Of a stretch of 58,532 nucleotides of DNA, positions 1 through 58,532 are shown piece by piece (positions within the stretch are counted from its first letter, which is position 1; each line of letters opens with the position of its first letter). The notes beneath the pieces are model-generated. The model was not told the DNA's origin. It ran no database searches and saw nothing but the letters and a program-made list of their open reading frames with translations. The position numbers were made by a program, and so were the translations under genes. The stretch comes from Nemertoderma westbladi (taxonomy: Eukaryota; Animalia; Xenacoelomorpha), in contig JAUCBJ010007802.1 in assembly GCA_032718475.1 (NCBI GenBank), forward strand, positions 1 through 58,532, written 5' to 3'.

Positions 1-857
1 CTAGAATTAAGGATCTTATGTCCCCAGACCTGCTCTGGAATCAAATTGTGTCAATTTTAGCATCAAATAATAAAATTCACGGGAATAAATTAAATTCATA
101 TTTAAATGAATTTCATAAATTGTCATTTTGTGCAATTTATAACATTCCCAAAATTCCAGTAATTAATAGATCATGGGAGCGGAGATTCATATTGAGTGTA
201 TTAGAGTGTGAGAATCTCCAGCATATAGTCAATAGCCGATAAAATTTATAAAATCATGCATAAAGAGGATATTGACAATTAAAGAATTACTATTAAATAA
301 CATCCCAGATCTGTATGCATGAGGATTGCCCTAATTCTACCGCTAGTTTTCCATAATGTCACCATGGCAACACCCACGCTAGAATTAGAAGCAAGTTAAA
401 AGAACAATAAAAAGCTTGCCCCATTGCGTAGCATAAGAGTATACATAGCGCACTATTAGTATCCAAGGATACATAGTAAATACGTGACATTCTGGAAGAC
501 ACTGACTAACGGACAAATGGTATGCATGTGTGCAGTAAGTAATGATTGTATGGAATTTGTGCGTTTATAGGTGAATGTTACTACTAAAGTGTGTTTACAG
601 TAGCTAATCGCAATTGTAAAATAGCCCTAACTCTACCGAGATAACCTCAAGTGGATTCAAGCCTTTGGGACGGACAGTGGTGGGACTTGTGCCGGTTATC
701 GTTGTCGTGCTGTGCTACATGTTGGCGTAAACACTGCGACAGCGGTACATCGGCGCTGAGAAACCCACTGTCCGGGGGCAAAAGGCCGAGTAGGAAGCGA
801 CGCCCGCTTACCTAAAATATTAACTTATATTGATATTAACAAACTCAGATAGCAAAT

Positions 858-1487
858 ATGACGGAATTAATAGAAGATGACCTTGGTATTAGAGAGCGAT
901 ATACTCTACCTTTACAAGCGTTTGTGGATAGCTTGATACGCGGTGAAGCTGATCCGACTATTACGGAGGACGATGGTCGCTATATCGAACCGCCGATGTC
1001 CCAGGAACAACTTACGCGCGAAGCGGACTATAGAAAATTCACCGCTCGCTATACGAATCGTAATGGTACGTATATGGACTTCTTAACTACCGGCCATCCT
1101 ACTGATTTACATGATACCGATGATGTAGACACCGAAAGGGAAATGGTTTTATTCCAATATCATACTCAGCGGAATCGTAATGATAAACCGAGAATAGAAC
1201 ACGAGAACTCTATTCGCAACCTACTCGACAGAGAAAACGTTGAAGAACCCGATAAGCGTATCAACTTCAACGACTACGTGGAATTTTTGCGGGAAACCTA
1301 TCTCAATATTGCCAGTCAACAGAACTTAGAGACTCGATATCCTCAAGGTATCCATCACGATCCCATGGTAGAACTCAAACGACTCTATTTCACCATGATG
1401 TATCTTACTGCAGATCATCCACTGTCTGTTGTCTCAGATAGCTTTGAACTAATAGAAGGGAACCACTGGAGAAGAGACATGAGTTGA
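858..1487 (+). CDS. Retrotransposon cargo ORF, N-terminal portion (209 aa, unknown function)
   Basis: The first ~95 aa (MTELIEDDLGIRE.YTLPLQAFVDSLIRGEADPT...) are closely similar to ORF 14492..14923 (-) in element B. No recognisable domain. Confidence 0.6.
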   Translation: MTELIEDDLGIRERYTLPLQAFVDSLIRGEADPTITEDDGRYIEPPMSQEQLTREADYRKFTARYTNRNGTYMDFLTTGHPTDLHDTDDVDTEREMVLFQYHTQRNRNDKPRIEHENSIRNLLDRENVEEPDKRINFNDYVEFLRETYLNIASQQNLETRYPQGIHHDPMVELKRLYFTMMYLTADHPLSVVSDSFELIEGNHWRRDMS

Positions 1488-1685
1488 TGTCTAGGGTCCA
1501 TAATGTGAATAGTTTTCCCCGGGGCACGGGTGCTCGTGGGCGGTCTCCTTCGGGAGGCTGTAACTTTCTCTTCCTTCATCGTTTTCCTATAATTATTGTG
1601 ATCAGTGTCACAGTAAGCAGATAAGAATGAATGATGAGGTAATGGAAAACATGTCCATTGTGGTGTCTTATGGATACTACCATAT

Positions 1686-2375
1686 GGGTAATTCCATGTC
1701 AAATCATCCAGAATTTTTAACTTTTGTAACCCACCCTCTCAGAATTTCGTGAAAATTTCAGGGATTCAATACCAATATGTAACTAAGAGTTGTTGAAAAT
1801 TTTAGGTCAATCCCTCCAGGGAATCAAAAGTTATAGCATTTCAATGCGGGCTACATTTACGGCTATCGCGACTAAGATGACGCTTTCGCGGGTGAGACGT
1901 TATGGCCTTTTTTGGTCATAGGACTATATGTATGTACCTAATAGTCACAAAATTGAGTGCCTAGAAGTATTTTTCGATCCTGAGTCTGAAAATAAAGTCA
2001 GTTTTCAACGTAAGATGCACCTTGCTCTGATATGGTCAAGAATTGATCATCTTTGGCTTCGCGGAGACCTAGAAACTTTGATTGGCAATAACCTTTGCTG
2101 CTTTCGGTGAATCTGCTTGAAATTTTGTGCACACACTCCCTGGGTGGACGATGGCATTTGGTAAAAAAATTGTTTTTGTACTCTGAGATGCTCTGATTTT
2201 ATTAAGGATTTTCACTTTTGCTTATCCGCTAGACCGCTAGGTGTTTCCGTTTCTTCACTTGCCCATTAGGAGTCACTATTACTTGATATTTACTGTCCAG
2301 ATGCCATGTGAGGGAGGTGGGTGACATCAAACTAATCAAAAAAACTATAATTAATATAATTATATAACATGATGG
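1686..2375 (+). repeat. Left terminal inverted repeat of the Sola2-type element
   Basis: Reverse complement of ~5560-6237. Near-identical over ~1725-2110 and more diverged inward; the inner boundary is approximate. Confidence 0.9.
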
Positions 2376-2782
2376 ATGATTTAGAATATACACTGTACAC
2401 AGGCCTGGTAGCCAAATCTCTCTATAATAATACTATATCCACTGTGATCAGTTTCTTGGCTCACCCATTATTTCATCATTTTCTCTCAAATTTAGCTTAG
2501 TAGCTCGAGAAAACTGAACCAGAAAGGCATGGACTGCAAACTCTGACCACATTAGTTCAAGTTATACTGTATGTCCTAGGCAGTTTACATTTAGGCAAAT
2601 ACACATATTTTAATCAATCAATATTGTTTCAATATACAGTAGTGTAAGGTTGTCAGTAAAAGAAAAGCAGAGAACACTCCATGTCCTCTCACTCTCATTC
2701 GTTCCTTGATATTCCTGTACACCTGTAGGCCTATGTTTTTCTCTTGTTATTATTATTGACTGATTATTATACTGTAATAAAG

Positions 2783-5483
2783 ATGTCAGATTCTACAGAA
2801 GAAAAGTGTGATTTTGGCTCTATACTGTCAGAAGATTGTCATAAACTCTCATATCGTGGACAAAAAGCTGGAATTCAAGATTTTAAAAACCTCCCACATG
2901 AACTGCAGGAAACATTGTTATGGCGTAGTGAAGTTCCTAAAACCACTTACGAGTCTGTGAGTACAATTTGCCATCATCATGAATATATCTTTACCAAGAA
3001 GTTCCACCAGGGGAGTAAATGTTGTGATACATTCAAACTGCACAAGACAAGATCTAAAGGTTAGTTCTACACTGGACAAACTACTACAATGCAAATTTTC
3101 GAATATTATTTAGGCCTAATACAGTAGCACTATTAACCTATTAGCTACAAATACACCCTGAAATGCGGTACATATTTTCTTATTTTTTATAATTATTGTA
3201 TTTTTAGGAGATCGAGTGATCAGTTTGGATTTCGCAAAGAAACTTAAGGAGAAAGACATTGAAGTAACACCAGGGTGGAAATTTTGTGTTAAATGTGAAG
3301 TCAAGGCCAAATCATTAACAAAATCAGAACCATCTACCTCTGTAATTAGTGAAAGTGAATCAACTAGTGAAAGTGAATCGGTGATAAAGACTGTAGAACT
3401 TGAAGGACTACGTGGGTCTGTTGCCAGTTCCTTTGAGGCTATTGGTGTATCCCCATTAAAGGTACATGGATTACCAGCACATAGCCGTGTGCCTAGTGCC
3501 AAGAAAAAACTTAAACGTGTATATGAAAAAATGGAACATCAGGTTTCATCAATCCTAGGAGTAGAGGCAGTGGAATTACAGGAAAGTGCCGGTACATCTT
3601 CCACATCAGTATATTTGGATAAAGCTAATGCATTAGACAAATTGCATACCGAATTGAAAGCAAAATTGGAAGTTGCAAATTATAGAGAGAAAGTCCAGAT
3701 ACTTACACTGGCACCTACTAACTGGCCAAGGACTAGAGTGTCTGAAGTTTTTGGTGTCTCTGAATATTTGGTCCGAAAAGCAGTGGCACTTAAATCTGAA
3801 AAGGGAATAATGTCAATTCCAGAGAAGAAGAAAGGTAAACATCTCTCAAATGATGTCACTGATGCAGTGCGCTCATTCTATGAAGATGATGAGTATTCTC
3901 GAGTAATGCCAGGACGGAAGGACTATGTTAGTATTGGAAAGAATATTCATGTCCAGAAGCGATTACTGTTGTGTAATTTGAAAGAACTATATTTGTCATT
4001 TAAAGATAAAACGAAATTGACTATAGGCTTTTCAACCTTCGCTGCCTTGCGCCCTAAGTGGTGCATCTCTGTTGCTGCTCCAGGAACACAGAATGTATGT
4101 GTCTGCAGCTATCATCAGAATGCAAAGTTAATGACTGCTGTTTTACCAATGAACTTAACATATAAAGACCTAATGGATAAAGTTGTTTGTAATACAGATA
4201 ACAAGATGTGCATGGTACATAGGTGTTCAAATTGCCCAGGGAAAGAAAAACTTCGGGAATTTATTGCCGAGCAATTTGAATCTTTGGAAGAAGAGATTAC
4301 TGTTTCTCAGTGGACTGGTACTGATCGTGCTAACATGATTACTCAAATTTTGACTATTTCTGATTACATAGATGCTCTCTCTGATCAAATTGATAAACTG
4401 ACCTCTCATAGCTATATAGCTAAAACACAATCACGCTATCTGAAGAATCGTAAGGAATATCTTGAAGAAGATCATTGTATTGCAATAGTTGACTTTGCAG
4501 AGAACTATGCATTTGTTGTACAGGATGCGATACAGTCGTTCCACTGGAACAATAGTCAATGCACCATACACCCAGTTGCGCTTTACTATTTAAAGGATGG
4601 AAAACTTCAAGTAGACTCTCTAGCATATCTTAGTGATGTTGTAGATCATGATACAACTTTTGTGTATACTGTTCAAAAGAAATTGACCAACTATTTGAAG
4701 GATGAACTTCCTCATATTAATACACTAGAGTACTTTTCAGATGGTTGTGCTGCTCAATACAAGAATTGTAAGAATTTTATAAATCTGTGCCACCATGAAG
4801 CTGACTTTGGCCTAAAAGCTCAGTGGGATTTTTTCGCCACATCTCATGGCAAATCTCCAGCAGATGGGATTGGTGGTGTTATAAAACGAACTGCATTACG
4901 AGCCAGCCTTCAACGAGTAGTAGGTGATCAGATAGTTTGTACGAAAGCTGTTCATGAGATCTGTTGTAGTCATCTACTATCAATTAAGACTTATTTGATT
5001 GAACAGGATGAAATAGAACAATGCCGTTCGTTTTTGCAGAGTAGATATAATATTGCAAGAACAGTTCCTGGAACCCGGGCTCATCATCAGTTTGTTCCTG
5101 ATTCAAACACAACAATTAAACTTAAACATACAAGTACTGATGAAGCGTTTTCATTCATCCACACGTTTGGAATGCCAGAAGGTGATATTGTTAAGGTATC
5201 TGCAATGGAATATGCAGCATGCAAATATGATGAAGGTTGGTGGATTGGTCTAGTTTTGGAGTGCTCAGCTGAACATTCAGATCATCTGATAAGTTTCATG
5301 CATCCACCAGGATCTTCAGGAGCACAAACATTTTTCTGGCCTTCGAAGATGGATACATGTTGGGTACCTAGCCCACATGTACTTCTAAAGATACAACCAC
5401 CAAGTACTCGAACTGGCCGAACATACTCTTTAATTAATGATGAATTAAAACTAATTCAATCTAGATTTTTAACTGCAATTTAA
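2783..5483 (+). CDS. Sola2-type DDD transposase, two exons (2783-3059, 3208-5483; about 850 aa)
   Basis: A GT-AG intron at 3060-3207 (AAAG|GTTAGT ... TTTTTAG|GA, phase 1) joins ORF 2744..3064 to ORF 3216..5483 in frame (KTRSK-G-DRVISL). The N-terminal Cys/His region (ICHHHE, KCCDTFKLH, PGWKFCVKC) is ARL14-effector-like. Catalytic-region motifs are DFAENY, FSDGCAAQYKN and ATSHGKSPADGIGG. The C-terminal YDEGWWIG...FFWP...CWVP segment is Tudor/SH3-like. Confidence 0.85.
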
Positions 5484-5559
5484 TCTTAAACTATACTGTA
5501 TTATTATCTATATCTATAAGCATTATATTATAGAGTTATTGGGCAATATATATAATATT

Positions 5560-6237
5560 AATCATCATGTTAAATAATTATTTTATAGTTTTATGATTAC
5601 TTTAATGTCACCCACCTCCTTCACATGGAATCTGGGAACTAAATATCAAGCAATAGTGACTCCTAATGCGTGAGCGAAGAAACCGAAGCGCTTAGCGGTC
5701 TAGCGGATAAGCAAAGTGAAAAGTTTTAATAAAATTAGAACATCTCAGAGTACAAAAACAATTTTTTTACCAAATGCCATCGTCCACCCAGGGAGTGTGT
5801 GCACGAAATATCAAGCCAGTTCACCGAAAGCAGCAAAGGTTATTGCCAATCAAAGTTTCTAGGTCTCCGCGAAGCCAAAGATGATCAATTCTTGACCATA
5901 TCAGAGCAAGGTGCATCTTACGTTGAAAACTGACTTTATTTTCAGACTCAGGATCGAAAAATACTTCTAGGCTACTCAATTTTGTGACTATTAGGTACAT
6001 ACATATAGTCCTATGACCAAAAAAGGCCATAACGTCTCACCCGCGAAAGCGTCATCTTAGTCGCGATAGCCGTAAATGTAGCCCGCATTGAAATGCTATA
6101 ACTTTTGATTCCCTGGAGGGATTGACCTAAAATTTTCAACAACTCTTAGTTACATATTGGTATTCAATCCCTGAAATTTTCACGAAATTCTGAGAGGGTG
6201 GGTTACATGGCCTGGATGACTTGACAAGGAATTACCC
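5560..6237 (-). repeat. Right terminal inverted repeat of the Sola2-type element
   Basis: Inverted copy of 1686-~2375. Confidence 0.9.
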
Positions 6238-6709
6238 ATATCTCCTTCCTCCTCTTTTCTCCCTTCATCGATCGACCAATCATACTGGTATCGTGGTATG
6301 AATCATACCGCTTCCTAATAAACCTCCCCACCCTTTACTGTTAATCTGGATGCCTATATTCGTGTCCGCATCTCCTGTCCATATACCATTGTGTTGGTAT
6401 TTATAATAGCAACACCCATCTCTTTGTCGTTGATTACATAATCAACCACCGATAATTTCCTTAGGTCCACGACCCGATATAAGGACTAAAAGGATACGCG
6501 GCTAATCTGTGAACAACTGGTACCATTGTGTGTCATAAATCTGGTTGTTCACCTCCCTTAATAATTGGGGATAAATTAATTTGGAGATAATCTTCGAATG
6601 ACATAATCCTCCTACTGAGATCGTATTTTAAACCTTGTTGAATGTGTCATAGGTTTTCCTTGCCCTCTCCCATCGATGGCGGAAAACATGTTAGGCGTGC
6701 AACAGGAAT

Positions 6710-8485
6710 ATGGAGAACATTCCCTATCCTTTCGTGGATACTCAGCTGATAGCGCCTTGGGCCGAAGGCCGAGGTTTCTTTCGCACCATGTATGCTAATG
6801 TGTCTAGCAACATTACAAAGGTGCAACGAACTTCCATCGGACATCTTGCCTTTCAGGAATACGGGTGGAATTTCAAGGTCGGAAATCCCATCAACTATCA
6901 ACAAGTATACGGAGACCATTATTCTCGATTATACTTTGACGGACCATTAACCGCACCTGGCGCCGTGTATAGCTTCATGAGTGTTCCACTCCGACCCTCC
7001 TTAGCTATCTACACGATCTTCGAAAACGCCGCACTTTCCGGTTGGCTAGCCGATGTGTGCAGTCGTACTATACGCGCCCATCCATTAATCCTTGGAACCA
7101 AACTAGCTAAGCTAGATGAACATAATAAATTCATCCGCTTTGAATGTTTCCGACGGTTTTTAACCCCGTTTCGCAACGTGGATAGCCAATTCAAAGACCG
7201 CGCTTTGACCAAGCTCAGCTTAAGAGACTCAGCTGCGGAGAAGTTGGATAGCGCTGGATTCGCTATTTTCCGAGACATTTGTGTGATAAACCTGCACTCC
7301 TCGGTTATCCAAAGACCTCGGATCCCCACCGGTTATTCTGTCGTGGAAATTCAGACGGTAGGTCCATTTGAGGAGACGGCCATGCCTACCTCAACTATAC
7401 AAGGGGAAGACGAACCCATATGTTTAGAATCGGAAGAGATTCAGCCCCCCACGGCTCGGAGTAGTGATAGTGACTATCTATTGGAATGGTATCAAGGTCC
7501 ACAGTGTCTTACTGCGTATGATTATCGCCATGCCAATTATGTTTCTCGACAACGTTGTCGGCTGTGCGCATCGAGAGACCATATTACGTCTATGGACACC
7601 AACGATCTTTGTTCCTATTTCCACGAGCAACCGTCGATGGAAATCTATTGTGCATATTGTCGGCTTAATAATTTGCACATTTTTGCCGTCTGCCCCCAAT
7701 TTATGACTCAATGCCATCATTGTCAATTAAAAGGACACGCCAGCTTTGATTGTCCCTTTAACCATGATTTAGAGAGCGTAGATGAAATGATTGTACTACG
7801 TTATATAAGAGCTTGGGAAGCGAACGCTGATTTACATTGTGACTCACGCCATCGCTATTATCCCGGACGCGCCTATGAAGGAGTTTATGCGTTCCATCCA
7901 TATTTGTTTGCCTCCGTCGAGCAGAAATCGCGCCTATCAAGTTATGAACTATTGAAGCGCGTTGGAGAATGTATTTCAACCAAATATGTGCGTAAATTTC
8001 TCAGGAGCATTAATCCGAGTGACATCCAGTCTTACAACTTAATAAACTTTATCCGTCAAGACCCTGCCTATGGAGACTTATTCGTCAACTCACACCCTGA
8101 GTTACAAGAGGTATATCGACGGCCTTACGAGTATCGAGCCCGCGAACGCGAGTTAGAAAGAACCATTAAACCAAGGAAGTTTCTAACTGCCTATGGTCCA
8201 CCCACGGCCCTCGTTCAGACCACTCGTAAAGGACCCGTAAGAGCGGCTGTCTTGAAACGAGCTCTCAAAGCCGTTAGACCCCTCTCCCCGGACGTTGATG
8301 TCCATCAACCCGGTACTTCGACCGGCGGATATACCGATCGCAATCCCATACCTTCTGATGCAATCATATTGCACCCTTCACCCAGGAGTTATAGCCCTCC
8401 TAGTAAAGTGGCTCGCCCCAAAGAGAAAAGCACTCTTGCTAGCTTCAAAAAACTGCGTAAACGCCGTCCGCGCAAGAAAGACTAA
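6710..8485 (+). CDS. Retrotransposon cargo protein: C-terminal half of a DEDDy-like exonuclease domain plus triple Cys/His zinc module and basic tail (591 aa)
   Basis: Aligns by eye to ORF 55777..57600: FVDTQLIAPW~CIDTQTLLAW, SIGHLA...FK...YQQVYG~GIGYLA...FK...YNKIYG, YTIFE~YVVME, and YCAYC..H...VCP.....CHHCQLKGH~YCPYC..H...VCP.....CTTCGFRGH. It ends in KKLRKRRPRKKD (NLS-like) 78 bp before the LTR. Confidence 0.7.
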   Translation: MENIPYPFVDTQLIAPWAEGRGFFRTMYANVSSNITKVQRTSIGHLAFQEYGWNFKVGNPINYQQVYGDHYSRLYFDGPLTAPGAVYSFMSVPLRPSLAIYTIFENAALSGWLADVCSRTIRAHPLILGTKLAKLDEHNKFIRFECFRRFLTPFRNVDSQFKDRALTKLSLRDSAAEKLDSAGFAIFRDICVINLHSSVIQRPRIPTGYSVVEIQTVGPFEETAMPTSTIQGEDEPICLESEEIQPPTARSSDSDYLLEWYQGPQCLTAYDYRHANYVSRQRCRLCASRDHITSMDTNDLCSYFHEQPSMEIYCAYCRLNNLHIFAVCPQFMTQCHHCQLKGHASFDCPFNHDLESVDEMIVLRYIRAWEANADLHCDSRHRYYPGRAYEGVYAFHPYLFASVEQKSRLSSYELLKRVGECISTKYVRKFLRSINPSDIQSYNLINFIRQDPAYGDLFVNSHPELQEVYRRPYEYRARERELERTIKPRKFLTAYGPPTALVQTTRKGPVRAAVLKRALKAVRPLSPDVDVHQPGTSTGGYTDRNPIPSDAIILHPSPRSYSPPSKVARPKEKSTLASFKKLRKRRPRKKD

Positions 8486-8563
8486 CTGTTTAGAGTATTT
8501 TTGTATTTTAGAAACTGTGATTTTGTATATTTTATAGACTTAAATCCCATTTTCTGGGAGCGG

Positions 8564-9770
8564 TGTAAAAGCTTTTGTGGGATAACTGATACGTTTGCCT
8601 TTGCTGGCCAGTTCCCCCCCAGGCGCTGGAATACTCTAAAAAGGGTTTCCTAACTGTATATATATTCCCCTCGCCCGCAAGGTACCTTTACAGGTGTTTT
8701 AACGGACATAAAAATCATTCTGCTATATACGTGTTTTAGCGGACATGGTAAGACAAAAAACTTGTAATGCACCAACCACCTTTCACAGCTTAGCCGTGAT
8801 GATTCATATTACGACATCTAGCAGCTGGTTGCTGACATGGAAACAGCCATTGGACGCGTGGTTCTTTGTTTGGCTTGGGCCAATCAGGGCGGTTTTTCCT
8901 GTCGACGTGTAGCTTTCCTGCCGATCATAAGGAGAGTGTTCAGTCTTACTGTTTTTTCTTGATACTTTGTTGTTATTGCTGTCTAAGCCAGAAACACCGG
9001 CATTTTTGGATAGATACTGCTGTACCGTAAACTGCTTGAATTATCGAAAGTATAAACTGTTACCTAACTCATTAATCATATTGTTTGTACTGTTATTTTA
9101 CCGTCAGTTATTAATTGTAAATATTTGTTGATGGAAATATTGCTATTTGGATAATACGGATAAATCACCCAATTCCCAATTTTCTTGATAACACTACAGG
9201 TTAGAGAGACCGGCTATATATAACAATTGCGATTTATATTAATGTGGTGTGTATTGAATCCAATGTTATTTAGCAGACCCTACGTGAGTCAATTACTGCT
9301 CTCTTTATGTGTGATCAAATGTACTGACTGTCGGCAGAATAGTGTGTATGATTGTGATTGGTAACAAAGTATTTCCTAAAGAATACGCTTTATACTTCAA
9401 TCCCAAGCAGTATCGTTGCGTTTAGTATAAGTCTTAGTTCTGTTTAAATAGATAAAGCGCCACGTCCTAAAGGAACTGTTAATATTTCCCGAAAGCCAAT
9501 AATATCTGTCAGAGATTAATTATTAACGATCTATCGAATAATACATTAGGTATACACTGCAACCTTACACTGTAATAATACAATTCAAGCATCCGAATTC
9601 AGTCTCCCGGGTGTAGATCCATCGGGTGAATGATCGCGCATGGGCTGACTTCGGCTAATGTTTTGCGTATTAGCATAAAATATTGTCGTATGCTAAAGTG
9701 GTTTTAATTAACTAGAAGACATATAAATTTTGGCAGGTTAAACTGCTAAAGGTCTTCAAAAGCGCGAACA
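8564..9770 (+). repeat. 3' LTR of element A (1207 bp)
   Basis: Starts TGTAAAAGCTT after the PPT and ends AGCGCGAACA. It is a diverged homolog of the element B LTR (TGTAAAAGCTT...AGCGCGTACA). Confidence 0.85.
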
Positions 9771-10088
9771 TCAATTGAATTGGTACCCAAGGTGTACCAA
9801 TACCGTGTTTTTCACTGGAATTTTTTGAAAACAAAAAAGTTTACTTTTTTTTGTTAACATTATATTAGTTATCGTAGCTAGTGTTTTTAAGGAGCTAGTG
9901 AATTATTTACTAGCTAGTTATAATACGTATTTAAAATGTTTATCGGTTGATATTGATTCGGTTGATCGGATGATTATTGATTTTTTTAAATGTATGAATA
10001 GCTACGCAATTAGTATAAAGATAAAAACTGTTCTACCACAAACTCTACTGCACCACCAACTGCTTATTTAATATAGTTAATCGAATAA

Positions 10089-11874
10089 ATGAACAGATAT
10101 TTAAATAAATGCTGCTCCTGCTTCGTAAGGGCGACCAGTCGGTGTGGCTGCACCCGGGCCGGGAAAGGTTGCACAAGTTGTCCCGCCCTGGCAACTTCAG
10201 GTTGCAGGAACCCCCACAACATCGCCCCACAACATCGATCCGCCAGATTCGCACCCATGTACTACATACCAGGCCCAGGGTCCTCTTCAAATCTCGCCCA
10301 TAATCAGCCCTGAATACGATCCCAACGAGACGTTGGAGGCCGAATCATCTAGTGGGAGCAGCGATGGGGATACCAGTGGTGATTCGACCCTCTGTCAGAC
10401 CTTTCGCCTTTGCTCACCTCCAGTTGCATTGGGGGCAAGCACGCCTCGTCCTTCAGTTGGCCAGGTCAGCAACACCTCGGAACCTGAGTTACTTGAACAG
10501 GCATTCGGTGGTGAGTTTTTGAATATTTTTACTGCCAATGCTAACTGTATGCAGAAATCTTATTATTCGGTATCAGTGCATATAATATTTGTGCTTCGTA
10601 TGTATTGAATAGCCCATAAAAATGTTTATATTGTTGCCTAACAACAGTTGTGGTATCATTGAACTCTCATTGGTAACTACCGAAGCCGGTATTCTTGCGT
10701 CTTATTGGCTGTTCTATTTTTACCGAACATTGTGTATTCATATATAACTGTTGTCAGCCTCGCTAGGCTTAGGCTTAACTTGATATTATTTCAAGTACTT
10801 TACATCGATTCTATAAGCCCTGCGAGCCACGTTTAGTTACAGTGGTCCGCAATATTTTACCTAGTCACTTGCAACTAATTACTTGCAACTAATCGCTTGT
10901 ACTCGATTTCCACACGGTGAGTGTAAATGCGCCTTGTCAGTAATAAGATTTGGTTCATTTAATGCGAATGTTAATTATCCCCAACTAGTAACTATTATTT
11001 ACCAGCGATGCAAGTGATTCGAGTAAATCGTGCGCTTATCACGCACTAGACCAACATAGTATCCAACCTACAATATATGTAAGTCATACGTACATTTACT
11101 AGCCAACAACACAATATAACGGAACGGTTTACACGTACTATCGCACCCCCTTTGAGGCAGTTTGTAAGTGCTGAGGCATTATACTTACGGTAACTAATTC
11201 TAGATCTCGTTAAGATATATACCCCCACACTTTCGTGAGTGTTCCTGCTATATGCGGCAGGTATCCCGAGGCATTGATAACACTCATAAGAACTACATAA
11301 CGACTCGCTGGGCATTTTTAGGTTAGCCTCCCATAAACGCCTCGACAAATATCCCTGGTTCATCGACTGACCAAGCCTGGGAATCCAGGCTACTCTGCTG
11401 CTCATACCGAAGTGCACTAACGTACTGTTACAGTCCCATTTGGTTATTTCTGCATCTGCAAAGGAATCCCGCCATGATAGCCTCACCCGTCTGCCTGGCC
11501 GTAATTACGTGGTCCCAGGCGGTAACGTTGGGCACAAGATCGCAGACATCCTATCTACCGAGGTGGGTGGCTTTGCCAACGGTTCACTTCCCTCGGAGCG
11601 TTGCCTTTGCTCCATTACCACTATTTTTCAGCATGACCCAAATGTTTCCAAAAGCCCAGATGTGAGACGGACTTTACTGCGTCGAATCCAGATGTGGGAA
11701 TGCAACAAGTTTGACGCTTTAGTAGCAGATGCTGAGCGCTGTAGTGCCAAATTTCCATCTTCTCATGGTGCTGGACCACCAAACACTGCACGGAACTTCA
11801 ACAGAAAGATTCTCGAAGGAATGAACCGAGCTGCTGTGCGTTGTGCCACTAAGGTGCCTTTAGCCTTTGCTTAG
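10089..11874 (+). pseudogene. Decayed 5' portion of a CRE-clade-like non-LTR retrotransposon ORF, with an apparent intron at 10511-11433
   Basis: N-terminal Cys cluster (CCSC...CGCTRAGKGCTSC...CRN), then LEQAFG. After the interruption it reads YVVPGGNVG...L..E...SER...FQ...RRIQMW...FDALV...FNRKILEG...AAV, which I recognise as the pre-RT region of CRE-type elements. No RT domain is present. Confidence 0.6.
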
Positions 11875-12268
11875 GCCCTACTGCCAAACTCCACTCCTTT
11901 ACAAACTTGAAATTGTTCATAGGGTAGCATTAGTGTGTGTTAAATATTTTATACAGCTGATAGCTTTTTCAGTCAAGGTATGGGCCAATGTGAATTTAGA
12001 ACTAATTCCAAGTGAATGAACCTTAGTAATATTGTAGGCCTTTAACTGTAGTACTAAAATAATTGGTGTAATTAGAATCATGAGAGGGAAACGTAGGTTT
12101 AGAAAATTGGATTATTGTCAGGCCTTAAGGAACAAAGTGATTTAAAAAGTTAAATATTAGTATATTAATTAATTAATAGAATAAGTGTTCTGAAGATTTA
12201 CATCCCGCGTGCTTGCTAGAGGGAAATATTATTTAATCTCTATTCTATAGTATCAAGCCTGACCTTGG

Positions 12269-13545
12269 TGTACGCGCTTTTATAGACCTTCAGCAGTTTA
12301 ACCTGCCGAAATTTATATGTCTTTATTGATAAACTGCCTTTTATAAGATGACAAGATTTAATACAAAAACAAACCAAAAACATTAGCCGAAGCCAGTCCA
12401 TGCGCGTCCAAATGACCCGTTTATAACACCGGGAGACTGGATTCGTGGGCTTAAATTTATTTGCGGTCAAGCCTACTGTATTATTCGATTGATTACTAAT
12501 ATATAATCTCTGACAAATATTATTCACTTTCGGGAAATATTAGCAGTTCCTTTTAGGACGTGGCGCTCTACCTATGTAAACAGAGTTATGACTGATACTA
12601 CACACAACGATATGGCTTAAATTTCAAGCATAGGGCGCATTCTTTAGGAATGCTTTATTATCAGATCCAATCACTTTACAATCACGCACGCTACCGGTAA
12701 CGCACAACACTGCTCACTGATATGCCGACAGTTACTGACTTTGATCAGGTATAAAGAGATATGCACTGGACTCAGGTAGTGTCTGTCAAACAACATTAGA
12801 TTCACTACAAACACAATAATAAAGTCGCAATTGTTGTACATAACCTTTCTCTCTAACCTGTAGTGTATCAAAGATATTGGGAAAATGTGGGTTGATTATT
12901 GATATTCTTCAACTAATAACATCCAATTATACTGATACAAATTACAAACAGTAAAAGCAGTATGACGGTAGGTTAAGATATAATTAGATTGCATTGAATT
13001 AAGATCGATATAAAGTGATATGAATCGAGTTGATTTGTTAATAGCGATAATAGCTATGCTTTCTATAATTTAGCCTACTAATGTTCTTACAAAAGGGCAG
13101 AAACATTGCGTCATTCCAGCCGATCTTCAGGCAGTATGGAACGACATAAACACTGAGTTTGGGAGCTGCTGTAGGTATCTCTTCAAGGAAAACGCAAATC
13201 GCCCTGATTGGTTGTTAGACCAAAACAAAGGAACCAGGAGTCCAATGAGAGCTCCCTCCACGTCATCATCCAGCTGGGAGATGTCGTAATCAGAATCCTT
13301 CCCTTGACATAGTGACAGTGAAATGCCGCATTGCGGGGTTTGTACCCTGCTACGTCCGCATAAAGCACACATTCAGAAGAATCTATTTTATGTCCGTTAA
13401 AAACACTTATACAGCACCCCGAGGGCTAGGGGATCAAATTATATCTGTAAACGCTTTTACAGCAGGTTTCAGAGTATTTTAGCGTATGGGGGGAAAACTG
13501 GATCGCGGGGCGAAGGACCAGTTGCATCCCACAGAAGCTTTTACA
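12269..13545 (-). repeat. 3' LTR of element B
   Basis: Direct repeat of 23054-24330; no differences noticed by eye. The PPT (GGGAGCGG on -) is at 13546-13553. Confidence 0.95.
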
Positions 13546-13619
13546 CCGCTCCCAGAAAATGGGATTGAAGTCTATAAAATATACGAGATCACAGTTTCTA
13601 ATATACATAAATACTCTAA

Positions 13620-14923
13620 ACCGTTAGTCTTTCTTGCGCGGACGGCATTTACGCAGTTTTTTTTAAAGCTGGCCAGAGTCCCTTTCTCTTTGGGGCGAAC
13701 CACTTTACAAGGAGGGCTATAGCTCCTGGGTGAAAGGTGCAATATAATTGCATCAGAGGGTGCAGGCTTATAGTCGGGGTATCCGCCGTTTCGATATGCT
13801 TCTCCTCGAGCTGATTTTCCTCTGCTCGTCGGTGGATACATTCGTCCAAAAATCTCGCGGAGAATAGAGTCGTCCAAGTTCGATATCTTCTTAGAGATTA
13901 GTTTAAGTTATCTGAACAAACGCAGGTCTCCCTCCTGATCCCCGCGGAATAGCGTCCAACTCGTTTAGGACAACGCTCTCCTCTACCTTGATGACGGGTG
14001 GTAGCGGGTTAAACGGGAACGATCCCGATTACACGGTTGAATGGCAACAACGGGTGTCCGTGCCTCAATCCGGCCAGGTAAGATAGGCGGATATTCAGGG
14101 AGCCATTAACCTGAGTGCCACCAGCCAACGGCTCGGGCAACACTGGATCTCGGAACGGTAAGCACAGTTCATGAGGATCCGCGACACCACCAGGATCAAG
14201 AGTCCGAGGTCCAACCAAGGAAGGAGGAGGTCTGACCGAGCACTCCGGAACTCAGATCATAGGTCCACTCAAGGATCGCCCGAGCCGAGAAAGCGTGGGT
14301 GACACATCGAACAAGTTTCTCTCGAAACTCCCGCAAATACAGCGAGCAAACCATGTTTAAAGCTTCGTCTCCGTTGACGTTTATGTCTTTCCGTTTGTCG
14401 GCTGGTCCTAGGCATTCATCGCAACAATACCAAGACACACGTCCTGTAGGGGAAACGCGGGTGACACCCATTTGGTGTTACAATGCTTCCCTCAAGAATT
14501 CCAAACACACGCTGGAGCCACCGCGCTCATCCGCCTCCCGAACGTCTCCTCCCTCGCGTAGACTTCGAATAGAATTTTCGCATTCGAATTTAAGTTCATT
14601 GTTACGACTCCGCTGGGTAGGATATTTAAATAATACCATTTCCCTTTTGTGTTGACATAGTCCGTATCGGGTAAGTCGATAGAATAGCCGGTAGTTAAGA
14701 AGTCCATATACATACCATTAATATGCGTATAGCGAGCGGTGAACTTGCTACAGTCCAACCCACGCGCAAGTTGCTCCTGGGACATAGGTGGTTCGATATA
14801 ACTACCATCGTCCTCGGTAGTAGTTGGATCAGCTTCACCGCGTATCAAGCTATCCACAAACGCTTGTAAAGGTAGAGTATATCCCTCTCTAATACCAAGA
14901 TCATCTTCTATCAACTCCGTCAT
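13620..14923 (-). pseudogene. Decayed, shortened cargo ORF of element B
   Basis: The 5' end matches ORF 858..1487 and the 3' end (PSDAIILH.SPRSYSPP.KV.RPKEK.TLASFKK) matches the end of ORF 6710..8485. It has several frameshifts and stops, and no exonuclease or zinc module in between. Confidence 0.7.
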
Positions 14924-16541
14924 ATCTGTTATATGAGTTTACCAATATTAGAAGGAGTTTGGCTTTAGGCGAGCAGGCGTCGCTGCCTACCCCTCTCTGC
15001 CCCCGGACAGTGGGATCCTCAGCGCCGATGCACCGTTGTCGCGTGTTTACGCCAACGTTGTGGCAACAGCACGACAACGATAACCGGCACAAGTCACTCC
15101 ACTGTCCGTCCCAAAGTCTTGAAATCACTTGAGGTTCTTGCTATGGGAGAGTTGGGCTACTTTACAATTGCGACTAGCTACGGTAAACACACTTTAGCAG
15201 TAACATTCACCTACAAACGCACAAATTCCACACAACAGCTACCAACTACAATCATACAGGCCACTTGTCCGTTAGTCAGTGCTTTCCAAAATGTCACGTT
15301 GTTATTGTGTATCCTTGGATACCAACAGTGTGCTATGTAATCACTATGCTAGGCAATGGGCAAGCTTTCTATTGTTCTGTTAACTCGTTTCTAATTCTAG
15401 CGTGGGTGTTGCTATGGTGACATTATGTAAAGCTAGCGGTAGAATTAGGGTAATTCTCATGCATACAGATCTGGGATGCTGTTTGATAGTAAGTCTTTAA
15501 TTTGTCAATATCCTCTTTATACATGATTTTAGGAATTTTATCGGCTATTGACTATATGTTGGAGATTCTCGCACTCTAGCACACTCAATAGGGTGAATCT
15601 CCGCTCCCGTGATCTATTAATTAGTGGAATTTTGGGAATATTAGAAATTGTGCAAAATGACAATTTATTAAATTCATAAAAATATGAATTTTAAACTTAT
15701 TCCCTTGAATTTAATTATTTGATGGTAAAATTGACACAATTTTGATTCCAGAACATATCTGGGGACATAAGATCCTTAATTCTATAAAATGGTCTTTTAA
15801 GAATACCGGTAAGTGCTACGATATCTTAATTGACTAGAAATTTTAAAGGATCTGAATTTGACAGATTTAATAAATATTAAATTAATATTTAAGATGGGCA
15901 CCGATTTATTCCAGAACTTGTCTGGGGACGTTAACCACTGATTCTAGAATTTGTCTTTCAAGTATATCGGTGGGTGCCACGATATCTTAATCGACTAGAA
16001 TTACAGATGGTCAAAAAGGTTTAACAGATTTATTTTGCGTTATACGCTACTGTTAAAGGGACATCACGCTACTATATGTATTATTTAATATAGGTAGAAG
16101 AGCAATATCGCACAAGGCAATGTCAGTGTGAAGAGGCAAGTCGTTTCCAAGGTCTACCCAGAGCTTGGTTTAGCCGAGACACGAGGATCTGAACTTTGCA
16201 TTCCTAATACTCTGCCTACCAATAGTACTGAAAATATAGTAGTGGCTTTATTGTACTTTAATAAGTACGGACATTTCATCTTACTGTAGTCTCGCATTTA
16301 TAATATAATACGAACAGTAAGGAAAGAGAAAATAATTATTTCTCGCCGTCGCACTAAGTATATTATGTAATTACGTAATAAACACTAATATATTGCACTA
16401 ATCTACTAAATAATCTAAAATAACACTCTACTAAATAAAATTAAATAAAACGATTATAATAAAATACATAGTAATACATACATAAATATAAAATAAAAAC
16501 AAATATAAAATAATATAGTCACACACCCACTCCATATATTA

Positions 16542-19500
16542 TTACGTGATGGAGTCCCTAGATATTTGTCGAATTAGGGAAGTGGTCGTAGGAAGAGTAT
16601 CTTGCCTTCCATGGTTTCCGGACAGTTTTCGGTCTCTTCCCGGTAAACCTAAACGACCAGCTGGGCGATTAGGCCGTCGTGATATTTCCTCCGCTCCCTT
16701 GGCCTGTCTAATCTCCGCCGAGGCAAGACGAGGAGGCCATTCTTCTTCTTCTTTACTTAGGGAGTCGGGTCCACCCAACCAGCCGGGAGTATCTATCCGT
16801 TCTTGAGGAGTTACTCCTCTGGAAGCGATGTCGGCTAGATTAATCGTCTCGGGTCGATGTCTCCATTGATCTACATTGGAGTTGATATCGTCGCTATCTG
16901 AGGAGTATGTTGTTCCCTCAGTGGCTTCGTCCACCTCACTGCTCTCCTCTTCCCAAGCTTTTACTTGAAGTATCCGGTCTTGTGGCAGTCTTTCTTCAAG
17001 GGTTCTGCGGGAAGGGCCAGTGAAGTACCAACCTACTCGAGTTCTTACCGCATAAGGTTGTAATGGCTGCGGTTGAGCAGGCCGTTTCTCTAACGTCTCG
17101 AGCGCCTCATGCGCGTTTTGGCCGATAAGGATTTGTACTCCAGGATAATCAGTTTGGAATCGAGGTATTCCCAAATGTTGGATGTTCTCGTCCTCGTCCC
17201 AGTCATAAGGTTCTACTTGAGTAGTAGCGAAGTTCTTTATTGCCACCATTTTTACTGACTCTATACTTTGTTCCCCTAATTTATCCTGTGGAGTGGACAA
17301 TGCGCCGAGATAATAATCTGCCATTAAGGTAGATTTCCAAACCTGCATAATTCCGGACATATTTAACTTAGTTCGGAATTTGGGTTGTCCAGCAAAAATA
17401 TCCTCGGCTAACTCCTTGTCGATGAATGTTCCGGTGCTACCTGAGTCAAGGAGGGCGTTCACTATGTAACTTTTGTTGGGACCGTGAACTCTTACCTGGA
17501 CTACCGGAAATTCTCGTATTCCTATGTTGGATGTTGGAGTTTTCCGAGATGGTTGCTTGTCCAAGGAGGTTGATGGAAACTCCGTGTCGTTATCCTTTTC
17601 GTACGTAAGTGCTCGATACACTGCGGTGTTTATTAGATAACAGGATTCGTTGGCATCAGAGAATTCGTCAGTATAGAATCCTTCCCACTCAGAACTTTGG
17701 TCAGTGTCGTTCACATCACTGAATTGGACATGTAATTTGGGCTCACTTACCTGACTCGGGTGGTTTCGTTCGAATTCTGTGTGCAATAAGCTATGATGTT
17801 TCGCGCCGCACTTAGCACACCTTGCGTCAGAGTAACAGGTTCGCCGCTGGTGTCCGCGTCTGAGACAGTTATAACACAACCGCTTATCCCACAGGACTCC
17901 ACGTCTATCTGCCAGGGATTTCTTTTGGAATTCCGCACACGCACTCAAACGGTGGGGCCCGTCGCACAGCGCACATTTTGGTTTGATGTTACTCACTTTA
18001 ACTTGGGCAATGCTGTGCACTTTCGCTCGTTCTTCGGGCTTGCTTACCTGAATTCCTTTGGGAGACTGAGGAGGGGTCTTGGTAAGCTTGTCTCTCCTAT
18101 CATTGGTTCGAGGCTGGTATTTACTTACGTCTCTCGGGGTTTTGTGGTCATCGTAGGATCTTGCTGTGTCTTTCCCGCTGTCCTCTTCATGGGAGGTCTG
18201 GCTTTCGCCGTCGTCAGTATAACATACTGGTGTTACCCTTCTCCTAGAAACGGGTTTCTCACTTACCTTATCTTCCGATGTTTTTTCCCTGGATTGCTTT
18301 ATTAATTGTAGTTTGACCTCACGGTCTAGGAATGACATGAGATCCGCCATGGTGGGGCTCCGTCGTTGTTGCTCCATCATATACAACACTTTCTTGTCCC
18401 AGCGAGTACATACTCCACCCTTTGGTAAAGTAGAGACTATGGCTCCAATAACCATGGAACTCTGATATTCATGGGACTTACCTAACCAATCCAATTGCCT
18501 ACAGATTTCTTGAATCTCATCGGAAAACTCTATAATCTCGTTACTAAGGAACTTTCGGGGAGCTACCAGTTTTGCATACAAATACTTAGCGATATTATCC
18601 TTATTACCATACCTGGTGTTTAATGTATCCCAGACTTGTCTTAGTCCATTTGGATGTCCAATAAACTTCAACGCCATTAACTTGGGGGGTCCTTCCAAAC
18701 ATTTGATGAGGAATCTCAGTTTCTCTCCGCTAGATAGTACAGAGTTCTGTATGCTATCTTCATAATATTCTTTAAAAGGTAACCATTTCATCTCATCACC
18801 GTTGAATTTGACAATTTCTCCCACTTTGACCGCTTGGCGGGCTTCTGTTCTAGCCATCTGACGCGTAAAGCTTTCTTGGGCCATCGTGTTATTTAATATC
18901 GAATTATCGGTATATAAATTTTGCGGATTATTATCAGGTCTATAGGGAATATCATTACTCACAGGTTTGTAATCTCCTTTAATAGGGTTTACTATAGGAG
19001 TTTCTACATCGCTAGCAGTATATATGCGTATAGGCGACACACCTTGCGCATGATACACTTCAGACCTAGCAGGTTGACACAGGGTTACAGGGGGTGTTTC
19101 TACTTTACTAGCAGTATATATGCGTGTAGGCGACACACCTCGCGCATGATACACTTCAGACCTAGCAGGTTGACACAGGGTTACAGGGGGTGTTGGTATT
19201 CCCCTTTGTATATTGACTAATTTGTCGCGCTCTAATGCGATATTTTGCTGCACTTCTTGCAGCTCTATCCTACTATCCCTTACGGTTCCCTTGAGTTGGT
19301 AGACAGTCCCTTCTAAGTCCCGGATCTGTTGCGAGGAACAGTCCCGCTGTTCCCGCATTTGACCGAGCAAGAGACTCATCTCCCGCCGTCCCTTCTCCAC
19401 CCACTCGACCGCCGAAGCGGGAGTCGCCAACGTTGTAGCGGGCCGTATCGGGGCGACGGGAGACAGATCTTGTATGTCTCTCTCGGTCTCCAGAACCGGG

Positions 19501-20891
19501 GCTTGGGCTGCTCCACCAGGTGCCGTTAGTTTAATAGTACTGTGTAAAGGGAATTTGGTAGTAGGTTTGGGGAGTACAGGGGTCTCTCTCACCGAAGTGG
19601 TGTTTTCTAGAACAGGCCTAATTATTTCCGGCTCATCTACTATAGTAGGGAGTCTGGTAATGGTAATAGTTTGGTCTGTGGGTTCTGTACTCGCTACTGA
19701 AGTGCTAGATATTTGTCTTCTAACAGCTGGAGGCAAATCAGGCAATCTCTGACGTGGAGACATTCTTTTACGCCGACTGAGACGAGATCTATTTCCTCCA
19801 CCTTCAGGGTCGGTAGTGTCTCCTTCCTCCGATGATGTATATCCTTGGCGTTTCGAAGTAGATCGACTCAGTATCTTCATTCGACTTTCTGTGAGGCGTT
19901 TATCGATGTAATCATGTGTCTCTTGCAGATTGGCCAACTCTAGTTGGGCAATTTCTTCAGACGCTCTCTTTTCTGCTTCTACCGCCGCTGCCTTTCTTTC
20001 GGCCTCTGCTGCTGCCACTGCAGTCTTTCTTTCTGCCTCTGCTTCCGCTGCTACCGCTTTTGCTGCTTTTCGATCTGCCTCTGCTTCCGCTGCTGCCGCT
20101 GCTGCTGCTTTTCGATCTGCCTCTGCTTCCGCTGCAGCTGCTTTTCGATCTGCCTCTGCTTCCGCTGCTGCCGCTGCTACTGCTTTTCGATCTTCTATTC
20201 GTTTTTTCTGGACTTGTGCTTCCTGGGCTCTAGCGATGCGTCTTTCCTCATCAAATTTAGCTTGATCTTTAGCTAACATCTCAGCATCGAGGTCGTCCAA
20301 CACACGCTTAGCTCCTGCACTATTAGGTGAAAATCCATGCAGTCTTCTTCTCAACTCCTTGTCTCCTATGAATCGCTGATAATCTGACAAATAGGTATCA
20401 ATTGCATCTCTCTTTTGCGGTCCCTCTGTTGATGTTAATTCGCTTTCCACTTCGCTTTCCACTTCGCTTTCTACTTGAGAAGAAGGGGCGTCAGTTGATT
20501 CTCCAAAGGTTGGCCGCTCATCACAAGCCGTATCCACCATTTTCGCTCCGCGTTCGGGCGTCCGCTCAACAGTCTCCGAACTACTGGAGCTATCGGGTCG
20601 CTGGGGACTAGGTTCGTGATCAGGATGTTGCTGCGATAGGACAGCTTCCTCTAGGTTCCGTTTTACCTGGGCCCGAGTGCCTATGATAGACCTATGGTGG
20701 ATTAGCCTAGGGTCTGATACTACTACTGTAGGGCTAGGGATGACCTTGCTTACAGTAGGAGGGGACTTGGACTTCGGTCTCAGACGTTCTATACTCTTAG
20801 CTGAGTCCCAGATCTTTTTAAGACCCTGTCTAACACTCGTTCTAGCACTTTCTAAGAAACTATCTGACAGTGATTGGGTTTGTTCAGCCAT
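16542..20891 (-). CDS. BEL/Pao Gag-protease polyprotein fused to the RNase H C-terminal remnant (1449 aa); RT and integrase missing
   Basis: Capsid-like block KFNGDEMKW..F...EKLRFL..CLEG...L..RYG (DUF1759-like). Three BEL-type knuckles: CALCDGPH....C, CYNCLRRGH....C and CAKCGAKHHSLLH. Protease motif ALLDSGST...ILIG...TRVGW. This is followed directly by QWRH...NLADIASRG...W..GP..L...EWP. Confidence 0.9.
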   Translation of the reverse strand: MAEQTQSLSDSFLESARTSVRQGLKKIWDSAKSIERLRPKSKSPPTVSKVIPSPTVVVSDPRLIHHRSIIGTRAQVKRNLEEAVLSQQHPDHEPSPQRPDSSSSSETVERTPERGAKMVDTACDERPTFGESTDAPSSQVESEVESEVESELTSTEGPQKRDAIDTYLSDYQRFIGDKELRRRLHGFSPNSAGAKRVLDDLDAEMLAKDQAKFDEERRIARAQEAQVQKKRIEDRKAVAAAAAEAEADRKAAAAEAEADRKAAAAAAAEAEADRKAAKAVAAEAEAERKTAVAAAEAERKAAAVEAEKRASEEIAQLELANLQETHDYIDKRLTESRMKILSRSTSKRQGYTSSEEGDTTDPEGGGNRSRLSRRKRMSPRQRLPDLPPAVRRQISSTSVASTEPTDQTITITRLPTIVDEPEIIRPVLENTTSVRETPVLPKPTTKFPLHSTIKLTAPGGAAQAPVLETERDIQDLSPVAPIRPATTLATPASAVEWVEKGRREMSLLLGQMREQRDCSSQQIRDLEGTVYQLKGTVRDSRIELQEVQQNIALERDKLVNIQRGIPTPPVTLCQPARSEVYHARGVSPTRIYTASKVETPPVTLCQPARSEVYHAQGVSPIRIYTASDVETPIVNPIKGDYKPVSNDIPYRPDNNPQNLYTDNSILNNTMAQESFTRQMARTEARQAVKVGEIVKFNGDEMKWLPFKEYYEDSIQNSVLSSGEKLRFLIKCLEGPPKLMALKFIGHPNGLRQVWDTLNTRYGNKDNIAKYLYAKLVAPRKFLSNEIIEFSDEIQEICRQLDWLGKSHEYQSSMVIGAIVSTLPKGGVCTRWDKKVLYMMEQQRRSPTMADLMSFLDREVKLQLIKQSREKTSEDKVSEKPVSRRRVTPVCYTDDGESQTSHEEDSGKDTARSYDDHKTPRDVSKYQPRTNDRRDKLTKTPPQSPKGIQVSKPEERAKVHSIAQVKVSNIKPKCALCDGPHRLSACAEFQKKSLADRRGVLWDKRLCYNCLRRGHQRRTCYSDARCAKCGAKHHSLLHTEFERNHPSQVSEPKLHVQFSDVNDTDQSSEWEGFYTDEFSDANESCYLINTAVYRALTYEKDNDTEFPSTSLDKQPSRKTPTSNIGIREFPVVQVRVHGPNKSYIVNALLDSGSTGTFIDKELAEDIFAGQPKFRTKLNMSGIMQVWKSTLMADYYLGALSTPQDKLGEQSIESVKMVAIKNFATTQVEPYDWDEDENIQHLGIPRFQTDYPGVQILIGQNAHEALETLEKRPAQPQPLQPYAVRTRVGWYFTGPSRRTLEERLPQDRILQVKAWEEESSEVDEATEGTTYSSDSDDINSNVDQWRHRPETINLADIASRGVTPQERIDTPGWLGGPDSLSKEEEEWPPRLASAEIRQAKGAEEISRRPNRPAGRLGLPGRDRKLSGNHGRQDTLPTTTSLIRQISRDSIT
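19005..19197. repeat. In-frame tandem duplication in gag (TPPVTLCQPARSEVYHA.GVSP.RIYTAS x2)
   Basis: Two near-identical copies with a 99-bp period. Confidence 0.85.
19960..20190. repeat. Ala/Glu-rich coding minisatellite in gag (AAAEAEADRK-type units)
   Basis: About 6 variable-length units of tttcgatctgcctctgcttccgctgc. Confidence 0.85.
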
Positions 20892-22249
20892 GTTTGATTG
20901 TACAGTTGAATGCCTACTGCTATAGTTACAGTTAAAGCAAGTCTAGTAATTCAGTAAGACTGTTGGCCTAGTACCGGTAATTAATTGCAATATATTAGAA
21001 TACCGGTATACACTTATAGTATATATAAGTATAACAGACTAGATTTGTCACAGAGTACCGATATATAATTTTAGCACAAATATATATAAATATATAATAG
21101 GCCTATCGTGAATACCGGTATACAGCTGACACTTATAGTATATATAAGTATAATTATTACTAGAATTAATTACAGAATACCGGTATGATTTCAGCTCAAA
21201 TTTATAGAAATAAATATAATAAACCTATTAGAGATACCGGTATATCAATTATTTAGGATAATTGAATTTCTGAAATTATAAGTTACTTAGTTACTTGAGT
21301 TTACTTTGTTACCGTTATGCAAGCAGTAGTCCAACTGATATTGTGACCTACTTGTTGTATGGCAGGCCTACTGATTTATAAATCTTTGGAGTTGATTTAT
21401 AATATATATATATACCCTGATAAGGGATTTCGTTACAAGATTGAAATAGGTGTTACTATTTCCGGCAAAATACCACTACACAGAAGCTAAGCGCTTTCAG
21501 TGAAGTACTACTTATGGGACACTAAACAGAATAATTCTACTGGCCTACGTTACTTATTTACTAGTTACTTACTATTGGTGAGATTACAATCTCTAATAAA
21601 CACACAAAACGTTACGTACAGAAAATTTTTAGGGCAATTTTACAGGGAAACTACTAACCAGTCTAACAAAGGGTTAGATCTTCTGGCTATTACAACGAAC
21701 AGGATACTACGGTATTTGAAAATAATAAGTAGAAGTAAATACTGCGTTGTCTAGATAGGAAAGTACCACCGCCTGACGACCTACAGCCGTATCGCTATAG
21801 GTACAACGTTATGTATCTACGGAGTGTTCCTACCTAGAAGTTAATTACCGCCGTCTACCAGAACGAGCGTGCCTATTAACCACTTTACAACACAATAATG
21901 CCTACACTAATTACTTTCGGAAAGCACTGTACACTAAACCCTAAATTAGGTACAGGTACTTGTAAAAACAGATAACCAGTAGTTAAATATACTTGAACAG
22001 TTAAAAGAACCACAGCATCTGCTGGAGTGACCGGGGCACTGAGTCACCAGTCTTTACCTACGCCAAGCAGCCCGTGTAGTACTGGGGTTAATTTAACTAT
22101 AACGGTATGTATAACAAACACAATTACTGTAGGAATAAACTTGGGGACATGAATGTTGCGAGTAATCGCATAAACTCTGAATAATAAATATTACGCTACC
22201 CGTACAGAATACTCAAATAAAATACAAACCGGATGCTGACAAACTACCA

Positions 22250-22740
22250 TTAAGCCTAAATAAACCACAGGATGTGCAGATTCCGAAACTTGTTAGTGAG
22301 TATGCGTGCTAATACGGTAGCGCGGCTTATTCTTTACAGGGGTTGACCTTACAACTTACGAGTTGCCCCAACTTACTAACTGGCACCTATCAGACTCTCT
22401 ACACACGCGGCAATCTCTTCAGACCCAACAACAGCTAGGCAACAATCCAGCCTACAAAATATCTAAATAATACTATTACGGTATCTGAACGGACTATACA
22501 GACAGTACAGTATAAACGCTGACGGACTACTATCAAGCCTAAATAACCACAGTATATGCAGATTCCGAAACTTGTTAGTGAGTATGCGTGCTAATAAGGT
22601 AGCGCGGCTTATTCTTTACAGGGGTTGACCTTACAACTTACGAGTTGCCCCAACTTACTAACTGGCACCTATCAGACTCTCTACACACGCTGTAATCTTC
22701 AAGCCTAACAACAGTCAGACAACAGTCCAGCCTACAATGA
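22250..22740. repeat. ~200-bp direct duplication in the 5' UTR of element B
   Basis: aagcctaaataa...ctctctacacacgc...cagcctacaa occurs at ~22252-22458 and ~22535-22737. Confidence 0.85.
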
Positions 22741-23053
22741 TCTGAACAATCTGAGCAGACTTACACGTCTTCAGCTCAATATTAACTTACTAGGAAATAA
22801 AAACTGACAGAAATAAACCTAAGTAAAATCCCAATAAAAACCAGGCGTCCCCGATTTAGTATCAAGACCTACCGGTATACAATAATCAAAATCGAATAAT
22901 ACTAATGTACTTGCACAGCAATACCGGTTATGACAGTTGGGCCTACGGACCTACGGTAGTAGTACCGGTTATGACAGTTGGGCCTACTGACCTACTGGAG
23001 TGCCGGTATTTTCAATCTTATTGCTTACCGCAAATAAGATCGATAGCTATTAT

Positions 23054-24330
23054 TGTACGCGCTTTTATAGACCTTCAGCAGTTTAACCTGCCGAAATTTA
23101 TATGTCTTTATTGATAAACTGCCTTTTATAAGATGACAAGATTTAATACAAAAACAAACCAAAAACATTAGCCGAAGCCAGTCCATGCGCGTCCAAATGA
23201 CCCGTTTATAACACCGGGAGACTGGATTCGTGGGCTTAAATTTATTTGCGGTCAAGCCTACTGTATTATTCGATTGATTACTAATATATAATCTCTGACA
23301 AATATTATTCACTTTCGGGAAATATTAGCAGTTCCTTTTAGGACGTGGCGCTCTACCTATGTAAACAGAGTTATGACTGATACTACACACAACGATATGG
23401 CTTAAATTTCAAGCATAGGGCGCATTCTTTAGGAATGCTTTATTATCAGATCCAATCACTTTACAATCACGCACGCTACCGGTAACGCACAACACTGCTC
23501 ACTGATATGCCGACAGTTACTGACTTTGATCAGGTATAAAGAGATATGCACTGGACTCAGGTAGTGTCTGTCAAACAACATTAGATTCACTACAAACACA
23601 ATAATAAAGTCGCAATTGTTGTACATAACCTTTCTCTCTAACCTGTAGTGTATCAAAGATATTGGGAAAATGTGGGTTGATTATTGATATTCTTCAACTA
23701 ATAACATCCAATTATACTGATACAAATTACAAACAGTAAAAGCAGTATGACGGTAGGTTAAGATATAATTAGATTGCATTGAATTAAGATCGATATAAAG
23801 TGATATGAATCGAGTTGATTTGTTAATAGCGATAATAGCTATGCTTTCTATAATTTAGCCTACTAATGTTCTTACAAAAGGGCAGAAACATTGCGTCATT
23901 CCAGCCGATCTTCAGGCAGTATGGAACGACATAAACACTGAGTTTGGGAGCTGCTGTAGGTATCTCTTCAAGGAAAACGCAAATCGCCCTGATTGGTTGT
24001 TAGACCAAAACAAAGGAACCAGGAGTCCAATGAGAGCTCCCTCCACGTCATCATCCAGCTGGGAGATGTCGTAATCAGAATCCTTCCCTTGACATAGTGA
24101 CAGTGAAATGCCGCATTGCGGGGTTTGTACCCTGCTACGTCCGCATAAAGCACACATTCAGAAGAATCTATTTTATGTCCGTTAAAAACACTTATACAGC
24201 ACCCCGAGGGCTAGGGGATCAAATTATATCTGTAAACGCTTTTACAGCAGGTTTCAGAGTATTTTAGCGTATGGGGGGAAAACTGGATCGCGGGGCGAAG
24301 GACCAGTTGCATCCCACAGAAGCTTTTACA
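23054..24330 (-). repeat. 5' LTR of element B
   Basis: Begins TGTAAAAGCT at 24330 on the minus strand and ends GCGCGTACA at 23054. Confidence 0.95.
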
Positions 24331-24415
24331 CTTGGCTTTGTTGTTGTCTTAATGAATACAGTATGTAAGGTATAGATAGATTAGTTAATAATATTGATAT
24401 TATTAATTATTATTT

Positions 24416-26860
24416 TATTTAATTTTATTTATGTCTGCTTCATCAGAAAGGTCACAGCTTATAATGTGTCCCAAGTAAGAAACCTGCTTAACACAGTCTA
24501 ACGGTTTTCCATTGAGATAGATGTCGCCTGCACGGTGAAAACGATAGGGCATAAAATACAAACAGTGTGATTTGAGTGGATTGAACAAAATATCAAATTT
24601 AGCGCCGTAACGCTCACATATCTTGACTACTGTAGTGCTCGTAACCCAAAAATACTCGGCGACAGTAAACACAGGTCATCTGCGTAAAATAAGTGATTTA
24701 AAAGACTCTTTCCAACTTTACAACCAACATTAGATTTGTTGAGTTCTAGGCCTACACTTAAGTCATTCATATAAATGTTAAATAAGAGAGGGCTGAGCAA
24801 ACTTCCTTGACGGACACCATTTGAATCCAAAAATGCACCGGAAGAAGCAGAACCCCAGCTAATATAAATTAGTTGATGGGAATACCAAAAGGCCAAGAGT
24901 CTTACAATACCAATAGATACACCAAGTTCAATTAGCTTTCGAAAAAGTTTACTATGATTGACGCGGTCAAACGCTTTCGAGGCGTCTAAGAAGGCAGTAT
25001 ACACAGGTGAGTCTTTACTAATGTATAAGTGAATTGTTTGTTTTAAGGCAAAAATACACATTTCTGTACCTAGGCCCTCTGCAAAACCGAACTGGTTGTC
25101 AGATATATTGGAATGCATGGCAACGAGCCGAAGCAAACACGTTTCCAAAACCTTAGAGCCAGCTGTAGCTTTGGCTATGGGTCGGTAATTCAAACGTTCG
25201 CTTATACTAGCGTTTTTATCTTTAATAATAGGCAACAAACTAGAACTAATTAACGATTGAGGCAAAAACCCATGAGTTATAAATGAATTGAACAATAAAC
25301 ACAAAATTACTGGCAAAAGGTTACCGCCAAAAATATAACTTTCAGGGAAGATGCCATCAGGCCCGGCAGCCTTTCCACACTGCAGACCGTTGATGGCATC
25401 TTTCACCTTATCAGCAGAAATATGGACATTATTGGAGCCGTCCCATTCAGAAAACTTACACTGCACAAAAGTAGAGTCAATTTCAGATACAGGGACAGAA
25501 TTAAAAATATCATAATAATTAGACTTAATCCGTGATTTCTTCCTCAGTGTGGGCGGAGCCGACAGAGGTTGCTAAACCCATTTTAGTAGTTGTTACTTTC
25601 TTTATTGAACTCCAAAAATCTTTTCTGGAGTTAATAAAAGAAGCCGCTAGGCGATCTGCTCGCAAAGCAACTTCCTCCCGTTTGCAATTTCGGAGAGCCA
25701 ATTTAAATTGCGCGGCAGTTTTTTTCTTTCTCCCATACAAGCCCAAACCTAGACCACCCTTGTTCGCACCAAATATGAAAAGCCTCCTGCGCCGCAGCCC
25801 GCTTTTCTTTTACAAACTCATTCCAGCCAGGAATGCAATTGGAGATTGAATTACCCCTTTTTTGAGGAAAAAATTTTGATGTACAGCTATGTAGAATATT
25901 AATAGTATCAGTATAACACGAATTTAGTGACATTTTATGGTTAATATTCTTACAATGAATAGCACAACATGTTAAAGCAGTATGGGGTAACTGTAATAAA
26001 CGTAGTTGTTCATCAACAGTTTGAGAATATTTTGAAATATTTTCACCGCTGGCTTTATCCCACGTTGCGTTATTGGTAAAAGTGACCTTATTACTACTGC
26101 CTGGTGTAGACGCACTAAGCAGCAAAGATACAGTCACTGAGACGGGTAAATGTTCATCATAAACAAGATCACGTAGGACAGTAATATTACTACAGTAATA
26201 GAGGAATAAAAGTCGGCGGTAGAAACGATGTGGTCTAACCACGACACTGTGCCATGTACATGGCTGGTAAATGAAAAAGTGTCATCGGGTAGAATATGTA
26301 AATCAGACCATATCAATGAAAAACAATCACAAAATAATTTCAGTTCATTACCAAACGGTCGATCGGGAGCAGTATTAAAGTCTCCCAAAATAGCACATTT
26401 AGAACCTGGGTGCTCAGCAATGTACGCAGAACATTCACCTAATAACTCTAGATACAAATCTAAATTATCAACGGATTCACAAGGCATATATACATTCAGT
26501 AACAGAGTGTTAGAACCGTCAGTACTTTTAATGTTACAACCAATAATTCTTTCATTAATATTGACTATATTTATTGAACTGGATAAATGTTTGCGCCATA
26601 AAACAGCCAACCCGCCAAAAGGACGGCCGACCAATGGACCATCAGCCAAATCGACGGAAGATACACCCGAACTAAAAAAGTCATTATGGAGCGAATTTAA
26701 TTTGGGCAATTTTTGCTTCACCAACCAGGTTTCCTGTAAAAAAAACGACGTCATGCGAGTCACATAAAGCCTTAATGACATCCGGGTTATTATTCAGGCC
26801 ACTGCAGTTATAAGTGCATATTCTAAGTGAGTTTAGGATAGTTTATGATCAATGATGAGT
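24416..26860 (-). mobile_element. Decayed, 3'-truncated non-LTR retrotransposon (APE endonuclease + RT; RTE-X-like)
   Basis: Frameshifted ORFs with endonuclease motifs TYNCSGL, LQETWL, GRPFGG, NVYMPC, GDFN and SWLDH, and RT motifs NYRPIA, QFGF, FLDASKAFD, GVRQGSLLSP, YADD and YLG. The clade call is tentative. Confidence 0.85.
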
Positions 26861-27607
26861 TTCACTGTAGAGTATATGAGAGCAAAAGTTATACTGTGTA
26901 TATAAAACAGATTAGATTAGTTAATAATATTGATATTATTAATTATTATTTATATTAATATTGATATTAATCAATAAACTTCCGATAAAACGCAACTGAA
27001 ACAACTATAAGAAACAAAGTTTTAATATTTTAGTTCTTGTTAGAATGTTTTTATCTCGCGACCAATATAAATGACAATTAATTTTGATGACAATTAACCA
27101 GACTCACAAAAATTGGTTTTACTAAAGTTTAACATTGTCACTCGAATGCACAGATCGAGTGGATGCGAATCTATTATTATAAAAGAAGAAATATTAGAAG
27201 TTAGTAAATTTGGCAATCGGGAAAGATATTATTATGTTATTATATCTTATTCTGAGTTTGTCCCAAAAGGCAGTTTATTTTAAAGCCAGCTTGATGGCTT
27301 TCTAGTACTAAATAATTTACAGTATAGTGGCTGTGTACTGTATTTGATGCAGGAATATACAGCGGTTGCTAGGGAAATGTCACATTGTTGCTATGGAAAC
27401 GTATACCCGACTTAAACTAACCAAGTTATACAATATGAATATTTCTTTATGGCGAGTTTCAATAACAGATACGACCAATTTTACCCGGTTGCTATGGAAA
27501 AATCACCCTTTTGGTACACAGGCTCAGATTAATCTCAACATTTTTTTTTACATATTTAGTGACATTTTCATGCTTTTGTCCGACAATTAACGATTTTCAC
27601 CGTAAAA

Positions 27608-28623
27608 CCCTATTTGGCCCGGGGGCCAAAGGGTAACTTGAGAATTTTTTGTAATTCAACTTTGAGTATCGTTGAGTCAGGTTTGTTGGGAAAACCGAGA
27701 TATCGTGATTGTTCCTAAAATTTAATTGACAATCCAACAGCGAAAACGCCATTTAAGTGGCTATGTTAGTTTTCGTGCTGTGGTCCCTTTGTGGCACCCA
27801 TCTCCATTATTTTTCGTGCAAAATTTTCAAAAGTTTTTATGGCTCGCTAAACTTATTAATTTGCGGTATAGAGCGGTTTTTTTGCATGCTGATCACGATT
27901 ATAGAACTCAAATATAACATTCGTGAAAAGTTTTGGTAATTTTGAATGTGCCCCAAGGGGCACAAAAAACAAGTAGTAGTGCAAATATGATAATGAAAAA
28001 TAACCACAAAATCACAATTGATTTTATGACCATATGGTTTTTTTGGAATGCTGAACACGAATGACACTGAAATATATCGTACCTTTTTGATGTTGATTAT
28101 GGCATATATGGATATGGTGTCTATAAGCGGCACGAAAAATACAAGTAGCACAAATTTAAAAATGAAAAATAATTTTAATGTGGTCAAATCAACACGATTT
28201 TAAGACATTATGGGTTTTCAGGGACGCTGATCACGAATATGACACTCAAAAATATCGTATTATCTAACCAAATTCGATTTTTTGCCATTTGAAATTTTAT
28301 ACTACCTTTATTTTTCGACCCACTAGACAAACACCAAAAATGACAGTTGCGTTACCACGAATGATTTTTAACGAGTTTTATCGCAATCAGCGGTCTTGAA
28401 AACCAGTGTATAGTTTCAGGATCGTCAAAACAAACACAAAACGTTTTAGTTTCAAATTTTTTTACTTGTACTTTTCGTCCTGGGGGACCAAATAGCACCA
28501 AAAATGATGGTTCATGGCTAGAATTTTTTTTAACAAGTTTTATCGTGATCAGCGACCTCGAAAACCCTTCTTATACCATCAAAAAAATTTCCAAAATGCC
28601 CCCCCCCCCCGGGCCAGATAGGG
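27608..28623. mobile_element. Non-autonomous TIR element (MITE-like, piggyBac-style CCC...GGG ends)
   Basis: CCCTATTTGGCCCGGGGG at the left end and CCCCCGGGCCAGATAGGG followed by TTAA at the right end; the left target copy is degenerate. Internal subrepeats (gctgatcacga; atcagcg..ct.gaaaacc) are present and there is no credible ORF. Confidence 0.65.
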
Positions 28624-28900
28624 TTAAGCGTCCCACTAATTACTATTACTTGACACTTGTCAACAACCCGTAGTTCCAGGGATTATAATAATTACTGAAG
28701 GTGATGCTGCTTTTTGTATTCTCTGCAATAAACTTTATCTAAACTGTGTATTTCGGGTGATACTGATAAACATAACTATGACGTTAGATAATGAATGACA
28801 GTTGTTACGGAATCAAAGTAAATAAAAAAAAGCGTATGAATTTAACTGTATTAACTTGTATTATATTGCATAATCACTGCCATTTAGTAACAATTCGACT

Positions 28901-30973
28901 CTACATCACGGTAACATTACGGAACTGCTGAAGAGTAACGGCACTTAGGAATGCTGGAATCGAACAGTTCTGCGAGTTGTTTAAGTATTCCTCGGCTAAC
29001 CCAGACAGACTAGAGGCGAATTCCGACTCAACAAGACACAGTTCCCCTGAGTCCAGTCGCTGGAACAATAAATGGTCGTCCTCTCTGTCCGAGTAAATCG
29101 GTTTCAGTTTGTACCAATCGGGCGTCTTATTGGTTATATCGTAACCAAGGAGACGGTAAACAACCTCCCTCAGTGTGTGCGCTCTCTTCCTAAACGCCTC
29201 CCCTACCTCCTTCATGCTTTTCTCCTTCTGTTCGATGACTTTCTGAAGTTCCTTGACGCGCTCTGAGTCCACCGAGAGGGACACATCGTTACCCACCGTC
29301 TGGCTCATCTCGTGTTCCGCCACTATTCTGGAACGCAGCGCTTTATTATCGTTCCTCAGCCGTTCCATCTCGGCTCGCATATCTAGCCGAGCCGTTGCCG
29401 ACGGGTTCACGGTCAAATGGATCACCTTGAGGGCTGTTGGATCGAAGTAACCCTGGTTGTTGTATAACTCAAGAAGATCCTTGAGTCCCTCGGTCTCCGT
29501 GACTCTATCCTCAAACTCCTTGACAAGGTCTGCCTTCTCAGTCTCGAGATCTGTAATCCGTTGACGCAGTTCCACATTAACTTCCTTATTGAATCGATCC
29601 GATAGAGGCGTCTCCGACTGGCTACTATTGGCTTCCTCTCTAACAACCTCCCCCATCCCTTCCACCTTACTCTGCAGCCTCTCAACCTCTTCCTCCAGAG
29701 CTGCATTCACCTCCCTATACTCCTTGATCACTCTATCCATATCTTCCAACCCCGCGCTCCCATTGGCTAGAACCTCATCATTAGAGTAGCTATCCAATAT
29801 ATTCCTCAAACTATTCCGTTCTAGAACAGTTACATTCACTTTCCTCTGCAACTTCTTTATCATCTCAGTCTGTACTCTATTCCGATGGTTGGCCTCCAAC
29901 AATCCTTTATCCGTATCCCTATTAGTCGCCCTCTCATTGGCTAACTCCATCTCCAAATTCTCCATTGCGACCCGCAGCTTACTCTCCCTGTCCATAAGAA
30001 CGACCTCCCGTCTCTGTAACTGAGTGACCTGCACAGAGTTCACGGTCTCCGGGATATTAGAGGATAATTTTACCAACTTATCCTTTAATTCGCCATTCTC
30101 CATCTCGAGTACTAACAGCTGTTTCACCTGGTTCTCCGCCCTATTCAACTTCTCCTTTAGCGATTCCTTCTCCTCCTCCAACAGGTATCTGTTGGACTCC
30201 GCCGACCTCAGCAGTTCAACCTCAGTCTCCAACTGGTTGCACTTCTTCTCCAACTCCTGTGCATGCGAGGCGTGACTCTTAAATATATTCTTCAACGTAT
30301 TGTCTTCCTCCACGCGCTCGGCTTTCGACTTGTACCGCTTCTCTCTGTCGAGCGAATTGTCAAGGTCTTTCTTAACATCGTTGTAATCACTCACCCGGTC
30401 TTCCATATCATCCAGTTTCTTATTTAGCGAATCAATCGATGCGTTCTTAATCTTTATTTCCAGATTTGTTTGAGAAAGTTCCATTTGTAAGTTAATTATT
30501 TCCCTGGCAGTATTTATTTTTAAATTACTCAACGTCTGATCGACTTCAGTATATTTCTCTTCGATCGCGATTTTCTCTCGATTCAAGGCGTCTATTCGAT
30601 TATCATATTCCAGTTTAATAGAAACAACTTGATCTCGTAGATGAATATTTTCTCCTTCCAAAAGTTCGAGTTTATCAGCCAATAACGAGACCCGGCCTTT
30701 AGTAACCGCGGTGTTTCTGACTTCCCGCTCCATTCTATCTTTGGAGATTTCGACATCGCGATCAGCTTCGATCTTCCGCTTTTTAGCTTCGGTTTCTAAA
30801 CTATTTACTTTATGCTGCAGTTGTGTAACGAGTGCTTTACTGTGACACTCGTTTCCAGCATTCAGCCTCCGATATAAATCGGTGGATGATGTGTGGGCAA
30901 TTTTGGCAGCCAAGGGATTTTTAGCAGCAGTGACACCGGTACCGGTATATCTAGACTGGTGTCCTCTATCCAT
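28901..30973 (-). CDS. MAD1L1: Mitotic spindle assembly checkpoint protein MAD1, single exon (~690 aa)
   Basis: Long coiled coil, the Mad2-interaction motif KVIHLTVNP, and a C-terminal RWD-like domain (REVVYRLLGY...YKLKPIYS...LLF...ESEF...SIPAFLSAVTL). The first ATG in the ORF is at 30973. Confidence 0.9.
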   Translation of the reverse strand: MDRGHQSRYTGTGVTAAKNPLAAKIAHTSSTDLYRRLNAGNECHSKALVTQLQHKVNSLETEAKKRKIEADRDVEISKDRMEREVRNTAVTKGRVSLLADKLELLEGENIHLRDQVVSIKLEYDNRIDALNREKIAIEEKYTEVDQTLSNLKINTAREIINLQMELSQTNLEIKIKNASIDSLNKKLDDMEDRVSDYNDVKKDLDNSLDREKRYKSKAERVEEDNTLKNIFKSHASHAQELEKKCNQLETEVELLRSAESNRYLLEEEKESLKEKLNRAENQVKQLLVLEMENGELKDKLVKLSSNIPETVNSVQVTQLQRREVVLMDRESKLRVAMENLEMELANERATNRDTDKGLLEANHRNRVQTEMIKKLQRKVNVTVLERNSLRNILDSYSNDEVLANGSAGLEDMDRVIKEYREVNAALEEEVERLQSKVEGMGEVVREEANSSQSETPLSDRFNKEVNVELRQRITDLETEKADLVKEFEDRVTETEGLKDLLELYNNQGYFDPTALKVIHLTVNPSATARLDMRAEMERLRNDNKALRSRIVAEHEMSQTVGNDVSLSVDSERVKELQKVIEQKEKSMKEVGEAFRKRAHTLREVVYRLLGYDITNKTPDWYKLKPIYSDREDDHLLFQRLDSGELCLVESEFASSLSGLAEEYLNNSQNCSIPAFLSAVTLQQFRNVTVM

Positions 30974-31949
30974 TTTTATCACATACAGACATAGGCCTAC
31001 TACAGTACTATTGGTACTCACTAGTCTGTTTGTACTGGTAGGGGTAAGTATAAGTTTGGTTTTGACCTAGGTACATAGCAGCATAGCTGCACTGCCTACA
31101 GTCAGATAGATCTAGAACGTTGTGTATTTAATTAATAGAATAAATGGCCTGCAGCGGAAGCAAATACATGCAAAATTCGAATGCCCATATCTCAGCTATT
31201 TCCCAACCAAATTCAAATATTTTTACATATTTGGAATCCTTGCACGGTCAGCTTTCTACAAGTACCAACAAATCACTAAATCTTTGAAGAATAACTGCGG
31301 TGTAACTGGTGCAATATCGATGGAGACACTTTTTTTAAAAGCTTGTACAGTAGCTAAAGAATGAAAGCAAAAATAAAAATTCTGGCTCACCCACGTTAGT
31401 TAGCTAACTTAGCTAAGTTAACTAAGTATAAATATGTTGTTTTATGGTTCCCGTACTCAAACTAATTAAACACGAAAACCGAAATTGAATCACCATTACA
31501 AGAAAAACCCCATAATAAAATCTTACATTGGGCGACGGTGTGGCTCTATATTGATTGTTAGGCAGAGCGATCAACATTGCCAAACAATCAATATTCTTTA
31601 AAACGTTAAAACGGACATCGGAAAATAAATGAGGAATTTCTGGTCGTTGGTGTACTTGTACTTATGTTACTATTATCATTTTTGGACAGAAATAATGACA
31701 GTCCCTCAGCAGCACATACATTAGTTCATGATTTTATGCAGCCATTGTTGTACAAATAAGCGGCAGCCAATAAGTCATTATTTATACAAAAATATCAATA
31801 TAATTCAGCAAAATATCTATATAATTCACCAAACTATTTATCGAGATTATAATTTACCCAAAAATGTAAATTGTAGCCACTGTAGTAACCAGGCTTTTTG
31901 CAGCCAAAAGAATGCGGATGTTTTAGAAAGACCATATGGCTACATTCTA

Positions 31950-34900
31950 GTAGTACTGTAGTATTTTATTGACATTGATAATATTGTTAATAATATAAAG
32001 CACAGCACAATCACAAATAATAAGCGAAATAGGAAATGAAGGAACTGTTAAACCGTATTCAATAAATAGTACCTAATTATAATGTCCAAAATATTCAAAT
32101 GATATAAACAACGATAGTTCGATACTAATATAGTAATTACAGTATATATATATAAGTACTAATCGCCGAAGACCTGTATTACTTCGTATATATATTTACA
32201 TAGAGATCCTAAATTATTATTATTACCATAGAATAATACATTAACGTTATCAAAATCCAAATTTTCATATTTATTCCGTAATTTTGTGGTTAAAAGGCAG
32301 AAAAGTAAAACATGGGGTTCATTTTGTACAGAAATTTTGTCGCACTCACACACCTGCTGTTCGGTTGGGATTTGGCTCCATCTACCCTTTTCTAACTTTA
32401 GGTTGTGTGACATTAGTCTAATACGGGTGAACCATATCCGGATATAATCTGGCAGGTATAGGTCGCGTTTTTTATACAACTGGTGTGGTTCGAGCTTGGG
32501 GTTCATTATTTCGCGATATGTCCAGAATTTTGTTTTTGATTCATCTTTAGATCTAATTTTACTGCGAACTGGTTTCAAAGTATCACCATCTACTGATAGG
32601 TCATTATCAGTTAAAATTTTATAGGCCGGTGTATTTGCAGATTTACAGAGCTCGTATACTTGGTAAAATGGGATATCTATATCTGTGTTCTTTAACATCT
32701 TTGATAGATTATTTTTCCGAGAGTTACAAATACGGGACTCAAGAGGTTGGATTCCGGCTTCAATTAAACATAGATCAATCGGAGTCCGTCGTCTAACACC
32801 AAGGAGCGTCCTTACCATACGGTTATAGTATTTTTCGACTATTTTTGTATTGCATGTGAGCCAAGATTCGGATGCGTAGGTAAGTGATGCTAATATTCCG
32901 GTTTCAAATACTTGTCGTTTTAGAATGAACGGCATACTTGTGTTTTTCGCACAAAAAATGGCAAATTTGTTAGCGGTTTCTTCCCAGTGGGGTTCCTGAG
33001 ATTTGAAACATGAGGTCATTTTACCATCACTTGTAAAAACTGCACCTAAATTTACATAATTTGTACAATGAGAAACGGAACATGAATCACTAAGTACGAA
33101 TGGTTCCTTGTCATCCTCAGTACCGTTGATTACAAAAAATTTTGTTTTTTTTGGGTTAATAACCATTCCAGAATAGTTACAATAATCGTAAAGTGCATTT
33201 AGTTTACTTGTACATGTTCGCCGTGATGTAGATAAGATGACAGTGTCATCCATTAACGAAAGTACCTGGATTGCTCCAAGGAAACCATCACTAGAAACAG
33301 CATCAAATATCATAGTAACTAACTTACTTAAATATAAACAAAACAAGGTGCCGCTAGATGGCGCCCCTTGTCTAACACCTATTGTAGAAATAATACATGC
33401 AGTTTTTAGTATACTTTTAGTAGATGAATACAAGGCTTTTATTGATAATATAAATAATTTACCGCAACCTAAAGATCTCAAGTATTGTAACATCTTATCT
33501 CTCGGCACTTTGTCATATGCTTTACAAAAATCCACAAATACAATAAATAATTTAACCTTTTTATATACAGCATAATCGATAAGTAACCTAAGAGACAGAA
33601 TGTGTTCCAGACAGCCACGGCCTTTCTGAGCACCGGCTTGACATTTATTAATATTGCACCACTTAATTAAACGGTTATTCAGTAATATATCATAAATCGT
33701 GGCTAGACTAGTCATAATACTAATGCCCCTGTAGTTTCCGCAGATTAAATGATTACCGAATTTAAAAATAGTCACCAGCTTACTAACTCCCCAAGAGGTA
33801 GGGATAATGTTACTTTGAAAAATACAGTTAAATAAGGATAGGAAGAATAATAGCCAGTTACCGGGTAACCAGGTAAAATCCCCGGGCTGATTCCAATGTA
33901 ACCTTTGTTAGTATTTAGGCTAGACATAGCTTCGGCTAGTTCACGTTCAGTAAATGGGTCGTCAACGTGATACAGTCAGGTATAGTCAGTCCGTCATTGG
34001 GGTTCAGTAACTTCTCAAAGTGTTGCTTAAAGTCGTGGTCGTTGGGTGAGTCATCACTTCCGGTAGACGGTTCGTTAATATTACCTTTCCAGTCTATGGA
34101 TCGCCATATCGTTCTGGAGTCATTGGTTTTAAGAATACGTTCCCAACGAGACATAGACGGGTCAACAGGTCGGTTGTCTGGCGGGCGGGTATAGTTCTTA
34201 GCAGTTGAGTTAATCGTCTCCGATGCCCTACACAATAGGTCATCAAGACTGGGTAAGTCTTCGGATATGTTGCATAAATCTGGTGTTGTAATATTACTCA
34301 TCGCGGATGTAAATGACGATTGGTCAGTCGTGTGGTGGGGAGATCCCCGTCGTTCGTGTGTAACAGAGTTTGATGTGGGTTTGATTATATATTGACATCC
34401 TAAACTATTAGCTCGTTCTAACAATTCAGTGGAATAACAACTATGTGATATATTTACATTAACACAAATAGAGAGAGGAGCACGGTCCGACCCAGCGCGT
34501 TGGTTATCAATCACAAGATTACAAATACAATCTAAACAATTACTACTGGATATACACAAGTCTAGTTCCGATATCCATAGGTTGCCTTTCCGGTAAGACA
34601 GCCCAGCCCCATAATTGCACTTGGTAGTTTTTAAATGGTTCACAATAACAGAGCTAGTACCTGCACAAATATTACGTAGACTATGACCATTAGCATTAAT
34701 AACATCATCAACAATGCCGATGTATTCGGCTTGTTCATTCAAAAAACAAATATCTGGTTTACCTACTCTAGCATTTAAATCACCTAAAACTATACAACTT
34801 TCATTATATAACAGTGTATGTACTATGTAAATATGCGAAAAGGGAATCGTCATAGTACGGTGAGTCCCTCGGAAGAATATAGCAGCCACAAAATAGTAAG

Positions 34901-35125
34901 TTCGGGTTAAATGTAAAGCTAACATAAATTTGACCTTTTTGTTTTGAAATTTTGAAGGGTGTGGGTAATGGGTGAAACCCGGGATCCTGAGTTTAGCATT
35001 AGTTTTAACATCTGATAACCAAATAATGTCAAAATCGTTTTAAGTAACTGATAATCGAGTCGTCTTCGAGTTTATCCTTAACACCGCAAATATTCCAGGA
35101 ACAGAGTTTGAGTTTTTTTCATGTC
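31950..35125 (-). mobile_element. Decayed non-LTR retrotransposon (APE + RT)
   Basis: Endonuclease motifs SWNICGV, GDLNARVG and SELDL. RT motifs NYRGISI, QAG, FVDFCKAYD, GVRQG and LMDD, with a C-terminal CEC...EPHVLLFC. An AATAAA lies near 31970 on the minus strand. Several frameshifts. Confidence 0.85.
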
Positions 35126-35289
35126 GTAGAGGATTCAACCAGTGACTGTGCTGCGTAACCCTACATTGCAGCTAAAATACAACCGGTGTCACTCTGTATA
35201 TATCATGATGCAACCAATAAGCCATTATTCATATAATCCATTGACACCACATGCTGCATTGTACATCTATATGTCTATAAATCTTAATA

Positions 35290-36343
35290 TCCATAGAAGT
35301 AATCAAATGCTGGAAATCCTAAGAGCTTATGGAATACCAGAAGTAATTGTTGCTGGCATTGGATTGTTATATTGTGACACAGAAGCGCAGGTACTCTCAC
35401 CAGATGGTGAAACTGAGTTCTTCTCAATCATGGCTAGAGTACTGCATGGTGACACATTGGGGCCATTACTATTCGTAATTGTACTGGAATAAGCAATGAG
35501 GACGGCCACAAATGGTGAAGATCCGAGATTCACACTACAAGAACGCAGAAGTAGTAGATATCCGGCAACTACAGTCACAGACACCGACTTTGCGGATGAC
35601 ATCGCCCTGCTCTCTAATACGCTAGCAGATGCACAGCTTCTACTAAATAAAGTGGAGAGGGCTGTTAAGGATGTTGGATTGCATATAAATGTTACCTAGA
35701 CCGAATTCATGACTTTTAATGTTCATGGAAACTTGACAACCATTGATAATAATCAACTAAGGAAGGTCGACGACTTCCAGTACCTTGGATCATGGATAGA
35801 GAGTAGCAAAAAGGACATAGAAGTTAGGAAAGCAAAGGCTTGGGTAGCTCTATCAAAAATGGATACCATCTGGAAATCAGATCTCTCCAGGCACCTGAAG
35901 ACTTAGTTCTTTCGAGCCACATTGGAAAGTGTACTTCTATACGGGGGTGAGACCTGGAAACTGACTAAATCACTTGAACAACGAATTGATGGTTGCTACA
36001 CAAGACTAATAAGGGCAGCCCTAAACATCAGCTGGAGACAACACATGACAAACGCCGAGCTTTATGGTACAATACCACCTGTATCAACCACCCTCCGTGA
36101 ACGCAGATTAAGATTCAGTGGGCACTGCTGGCGAAGTAAAGACGAGGTCCATACCAGATCTACTTTTCTGGCAACCAACTCATGGAAAGCGTAGTCGTGG
36201 ACGACCGGCCATAACATATATAAACCAACTTGAAATGGATACTGAACTTGAGAGAAACAAATTGCGACAACTATGGAGAATCGGGAAGCCTGGAAGGATC
36301 TCATTTCCACTGTCCGAGTTCGCTCGACCTAGTAGTAGTAGTA
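35290..36343 (+). mobile_element. 5'-truncated, decayed RTE-clade LINE
   Basis: LRAYGIP...GDTL.P.LF...DFADD...FQYLGS...VLLYG.ETW...RRLRF.GHCWR...WQPTHGKRSRGRP with in-frame stops; (TAG)n tail at ~36330-36342. Confidence 0.85.
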
Positions 36344-36511
36344 TTACATTATTAGGATTATATGTGTCCATTCTATATGTTACAGGTACTTACATATGTT
36401 TAATATAAATATATTTTAAAATAAAAATACAGAAGTCAATTATTAGTATTTTGTAATATATTATTATGCACATTAAACACTAAAATGTTATTAGTATAAA
36501 ATTAATATAAA

Positions 36512-38018
36512 CTATTGATGAATATCATGAACTAAGAGTTGACTATTAATCGAGACTAATTCTTCGAGAATTTCTAAAGAAACAGCCAACAGTTGCGATG
36601 CGAAACCATCCCCTGAGGAGAGCGCTGTCTGACAACGACTCCTCCAAGCTGCTTCCAACGGAATTACCTCGTTAGAGCCATTCATCAACTGGTTAACCTC
36701 GTCCGCTGATAGATTCAGTATAGACTTAGCCACCTCGGTGGCGCGACTCAGACTATCATCAGACGAAGCGGTCGTATTGGCTGTAACCTTGGCAATCTCG
36801 GAGCGACCGCGACGCCATCTGTGCAGCAGCTCCCCTAAGAGACTCTGAACGAAAGCCGTGAACTCCTCAATAGTGGCAGAGCTCGCCGTCTGATGGCGCT
36901 GCTTACGCCCCTCATGATCTTCCAATTTAACGATCTGATCTTTACAAACTATCTCGAGTTTTCTGTTCAACCTCTCCAGCTCCATAACGTTGTTCTTCAG
37001 TCTGTCCACCTCCTTATTCAACCTACTGACCTCCGCATTGGCCTCTCTATGTAACTCAACATCTCGAGTCCATTGCTTTTTAACTAACTCGATCTGACGT
37101 CTTCCCAACAAAACCTGCTCGTTGAGTTCCTTTATACGGTTCTTGGTATCATCATTAACCTTCTCATCTACGTCCTTCATCTCAACAACGCCCTTCATCT
37201 TACTCCTTAATGTCTCCACTAACTGTCGCTTCTGGTTAAGGTCCCGCTCCTTTCGGTTCAGCGAATCCCTCATCCTTCCCAACTCCGTCTGAAGTCCATC
37301 TCTCTCGACCTTCAGCGATTTAATCTGGGCGTTCTGTTGGGCGATCTGGGCGTTCTGTTGGGCGCCCCTCTGCACCACCAGCTGGGAGCCGCCACCCACT
37401 CTGCCCGTTTCGCTACGCGTTTCGTTCCGTTTCGCTTCCAGAACCGCTTTCTGCCCCAGTAGTACCTCAACCTCCGCTGTCTGACGTCGGACGGTTGTCC
37501 GCGACGACTCCAGCCGACCTCTCAGTGTCCGACACTCGTCCGACAGCCGTCGGACCTCTGTTTCTTCCTCGTTTGCCCGTCGTCTTGCCTCCTCCTTAGC
37601 TGCGCGAAGTCCCTCCACCGTAGAACCGAGGGTCCGTAATCTGCGCTGCAGTTCCACCACTAGCCGTCGGTCAATGACCCCACGATTTCGATGACCATGG
37701 TTCCGCTGACTCAACCCATGGTTCCGCTGACTCATCCCATGGTTCCGCTGACTCATCCCATGGTTCCGATGATTCAGGTTTACCCGAGCGATGTGCTTCC
37801 AGTAGGAGGCGAGTTGCCGCCACTCCTGCAAGGCGGTTATCTTCCTGTCCATCGGTTCCTCCAATACATTGTCATCATTAACCTCATCTGGTTCCCTCGG
37901 CCCAGGGAATCTCATTGGTTCACTGAACCTTACCGGCTGTTTCTTCCGTTTAAACACTCCCGAATTACTTTGCGATATTCCGTCTCTCTTTACAGAGGTT
38001 AAACGATCTTTATAATAT
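36512..38018 (-). CDS. CNTLN: Centlein-like protein, last exon
   Basis: Coiled-coil ORF with the C-terminal AKSILNLS motif resembling centlein. The acceptor TTTTATATTACAG|A (phase 2) is compatible with the donor at 42520. Confidence 0.7.
37693..37770 (-). repeat. 21-bp in-frame coding repeat (RNHG[M/L]SQ, ~3.5 copies)
   Basis: Tandem copies of ccatggttccgctgactcatc. Confidence 0.85.
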
Positions 38019-38690
38019 CTGTAATATAAAACCATTAAATATTTATAATGCAAAATTACAATCACTATCTCTTTGGCCATTGTGTAAATGGAAACGAGAC
38101 CAAATTTGTAATAAATATTAATCAACCAGCACTATAAGTATAACATAAAAGATTTATGGAATCTGTAACAATTTACCACATATCATAAAAATCTCACAAT
38201 TTATGTAAGAGTTACAACAGTATGAGTAATTTAATAGAGACGTCTACTGTAATTTATAAAATACTAGATTTTGGCATGAAAAACATAAAAAAGAAACCCG
38301 TTACGTAAGGATCGGCGAACATTGTATGACATCATTAACTCATTCACACTGCGAATAAATATAAACTTTATTTCAATCAATTAAACTTGGAATATTGCAA
38401 TTAATAGGTTTGTTGAGGAAATAATATTAATAATAAATAATAATATTAATAGAATCATAAAGCAATATAAAGTGTAATTAATTATTATTTAATTAATAAT
38501 GTTTAACTTAACGTAGTTAGTACGTTAGATGGTGTACTAACTACTACTAATTATTAAAGGCAAAACATACACTTCGGTCGGTTATGAAATTCTGTCAACT
38601 AATTCTTTGTAACTCGAAACCCCAAACATATGGTAATGTGGGAAGGAACCTCCAGCGGAAGTAGAATAAATAAACACCTACGGAATGCAA

Positions 38691-38786
38691 GATTCTAAAT
38701 CGGGAAGGAGGGGGGGGGGGATTCTAAATCGGGAAGGAGGGGGGGGGGATTCTAAATCGGGAAGGAGGGGGGGGGGGGGGGGGGGT
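38691..38786 (+). repeat. Three G-tract units (GATTCTAAATCGGGAAGGA-Gn)
   Basis: Three tandem copies, each ending in a long G run. Confidence 0.85.
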
Positions 38787-38849
38787 GGACGCATATCCCA
38801 TCTCTGCGAATTCTCAATGTTAAGTTATCAAATAATGAAAAGGAGCAGG

Positions 38850-41800
38850 CACCTATTGGAACAAATTTCGCATCCTATTGGAACAAAGTTCGAATCCCAT
38901 TGGAACAAAGTTCCCATCCTATTGGAATACAGTTAACATCCTATTGGAACAAAGTTCAATCGTTTTGGAACAAAGTTCGCATCCTATTGGAACAAAGTTC
39001 ACATCCCATTGGAACAAAGTTCACATCCTATTGGAATACAGTTAACATCCTATTGGACATCATTTTGGAACAAAGTTCGCATCCTATTGGAACAAAGTTC
39101 ACATCCCATTGGAACAAAGTTCACATCCTATTGGAACAAAGTTCACATCCCATTGGAACAAAGATCACATCCTATTGGAACAAAGTTCGCATCCTATTGG
39201 AACAAAGTTCACATCATATTGGTACAAAGTTTGCATCCAATTGGAACAAAGTTCCCATCCTATTGGAATACAGTTAACATCCTATTGGACATCGTTTTGG
39301 AACAAAGTTCGCATCCTATTGGAACAAAGTTCACATCCCATTGGAACAAAGTTCACATCCTATTGGAACAAAGTTCACATCCCATTGGAACAAAGTTCGC
39401 ATCCTATTGGAACAAAGTTCACATCCTATTGGAACCAAATTCGCATCCTATCGGATGCAAAGTTCGCATACCATTGGAACAAAGTTGATATCATATTGGA
39501 ACAAAGTTCACATCCTATTGGAACAAAGTTCGCATCCTATTGGAACAAAGTTCACATCCCATTGGAACAAAGTTCGCATCCTATTGGAACAAAGTTCACA
39601 TCCTATTGGAACCAAATTCGCATCCTATCGGATGCAAAGTTCGCATACCATTGGAACAAAGTTGATATCATATTGGAACAAAGTTCACATCCTATTGGAA
39701 CAAAGTTCGCATCCTATTGGAACAAAGTTCGCATCCTATTGGAACAAAGTTCACATCCTATTGGAACAAAGTTCGCATCCTATTGGAACAAAGTTCACAT
39801 CCCTCATTGGAACAAAGTTCACATCCTATTGGAACAAAGTTCGCATCCTATTGGAACCAAATTCGCATCCTATTGGATGCAAAGTTCGCATACCATTGGA
39901 ACAAAGTTGACATCCTATTGGAACAAAGTTCACATCCTTATTGGAACAAAGTTCACATCCTATTGGAACAAAGTTCGCATCCCATTGGAACAAAGTTCAC
40001 ATCCTATTGGAACAAAGTTCGCATCCTATTGGAACAAAGTTCGCATCCTATTGGAAGCAAAGTTCACATCCTATTGGAACAAAGTTCACATCCCATTGGA
40101 ACAAAGTTCGCATCCTATTGGATGCAAAGTTCACATCCTATTGGAACAAAGTTAACATCTTATTGGAACAAAGTTTACATCCTATTGGAACAAAGTTCAC
40201 ATCCTATTGGAACAAAGATCACATCCTATTGGAACAAAGTTCGCATCCTATTGGAATAAAGTTAACATCTTATTGGGACAAAGTTCACATTCTATTGGAA
40301 CAAAGTTCACATCCCATTGGAACAAAGTTCGCATCCTATTGGAACAAAGTTCACATCCTATTGGAACCAAATTCGCATCCTATTGGATGCAAATTCCGCA
40401 TACCATTGGAACAAAGTTGACATCCTATTGGAACAAAGTTCACATCGAACAAAGTTCGCGTCCTGTTGGAACAATGTTCAAATCCTATTGGAACAAAGTT
40501 CACATCCCATTGGAACAAAGTTCGCATCCTATTGGATGCAAAGTTCACATCCTATTGGAACAAAGTTAACATCCTATTGGAACAATGTTCCCATTTTATT
40601 GGAACAAAGTTTGCATCCTATTGGAACAAAGTTCACATCCTATTGGAACAAAGATCGCATCCTATTGGAACAAAGTTCACATCCCAGATTCCATTTAAAC
40701 AAAGTTCACATCCTATTGGAACAAAGTTCGAATCCTATATGGAACAAAGTTAACATCCCAATGGAACAAAGTTCACATCCCATTGGAACAAAGATCACAT
40801 CCTATTGGAACAAAGTTCGCATCCTATATGGAACAAAGTTCGACATCCTATTGGAACAAAGTTCGAATCCTATTGGAACAAAGTTCACATCCCATTGGAA
40901 CAAAGTTCGCATCCTATTGGATGCAAAGTTCACATCCTATTGGAACAAAGTTAACATCCTATTGGAACAATGTTCCCATTTTATTGGAACAAAGTTTGCA
41001 TCCTATTGGAACAAAGTTCACATCCTATTGGAACAAAGTTCGCATCCTATTGGAACAAAGTTCACATCCCAGATTCCATTGGAACAAAGTTCACATCCTA
41101 TTGGAACAAAGTTCGAATCCTATTGGAACAAAGTTCACATCCTATTGGAACAAAGTTAACATCCCATTGGAACAAAGTTCACATCCTATTGGAACAAAGT
41201 TCGCATCCTATTGGAACAAAGTTCACATCCTATTGGGACAAAGTTCGCATCCTATTGGAACAAAGTTCACATCCCATTGGAACAAAGTTCGCATCCTATT
41301 GGAACAGAGTTCACATCCTATTGGAACCAAAGTTCGCATCCTATTGGATGCAAAGTCCGCATACCATTGGAACAAAGTTGACATCCTATTGGAACAAAGT
41401 TCACATCCTATTGGAACAAAGTTCGCGTCCTGTTGGAACAATGTTCACATCCTATTGGAACAAAGTTCGCATCCCATTGGAACAAAGTTCGCATCCTATA
41501 GGATGCAAAGTTCACATCCTATTGGAACAAAGTTCACATCCTATTGGAACAAAGTTTGCATCCTATTGGAACAAAGTTCACATCCTATTGGAACAAAGTT
41601 CGCATCCTATTGGAACAAAGTTCGCATCCTATTGGAACAAAGTTCGCATCCTATTGGAACAAAGTTCACATTCTATTGGAACAAAGTTCACTTCCCATTG
41701 GAACAAAGTTCGCATCCTATTGGAACAAAGTTCACATCCTATTGGAACCAAAGTTCGCATCCTATTGGAACAAAGTTCCCATCCTATTGGAACAAAGTTC

Positions 41801-42370
41801 ACATCCCATTGGAACAAAGTTCACATCCTATTGGAACAAAGTTCGCATCCTATTGGAACAAAGTTCAATCCTATTGGAACAAAGTTCACTTCCTATTGGA
41901 ACAAAGTTCGCATCCTATTGGAACAAAGTTCACATCCTATTGGAACAAAGTTCACATCCTATTGGAACAAAGTTCACATCCTATTGGAACAAAGTTCGCA
42001 TCCTATTGGAACAAAGTTCACATCCTATTGGAACAAAGTTCGCATCCTATTGGAACAAAGTTCACATCCTATTGGAACAAAGTTCACATCCTATTGGAAC
42101 AAAGTTCACATCCTATTGGAACAAAGTTCACATCCTATTGGAACAAAGTTCACATCCCATTGGAACAAAGTTCACATCCTATTGGAACAAAGTTCACATC
42201 CTATTGGAACAAAGTTCGCATCCTATTGGAATAAAGTTCACATCATATTGGAACAAAGTTCACATCCTATTGGAACAAAGTTCACATCCCATTGGAACAA
42301 AGTTCGCATCCTATTGGAACAAAGTTCACATCATATTGGAACCAAATTCGCATCCTATTGGATGCAAAAT
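38850..42370. repeat. 22-bp satellite, consensus ATTGGAACAAAGTTC(A/G)CATCCT, ~160 copies, intronic
   Basis: Continuous tandem array. The 22-aa periodicity cycling through all three frames confirms a 22-nt unit. Confidence 0.97.
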
Positions 42371-42520
42371 TTTCTAAATAATCAGCGGGAAGGAAGTCCG
42401 TTACTTTTAGGAAAAGATTTACCTTAGTAGGGTTTTGCAGACCCGCAGGCACTGCGGTCAAACTACACTGCGGTCAAAATAAACGCTGCAAATGTAAACA
42501 CAGCCCCGTCTCAACCCCAC

Positions 42521-44070
42521 CTGTTTAATTCGCGAACCCTCTGCAGCTCCTTGGCTTGGACTCTCAGGTCCCTCTCCAGGTCTACAACCGAAGCCTCCAG
42601 TCTCTCGTTGGCTTCATCCAACCCCAGACATCTCGTCTCCAACTCACCCACCTCACGTCCCAACTCATCGTTAACTCGTTCCAACTCGGAATCCGTCGTT
42701 TCTTCCGAACCTCCACGACGACTCTCGTAGTTCGTCCGGAGGTTTCGGTAGAATTCCGACGCGGTTCCAGAATCATCCCACGTTCCGAACTTATTCCGCT
42801 CGTCGTACGTCGCAATGACATCACGCAACTGCGAGTTATCGTCGCGGACCGACTCGAATTTCCCGAGAAGTTTCTCGTGCGAAACTCGAAGCTTCGAATA
42901 ATCGGAGGATGTTGCGTCGAGAGTTCTGCGGGTCTCCGCTAGGCGGCCGCGACAGACGGAGAGTTTACGGGACAACGAAACGGGATGGGCAGCCGACTGG
43001 GTGGGAGTAGCGACGGGAGGCACCGAGGAGGCGCGACGGATTCCTCGGGGTTTACTCGTACCGACTCGATCTGCCGACATAGAACGAGCTCTCCGTCGGC
43101 GAGTTTCTCTCTCGAGTTTGCGAATCAGTCGATCTTTCGACTTCAACTCGTCGCGGAGCCACTCGAAGTCATCCCGGGTGTTCGCTGTGGACCGACGCTC
43201 CTCCCGACGCCTCCGCTCCTCGTATCTCCTCCGGTACTCCTCAGTCTCCACTCTCAGCCTCCCCGCCTCCTCCCGCCACCGGTCGGATTCGCCCCTCAGC
43301 CTCTCGGCCTCCTCCCGCCATCGCTCCTCCTCATCCCGCAACCTCCCTCCCTCCTCCAACCTCCCCAACGTCTCGTTCTGCCGACTCAACCTCCCCTCGT
43401 ACTGTCGACTCCGTCGTTCCAACTCCTCGTACTCGCTCTGTAGATAGGCGAAGTCCCGCGTTGCTTTATCCAGCAGTCCGGCTTTCATCTCTAGTTCTCG
43501 GGTTCGACTCGCCAGTCGGGTTTCTACATCAACTGCCGAATTCTTCGCCGACTCCGTCGCCGACTCCGCATTCCGGACGCGGAGATTCAGTTCCCGTCTT
43601 TCGGAAGATAAACGCCGATTCTCTTCAAACAAATTTAAATTTTTCTGAGAAATAATTTTATTTTCCGTTATCAGTCTCTCTTTCTCCTCTACAAGTTTAC
43701 TCCTTCCGTTATCAGTATCAAAGTGTACTTTATGTTTGAGTTGCCCGGGCGGCTGCGGGTCAAATTGTTTAGTTCTATCTCCACTGGCAACCCGCGAGTA
43801 CCGGTCTAACTCCGATGTGAGTCTCTGCAAATCCTTCTCCATCGAGTTCAACGCTGCGTCCTTGGAATGTAGGATGTCGACGACCTTGCGGTCCTTCACC
43901 TCGGCGCGTTCTCTTTCCTTCTGGACGACGTCAGCGATTGCTGTGGTAACGTCTGGGTTGGATACCTGCATCCGTTTCCATAGCGACCAAACAAAGTCCT
44001 TATCGGATTCAGCGAGTTCCAGTTCATCGTGCAGCCGTTTGTTATCGGAGATTAGCGATTCGATATTCAT
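42521..44070 (-). CDS. CNTLN: Centlein-like centrosomal protein, first coding exon (spliced product about 1018 aa)
   Basis: The N-terminus DKDFVWSLWKRMQVSNPDVT...ERERAEVKDRKVVDILHSKD matches the centlein signature. Donor AACAG|GTGGGG at 42521/42520. Confidence 0.85.
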
Positions 44071-44689
44071 CGTGGCAACGATAAACCTTTTACAGTTTTA
44101 TTATACAATAGTAACAGTAATATTCTTAATAAATAGGCGCCGATGAATTGATATCATGATAGAGGGTAGGGAATGTAATACAATATTTAACGAGGCCTAA
44201 TATTATTTAAACATAACTCACTCTGTACTGCTGTATGTACCGGTAATTAATTATATTTTATTTAAAATATCCCCTATAATTGTCCGCATTTGGGGACAAT
44301 AAATAATTTATTAACCAATATTTTCCAAAAATGCAGACATGATTTGTCCGATACACATGTAGATATTGTAGAAGAAGGTAGAAGGCCTACCGCTACGCTA
44401 CCGGGACGTAAAGCCGGATAATGTCATATGCAATTGTGCATTGCAGCGTTGTCAGGTTCACGAATCTACTATGTAGTGTACTACACGTACTGACGAACTA
44501 ATAGTAGTTTATTACCTTGTATAATGAAATAATTTAATTATTGGCCCGGCATGTAGGGAGTGGCGAGGCGACTACAGCAACCTGCCTTCCCTTTTTGGTA
44601 GGGCCTAGGCAGCTAGGCCTATGGGAAGTTGTCAAGTAAACGTTAATCGCAATGTGAATTATTTAAGATAGTACCTATGTGGCGTGCAT

Positions 44690-44750
44690 GTAACCTAGCA
44701 ACGACAATGAATTGTTTAAGGAAGGAAATGAATAGTAATTGTCCAATCAG
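44690..44750. promoter_or_regulatory. Candidate RFX X-box (GTAACCTAGCAAC) and CCAAT box upstream of CNTLN
   Basis: Motif match at 44690-44702 and CCAAT at ~44743, about 0.6 kb upstream of the ATG. Based on the motif only. Confidence 0.3.
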
Positions 44751-45128
44751 GAAAGATCAGCTGTTATCTGAATCAGGCTGACCTCTAAACAGTTAAACAG
44801 TAGCACACTTCAGATTCATGGGAGAATGTATTAAACATATTATAATGTCTTTTACCACACAAAACATCAATATCCTTTTAATATCGACATTTACCGTTTT
44901 TTAACCACACCATATGACGTAATTAGTGCATGCAACAAGACACAACTTGATATTTTCACCTGAAATGTTAATTTCTTCTATTAAATTTTATCTAAAAGTG
45001 CAAAATTTGATGCATGGAAAAGAAAGAAATATATTATTAATATTATTATTATTATTAACGTAAAGCATAAATTTATAACAATATGGGCAATTTTTCACTA
45101 GGTTTTGCTAAATCTTTAAAATATATAG

Positions 45129-47170
45129 CTACTACTACTACTAGGATCGGCATGCTGCATTGCAGCTGCATTTTTAAGAATGCTGTGCCGGCTTGTCAAC
45201 AAAATTGCACCGCCACAACTCCCTATCACCCATGACATTTGCTAGATCATCCGCATCTTTAAGGCCAGTGTCCTTTAAGATGCGTCTCAAGAAAGTCATG
45301 GGCTGTCCACCATGCTTATTCACTCCATGAGGCTGCCAAAGTACAAGATTATGCACTGGCTGGTCCTCACGGCGAAAGCAATGTCCTGCAAAGGGCGATT
45401 TTGTTCTAGTGTCAAGCTTGGGGGAACCAATGAGACACCTCCAATGTTATATAGTGTCTGGTTGGAGATGTGTGCATTGTACTTGACACAATGAACCCGG
45501 CGTAGCATTCTTGTGAATGTGCCATCCAGATATTTGGTGTCCTCAGCAGTTAGAGCCCAGCATGGACTCCCGTAGAGGAGTACTGGAACTACTGCTGCTC
45601 TAAATAATCGGACCTTAAGTTTCCGATTAATTCTCGGTGACTTCCAAATCCTGGAAAGCCTATTCAAGGCAGCCCATGCCTTTCCCTTACGTATTCGAAG
45701 GTCCTCACCTGACTTCCGGATCCATGATCCCGGGTAACAGAAGTCGTCCACATGCTCAAGCATACCATCCTTTGAGCTTATGCTCATCCGATCAGAGACT
45801 TGCTGAGGACTTTCAAAGTTAACTGTCAGAATTTTGGTCTTTCTGGAGTTAATAAAAAGACCAACACTAGAAGCAGCATGTTCTAATGAGCTGAGGAGCC
45901 GTTGGGCTCCTTCTAATGATTCTGAGAGTACTCCTAAGTCATCAGCAAAGTCTAGATCAGTTAGGTACTTGGCAGGATTTCCTCGACTTCTGGAGCCAGT
46001 AGGTGGAGTTATCATCACCCCATCATCATTATGATGATCTAAGGACATGCGTAGAACATAGTCAACCACAATAATGAACAAGAATGGTGCAAGTGTGTCT
46101 CCTTGGAGGACGCCCCATAACACTTCAAATGGTTCTGTGTCACCGTCAACAGTAGACACAAATGTTGTCGAACCATCGTATACTGATCTGATTGCTGCAA
46201 TAATTTCATCAGGAATCCCATATAATGAAAGTATGCTGAACATACGTGAGCGAGAGACTGAATCAAAGGCCTTGAAGAAGTCAACAAAGATAACTGCCAA
46301 ATGCCTGTCTTTCTTTTTTGATAATTCTTCAATTATCCTTCTAAGTGCCAAAATGGGTTCCATGGTCCCACGACCTTTACGGAACCCATTCTGATTTCCA
46401 CGAAGCAGTCTCTCAATGGGATCCCTGATGCGATTTAATAGAATCCTATTGTATAGCTTTGCAGCAATCGAGCTCAATGAGATTCCCCGAAAAGAACCAT
46501 AGAGTGTTAGGTTGCCCTTCTTGGGAACTGGCACCAACTTATTTGTTTTCATTTCTTGTGGGACTCTTGTTGTTCGGTACATGTTTACTATGATGGGATA
46601 GATGATCTTTAAACACTCAGGTATTTTAAAGACCTCAGGGGGAACACCATCTACTCCACTGGCACGATTGGTCTTAATGCTCTTTGCAGCAGCCTTCACT
46701 TCTGCAAAGGAGATATCGCCAATGGGAATATCTGGGAGTACAGACTCAGACACTTTTACTTCTATAAAGTTATCAGGCAATACCCTGTCCTTATTGAGGA
46801 GCTTTTCAAAGTGGGCTTTCCAACCATTGAGGCGATCGGCTGGTGATTCAGCCTTAACCTTGGGGGTTGGTTGGCTTTTCCGCCCAGTAAGCAGATTGAT
46901 AGATTTCCATGCCTGGGATGATTGCCTGCTGTCGTCAGCATCATTGATGGCATCAACCTGTTGGTTTATTAGCTCCTGTAGAATAACAGAGTACTGCCTG
47001 TTCAGGGACCTAGATGCAGCCTTAACTGCATTCTTGGCCGCTGTAGTCTGTTTGAGTCGGGACTCTTTCTGCGCCTTATGAAGGTCATTTCGGCACTTTT
47101 GAATTTTGTTGTCAGTCCAGGGGGCCCTTTTCCTGTTTCGAGGGTATACAGGAACTGTTTCAACATTTTT
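45129..47170 (-). mobile_element. 5'-truncated RTE-clade LINE with nearly intact RT region
   Basis: ORF 45320..47191 contains FRGISL, NQNGFR, FVDFFKAFD, GVLQGDTLAPFLF, DFADD and VLLYG. There is a frameshift near the 3' end into LVLWQPHG, and a (TAG)n tail at ~45129-45144. No endonuclease domain. Confidence 0.9.
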
Positions 47171-49304
47171 CACTTCAAAAAAATGTTTCAATTTTCCGAT
47201 TTTTTTATGCTATTGTGTAAAGCATATATTAAATCACATATTTTGTTGCGTTTAAACATGACCTACTATAACACGACCCGGAATGCTGCTGCAGGCGTAA
47301 AAATTTAGTGGGGTAACTTTCAACCTTAATAACATTTTTCCACTTTATCTGCTGGTCACAAAAATTTCACTAATTCTAGATTAGTAAATTTTTTACCTTT
47401 TGAGGAAATTTTTTTTGCTGCCAATTACCATAGCAACCAGTAATGTCATTTCAATATATACATTTATTTTGCATTTTACAACTGAACACTTATATCGATT
47501 AAGTCAAAACTTGAATCAGGTATAGTATGGTTAGTTGCCAATATTCTGAGAAGGTTTTAACATCACCTAGTTATAGTAGGTCATGGTTTAAACTAACGTT
47601 ATTGGATCCTTCAATAAATGTGATAAACTTTAAAAATGTGTCGTGAAACATGCCACAAAAAAAAACTTAAGAAGTGCAAATTAACTTCCATTAAAATGCT
47701 TAATAATCGTCCTTTTTGTGTGCGGTTTTTTTTGAAACCCCATGTTTTGAGTGGTAAGGAATCGATCTTCACTATCCATTCCTTGTGTATCCCGTTAGAA
47801 ATAGGAGTTCTAGCACCCCCTGTTCGATTCTGTGCGTTACTTTCCGTGCGTTACTTTTTTTGTACAAAAGTTTATTTTTTTTATTCTTCCAATTGGATTA
47901 GTGACTTCAAACTTTCTCAGCACACCGGTTGGGCGCGGCGAAATTACGGCCGCACATCAATATTCCCCCACACTGAGCCCGAACACAAGCCCAGCCAGTA
48001 GTAGTGCCAATACTACCACGGAAATAGAAGACCTGCAACAGAGGAGTTGCCGAGGAGGATTTGAGTGAGATAGGATACTGCAGGTCACATGAGGCTCATT
48101 TAGTTCAACTGGACGGATTACAGTCTACTTGGATTACGGCCAACACAGTATAGGAATGCTCATGCCAATGAACAACTGTCCTACCCACTAAATGAATCAT
48201 TGTACAACATCGGTAACATATTATTGTTAATCATCGGTACCAACTTATATACCAAAACCAAGCACCGCCCTGCAGACTGCAGCCACAACGAATGGGCATT
48301 TACGGCCACAGCTCGTGTAGAACACGTCATCTGCCAGTGATCTTACGAGTTACGATAGTGGGTTGGTGAGAGGAAATAACGGTATGTATGAGTATGACCT
48401 TTGTTCGAAGTAATGGGGGGGGGGGGGGGGGGGGGGTATGTAAGTATTAAAGTATAGTACTGTATAATATATGGTTGGATGCCATATTGTTGCCATAAAA
48501 AAAATTGCTCCATATTAATCATTTTCAGTAATTATGGTTTCATTGGATAATTGGAAAGTAGAATATTTTGTACAAAATATAAAATATGGCAACCAACATG
48601 GATTGTTTTAATATACTACTGTAATTACTGTAGATACATAAAGTGAAACTGTAAATGTACTATCATTGTACTGTACCAATAAGGTAATAAATGTTATAAT
48701 AGACCTCAATAATATGTCCTCCTCCAACTGTCTGATCTCTGAGTAACATGGTATACATTTCATTAAAGCTATGAGCCCAAAAAACGAGAGGGAATAGTGG
48801 CGATAAGGCCTCTTCAATCGCATCTTTGATCTATTCAATGCTACAGTAGTTAACGTGTGAGTGAACGAACAGGATGGTTTTGGAATTAATTTGAAGTGTT
48901 TAAACTACCAGTTAGTCAGCCAACTTGTATTCAGTTCGCCCGGTTTGTCATTATTCCAGCCTCAGTCTTCCATTTTTTTCTGTATTAATAGCGTTGTTAA
49001 TTGTTATAATGCTAATTAGCTCCTAATTCTCGTGACACCCTAAGCACATAGCTTATTGATAAACCTACCGCTCAGCCTTCAGCTTCCAGATTGCATGCAT
49101 AGCTACTATAGTAGTAGCTCTGCTTTACTGCAGTGTAGTATTTGTTTTTAGTTATTGAAAGAAATTGAAATTATTTTTCTATCATAATAATATTCACAAA
49201 ATATTGACTAAAAAATGTAGGCTTTGACTAGTATTACATGCTGTATAAAATATTGTGCCACTACTTTACATACATAAATCCATCTGAGTTCATTTTGATT
49301 CACA

Positions 49305-50648
49305 ATGGCAGCCCCAGATTTGGAAAAAGTTCTTGGTTCCGCGATGAAACTCAAGCTAATTAATGACGTGACTCCCTCTGTCGATCTATTCGATCTCAAT
49401 TACTACCGCGCTCGAATTGACTCACTATTTGCCTCCTTCCCCGAGCCATACTTCGTTCACGCAACTGCTGTCAAGGGCAACCCAATTCGCGGCGTCCTTT
49501 TGGTTGCTAAGGGGAAGGGCATGGGAGGGGAGTGCGCGTCGATATGTGAGGTAATCCACGTACTATCTCTGGGGATGTCGGCGGATAAGGTTGTTTACGA
49601 CAGCCCCTGTAAAACAAGGTACGACCTGAAACAAGCGCTGGACTTAGGAGTTATTATTCATCTGGACAATGATATCGAAATGGTTATTGTAGATGACCTC
49701 CTTAAAGGAGACTGCGTAGACTCTAAATCCAAGATCGGGCTTCGCATCAATCCGGTTGTTGGTTGCGGTGCCATTCACGGAATGTCTACCGCTGGGAAAA
49801 GTTCAAAGTTTGGTCTTCCAGTAACCGATGATACAAGAAATGATATTATATCGTTGTATGAAAAGTATAGCTGGTTGACTGGGATCCACATCCATGTTGG
49901 AAGTCAAGGAATTCCCATGGAGCTGTTTGTAAGAGGAGCGCGAGTCTGCATGGACACGGTCGCGTTGATAGAGAAGCGATGTGGTCGCTCGTTGCTAACG
50001 GTAGACATAGGCGGCGGTCTGTCTACCTCCTACACCGAAGCGAACGAACCAGAAGCGTTCCGGTACGCCCTCTACCGCCAAAGACTGGAATCCGCGGTAC
50101 CGGAGCTGTTTTCCGGTAAGTACCGGATAGTCACCGAGTTCGGAAGGTCGCTTCTACTGAAAGCCGGAACGACGGTGAGTCGAGTGGAACATGTTAAACG
50201 CTGGTTGTCCGATGTGAACCCCGTTGTGTTTGTACATGTTGGTTCAAACCAGTTTGTAAGAGAGGCGTACCAACCCGAGATCTGGTCCCATCGCTACTCC
50301 GTGGTTAGTAATACAGACATCCGAATAAAGCCAGATGGTACAGACCTTGTACTCCACGACATTGCGGGTCCCTTGTGTTTCCAGGGTGACTACCTAGCTA
50401 GGAACGTCCTTCTACCCAATGTGTCCACCGGTGATCTACTACTCATACACGACACCGGAGGGTACTGTATGGCTCTTTACTCGAAGTTTAACTCGATTCT
50501 ACCCAGTCCCGTCTATGGCTTCCAGCGCTTAGAGGACGACATTGAGTTTATTTGCTTCAAGGAAAGAGAAACGCCCCAGGAAACTTTGAGATTTTGGGGG
50601 CGGGAAATTCCCCGAACAATAAAGCCATGTAAAGAAGAAAATTTCTAG
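49305..50648 (+). CDS. lysA: Diaminopimelate decarboxylase-like fold-type III PLP-dependent decarboxylase, single exon (447 aa)
   Basis: AVKGNP (PLP lysine), ECAS..E, DSPCKT, GLRINP, SKFG, HIHVGSQ, DIGGG, EFGR, GPLCFQGD and DTGGY. The substrate cannot be proven from sequence. Confidence 0.8.
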   Translation: MAAPDLEKVLGSAMKLKLINDVTPSVDLFDLNYYRARIDSLFASFPEPYFVHATAVKGNPIRGVLLVAKGKGMGGECASICEVIHVLSLGMSADKVVYDSPCKTRYDLKQALDLGVIIHLDNDIEMVIVDDLLKGDCVDSKSKIGLRINPVVGCGAIHGMSTAGKSSKFGLPVTDDTRNDIISLYEKYSWLTGIHIHVGSQGIPMELFVRGARVCMDTVALIEKRCGRSLLTVDIGGGLSTSYTEANEPEAFRYALYRQRLESAVPELFSGKYRIVTEFGRSLLLKAGTTVSRVEHVKRWLSDVNPVVFVHVGSNQFVREAYQPEIWSHRYSVVSNTDIRIKPDGTDLVLHDIAGPLCFQGDYLARNVLLPNVSTGDLLLIHDTGGYCMALYSKFNSILPSPVYGFQRLEDDIEFICFKERETPQETLRFWGREIPRTIKPCKEENF

Positions 50649-50842
50649 AAACTGTAGGGCGAGCCACGAAAGTAAGCGAGCTTAACATACGGGTACCTTG
50701 GCGAATTAATATCCCGCCTCAATGTTAAATTCTCAATTTAGGGAAAGGAGCAGGTTACAGTGGCACGTTATTTTAACCAAAACAATAAACTAAGCACAAT
50801 AGATCAGGTTACAGTTTTATTTTTGAGAATAATTAGCTGTTA

Positions 50843-50873
<31 letters not shown>

Positions 50874-51318
50874 CATTACATCTATAGGACAGGCATAGTA
50901 AGTACCAATATTTCAGTATCAATACTACTGTACATCGGCATAAGGAATGTGGGAATGTTTTAATATTTCTTACAAATTGGGTCGCCTCCACACCTAAAAT
51001 ATAATACTTTTGAAACACAATTTATCTGTCAATACCTGCCTGTCGTCAATCCTTGCGTCTTTGTGTTGGGGGGCAGATTAAGAGGAGGGATTTTCATATA
51101 TTCTTTGATTTATTGGCAGTGTGGTTAAATTTATTATACCTATTTTGTGTAGAATCGCTCAATTGTAATTTGTATCTCATAACTGAGCCTCGCGCTGCTT
51201 GAATTTATGTTCGATTGACTCAAATATTATAGACGCCAAGAATTTTCAGCCGACAATTATTATTAAAAACGATGATGGAATGAACCAAATTAAGGCCTGC
51301 AAAACCGAGACAGAAGAT

Positions 51319-52195
51319 CATGAAGGCGAACTCCAACCGATAAGTAGGCCTACCTTGAGTAGCTCCCCTTCATGGAGGCGAACTCCAACCGATAAGTAGG
51401 CCTACCTTGAGTAGCTCCCCTCCATGGAGGCGAACTCCGACCGATAAGTAGGCCTACCTTGAGTAGCTCCCCTCCATGGAGGCGAACTCCAACCGATAAG
51501 TAGGCCTACCTTGAGTAGCTCCCCTCCATGGAGGCGAACTCCGACCGATAAGTAGGCCTACCTTGAGTAGCTCCCCTCCATGGAGGCGAACTCCAACCGA
51601 TAAGTAGGCCTACCTTGAGTAGCTCCCCTCCATGGAGGCGAACTCCAACCGATAAGTAGGCCTACCTTGAGTAGTTCCCCTCCATGGAGGCGAACTCCAA
51701 CCGATAAGTAGGCCTACCTTGAGTAGTTCCCCTCCATGGAGGCGAACTCCAACCGATAAGTAGGCCTACCTTGAGTAGTTCCCCTCCATGGAGGCGAACT
51801 CCAACCGATAAGTAGGCCTACCTTGAGTAGCTCCCCTCCATGGAGGCGAACTCCAACCGATAAGTAGGCCTACCTTGAGTAGCTCCCCTCCATGGAGGCG
51901 AACTCCAACCGATAAGTAGGCCTACCTTGAGTAGCTCCCCTCCATGGAGGCGAACTCCAACCGATAAGTAGGCCTACCTTGAGTAGCTCCCCTCCATGGA
52001 GGCGAACTCCAAGCGATAAGTAGGCCTACCTTGAGTAGCTCCCCTCCATGAAGGCGAACTCCAACCGATAAGTAGGCCTACCTTGAGTAGCTCCCCTCCA
52101 TGGAGGCGAACTCCAACCCATAAGTAGGCCTACCTTGAGTAGCTCCCCTCCATGGAGGCGAACTCCAAGCGATAAGTAGGCCTACCTTGAATAGC
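51319..52195. repeat. 52-bp minisatellite, ~17 near-identical copies
   Basis: Unit GAGGCGAACTCCAACCGATAAGTAGGCCTACCTTGAGTAGCTCCCCTCCATG. Confidence 0.97.
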
Positions 52196-53020
52196 AGCTC
52201 CCTTTGATGTATCAGATTAACTACTGATGTCGTTTAATGTATATTTGTTAATCGCAATACTACATACATAGACATACAACACAATAAAGACATTTAAACC
52301 ACAAATGTGTCACTGTGAAAACGGATAAAATCTAGCACACAACACTTTTCTTAAAACAGCCTGAAAAATTAAATCGGCATAATTGAGTAGGAAGCAGTGT
52401 TACTGACGCCAAAGTTGTTGTTATTTGGAAGTCCTGGCTGATAATACCAGCTAATTCAACATGAATTTATACAAATAATCAAGCAATCAATGATAAGTAC
52501 AAGGCGATAAATATTCGTTTATAGAAAAGGAACAACTCTAATTATATTAGTTAATATTCACGGGCTATTTAATATCGTATTATTTGGTTTTTACGGTAGA
52601 AATAGAAATACAAAATCAAAAGTAGAATTATTAAATAAAACATATAACCACACACTGCTTTAATGAGTTATTAATAATTACATACCGGTATTGTATACAG
52701 AAAAACAAAATGTATAATGGATATATTATATTCGGTAAATAATTATTAGTAATTAAATAGGGATCGGTCTAAATTAAAACGGGCTGGTTATAAGTATGAG
52801 AGACATTATAGTTGACAACTATAATACTGTACATAAATATGTTCACTAAGGTAAACATGCTGTCACGTTGCTATGGCAATGTTACGATAAAACAGTGTAA
52901 CATTGCACTCAATAACATCAGTGGAACCCAATAGTTGTTACCAAATAATCTATTAACATTTCGATTTAAATATTAAATAATCAAACTAAATTAACTCCAG
53001 ACTCACTCTGATCTGGTCTA

Positions 53021-53021
<1 letters not shown>

Positions 53022-53059
<38 letters not shown>
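53022..53059. repeat. (AAT)n microsatellite
   Basis: About 12 perfect units. Confidence 0.9.
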
Positions 53060-53691
53060 GTACTGCCATTTAGCAAACTAACAAGAGGTAACAACTAACA
53101 GTAAGCTGACGATACACGTAATCTTAACCTGTTCCATGAAAATAAACAAACTAACATCCACAAAGAATAGAAAGGAATTTAAGAGCAAAATTATTATTAT
53201 AAGCTAAGATATCAAACACCGTGTATCTCATAGCACCAATGTGTATCACCAGCATTGACATAGAGTTTATGTAATAAAGATACGAATACCTAAAGGAAAC
53301 TATTATCGTGGTTATTAGTCCTACTGAGAGACAACGACCCGTCCGTGGTGTCAGCCAATGGCGACCGGCCATACTTAGCCAAGAATTCGTTAATGTCTTC
53401 CCGACTTGTGTCGCTATCATCATCCCCGCTATCCTCATCGTCGGAGGGGAGATCAGCCGTGTCACTGCCGTCCTGGAAACAGAAGAGAAACTCTCAAAGT
53501 TGTGGTATATGGTAGGACTTTATGCGACGGTTGGGAGGTCAGTGGGGTAGGATATGAATAAATATAATTAATGATGAAATAATAATTAAATTTTCAAATA
53601 AAGTTTTATTAATCGTATAAAATCTACCACTTGATATGGTTGCAGCTCTCGTCTCTATGGCGATCGGATTTTGAAACCCCTCAATAATGAA

Positions 53692-53762
53692 ATACCGTAT
53701 AATAAAGTTTACCGTATAATAAAGTTTACCGTATAATCTAGTTTACCGTTTAATAAAGTGTT
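53692..53762. repeat. 17-bp short tandem repeat (TACCGTATAATAAAGTT, ~4 copies)
   Basis: Two perfect and two degenerate copies. Confidence 0.75.
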
Positions 53763-54159
53763 GCCGTTATCCCTACACCAGGGGGGAAAAACGCCGATGC
53801 TGGAGACGTGACTTAACAGACCACCGAGCCCCGGCCAGTCACCGGATATTGATTGTGGGGAGGGAATATTTTCTGAGATGCAAGTTTGCGGTTGATAAAA
53901 AGCTGCATTAGTTGGATATACTCTTTAATGTAACTTCCTATAGTTGAAACCCGTTCAACATCATTGAAACTTGATTAAGAATAATTTTGGGCTTCCCCAA
54001 ATCAATATACACCAAATATTCACAATAATTATACACGATAATATAAATCCCTACAGTATATTATTTAATAACCCACTGTTTGCTCAGAATTTTAGCCTAC
54101 CTAATGTTCTCCAGATTTTCCCTCGGTCCCAGTCTTAGTGCCGTAGTGTCGGTGTCGGT

Positions 54160-55060
54160 CGACCCTGTCGCGTGTCCGTTCCACCCCTCACGAACCCCGA
54201 AGGGAACGATCATCGAGAACCAGCACGGCTTGGCTAAGGGTCGGTCCAGTCGGTAGACTCTGTCGCGTATCCGTACCACCCCTCTCGAACCCCGAAGGGT
54301 TCGGTCATCGAGAACCAGTACGGCTTGGCTAGGAGTCTGTCGTGTCGGTGGACCCGTTCGCGTGTCCGTTCCACCCCTCACGAACCCCGAAGGGTTCGAT
54401 CATCGAGAACCAGAACGGCTTGGCTAGGGGTCCGTCAGTTCATCACAGAAACCCAACCACCTAGGCTTTCCGAGTCCGTTTCAGGCTCGTAGTCGCTTCG
54501 GCAGCCGAGAAACTGCTCCGAACAGTCGGTAGGCCAGTAGAGTCTAGTCGAGTCTAGTCCTTTGTCTTTCGACCCCATCGCGTGTCCGTTCCACCCCTCA
54601 CGAACCCCGAAGGGAACGATCATCGAGAACCAGTACGGCTTGGCTAAGGGGTCTGTCGTCGGTTCCCGTCGCAAATCCCAGTACAAGCAGTCAGCGTTCC
54701 GAGTTCTTTTCAGTCTCGTAGTAGCTGCCGTTGACCAGAGACCGCTAAGGGCAGTTCTCGTCAAACCCGTCCTGTGGCCAGCCCTTTCGCATGTCCGTCC
54801 CACCCCTCACGAACCCCGAAGGGATCGGTCATCGAGAACCAGTACGGCTTAGGTCAGGGGGCAGTCGTTAGTTGGCCACCCGTTCGCGTGTCCGCTCCAC
54901 CCCTCACGAACCCCGAAGGGAACGATCATCGAGAACCAGAACGGCTTGGCTACTAAGGGGCCGTCGGTGCCCGTCGCAAATCCCTGACACAAGCAGTCAG
55001 CGGTCCGAGTTCTTTTCAGTCTCGTAATGGCTGCTGTTGGCCAGGGACCGCTAAGGGCAG
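54160..55060 (-). ncRNA. Array of structured RNA hairpins: 6 type-I (K-turn/UUCG) and 2 type-II
   Basis: Type-I copies at 54160-54243, 54255-54338, 54350-54433, 54571-54653, 54781-54862 and 54874-54962, with covarying closing stems. Type-II copies at ~54665-54754 and ~54969-55060. RNA function is inferred. Confidence 0.55.
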
Positions 55061-55535
55061 TCCTTGTCCTTTAGGCCTGGCGCATTACCAAATCCACCCC
55101 TACAGGCAGCAGGAAGTTGGCCAGGGCCTAATAGTACTCAGGCTAACCTGAATACTGCTTGCATTTTCCATCCCCCCCTGGCCCTTATAACTATGAAATT
55201 ATTCCCGTACCCTGTAAGTTGCCCCAAAGTTCGCCCATAAATCGCCCCCAGTTTCTTGAATGTGCCCAAAACCCATGGTCCCGCACCCAGTAGTAATATC
55301 GGAATAATCAATTTTAAATAAATACAAAAATATTCAACTCGCGTTATGGAAAGTTGAAATACCGCGAACAGTCCCCCCCAATGACCTTCGTGAAGTCTGT
55401 CGGTCGATTGAGTTTGCGTAGGTCATTCCCAATATAAAAAACCCAAATTTAATATTGCATAGTTTTTAATTAATTTGGCCTAGAGTTTGTATAAAAATAA
55501 ATGTTCGATAAATGTTCCTGGAATATCCCGATCCA

Positions 55536-58114
55536 CTATTTCTTTCTCTGATACGCCTTTCGTCTCTTCGCCCGTCGACTCTCATCGATCGCTATGGCTG
55601 GTAGAGGAGCGTCAACATCCATCGTGAGTAACGCTTCGGCTTGTCTCCTGGCGGCTCTTCCTTTCGAAGGCATCGGGATCATGTCGGTTCGTCTCTCCAA
55701 CTCAGATTTGCGTGCCTCTAGGAACCATTCTCCGTCACCGAACTCCTCTTTATACGAGTATAATCGTCTAATGACTTCAAATGGACCGAATAATCCGGCG
55801 CTCAGTAGCAGATCCACGTAATGGAAAGGTAGCGTGGCCGACGTGTGGAGGCGTTCCGGGAAGGAGAAATATCCGCACGCCATCTCCTGCGCGATATTCC
55901 GAGCGTTTCTCCGAACAGGTCTTTAAGTGGCTGTTTGCGTATGTCTCAAACATGACCATATTGCCCATAGCGGTAACGTCTTTGGTTGGACATTTGATAT
56001 AGCAGCGGGGGCTAGAGGAATGTCCACGGAAACCGCACGTGGTGCAGAGGTTATAAAGGATCGGGCAGACGGAAACGTCGTGGCCCGATGTCGCGCAGTA
56101 TGGGCAATAGAGTATACCGAGGAGCTGGAGGCATGAATCGGTAACCCGATTCCTTCTGCTGCGTGGGCACTGCTCCGAACCGCAGTCGCCGCATACCTCC
56201 AACTGCATCTCTCGACCAGGAAATATCGGAATCGGGACGCCGACGTAGTATTCGAGTCGTCGGTCGCTCTTCGGAATATTCTCGGTGGTCGGTAGCCCGC
56301 GGAATGCTAGGCTTTTGCGTAATAGGTTCTCGCTCCGATAACCTTCTTTGTGTCCCGCTGGTCTCAACTCGGATGACCGTTTCTGGCGGTGGATCCATTC
56401 AGTTTGCTCGGCGTACCAACGGGTTAGTCGCATAGGGTCCTGAGGAACGGCGGGTGTAGTAGCCACCGCTGGTCGGCGAAGAGGTGCCGGGGTTTTCGAC
56501 GGAGGGATACCGAGGAGATCGTCGGGGGTCGGCGCATCGCTGGGGCCCTCCTCGATCAGTATCGCTGCGCGGGTCCGTTGGTGGCTGGTACTCGGAATCT
56601 CCGACGACCAATCTTCGCCACCCGGGAAAGGATACGGGGATAACCGTTGGCATATGTCGCCGAAGTCGCTCAATGCAGCTGTAGTGGCTACCTCCCTCGC
56701 GGGGCTACCGGAGCCGCGTGGGGTGTAAACGCCTGCTCTCTTCATCGGTTCGGCCGAGGCAACCCGTTTGGCGGCCGGTCCATACGCGGCCTCCGGCTCG
56801 AGTTGTCGCTTCGGGGTGGAGAGTAGAACACCCTCGTTTAGCCATATCTCTTCCCCTTCCGAGGAGATCAGAGGCTCCTCCGCACCGAGAAGTTCGGTAA
56901 TCGTAGGGATGTCGTAAGGTCCGCTCTCGTCCCAGGAATCGATAACGGCGGGTGTTTTCGATTCTCCCGGTGTAATGTTCTCGACCGCTTTAAACGCGTG
57001 GTTTATAACCTCGTTCCAGTCGTAGTCGACGAAGGAAAGGGGGACCGCCGTAATAAGGTTATCGAGAGTTTTACAGATAAACTTAGCGACGGTGTAGCAC
57101 TCCATAACGACGTAAACGTAGTTCCGTCGATCAGGATTCTCCCACCTTTGGTGTATCGTCCACTTCCGATCAACGTCCTTCCATCGACCCTCTCGCTCGC
57201 TCTTTATTTCCAATCCCGGGTATCCACCGTATATTTTATTATAGTCCCGGAATTTCTGGGGTTTGAAGTCGATACCGCCGTTGAGCACAGCGAGGTAGCC
57301 GATCCCGGATTTCGTCGGTCTCACCTCTTGGAATCCTCGCATGAACTCGGCGAATCGTAACCAGGCTAGTAGCGTTTGAGTGTCGATGCAATGGCTAAGG
57401 GCGTTGAGGTCGTCTCGTCGGTTTCTTCCTGCAGGGGCGTTCGCGTAGTCGTTCCGGACGTCCGCCTTGATATCCGACCCGATTTTAATGACGTCAAAGT
57501 CGAAGAGGATCTTTTGGATTTCCGGAGGCAGCAACCAGATCGCTCCGGCTGCCTGCACTTCCTGTCTGGGTGTCGGGAATATTCGGCACACCAGTACCAA
57601 ACCGTCCAGGGTTCCGAGGACGACGACTAAGGATCGACCGTATTCTTTCGCCCCGTACTTTTCTTGGTAGTCGTCTCGGTTTTGGATAATCGATACGCGT
57701 TCCTCTCGAAGCGTTTCCCCAGTGGGCGAGGTACGTACTCTTGTCGTCGACGAAACTTTGACATCTCGCCAACGTAATCGCTTTCGAGGTGGGCGTCGCG
57801 TTTCCCTCGTTGTCGTAGATCAAACATCGGGATCTGTAGACGCTCTGCCGGAACGTTTCCCAAAACGACGAATCGTCCCCTCCGGTTGCCTTTGCGTTCC
57901 GAGTTCTTTTCAGTCTCGTACTAGCATCAGCTAACCGGAGGGCTCGTAGATTCTTAGAATCCGGTCCCTCTCGCCCGGTGAATTTAATGACTCGCACGTT
58001 CTCATTTAGCAGGGTGCTCCAATTTGTATCAAAGTCAGGGGATCCGGGTTGCGAATATTCCAGTAGATCTATCGTGTTACGTAATTCGCCGATAATTTGG
58101 CGATTTGGGTCCAT
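55536..58114 (-). pseudogene. DEDDy-like 3'-5' exonuclease + triple zinc-module cargo gene (~860 aa when two frameshifts are corrected)
   Basis: ORF 57494..58114 supplies ExoI-like LIYDNEG. The next frame supplies VVVLGTLDGLVLV, LPPEIQKILFDFDVIKIGSDIKADV (ExoII), IDTQ, GIGYLA and YVVME (ExoIII position), then CGDC/CPYC..H..CP/CTTC..GH. ORF 55536..55883 continues homology (GYFSFP ~ GVYAFHP of ORF 6710) and ends in a basic tail. The frameshifts may be real or assembly errors. Confidence 0.7.
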
Positions 58115-58532
58115 ATTTACGATTATATCCGTTACAAATTAGATCAGTTAATTATAAGTCCAGAAAGTCTGAAACTATAGCGATAGCAGAATAATTCAGT
58201 TTTTTATTTAATTCAGTTTATTAATAACATTGCTATATAGGCATCTATCATCTTATTGCTAATACATTCAGCATTTACAGTTACTATAGCTATACATAAT
58301 ATCCAACCAGTTTTTTTATGACTTTTTTGTCCTTTTCTTTTTTCTAATTCTTTTCTTTGACCTTTTTTATACCTTTTTTTGTCTTTTTTCATTTCATTAT
58401 TATTTCATCTTATTTCATTTATTTCCACGTATATTTCAACATTTAGTTCCACCATTTATTTCACATTTATTTATTTCCACATCATCATTTGGGTTTATAG
58501 CCCCCCGGCTATCATCATTGGTTATAAGCGCA

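Follow-up and report, generated by a model that had tools for sequence, protein, structure and literature searches.

RxRE of HTLV and TAR of HIV lie in the R region of the long terminal repeat (LTR), and retrozymes and other ribozyme-bearing LTRs hold a structured RNA motif within the repeat. In HERV-K, the structured export element RcRE is borne by the LTR in U3 (PMC11379458, PMC2661877, available text). R lengths given for retroviruses in the accessible part of PMC3601003 are 11–150 bp. Accessory reading frames of DEDDy type are known in LTR elements, for example ORF3 of the bdelloid elements Juno and Vesta, and the available sections of that source call the activity of such retrotransposon exonucleases undemonstrated (PMC5408684). 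Among kink-turns (K-turns), C:G at both −1b:−1n and 4b:4n are the Kt-7-like states, in which Mg2+ is enough for folding; a G at −1n is the main determinant of Mg2+ folding, all variants tested fold with L7Ae, and the box C/D K-turn of A. fulgidus has G:C at both positions (PMC5689011, in excerpt). A C at 3b favours K-turn folding (PMC4382518, likewise in excerpt).

We analyzed a window of 58,532 nucleotides (Nemertoderma westbladi contig JAUCBJ010007802.1, positions 1–58,532, forward strand), in which an initial annotation had placed an array of six K-turn/UUCG hairpins at 54160–54962, just 3′ of a nuclease gene. We find that the array lies inside the 3′ LTR of a retrotransposon, its near end ∼480 bp beyond the end of the gene at 55536. 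The element and its surroundings comprise:

53759–55370, minus strand: 3′ LTR of 1,612 bp, TGTT...AACA (termini, depth steps and a contig joint of run X4 at 53759).
55371–55379, minus strand: polypurine tract directly before the LTR (sequence).
55536–58114, minus strand: accessory gene for a DEDDy-like 3′-5′ exonuclease with CCHC-like knuckles (ORFs, profile and relative searches).
53676–53758, no strand assigned: 17-bp minisatellite flanking the LTR end, the insertion site (repeat search, contigs).
53031–53472, minus strand: host exon, probably the last, with its coding part at 53290–53472 (X2 splice at 53472, stop at 53290).

Contigs of four sequencing runs, two of them deep DNA runs, were mapped to 53300–58532. 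Summed contig depth in the two deep runs, which marks a very abundant repeat and is not a copy number, is 13–38 in the flank, ∼13,000–46,000 in the element interior, and ∼49,000–115,000 from ∼53800 to ∼55390. The terminal part of the element thus has two to three times the interior depth; DNA depth approximately halves above ∼55390 and drops to flank level below ∼53770. Together, the depth step, the polypurine tract, the TGTT/AACA termini, and the joint at 53759 place the array inside the 3′ LTR. The TG...CA repeat, the polypurine tract, and the raised depth are those of an LTR retrotransposon, of which the window contains a single LTR, the 5′ part of the element falling beyond it. An LTR start near 55170 was dropped in favor of 55370 on the depth step and the termini. 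A 3,245-nt X2 contig departs from the window at 53472, exactly at a strong acceptor made up of a polypyrimidine tract and AG, and the retrotransposon is located ∼290 bp upstream of this acceptor in the same sense; it therefore likely resides in a host intron. Contigs of runs X2 and X6 stop at 53775 and 53772, 13–16 nt before the LTR end, where a poly(A) signal is absent nearby.

Elsewhere, the window contains MAD1 (Pfam E 2e-66) and two other long uninterrupted coiled-coil ORFs (28901–31021, 36512–38125, and 42511–44070, minus strand), two of the three presumably centlein-like. A 22-bp satellite of 3.5 kb (38852–42362) separates coiled-coil ORFs. Also present are a 52-bp satellite (51319–52195, 17 copies, 98% identity) and, in this animal genome, an intronless PLP-dependent decarboxylase of the ornithine/diaminopimelate family (49305–50648, plus strand, Pfam E 4e-35).

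The accessory gene is broken twice in this copy, near 57.7–57.8 kb and near 55.9 kb. Its protein scores 0.92 to a PF01612 cluster in the atlas and has three HMMER relatives (E 6e-7 to 2e-4); ExoII- and ExoIII-like motifs align, ExoIII with E. There is no Pfam match, and the AlphaFold model (pLDDT 36) is unusable. The window contains two related elements:

12269–24331, minus strand: sister element, Bel/Pao (DUF1759 gag match with E 3e-13, LTRs, target duplication).
1–9774, plus strand: sister element with an accessory exonuclease/knuckle ORF at 6710–8485, then an LTR at ∼8565–9772.

The first sister has 1,278-bp LTRs that are 100% identical, a 5-bp target duplication (CCAAG), a gag-protease ORF (16542–20891) without reverse transcriptase or integrase match, and a decayed accessory gene, and it looks like a recent non-autonomous copy. 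The second is split by a DNA transposon at 1682–6241 (694-bp inverted ends, ORF 3216–5483); ORF 858–1487 likely belongs to this sister. Despite the gag of the first sister, we assign the array-bearing family to Bel/Pao only as probable, because accessory exonuclease ORFs move between lineages according to the accessible text of PMC5408684. Homologous pieces of the accessory gene precede the LTRs of both sisters, and neither LTR has an array or K-turn match by descriptor or covariance model. The array is therefore family-specific, and nuclease-bearing elements do not consistently carry it, as the initial annotation had supposed they might. A 19-of-20-nt match between 54091–54110 and 23854–23872 in a sister LTR (both minus strand) is reached by 4 of 200 shuffles and is possibly chance.

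Repeat comparison located six ∼84-nt units within 54157–54965, which share 76–100% identity with the first copy and which we call type A:

54157–54246, minus strand: hairpin A1 (covariance model, folding).
54252–54341, minus strand: hairpin A2, 3b.3n = C.A (covariance model, folding z −3.1).
54347–54436, minus strand: hairpin A3 (covariance model, folding z −3.8).
54567–54657, minus strand: hairpin A4 (covariance model, copy variation).
54776–54866, minus strand: hairpin A5, 3b.3n = C.U, base loop degenerate (covariance model, motif alignment).
54871–54965, minus strand: hairpin A6, irregular closing stem (covariance model, motif alignment).

A covariance model of type A returned exactly these six matches window-wide, all on the minus strand (94–112 bits; the next best has 13 bits), so that the number and position of the units initially reported are borne out by two methods. 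Read on the minus strand, the outer part of a unit consists of a closing stem, a small NUA/GAN loop, a 2-bp GC helix, and a 4x4 loop, and the inner part of an 8-bp stem, a 4-bp C-stem, a GAU bulge, GA/GA, and a 7-bp arm closed by cUUCGg. C-stem, GAU bulge, tandem GA/GA, and cUUCGg are found in 6/6 units. The standard K-turn signature, a 3-nt bulge followed by tandem G.A and A.G between C and NC helices, is likewise present in all six and on the minus strand only, in agreement with the K-turn geometry and cUUCGg loop described at the outset. Across the whole window, a K-turn descriptor gave 11 minus-strand matches, six of them the type A units, and one plus-strand match outside the array. On the minus strand, four G.U pairs are present without exception, and their plus-strand equivalents would be A.C mismatches; these pairs fix the strand of type A as minus, the element sense already proposed. 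The core sequence quoted in the initial annotation is exact for A3 only. The remaining units differ from it, for example in 3b.3n (U.U in 4/6, C.U in 1/6, and C.A in 1/6) and, in three units, in having U.U/U.U at positions that had been drawn as A-U pairs.

In 6/6 units, −1b:−1n and 4b:4n are C:G. The type A K-turns are therefore Kt-7-like and not of box C/D type, as had been claimed, this arrangement being the reverse of that in A. fulgidus box C/D. Judged from their sequence, they are standard, probably self-folding K-turns, potentially open to binding by L7Ae-family proteins. U and C are both common at 3b among genomic copies. The Rfam search called for at the outset brought no meaningful family: between 53000 and 58532, at E up to 10, it returned three matches (E 6–9) far below gathering scores. 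Hammerhead, HDV-like, twister, pistol, and hairpin ribozymes were rejected by eye against their known motifs. A SECIS element was ruled out as well, since these carry unpaired AA at the apex of a long helix II and type A has a 7-bp arm capped by UUCG.

Intervals between the units, described initially as variable linkers, are in the case of the long ones three hairpins of a second type, type B, and a fourth copy is located within the accessory reading frame:

54446–54515, minus strand: hairpin B1, diverged, 21 predicted pairs of which 5 are G.U (folding, alignment).
54665–54751, minus strand: hairpin B2 (folding, alignment, copy variation).
54968–55059, minus strand: hairpin B3 with a long stem, 5x4 loop, CGAG/CUCG helix, and GAAA-capped tip (folding z −4.4).
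57880–57941, minus strand: hairpin B0 in the 5′ part of the accessory reading frame (31/32 nt identical to B2).

From its 5′ end, the array thus reads B A A B A B A A A, nine hairpins in all. Type B copies have in common a GC helix, a 5x4 loop, a CGAG/CUCG helix, and a short tip, with a GAAA cap in 3/4. Their outer stems differ widely in sequence, yet 4/4 fold, with 20–33 pairs around one conserved tip; each has 1–5 G.U pairs and folds better on the minus strand. The internal loop of B0 is AGUA/GAA, the loop-E/sarcin-ricin signature, whose G is changed in the LTR copies. At their base, B2 and B3 have the NUA/GAN loop of type A.

The presence of GAAA-capped tips in type B invites a comparison with the 11-nt GAAA receptor (core C2-G10, U3.A8, A4-A5 platform), since the type A loop GCCAAG/CACGC is laid out like it, with C2-G10, A8, and the AA platform in place. 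Type B tips might dock in the 4x4 loops of type A, with the K-turns, which as Kt-7-like motifs fold without protein (PMC5689011, in excerpt), serving as corners, and such a protein-free scaffold would compact or dimerise the genome. U3, however, is C in 5/6 units and the sixth breaks the 1–11 pair, so the receptor assignment was rejected; most A8-U3 changes drop GAAA binding beyond detection (PMC10243134), and the GAAA tip stem has 2 bp only and is lost in B1. We regard docking as most improbable.

Transcription of the LTR was assessed from run X2, which was automatically classed as DNA but behaves as cDNA. We read it as such because its contig leaves the window at a splice acceptor and because it has specific variants: four of the 40 variants shown stand at 100% in X2 and at 0% in both deep DNA runs. 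These four variants fit what is expected from a few expressed loci. The following features delimit the predicted transcript:

55160, minus strand: likely capped transcription start, U3/R border (one X2 contig end).
55184–55189, minus strand: TATA-like box TATAAG, −29 to −24 of 55160 (sequence).
54064–54069, minus strand: candidate poly(A) signal ATTAAA, the first after the array; a second candidate is at 53924–53929 (sequence).

At 55160, an X2 contig terminates in 17 letters matching the template-switch oligo plus an extra G, and an extra G after this oligo is treated as a cap signature (PMC9245221, available text). The first 7 genomic letters at 55160 are the oligo's own first 7, and a chimeric contig end is possible because genomic and oligo letters coincide. 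Weighing both, we consider it likely that 55160 is a true transcription start. Minus-strand transcription, on which the proposal of an RNA array had been made to depend, is likely present and begins ∼100 nt upstream of the array (one contig). AATAAA is absent from the LTR; if ATTAAA at 54064–54069 is used, U3 would measure 210 bp, R ∼1.1 kb, and U5 ∼280 bp. The R so delimited contains ten AUGs, six of which lie in K-turn bulges and open frames of 23–62 codons.

With the start and the candidate poly(A) signal flanking the array within one LTR, every LTR, solo copies included, might make a ∼1.1-kb capped RNA consisting of R only, or ∼85-nt pieces trimmed by the exonuclease. Working in trans, such RNAs would be a decoy for host proteins of RNA silencing or K-turn binding, or else precursors of small RNAs; roles in 3′-end processing or silencing have been raised for such exonucleases (PMC5408684, in part). 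X2 depth over 54175–55224 is several times that of its neighbors, and in the DNA runs depth stays even along the LTR, but this is a weak hint, because contig depth cannot rank parts of a gene, and R being counted twice per transcript and overlapping contigs also raise depth. Type A and B stems are interrupted every 2–8 bp, unlike substrates of Dicer or Drosha, Rfam returned no match, and the array is absent beside the sister exonucleases. Pol III microRNA cassettes of retroviral LTRs have T-run terminators after their hairpins; 55160–54040 on the minus strand contains no TTTT run, which rules out such a cassette. A decoy or precursor role thus appears quite unlikely. Units acting as DNA, through transcription-factor sites (CACCC) downstream of the start or through single-stranded hairpins causing reverse transcriptase to pause and favoring strand transfer, would account for the CACCC box that is invariant in 6/6 type A units, and LTR tandem repeats often regulate transcription according to the accessible part of PMC3601003. 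The repeats described there are in U3, though, while the present units likely come after the start, and G.U pairs, UUCG loops, K-turns, and compensations point to RNA structure; a DNA-level role is very improbable.

To what extent pairing has been maintained can be read from differences between the units. The closing stems had been described as covarying, and compensatory changes do exist, in closing and inner stems, but only 3 of 27 type A pairs are changed on both sides, a count equaled in 41 of 500 shuffles; 90% of cells are paired. The covariation score is reached in 9/500 and the paired-cell value in 3/500 shuffles. Covariation of the inner stem, also claimed, comes down to a single pair (U-A twice, A-U once) that is broken in 3/6 units. 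The two apical pairs are unpaired in 7/12 cells. Among the three gap-free units, the probability that differences placed by chance match the compensations is P = 0.014, 0.064, and 0.0004, the pairs being non-independent. Overall, type A covariation is real but thin, with few compensatory changes, and is suggestive rather than proof because the six sequences are related. Folding energy against shuffles is in clear excess in 2/6 units (z −1.3, −3.1, −3.8, −1.5, +0.7, and +0.2), a result that non-canonical elements, where they make up much of a structure, can bring about.

These numbers bear on the main rival explanation, in which slippage multiplied an ancestral A plus B without benefit, the gene being a possible source of B, and the array is neutral. 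Compensations would then stem from hairpin-templated repair during reverse transcription, and a single unit may or may not function. A2 and A3 speak against it, since their 13 differences include three compensations and no pair gained or lost, as do the four type B stems, all of which pair despite low sequence similarity and contain many G.U on one strand. Folding of the whole array no better than that of shuffles (z −0.3), the many tandem arrays in the window, and the sister LTRs without an array are what it would lead one to expect. Copy variation was examined in contigs of the four runs over one A+B pair (3% share cut-off, 23 variant rows). In the type A core, 5/69 sites vary (both sides of the inner pair that is broken, the apical U/A positions, two in number, and 3b, U/C), and the whole element has 379 variant rows over 5,233 bases at a 5% rather than 3% cut-off. 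The core thus varies at about the element average, in line with neutrality, and these data alone do not show a stronger core constraint. Among mapped contigs, the UUCG loop and GAU bulge, the GA/GA pairs, and the B tip are free of variants of at least 3% share; that the invariant positions are those of the non-canonical motifs is not readily explained by neutral multiplication. In one rare contig end, a C-stem side is changed to another pyrimidine run that is still able to pair with the G run. Contig joints skip 237–716 nt within the array, and one contig of depth 5.7 contains a single A and a single B, with 44 letters that fit both sides; this would suit slippage, although a collapse in assembly may have produced the contig. 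Element copies likely differ in unit number. We consider neutral multiplication somewhat unlikely.

Taken together, our analysis favors the array as a putative multi-copy cis-acting RNP scaffold that works like TAR or RcRE without belonging to their families, to which we assign a probability of about 0.5. The compensations, the motifs confined to the minus strand, the type B stems that pair despite divergence, the invariant motif positions, the cDNA start with its TATA box, the X2 variants, and the precedents of LTR-borne export elements and DEDDy accessory ORFs count for it; core variability near the element average, the weak covariation count, broken inner pairs, array-less sisters, neutral-looking tandem arrays across the window, and a start site taken from one contig count against it. 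Nine hairpins in a transcribed R would form a multi-copy handle that loads proteins onto the element RNA. Polyadenylation after 54064 would yield the ∼1.1-kb R and give each full-length transcript one array per end. The K-turns are predicted to fold in Mg2+ and to offer host L7Ae-family proteins (15.5K/Snu13, eL30) a binding site. The knuckle/exonuclease protein of the element itself may load on the type B hairpins, a proposal made because its coding region contains a further copy of this hairpin. A loaded leader with ten AUGs, six inside K-turn bulges, might keep full-length RNA from scanning ribosomes and decay, and this RNA could be routed to export or packaging. Unit number would drift through template jumps of reverse transcriptase between repeats. 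A bolder version, in which the exonuclease/zinc-knuckle protein recognizes type B both in its gene, as an operator, and in the LTR, the K-turns recruit host L7Ae-family proteins, and module number in the 1.1-kb R is an evolvable dial between translation, decay, and packaging, is unlikely; if true, it would represent RNA control in the style of complex retroviruses in an invertebrate retrotransposon, built from parts new to the role.

If selected, the RNP scaffold proposed here would be a natural multi-K-turn RNA in a mobile element, with an R several times longer than the retroviral ones listed. It also offers the accessory DEDDy exonucleases of retrotransposons a concrete candidate as target, and with two unit types, a copy within the gene, and a naturally varying 3b.3n, the question lends itself to probing and reporter assays. 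A literature search by title and start of abstract, in a scope that mostly excludes subscription journals, returned no relevant K-turn array in an LTR or retrotransposon. Exact DNA patterns gave 0 matches for unit A in viral and metagenome contigs and 0 for unit B in viral contigs; of the candidates from protein-based locus searches, none of the 34 viral or the 145 metagenome ones was confirmed, and word-indexed protein searches gave no match, or P0001 only.

Comparison with snoRNA box C/D K-turns reveals a shared U at L3 and, in 4/6 units, U.U at 3b.3n, whereas the boxes here read AUGAUCG/GUGA, −1b:−1n and 4b:4n are reversed, and there is no Rfam snoRNA match. Unlike retrozymes, the array matches no ribozyme family. 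With the Kt-7 class, as described in the available text (PMC4382518, PMC5689011), type A shares the 3-nt bulge, the tandem G.A/A.G, and C:G at −1b:−1n and 4b:4n; 3b.3n is here U.U, C.U, or C.A and not A.G, and the motif occurs as six repeats in a mobile element. Juno and Vesta are likewise LTR retrotransposons with an accessory ORF for a DEDDy-type exonuclease, but the protein here is longer and has C-terminal CCHC-like knuckles, and the element is probably Bel/Pao; an LTR RNA array goes unmentioned in the available text on Juno and Vesta ("repeats" and "hammerhead" each occur 0 times; PMC5408684). RcRE, RxRE, and TAR share with this locus a structured LTR RNA in an element that codes for an accessory, probably RNA-binding, protein. 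Here, that protein is a predicted exonuclease/knuckle protein and not Rev-like, the predicted R is ∼1.1 kb against the 11–150 bp given for retroviruses (PMC3601003, in part), and the RNA consists of nine modular repeats of two types, with K-turns and likely in variable number, in an invertebrate retrotransposon.

What the first reader, a model, noticed from the sequence alone, without database searches (positions are those of the whole stretch)
55536..58114. Retrotransposon cargo gene: DEDDy-like exonuclease fused to a triple zinc module, shared by two divergent elements
Seen: ORFs 55536-58114 (-) and 6710-8485 (+) share ordered motifs (DTQ, IG.LA...FK...Y...YG, YxxxE, three Cys/His clusters, FE/WE..A..H, G.Y/F.F, basic C-terminus) despite little evident DNA similarity. 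Each sits immediately upstream of a PPT and an LTR (confirmed for A, candidate for C), the slot normally used by env. Known: RNase D/EXD/MUT-7-type DEDDy nucleases trim small RNAs, and DEDDy extra ORFs have been reported in some nematode and rotifer LTR elements. Inference: this is a conserved element-encoded RNA-binding nuclease, possibly a counter-silencing or RNA-maturation factor. I do not know this exonuclease-zinc-finger fusion as a described cargo.
Basis: partly seen in the sequence, partly recalled or inferred. Interest (0 to 1): 0.85.

Follow-up and report, generated by a model that had tools for sequence, protein, structure and literature searches.

The report
Retrotransposon-borne exonuclease with three zinc knuckles
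Two many-copy jumping genes in what is likely an animal genome carry, where a retrovirus has its envelope gene, broken copies of the same extra gene, predicted to code an RNA-trimming enzyme fold joined to three zinc knuckles that likely grips and trims the element's own RNA; this is a new variant of a cargo described in rotifers, and one of the two copies keeps only half of the enzyme part.

Summary
Partly confirmed. The two stretches are homologous at protein level only, and each lies 70-156 bases before a polypurine tract and an LTR. A 648-residue public relative has the same layout: nuclease, linker, three CCHC-type knuckles. Its low-confidence model matches only DEDD exonucleases.

Element C (three frames, two breaks) keeps four acidic active-site positions (D-E-D-E). 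23 of 28 listed differences from other copies are synonymous, so it is a selected gene.

Its gene region starts at 858 and is split by a DNA transposon. It has no detectable ExoI/ExoII half. Its relative B in the window (BEL/Pao, identical LTRs) has lost both nuclease and knuckles. C's superfamily is unknown because its pol lies outside the window.

Likely function: a trans-acting, knuckle-guided 3'-5' RNA trimmer, built like trypanosome RNase D. Activity and counter-silencing are untested. DEDDy ORF3s are known from bdelloid rotifer elements. This scan also noted an Rrp6-HRDC-knuckle ORF3 in Gypsy elements of another genome, with no sequence look-alike to this one. Verdict: new variant of a known kind, interest 0.5.

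The parts
57494..58138 (-). Element C accessory gene, first frame (ATG 58114); ExoI-like D-x-E at 57814-57806
   Evidence: a block from three outside relatives picks this site, 0 of 200 shuffles reach its score; 3 of 3 listed copy differences synonymous
55777..57819 (-). Element C accessory gene, second frame (coding from about 57712 to 55915): rest of the DEDDy-like domain (ExoII-like Asp near 57462, DTQ 57384, YxxxE 57114), low-complexity linker, three Cys/His knuckles (56193-56000)
   Evidence: nuclease part 7 of 7 and knuckle part 4 of 5 listed differences synonymous
55536..55922 (-). Element C accessory gene, third frame: G.F..P...LPF block and basic tail
   Evidence: matches the tail of P0002, 0 of 500 shuffles
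55373..55379 (-). Polypurine tract of element C (G7)
   Evidence: sequence
53759..55370 (-). 3' LTR of element C, 1612 bases, TGTT...AACA, with internal 95-base repeats; single copy in the window
   Evidence: depth step at about 53740
858..1487 (+). Element A accessory gene region, front ORF (209 codons), no Pfam match; shared with element B
   Evidence: dN/dS 0.29 against B over 95 codons, Fisher p=4e-4
1686..6237 (+). DNA transposon inserted in element A (TIRs of about 690 bases, 4-base target duplication, 773-codon ORF 3162-5483); not part of the cargo
   Evidence: other copies join across it
6238..6694 (+). Non-coding or decayed spacer where the ExoI/ExoII half would be expected (also 1488-1685); stops in all three frames
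   Evidence: lower depth than its neighbours
6695..8485 (+). Element A main ORF: C-terminal half of the DEDDy-like domain (DTQ to YxxxE), linker, three knuckles, helical and basic tail
8556..8563 (+). Purine tract of element A
   Evidence: sequence; same junction in element B
8564..9770 (+). 3' LTR of element A
   Evidence: 72-75% like B's LTRs by blastn; ends checked
23054..24330 (-). Element B 5' LTR, 1277 bases, identical to the 3' LTR; 5-base target duplication
16542..20942 (-). Element B BEL/Pao gag-protease ORF; RT, RNase H and integrase are missing
   Evidence: DUF1759 E=3e-13, aspartyl protease E=0.011, no RT hit; triple Cys-His box and LLDSG as described in PMC554778
13630..14923 (-). 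Element B decayed accessory gene: front and tail match A, no nuclease or knuckle match
12269..13545 (-). Element B 3' LTR

Best explanation
These are broken copies of an old accessory gene that LTR retrotransposons carry just before the 3' LTR, predicted to code a DEDDy-fold nuclease joined to three CCHC-type knuckles, which likely acts in trans as a knuckle-guided 3'-5' trimmer of the element's own RNA. Shown: the position, the homology of A, C and three public proteins, purifying selection on C including its nuclease domain, and four acidic active-site positions in C and the three relatives. Predicted: the DnaQ fold, from a low-confidence model of the relative P0002. Inferred by analogy with trypanosome RNase D: the knuckles hold single-stranded RNA and feed its 3' end to a two-metal site. 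Inferred: the substrate is element RNA (genomic RNA or primer 3' ends) and the protein is made from its own 3' message. In the A/B (BEL/Pao) lineage the nuclease half is being lost while the front ORF, the knuckles and the basic tail persist, so there the RNA-binding part is the more lasting one and the nuclease is dispensable in cis.
For: Homology. Fold: all 22 Foldseek matches at E<=0.001 are EXD2 or Egalitarian chains (16 rows shown, the rest further chains of listed entries). The 50 VIA-align rows shown are all chains with DnaQ-like domains by their titles, best Z 8.5, rmsd 4.7 over 168 residues. ESM Atlas puts C's own nuclease stretch with PF01612 at 0.92. Acidic quartet: D-E-D-E in C and P0002, D-E-E-E in P0003, D-E-D-D in P0004, each with the ExoIII Tyr. 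Selection: 23 of 28 listed differences in C at third positions (p=1.5e-7 against one third), 23 synonymous, 7 of 7 in the second-frame nuclease part. The knuckles of P0002 and of the alignment match retroviral nucleocapsid (E about 1e-4) and, weakly, trypanosome RNase D (E=0.046). In that enzyme four CCHC fingers bind the RNA and raise cleavage (PMC7797062, passages). Position.
Against: No Pfam nuclease hit in any window frame; P0002 reaches PF01612 only at E=0.2. The model is poor (mean pLDDT 37; only about residues 41-150 at 50-70), it is of a relative, and folding C alone failed (pLDDT 34). ExoIII has Glu in place of the canonical Asp in 4 of 5 sequences, so activity is uncertain. A lacks three of the four acidic positions. 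B moved recently (identical LTRs) without the gene. The best Foldseek matches include Egalitarian and EXD1; EXD1 is described as an inactive RNA binder in PMC5408684, and Egalitarian as an RNA adaptor in an abstract. The 28 differences are those in coding frames among the 40 best-supported rows of 316. No genomic context could be had for P0002-P0004, so their link to LTR elements is not shown. RNA versus DNA substrate and the identity of the substrate are not tested.
Confidence: 0.5

Rival explanations
1. Non-catalytic RNA adaptor. The fold is a nuclease relic used, with the knuckles, to bind element RNA for export, transport or packaging, as Egalitarian and EXD1 use dead DEDD domains.
For: A keeps 596 open codons without the ExoI/ExoII half. 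A contig of depth 2918 in run X1 joins the front ORF in frame to the knuckles. ExoIII Asp is Glu in 4 of 5 sequences. Egalitarian and EXD1 are among the Foldseek matches. An LTR-element accessory protein for RNA export exists in Cer1, with a different architecture (PMC10309623, passages).
Against: All four sequences with a whole domain keep four acidic residues and the Tyr at 24-32% identity; one is canonical D-E-D-D-y.
Confidence: 0.25
2. Counter-silencing nuclease. The protein degrades or mis-trims host small RNAs or their precursors aimed at the element.
For: The nearest folds include small-RNA factors (EXD1, Nibbler, QIP). Both families are very abundant in reads. A factor acting in trans would let copies without the gene spread, as B did.
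Against: Nothing here bears on small RNAs. In rotifers, DEDDy ORF3 showed no clear link to copy number, and those ORFs were themselves covered by small RNAs (PMC5408684). Mature piRNAs carry a 2'-O-methyl end that blocks many such enzymes (own knowledge).
Confidence: 0.17
3. Passive cargo or chance resemblance. A host gene fragment or Gag-like knuckles were captured and drift without function.
For: Both window copies are broken. Knuckle spacing resembles nucleocapsid in general. No Pfam support for the nuclease.
Against: Synonymous bias in C follows the frame switches. dN/dS is 0.29 and 0.18 between A and B at the two ends. The same two modules occur in the same order in two elements with no DNA similarity and in P0002. 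The third knuckle is CCHC, not the CCHH of BEL Gag.
Confidence: 0.05

Closest known systems
DEDDy-exonuclease ORF3 of bdelloid rotifer LTR retrotransposons Juno and Vesta, also in Athena/Terminon elements (Rodriguez, Kenefick, Arkhipova 2017, PMC5408684; parts 1-3 of 5 and passages read; figures and supplement not seen)
   Same: A non-env, RNase D-like DEDDy gene in the ORF3 slot of LTR elements, with no transmembrane anchor, an altered acidic motif and unknown function; gained and lost between families.
   Different: The rotifer motif is DEED, here mostly DEDE. The rotifer paper mentions only a Cys-His-Cys motif in Vesta2/5, not a three-knuckle module. The host element here is BEL/Pao for A/B (unknown for C). 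Sequence kinship could not be tested.
Trypanosoma brucei RNase D, TbRND (Gao et al., PMC7797062, passages read; PDB 7c42)
   Same: DEDD exonuclease followed by a C-terminal array of CCHC knuckles, no HRDC; found by both the fold and the knuckle searches.
   Different: A cellular guide-RNA trimming enzyme with four knuckles and a 28-residue linker. Here there are three knuckles, a linker of 150-280 low-complexity residues, an extra C-terminal block, and the gene is mobile. Likely convergent; orthology untested.
EXD2, WRN-exo, Egalitarian, EXD1, Nibbler/MUT-7, RNase D, Rrp6 (DEDDy group)
   Same: Best structural matches of the nuclease domain; PF01612 in the ESM Atlas.
   Different: Identity 11-19%; Z values are tied within about 1, so no single donor family is indicated. 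None of them is element-borne.
CERV of C. elegans Cer1 (PMC10309623, passages read)
   Same: An LTR-element accessory protein with a Cys-rich motif that acts on element RNA.
   Different: Spliced from the gag region; H, M and G domains with a pseudo-GTPase fold; 'exonuclease' occurs 0 times in the paper.
Rrp6-like exonuclease-HRDC-CCHC ORF3 of Gypsy elements
   Same: DEDDy nuclease plus zinc knuckle as ORF3 of invertebrate LTR elements.
   Different: Noted with an HRDC domain and one knuckle, in Gypsy. Here Pfam shows no HRDC at E<=1, there are three knuckles, and sequence look-ups found no look-alike.

Membership tests
DEDDy (DnaQ-like) 3'-5' exonucleases | DnaQ/RNase H-like fold | tested here: met
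   Model of relative P0002 with C and A in the alignment: 22 of 22 Foldseek matches at E<=0.001 and the 50 VIA rows shown are DEDD-type; low-confidence model. C's own stretch: ESM Atlas PF01612 at 0.92.
DEDDy (DnaQ-like) 3'-5' exonucleases | ExoI D-x-E and ExoII Asp, element C | tested here: met
   DNE at 57814 (0 of 200 shuffles); KIGxxxxxD block aligned with relatives. The motif spacing is recalled from WRN/RNase D.
DEDDy (DnaQ-like) 3'-5' exonucleases | ExoI D-x-E and ExoII Asp, element A | tested here: not met
   No block above background in 1241-1682 or 6242-6740; 41 to 58 of 60 background stretches score as well.
DEDDy (DnaQ-like) 3'-5' exonucleases | ExoIII Y-x-x-x-D | tested here: not met
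   YxxxE in A, C, P0002 and P0003; YxxxD only in P0004. A conservative change whose effect is unknown.
DEDDy (DnaQ-like) 3'-5' exonucleases | Metal-dependent 3'-5' exonuclease activity | not testable with these tools
   Needs an assay.
Bdelloid DEDDy ORF3 (Juno/Vesta/Athena) | Lies between pol and the 3' LTR | tested here: inconclusive
   Just before PPT and LTR in A, B and C; after gag-protease in B; pol of A and C lies outside the window and no genome is held.
Bdelloid DEDDy ORF3 (Juno/Vesta/Athena) | DEED motif | tested here: not met
   D-E-D-E in C and P0002; the paper gives DEED.
Bdelloid DEDDy ORF3 (Juno/Vesta/Athena) | Clusters with those ORFs in a tree | not testable with these tools
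   The rotifer sequences were not returned by any search.
TbRND-type Exo-CCHC proteins | DEDD domain followed by tandem CCHC knuckles | tested here: met
   Three knuckles in P0002 (CX2CX3HX4C, CX2CX4HX4C twice); the first knuckle is irregular in A and C. Architecture only.
TbRND-type Exo-CCHC proteins | Common descent with TbRND | not tested
   Only weak matches (E=0.046 profile, Z 6.7); no tree.
Rrp6/RNase D with HRDC | HRDC domain after the nuclease | tested here: inconclusive
   No Pfam HRDC at E<=1; the model is unreliable in that region.
Retroviral env | Transmembrane anchor | tested here: not met
   Highest 19-residue hydropathy is 1.33 or less in five of six sequences; 2.08 in C falls on the nuclease beta-hairpin.
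BEL/Pao (Belpaoviridae) | Gag with DUF1759 and triple Cys-His box, LLDxG protease (element B; A by LTR kinship) | tested here: met
   A shares LTR and about 1.2 kb of internal sequence with B at 72-85%.
BEL/Pao (Belpaoviridae) | RT, RNase H, integrase | tested here: inconclusive
   Deleted in B; outside the window for A and C.
BEL/Pao (Belpaoviridae) | 18-base tRNA primer-binding site after the 5' LTR (ICTV profile PMC8742986, whole text read) | tested here: not met
   B has no TGG within 20 bases of the LTR end; its first 11 leader bases are complementary to the LTR instead.

The most novel reading that the evidence does not exclude
The A/B family is a BEL/Pao lineage that has dropped tRNA priming and primes reverse transcription from its own RNA, as fission-yeast Tf1 does (B's first 11 leader bases pair exactly with LTR positions 489-499), and the exonuclease-knuckle cargo is the element's own primer-maturation enzyme, supplied in trans to a swarm of nuclease-less copies. 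This would be a self-priming BEL/Pao element with a dedicated RNA-trimming accessory enzyme, and would give a testable job to the unexplained DEDDy ORF3s.
Probability: 0.1. Interest if true: 0.85.

Novelty: new variant of a known kind. Interest (0 to 1): 0.5.

Why it matters
Enzymatic ORF3s in LTR retrotransposons are an open puzzle. They were described in bdelloid rotifers and, in the papers I read, never assigned a function. This finding extends the DEDDy cargo to a BEL/Pao lineage and to abundant families of another animal, in a form with its own RNA-binding module and a solved cellular analogue (trypanosome RNase D) that suggests how to assay it. The family also offers a natural series: whole domain (C, P0002), half domain (A), in-frame nuclease-less form (X1 contig) and gene lost (B). 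That series could separate the catalytic from the RNA-binding role.

Tried and rejected
No whole genome is held, so the planned genome-wide tblastn, pol linkage and full dN/dS could not be run.

Word-based protein searches found nothing beyond the query: C's middle frame, alignment A2 (only P0002 itself), shorter relatives of P0002's nuclease. The exhaustive search with C's nuclease gave 3 relatives, each an unnamed ENA singleton. No loci were found in metagenome or viral contigs (could not run).

Folding C's nuclease alone failed. Pfam gave no nuclease hit. The ESM Atlas search of the knuckle region gave only zf-CCHC leads below 0.9. BFVD gave generic viral 3'-5' exonucleases and polymerases.

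No RNA holder listed; run X5 is only a guessed RNA run, so expression and splicing are open.

By eye I saw possible ExoI/ExoII remnants around A's transposon; block and profile tests did not support them, so I dropped them. The front ORFs of A and C are not alike (479 of 500 shuffles). Codon-position bias in A from read tables was weak: 6 of 12 and 3 of 5 at third positions, from 17 of the 40 rows shown, 889 not shown. CERV as a homologue was rejected on architecture. The 95-base repeat in C's LTR folds no better than shuffles (z -0.28). No tRNA or Rfam hit in the window.

Literature searches listed no paper on a DEDDy-plus-triple-knuckle cargo or on such a cargo in BEL/Pao. Subscription journals, Repbase and GyDB were not searchable, and the 2000 paper on env capture was not held.
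Full report
Setting. The window is repeat-rich eukaryotic DNA, with a MAD1-like gene, LINE remnants and satellites. BEL/Pao elements are known only from animals (PMC554778, passages), so the host is likely an animal. No assembly is held. Three LTR-element pieces matter: A (plus strand, 1-9770), B (minus strand, 24330-12269) and C (minus strand, from the window's end to 53759).

Checking the observation. A's frame 6695-8485 is open for 596 codons. C is three overlapping frames with breaks near 57712 and 55915. Public contigs differ in length from the window at both places, so those breaks are not shared by all copies. Blastp gives E=4e-7 for the knuckles and 1e-3 for the DTQ block, and 0 of 500 shuffles reach either score. 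Blastn finds nothing between the genes and nothing convincing between their LTRs (best E=0.068). Each stop codon lies 70 or 156 bases before a purine tract and TG. A's LTR is established by 72-75% identity to B's two identical LTRs. C's LTR is single, but has TGTT...AACA ends and a thousandfold depth step at its outer edge.

Relatives. An exhaustive search with C's nuclease stretch returned 3 proteins at E<=0.001 among 1.84 billion, 31-32% identical. All are unnamed ENA singletons. P0002 (648 residues) has the whole layout: nuclease, low-complexity linker, three knuckles, a short aromatic block and a basic tail. It matches C at E=3e-16 (nuclease) and 2e-8 (knuckles) and A at 4e-7 and 8e-4. A profile from P0002-P0004 alone hits C at 3.8e-23 and A at 0.0023 in the window's six frames, next best 0.53. 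So A and C belong to one family that also exists outside this genome. Whether those three relatives sit in LTR elements is unknown; four collection scans found no loci.

Fold and active site. Pfam does not recognise the domain. The ESM Atlas places C's stretch with PF01612 clusters at 0.92, with 162 of 256 features shared; shuffled proteins reach 0.9 in 4-10 of 100 cases. A model of P0002 from a five-row alignment is weak overall (pLDDT 37) and moderate over about residues 41-150. Its 22 Foldseek matches at E<=0.001 are EXD2 or Egalitarian chains. The 50 VIA-align rows shown are all chains with DnaQ-like domains by their titles, best Z 8.5. Together these predict a DEDDy fold without naming a donor family. 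C has D-x-E at 57814, picked out by a block from the relatives with 0 of 200 shuffles reaching it, the ExoII-like Asp near 57462, and YxxxE at 57114. The acidic quartet is D-E-D-E in C and P0002, D-E-E-E in P0003 and D-E-D-D in P0004. The knuckles resemble retroviral nucleocapsid. The third is CCHC, unlike the CCHH of BEL Gag.

Selection. Of the 40 best-supported differences listed between the window and other copies around C (276 not shown), 28 fall in the three frames. Of these, 23 are at third positions (p=1.5e-7) and 23 are synonymous, including 7 of 7 in the second-frame nuclease part. The bias follows the frame switches. Summed depth over C is about 2x10^4 against 16-26 in the flank for run X2. 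The tool warns that this is no copy number, but the family is plainly abundant. C is therefore a real gene kept by selection in a spreading family.

ORF A starts 14 codons before DTQ. Upstream lie a 209-codon ORF (858-1487), a spacer, a DNA transposon (1686-6237) that other copies lack, and more spacer. The spacers have stops in every frame (at least 3 in 65 and 7 in 151 codons), and no ExoI, hairpin or ExoII block scores above background. Depth over 6271-6600 is about 11,000 in X2 against 157,000-289,000 over 6601-8250, so most copies differ there or lack it. One X1 contig joins 1220 to 7404 in frame, skipping the nuclease remnant. B shares A's front ORF (dN/dS 0.29) and tail (0.18) but has neither module and is frameshifted. 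Yet its LTRs are identical, so it moved recently without RT, integrase or this gene, which implies help in trans. B's gag-protease marks the A/B family as BEL/Pao. C's type cannot be told. Whether other A-type copies keep a whole nuclease, or splice the two ORFs, is open.

How it likely works. The closest working model is trypanosome RNase D, where tandem CCHC fingers hold single-stranded RNA and raise cleavage by a two-metal DEDD site (PMC7797062, passages). It turned up in both the knuckle and the fold searches. I infer a trans-acting, knuckle-guided 3'-5' trimmer of element RNA (0.5). The rivals are a non-catalytic RNA adaptor (0.25, and the better reading for family A), a counter-silencing nuclease (0.17; no data here bear on it) and neutral cargo (0.05). 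Activity, substrate and expression are all untested.

A side lead. B has no tRNA-type primer site, although the ICTV profile gives one for the family (PMC8742986, whole text). Its first 11 leader bases pair exactly with LTR positions 489-499; 1 of 2000 shuffles and 1 of 146 other leader positions do as well. This was noticed after the fact and rests on one copy. It suggests self-priming as in Tf1 (recalled; title only seen). A link to the nuclease is conjecture and is kept as the novel case (0.1).

Comparison with what is known. DEDDy ORF3s were described in bdelloid Juno and Vesta elements and in Terminons, with a DEED motif and no assigned function (PMC5408684, parts 1-3 of 5 and passages; figures and supplement not seen, and its alignments may bear on kinship). 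Reviews repeat this (PMC6431247, PMC6338049, PMC5718144; passages). Passages of PMC3118150, PMC554778, PMC4131045 and PMC11662393 showed no exonuclease cargo in BEL/Pao. Searches listed no paper on this fusion as element cargo. Subscription papers and Repbase were out of reach, and I recall without verification an RNase D-like domain reported in nematode Cer elements, which would lower the novelty. Four earlier notes of this scan describe an Rrp6-HRDC-knuckle ORF3 in Gypsy elements of another genome (unchecked). No sequence look-alike was found.

Verdict. This is a real, selected accessory gene family of LTR elements with a predicted DEDDy domain and three knuckles. It works like a TbRND-type enzyme by inference, but fails strict membership tests for canonical DEDDy (ExoIII Glu; A lacks ExoI/II) and for the rotifer ORF3 (motif, element type). 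New variant of a known kind; interest 0.5.

Noticed in passing
window 23043-23053 and 23832-23842 (element B, minus strand): B has no tRNA-type primer site. The first 11 bases after its 5' LTR are the exact complement of LTR positions 489-499, downstream of the CCAAT boxes. 1 of 2000 shuffled LTRs and 1 of 146 other leader positions do as well. A post-hoc observation; a lead for Tf1-like self-priming in a BEL/Pao element. Tf1 details are recalled; only the title of Levin 1995 was seen, in a reference list. The collinear stretch in A's LTR (9037-9078) differs at several positions.
   Followed up: partly
window 57894-57920, 54694-54720, 55000-55026: A 27-base motif occurs in C's coding region and twice in C's LTR (0, 0 and 1 mismatches; none expected by chance). 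A possible cis element or template-switch scar.
   Followed up: partly
window 12269-24330 (minus strand): Element B is a very young non-autonomous BEL/Pao copy: identical 1277-base LTRs, 5-base target duplication, 2.1-kb leader, intact gag-protease, no RT or integrase, decayed accessory gene.
   Followed up: yes
window 1686-6237: Low-copy DNA transposon with long TIRs starting GGG, a 4-base target duplication and a 773-codon ORF with no Pfam hit. It resembles Sola2 from memory; not tested.
   Followed up: partly
window 1220 and 7404: In run X1 one 256-base contig of depth 2918 joins A's front ORF to the stretch before the knuckles, in frame by arithmetic. Not listed in runs X2, X4 or X5.
   Followed up: partly
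window 54145-55070: Six copies of a 95-base unit and three of a second unit inside C's LTR; no unusual folding.
   Followed up: partly
window 28901-31066 (-), 49299-50648 (+): Uninterrupted host ORFs: a MAD1-like mitotic checkpoint protein (PF05557, E=2e-66) and a pyridoxal-dependent decarboxylase (PF02784, E=4e-35). The decarboxylase's origin was not checked.
   Followed up: no
window 36512-38131 and 42511-44097 (-), with 38852-42362: Two long coiled-coil ORFs on one strand, separated by a 3.5-kb array of a 22-base repeat; possibly exons of one gene.
   Followed up: no
window 24627-26793, 32159-35039, 45320-47209 (-): Three LINE-type RT/endonuclease remnants; B lies next to the 3' end of the first.
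   Followed up: no
window 51319-52195: 17 copies of a 52-base unit at 98% identity.
   Followed up: no
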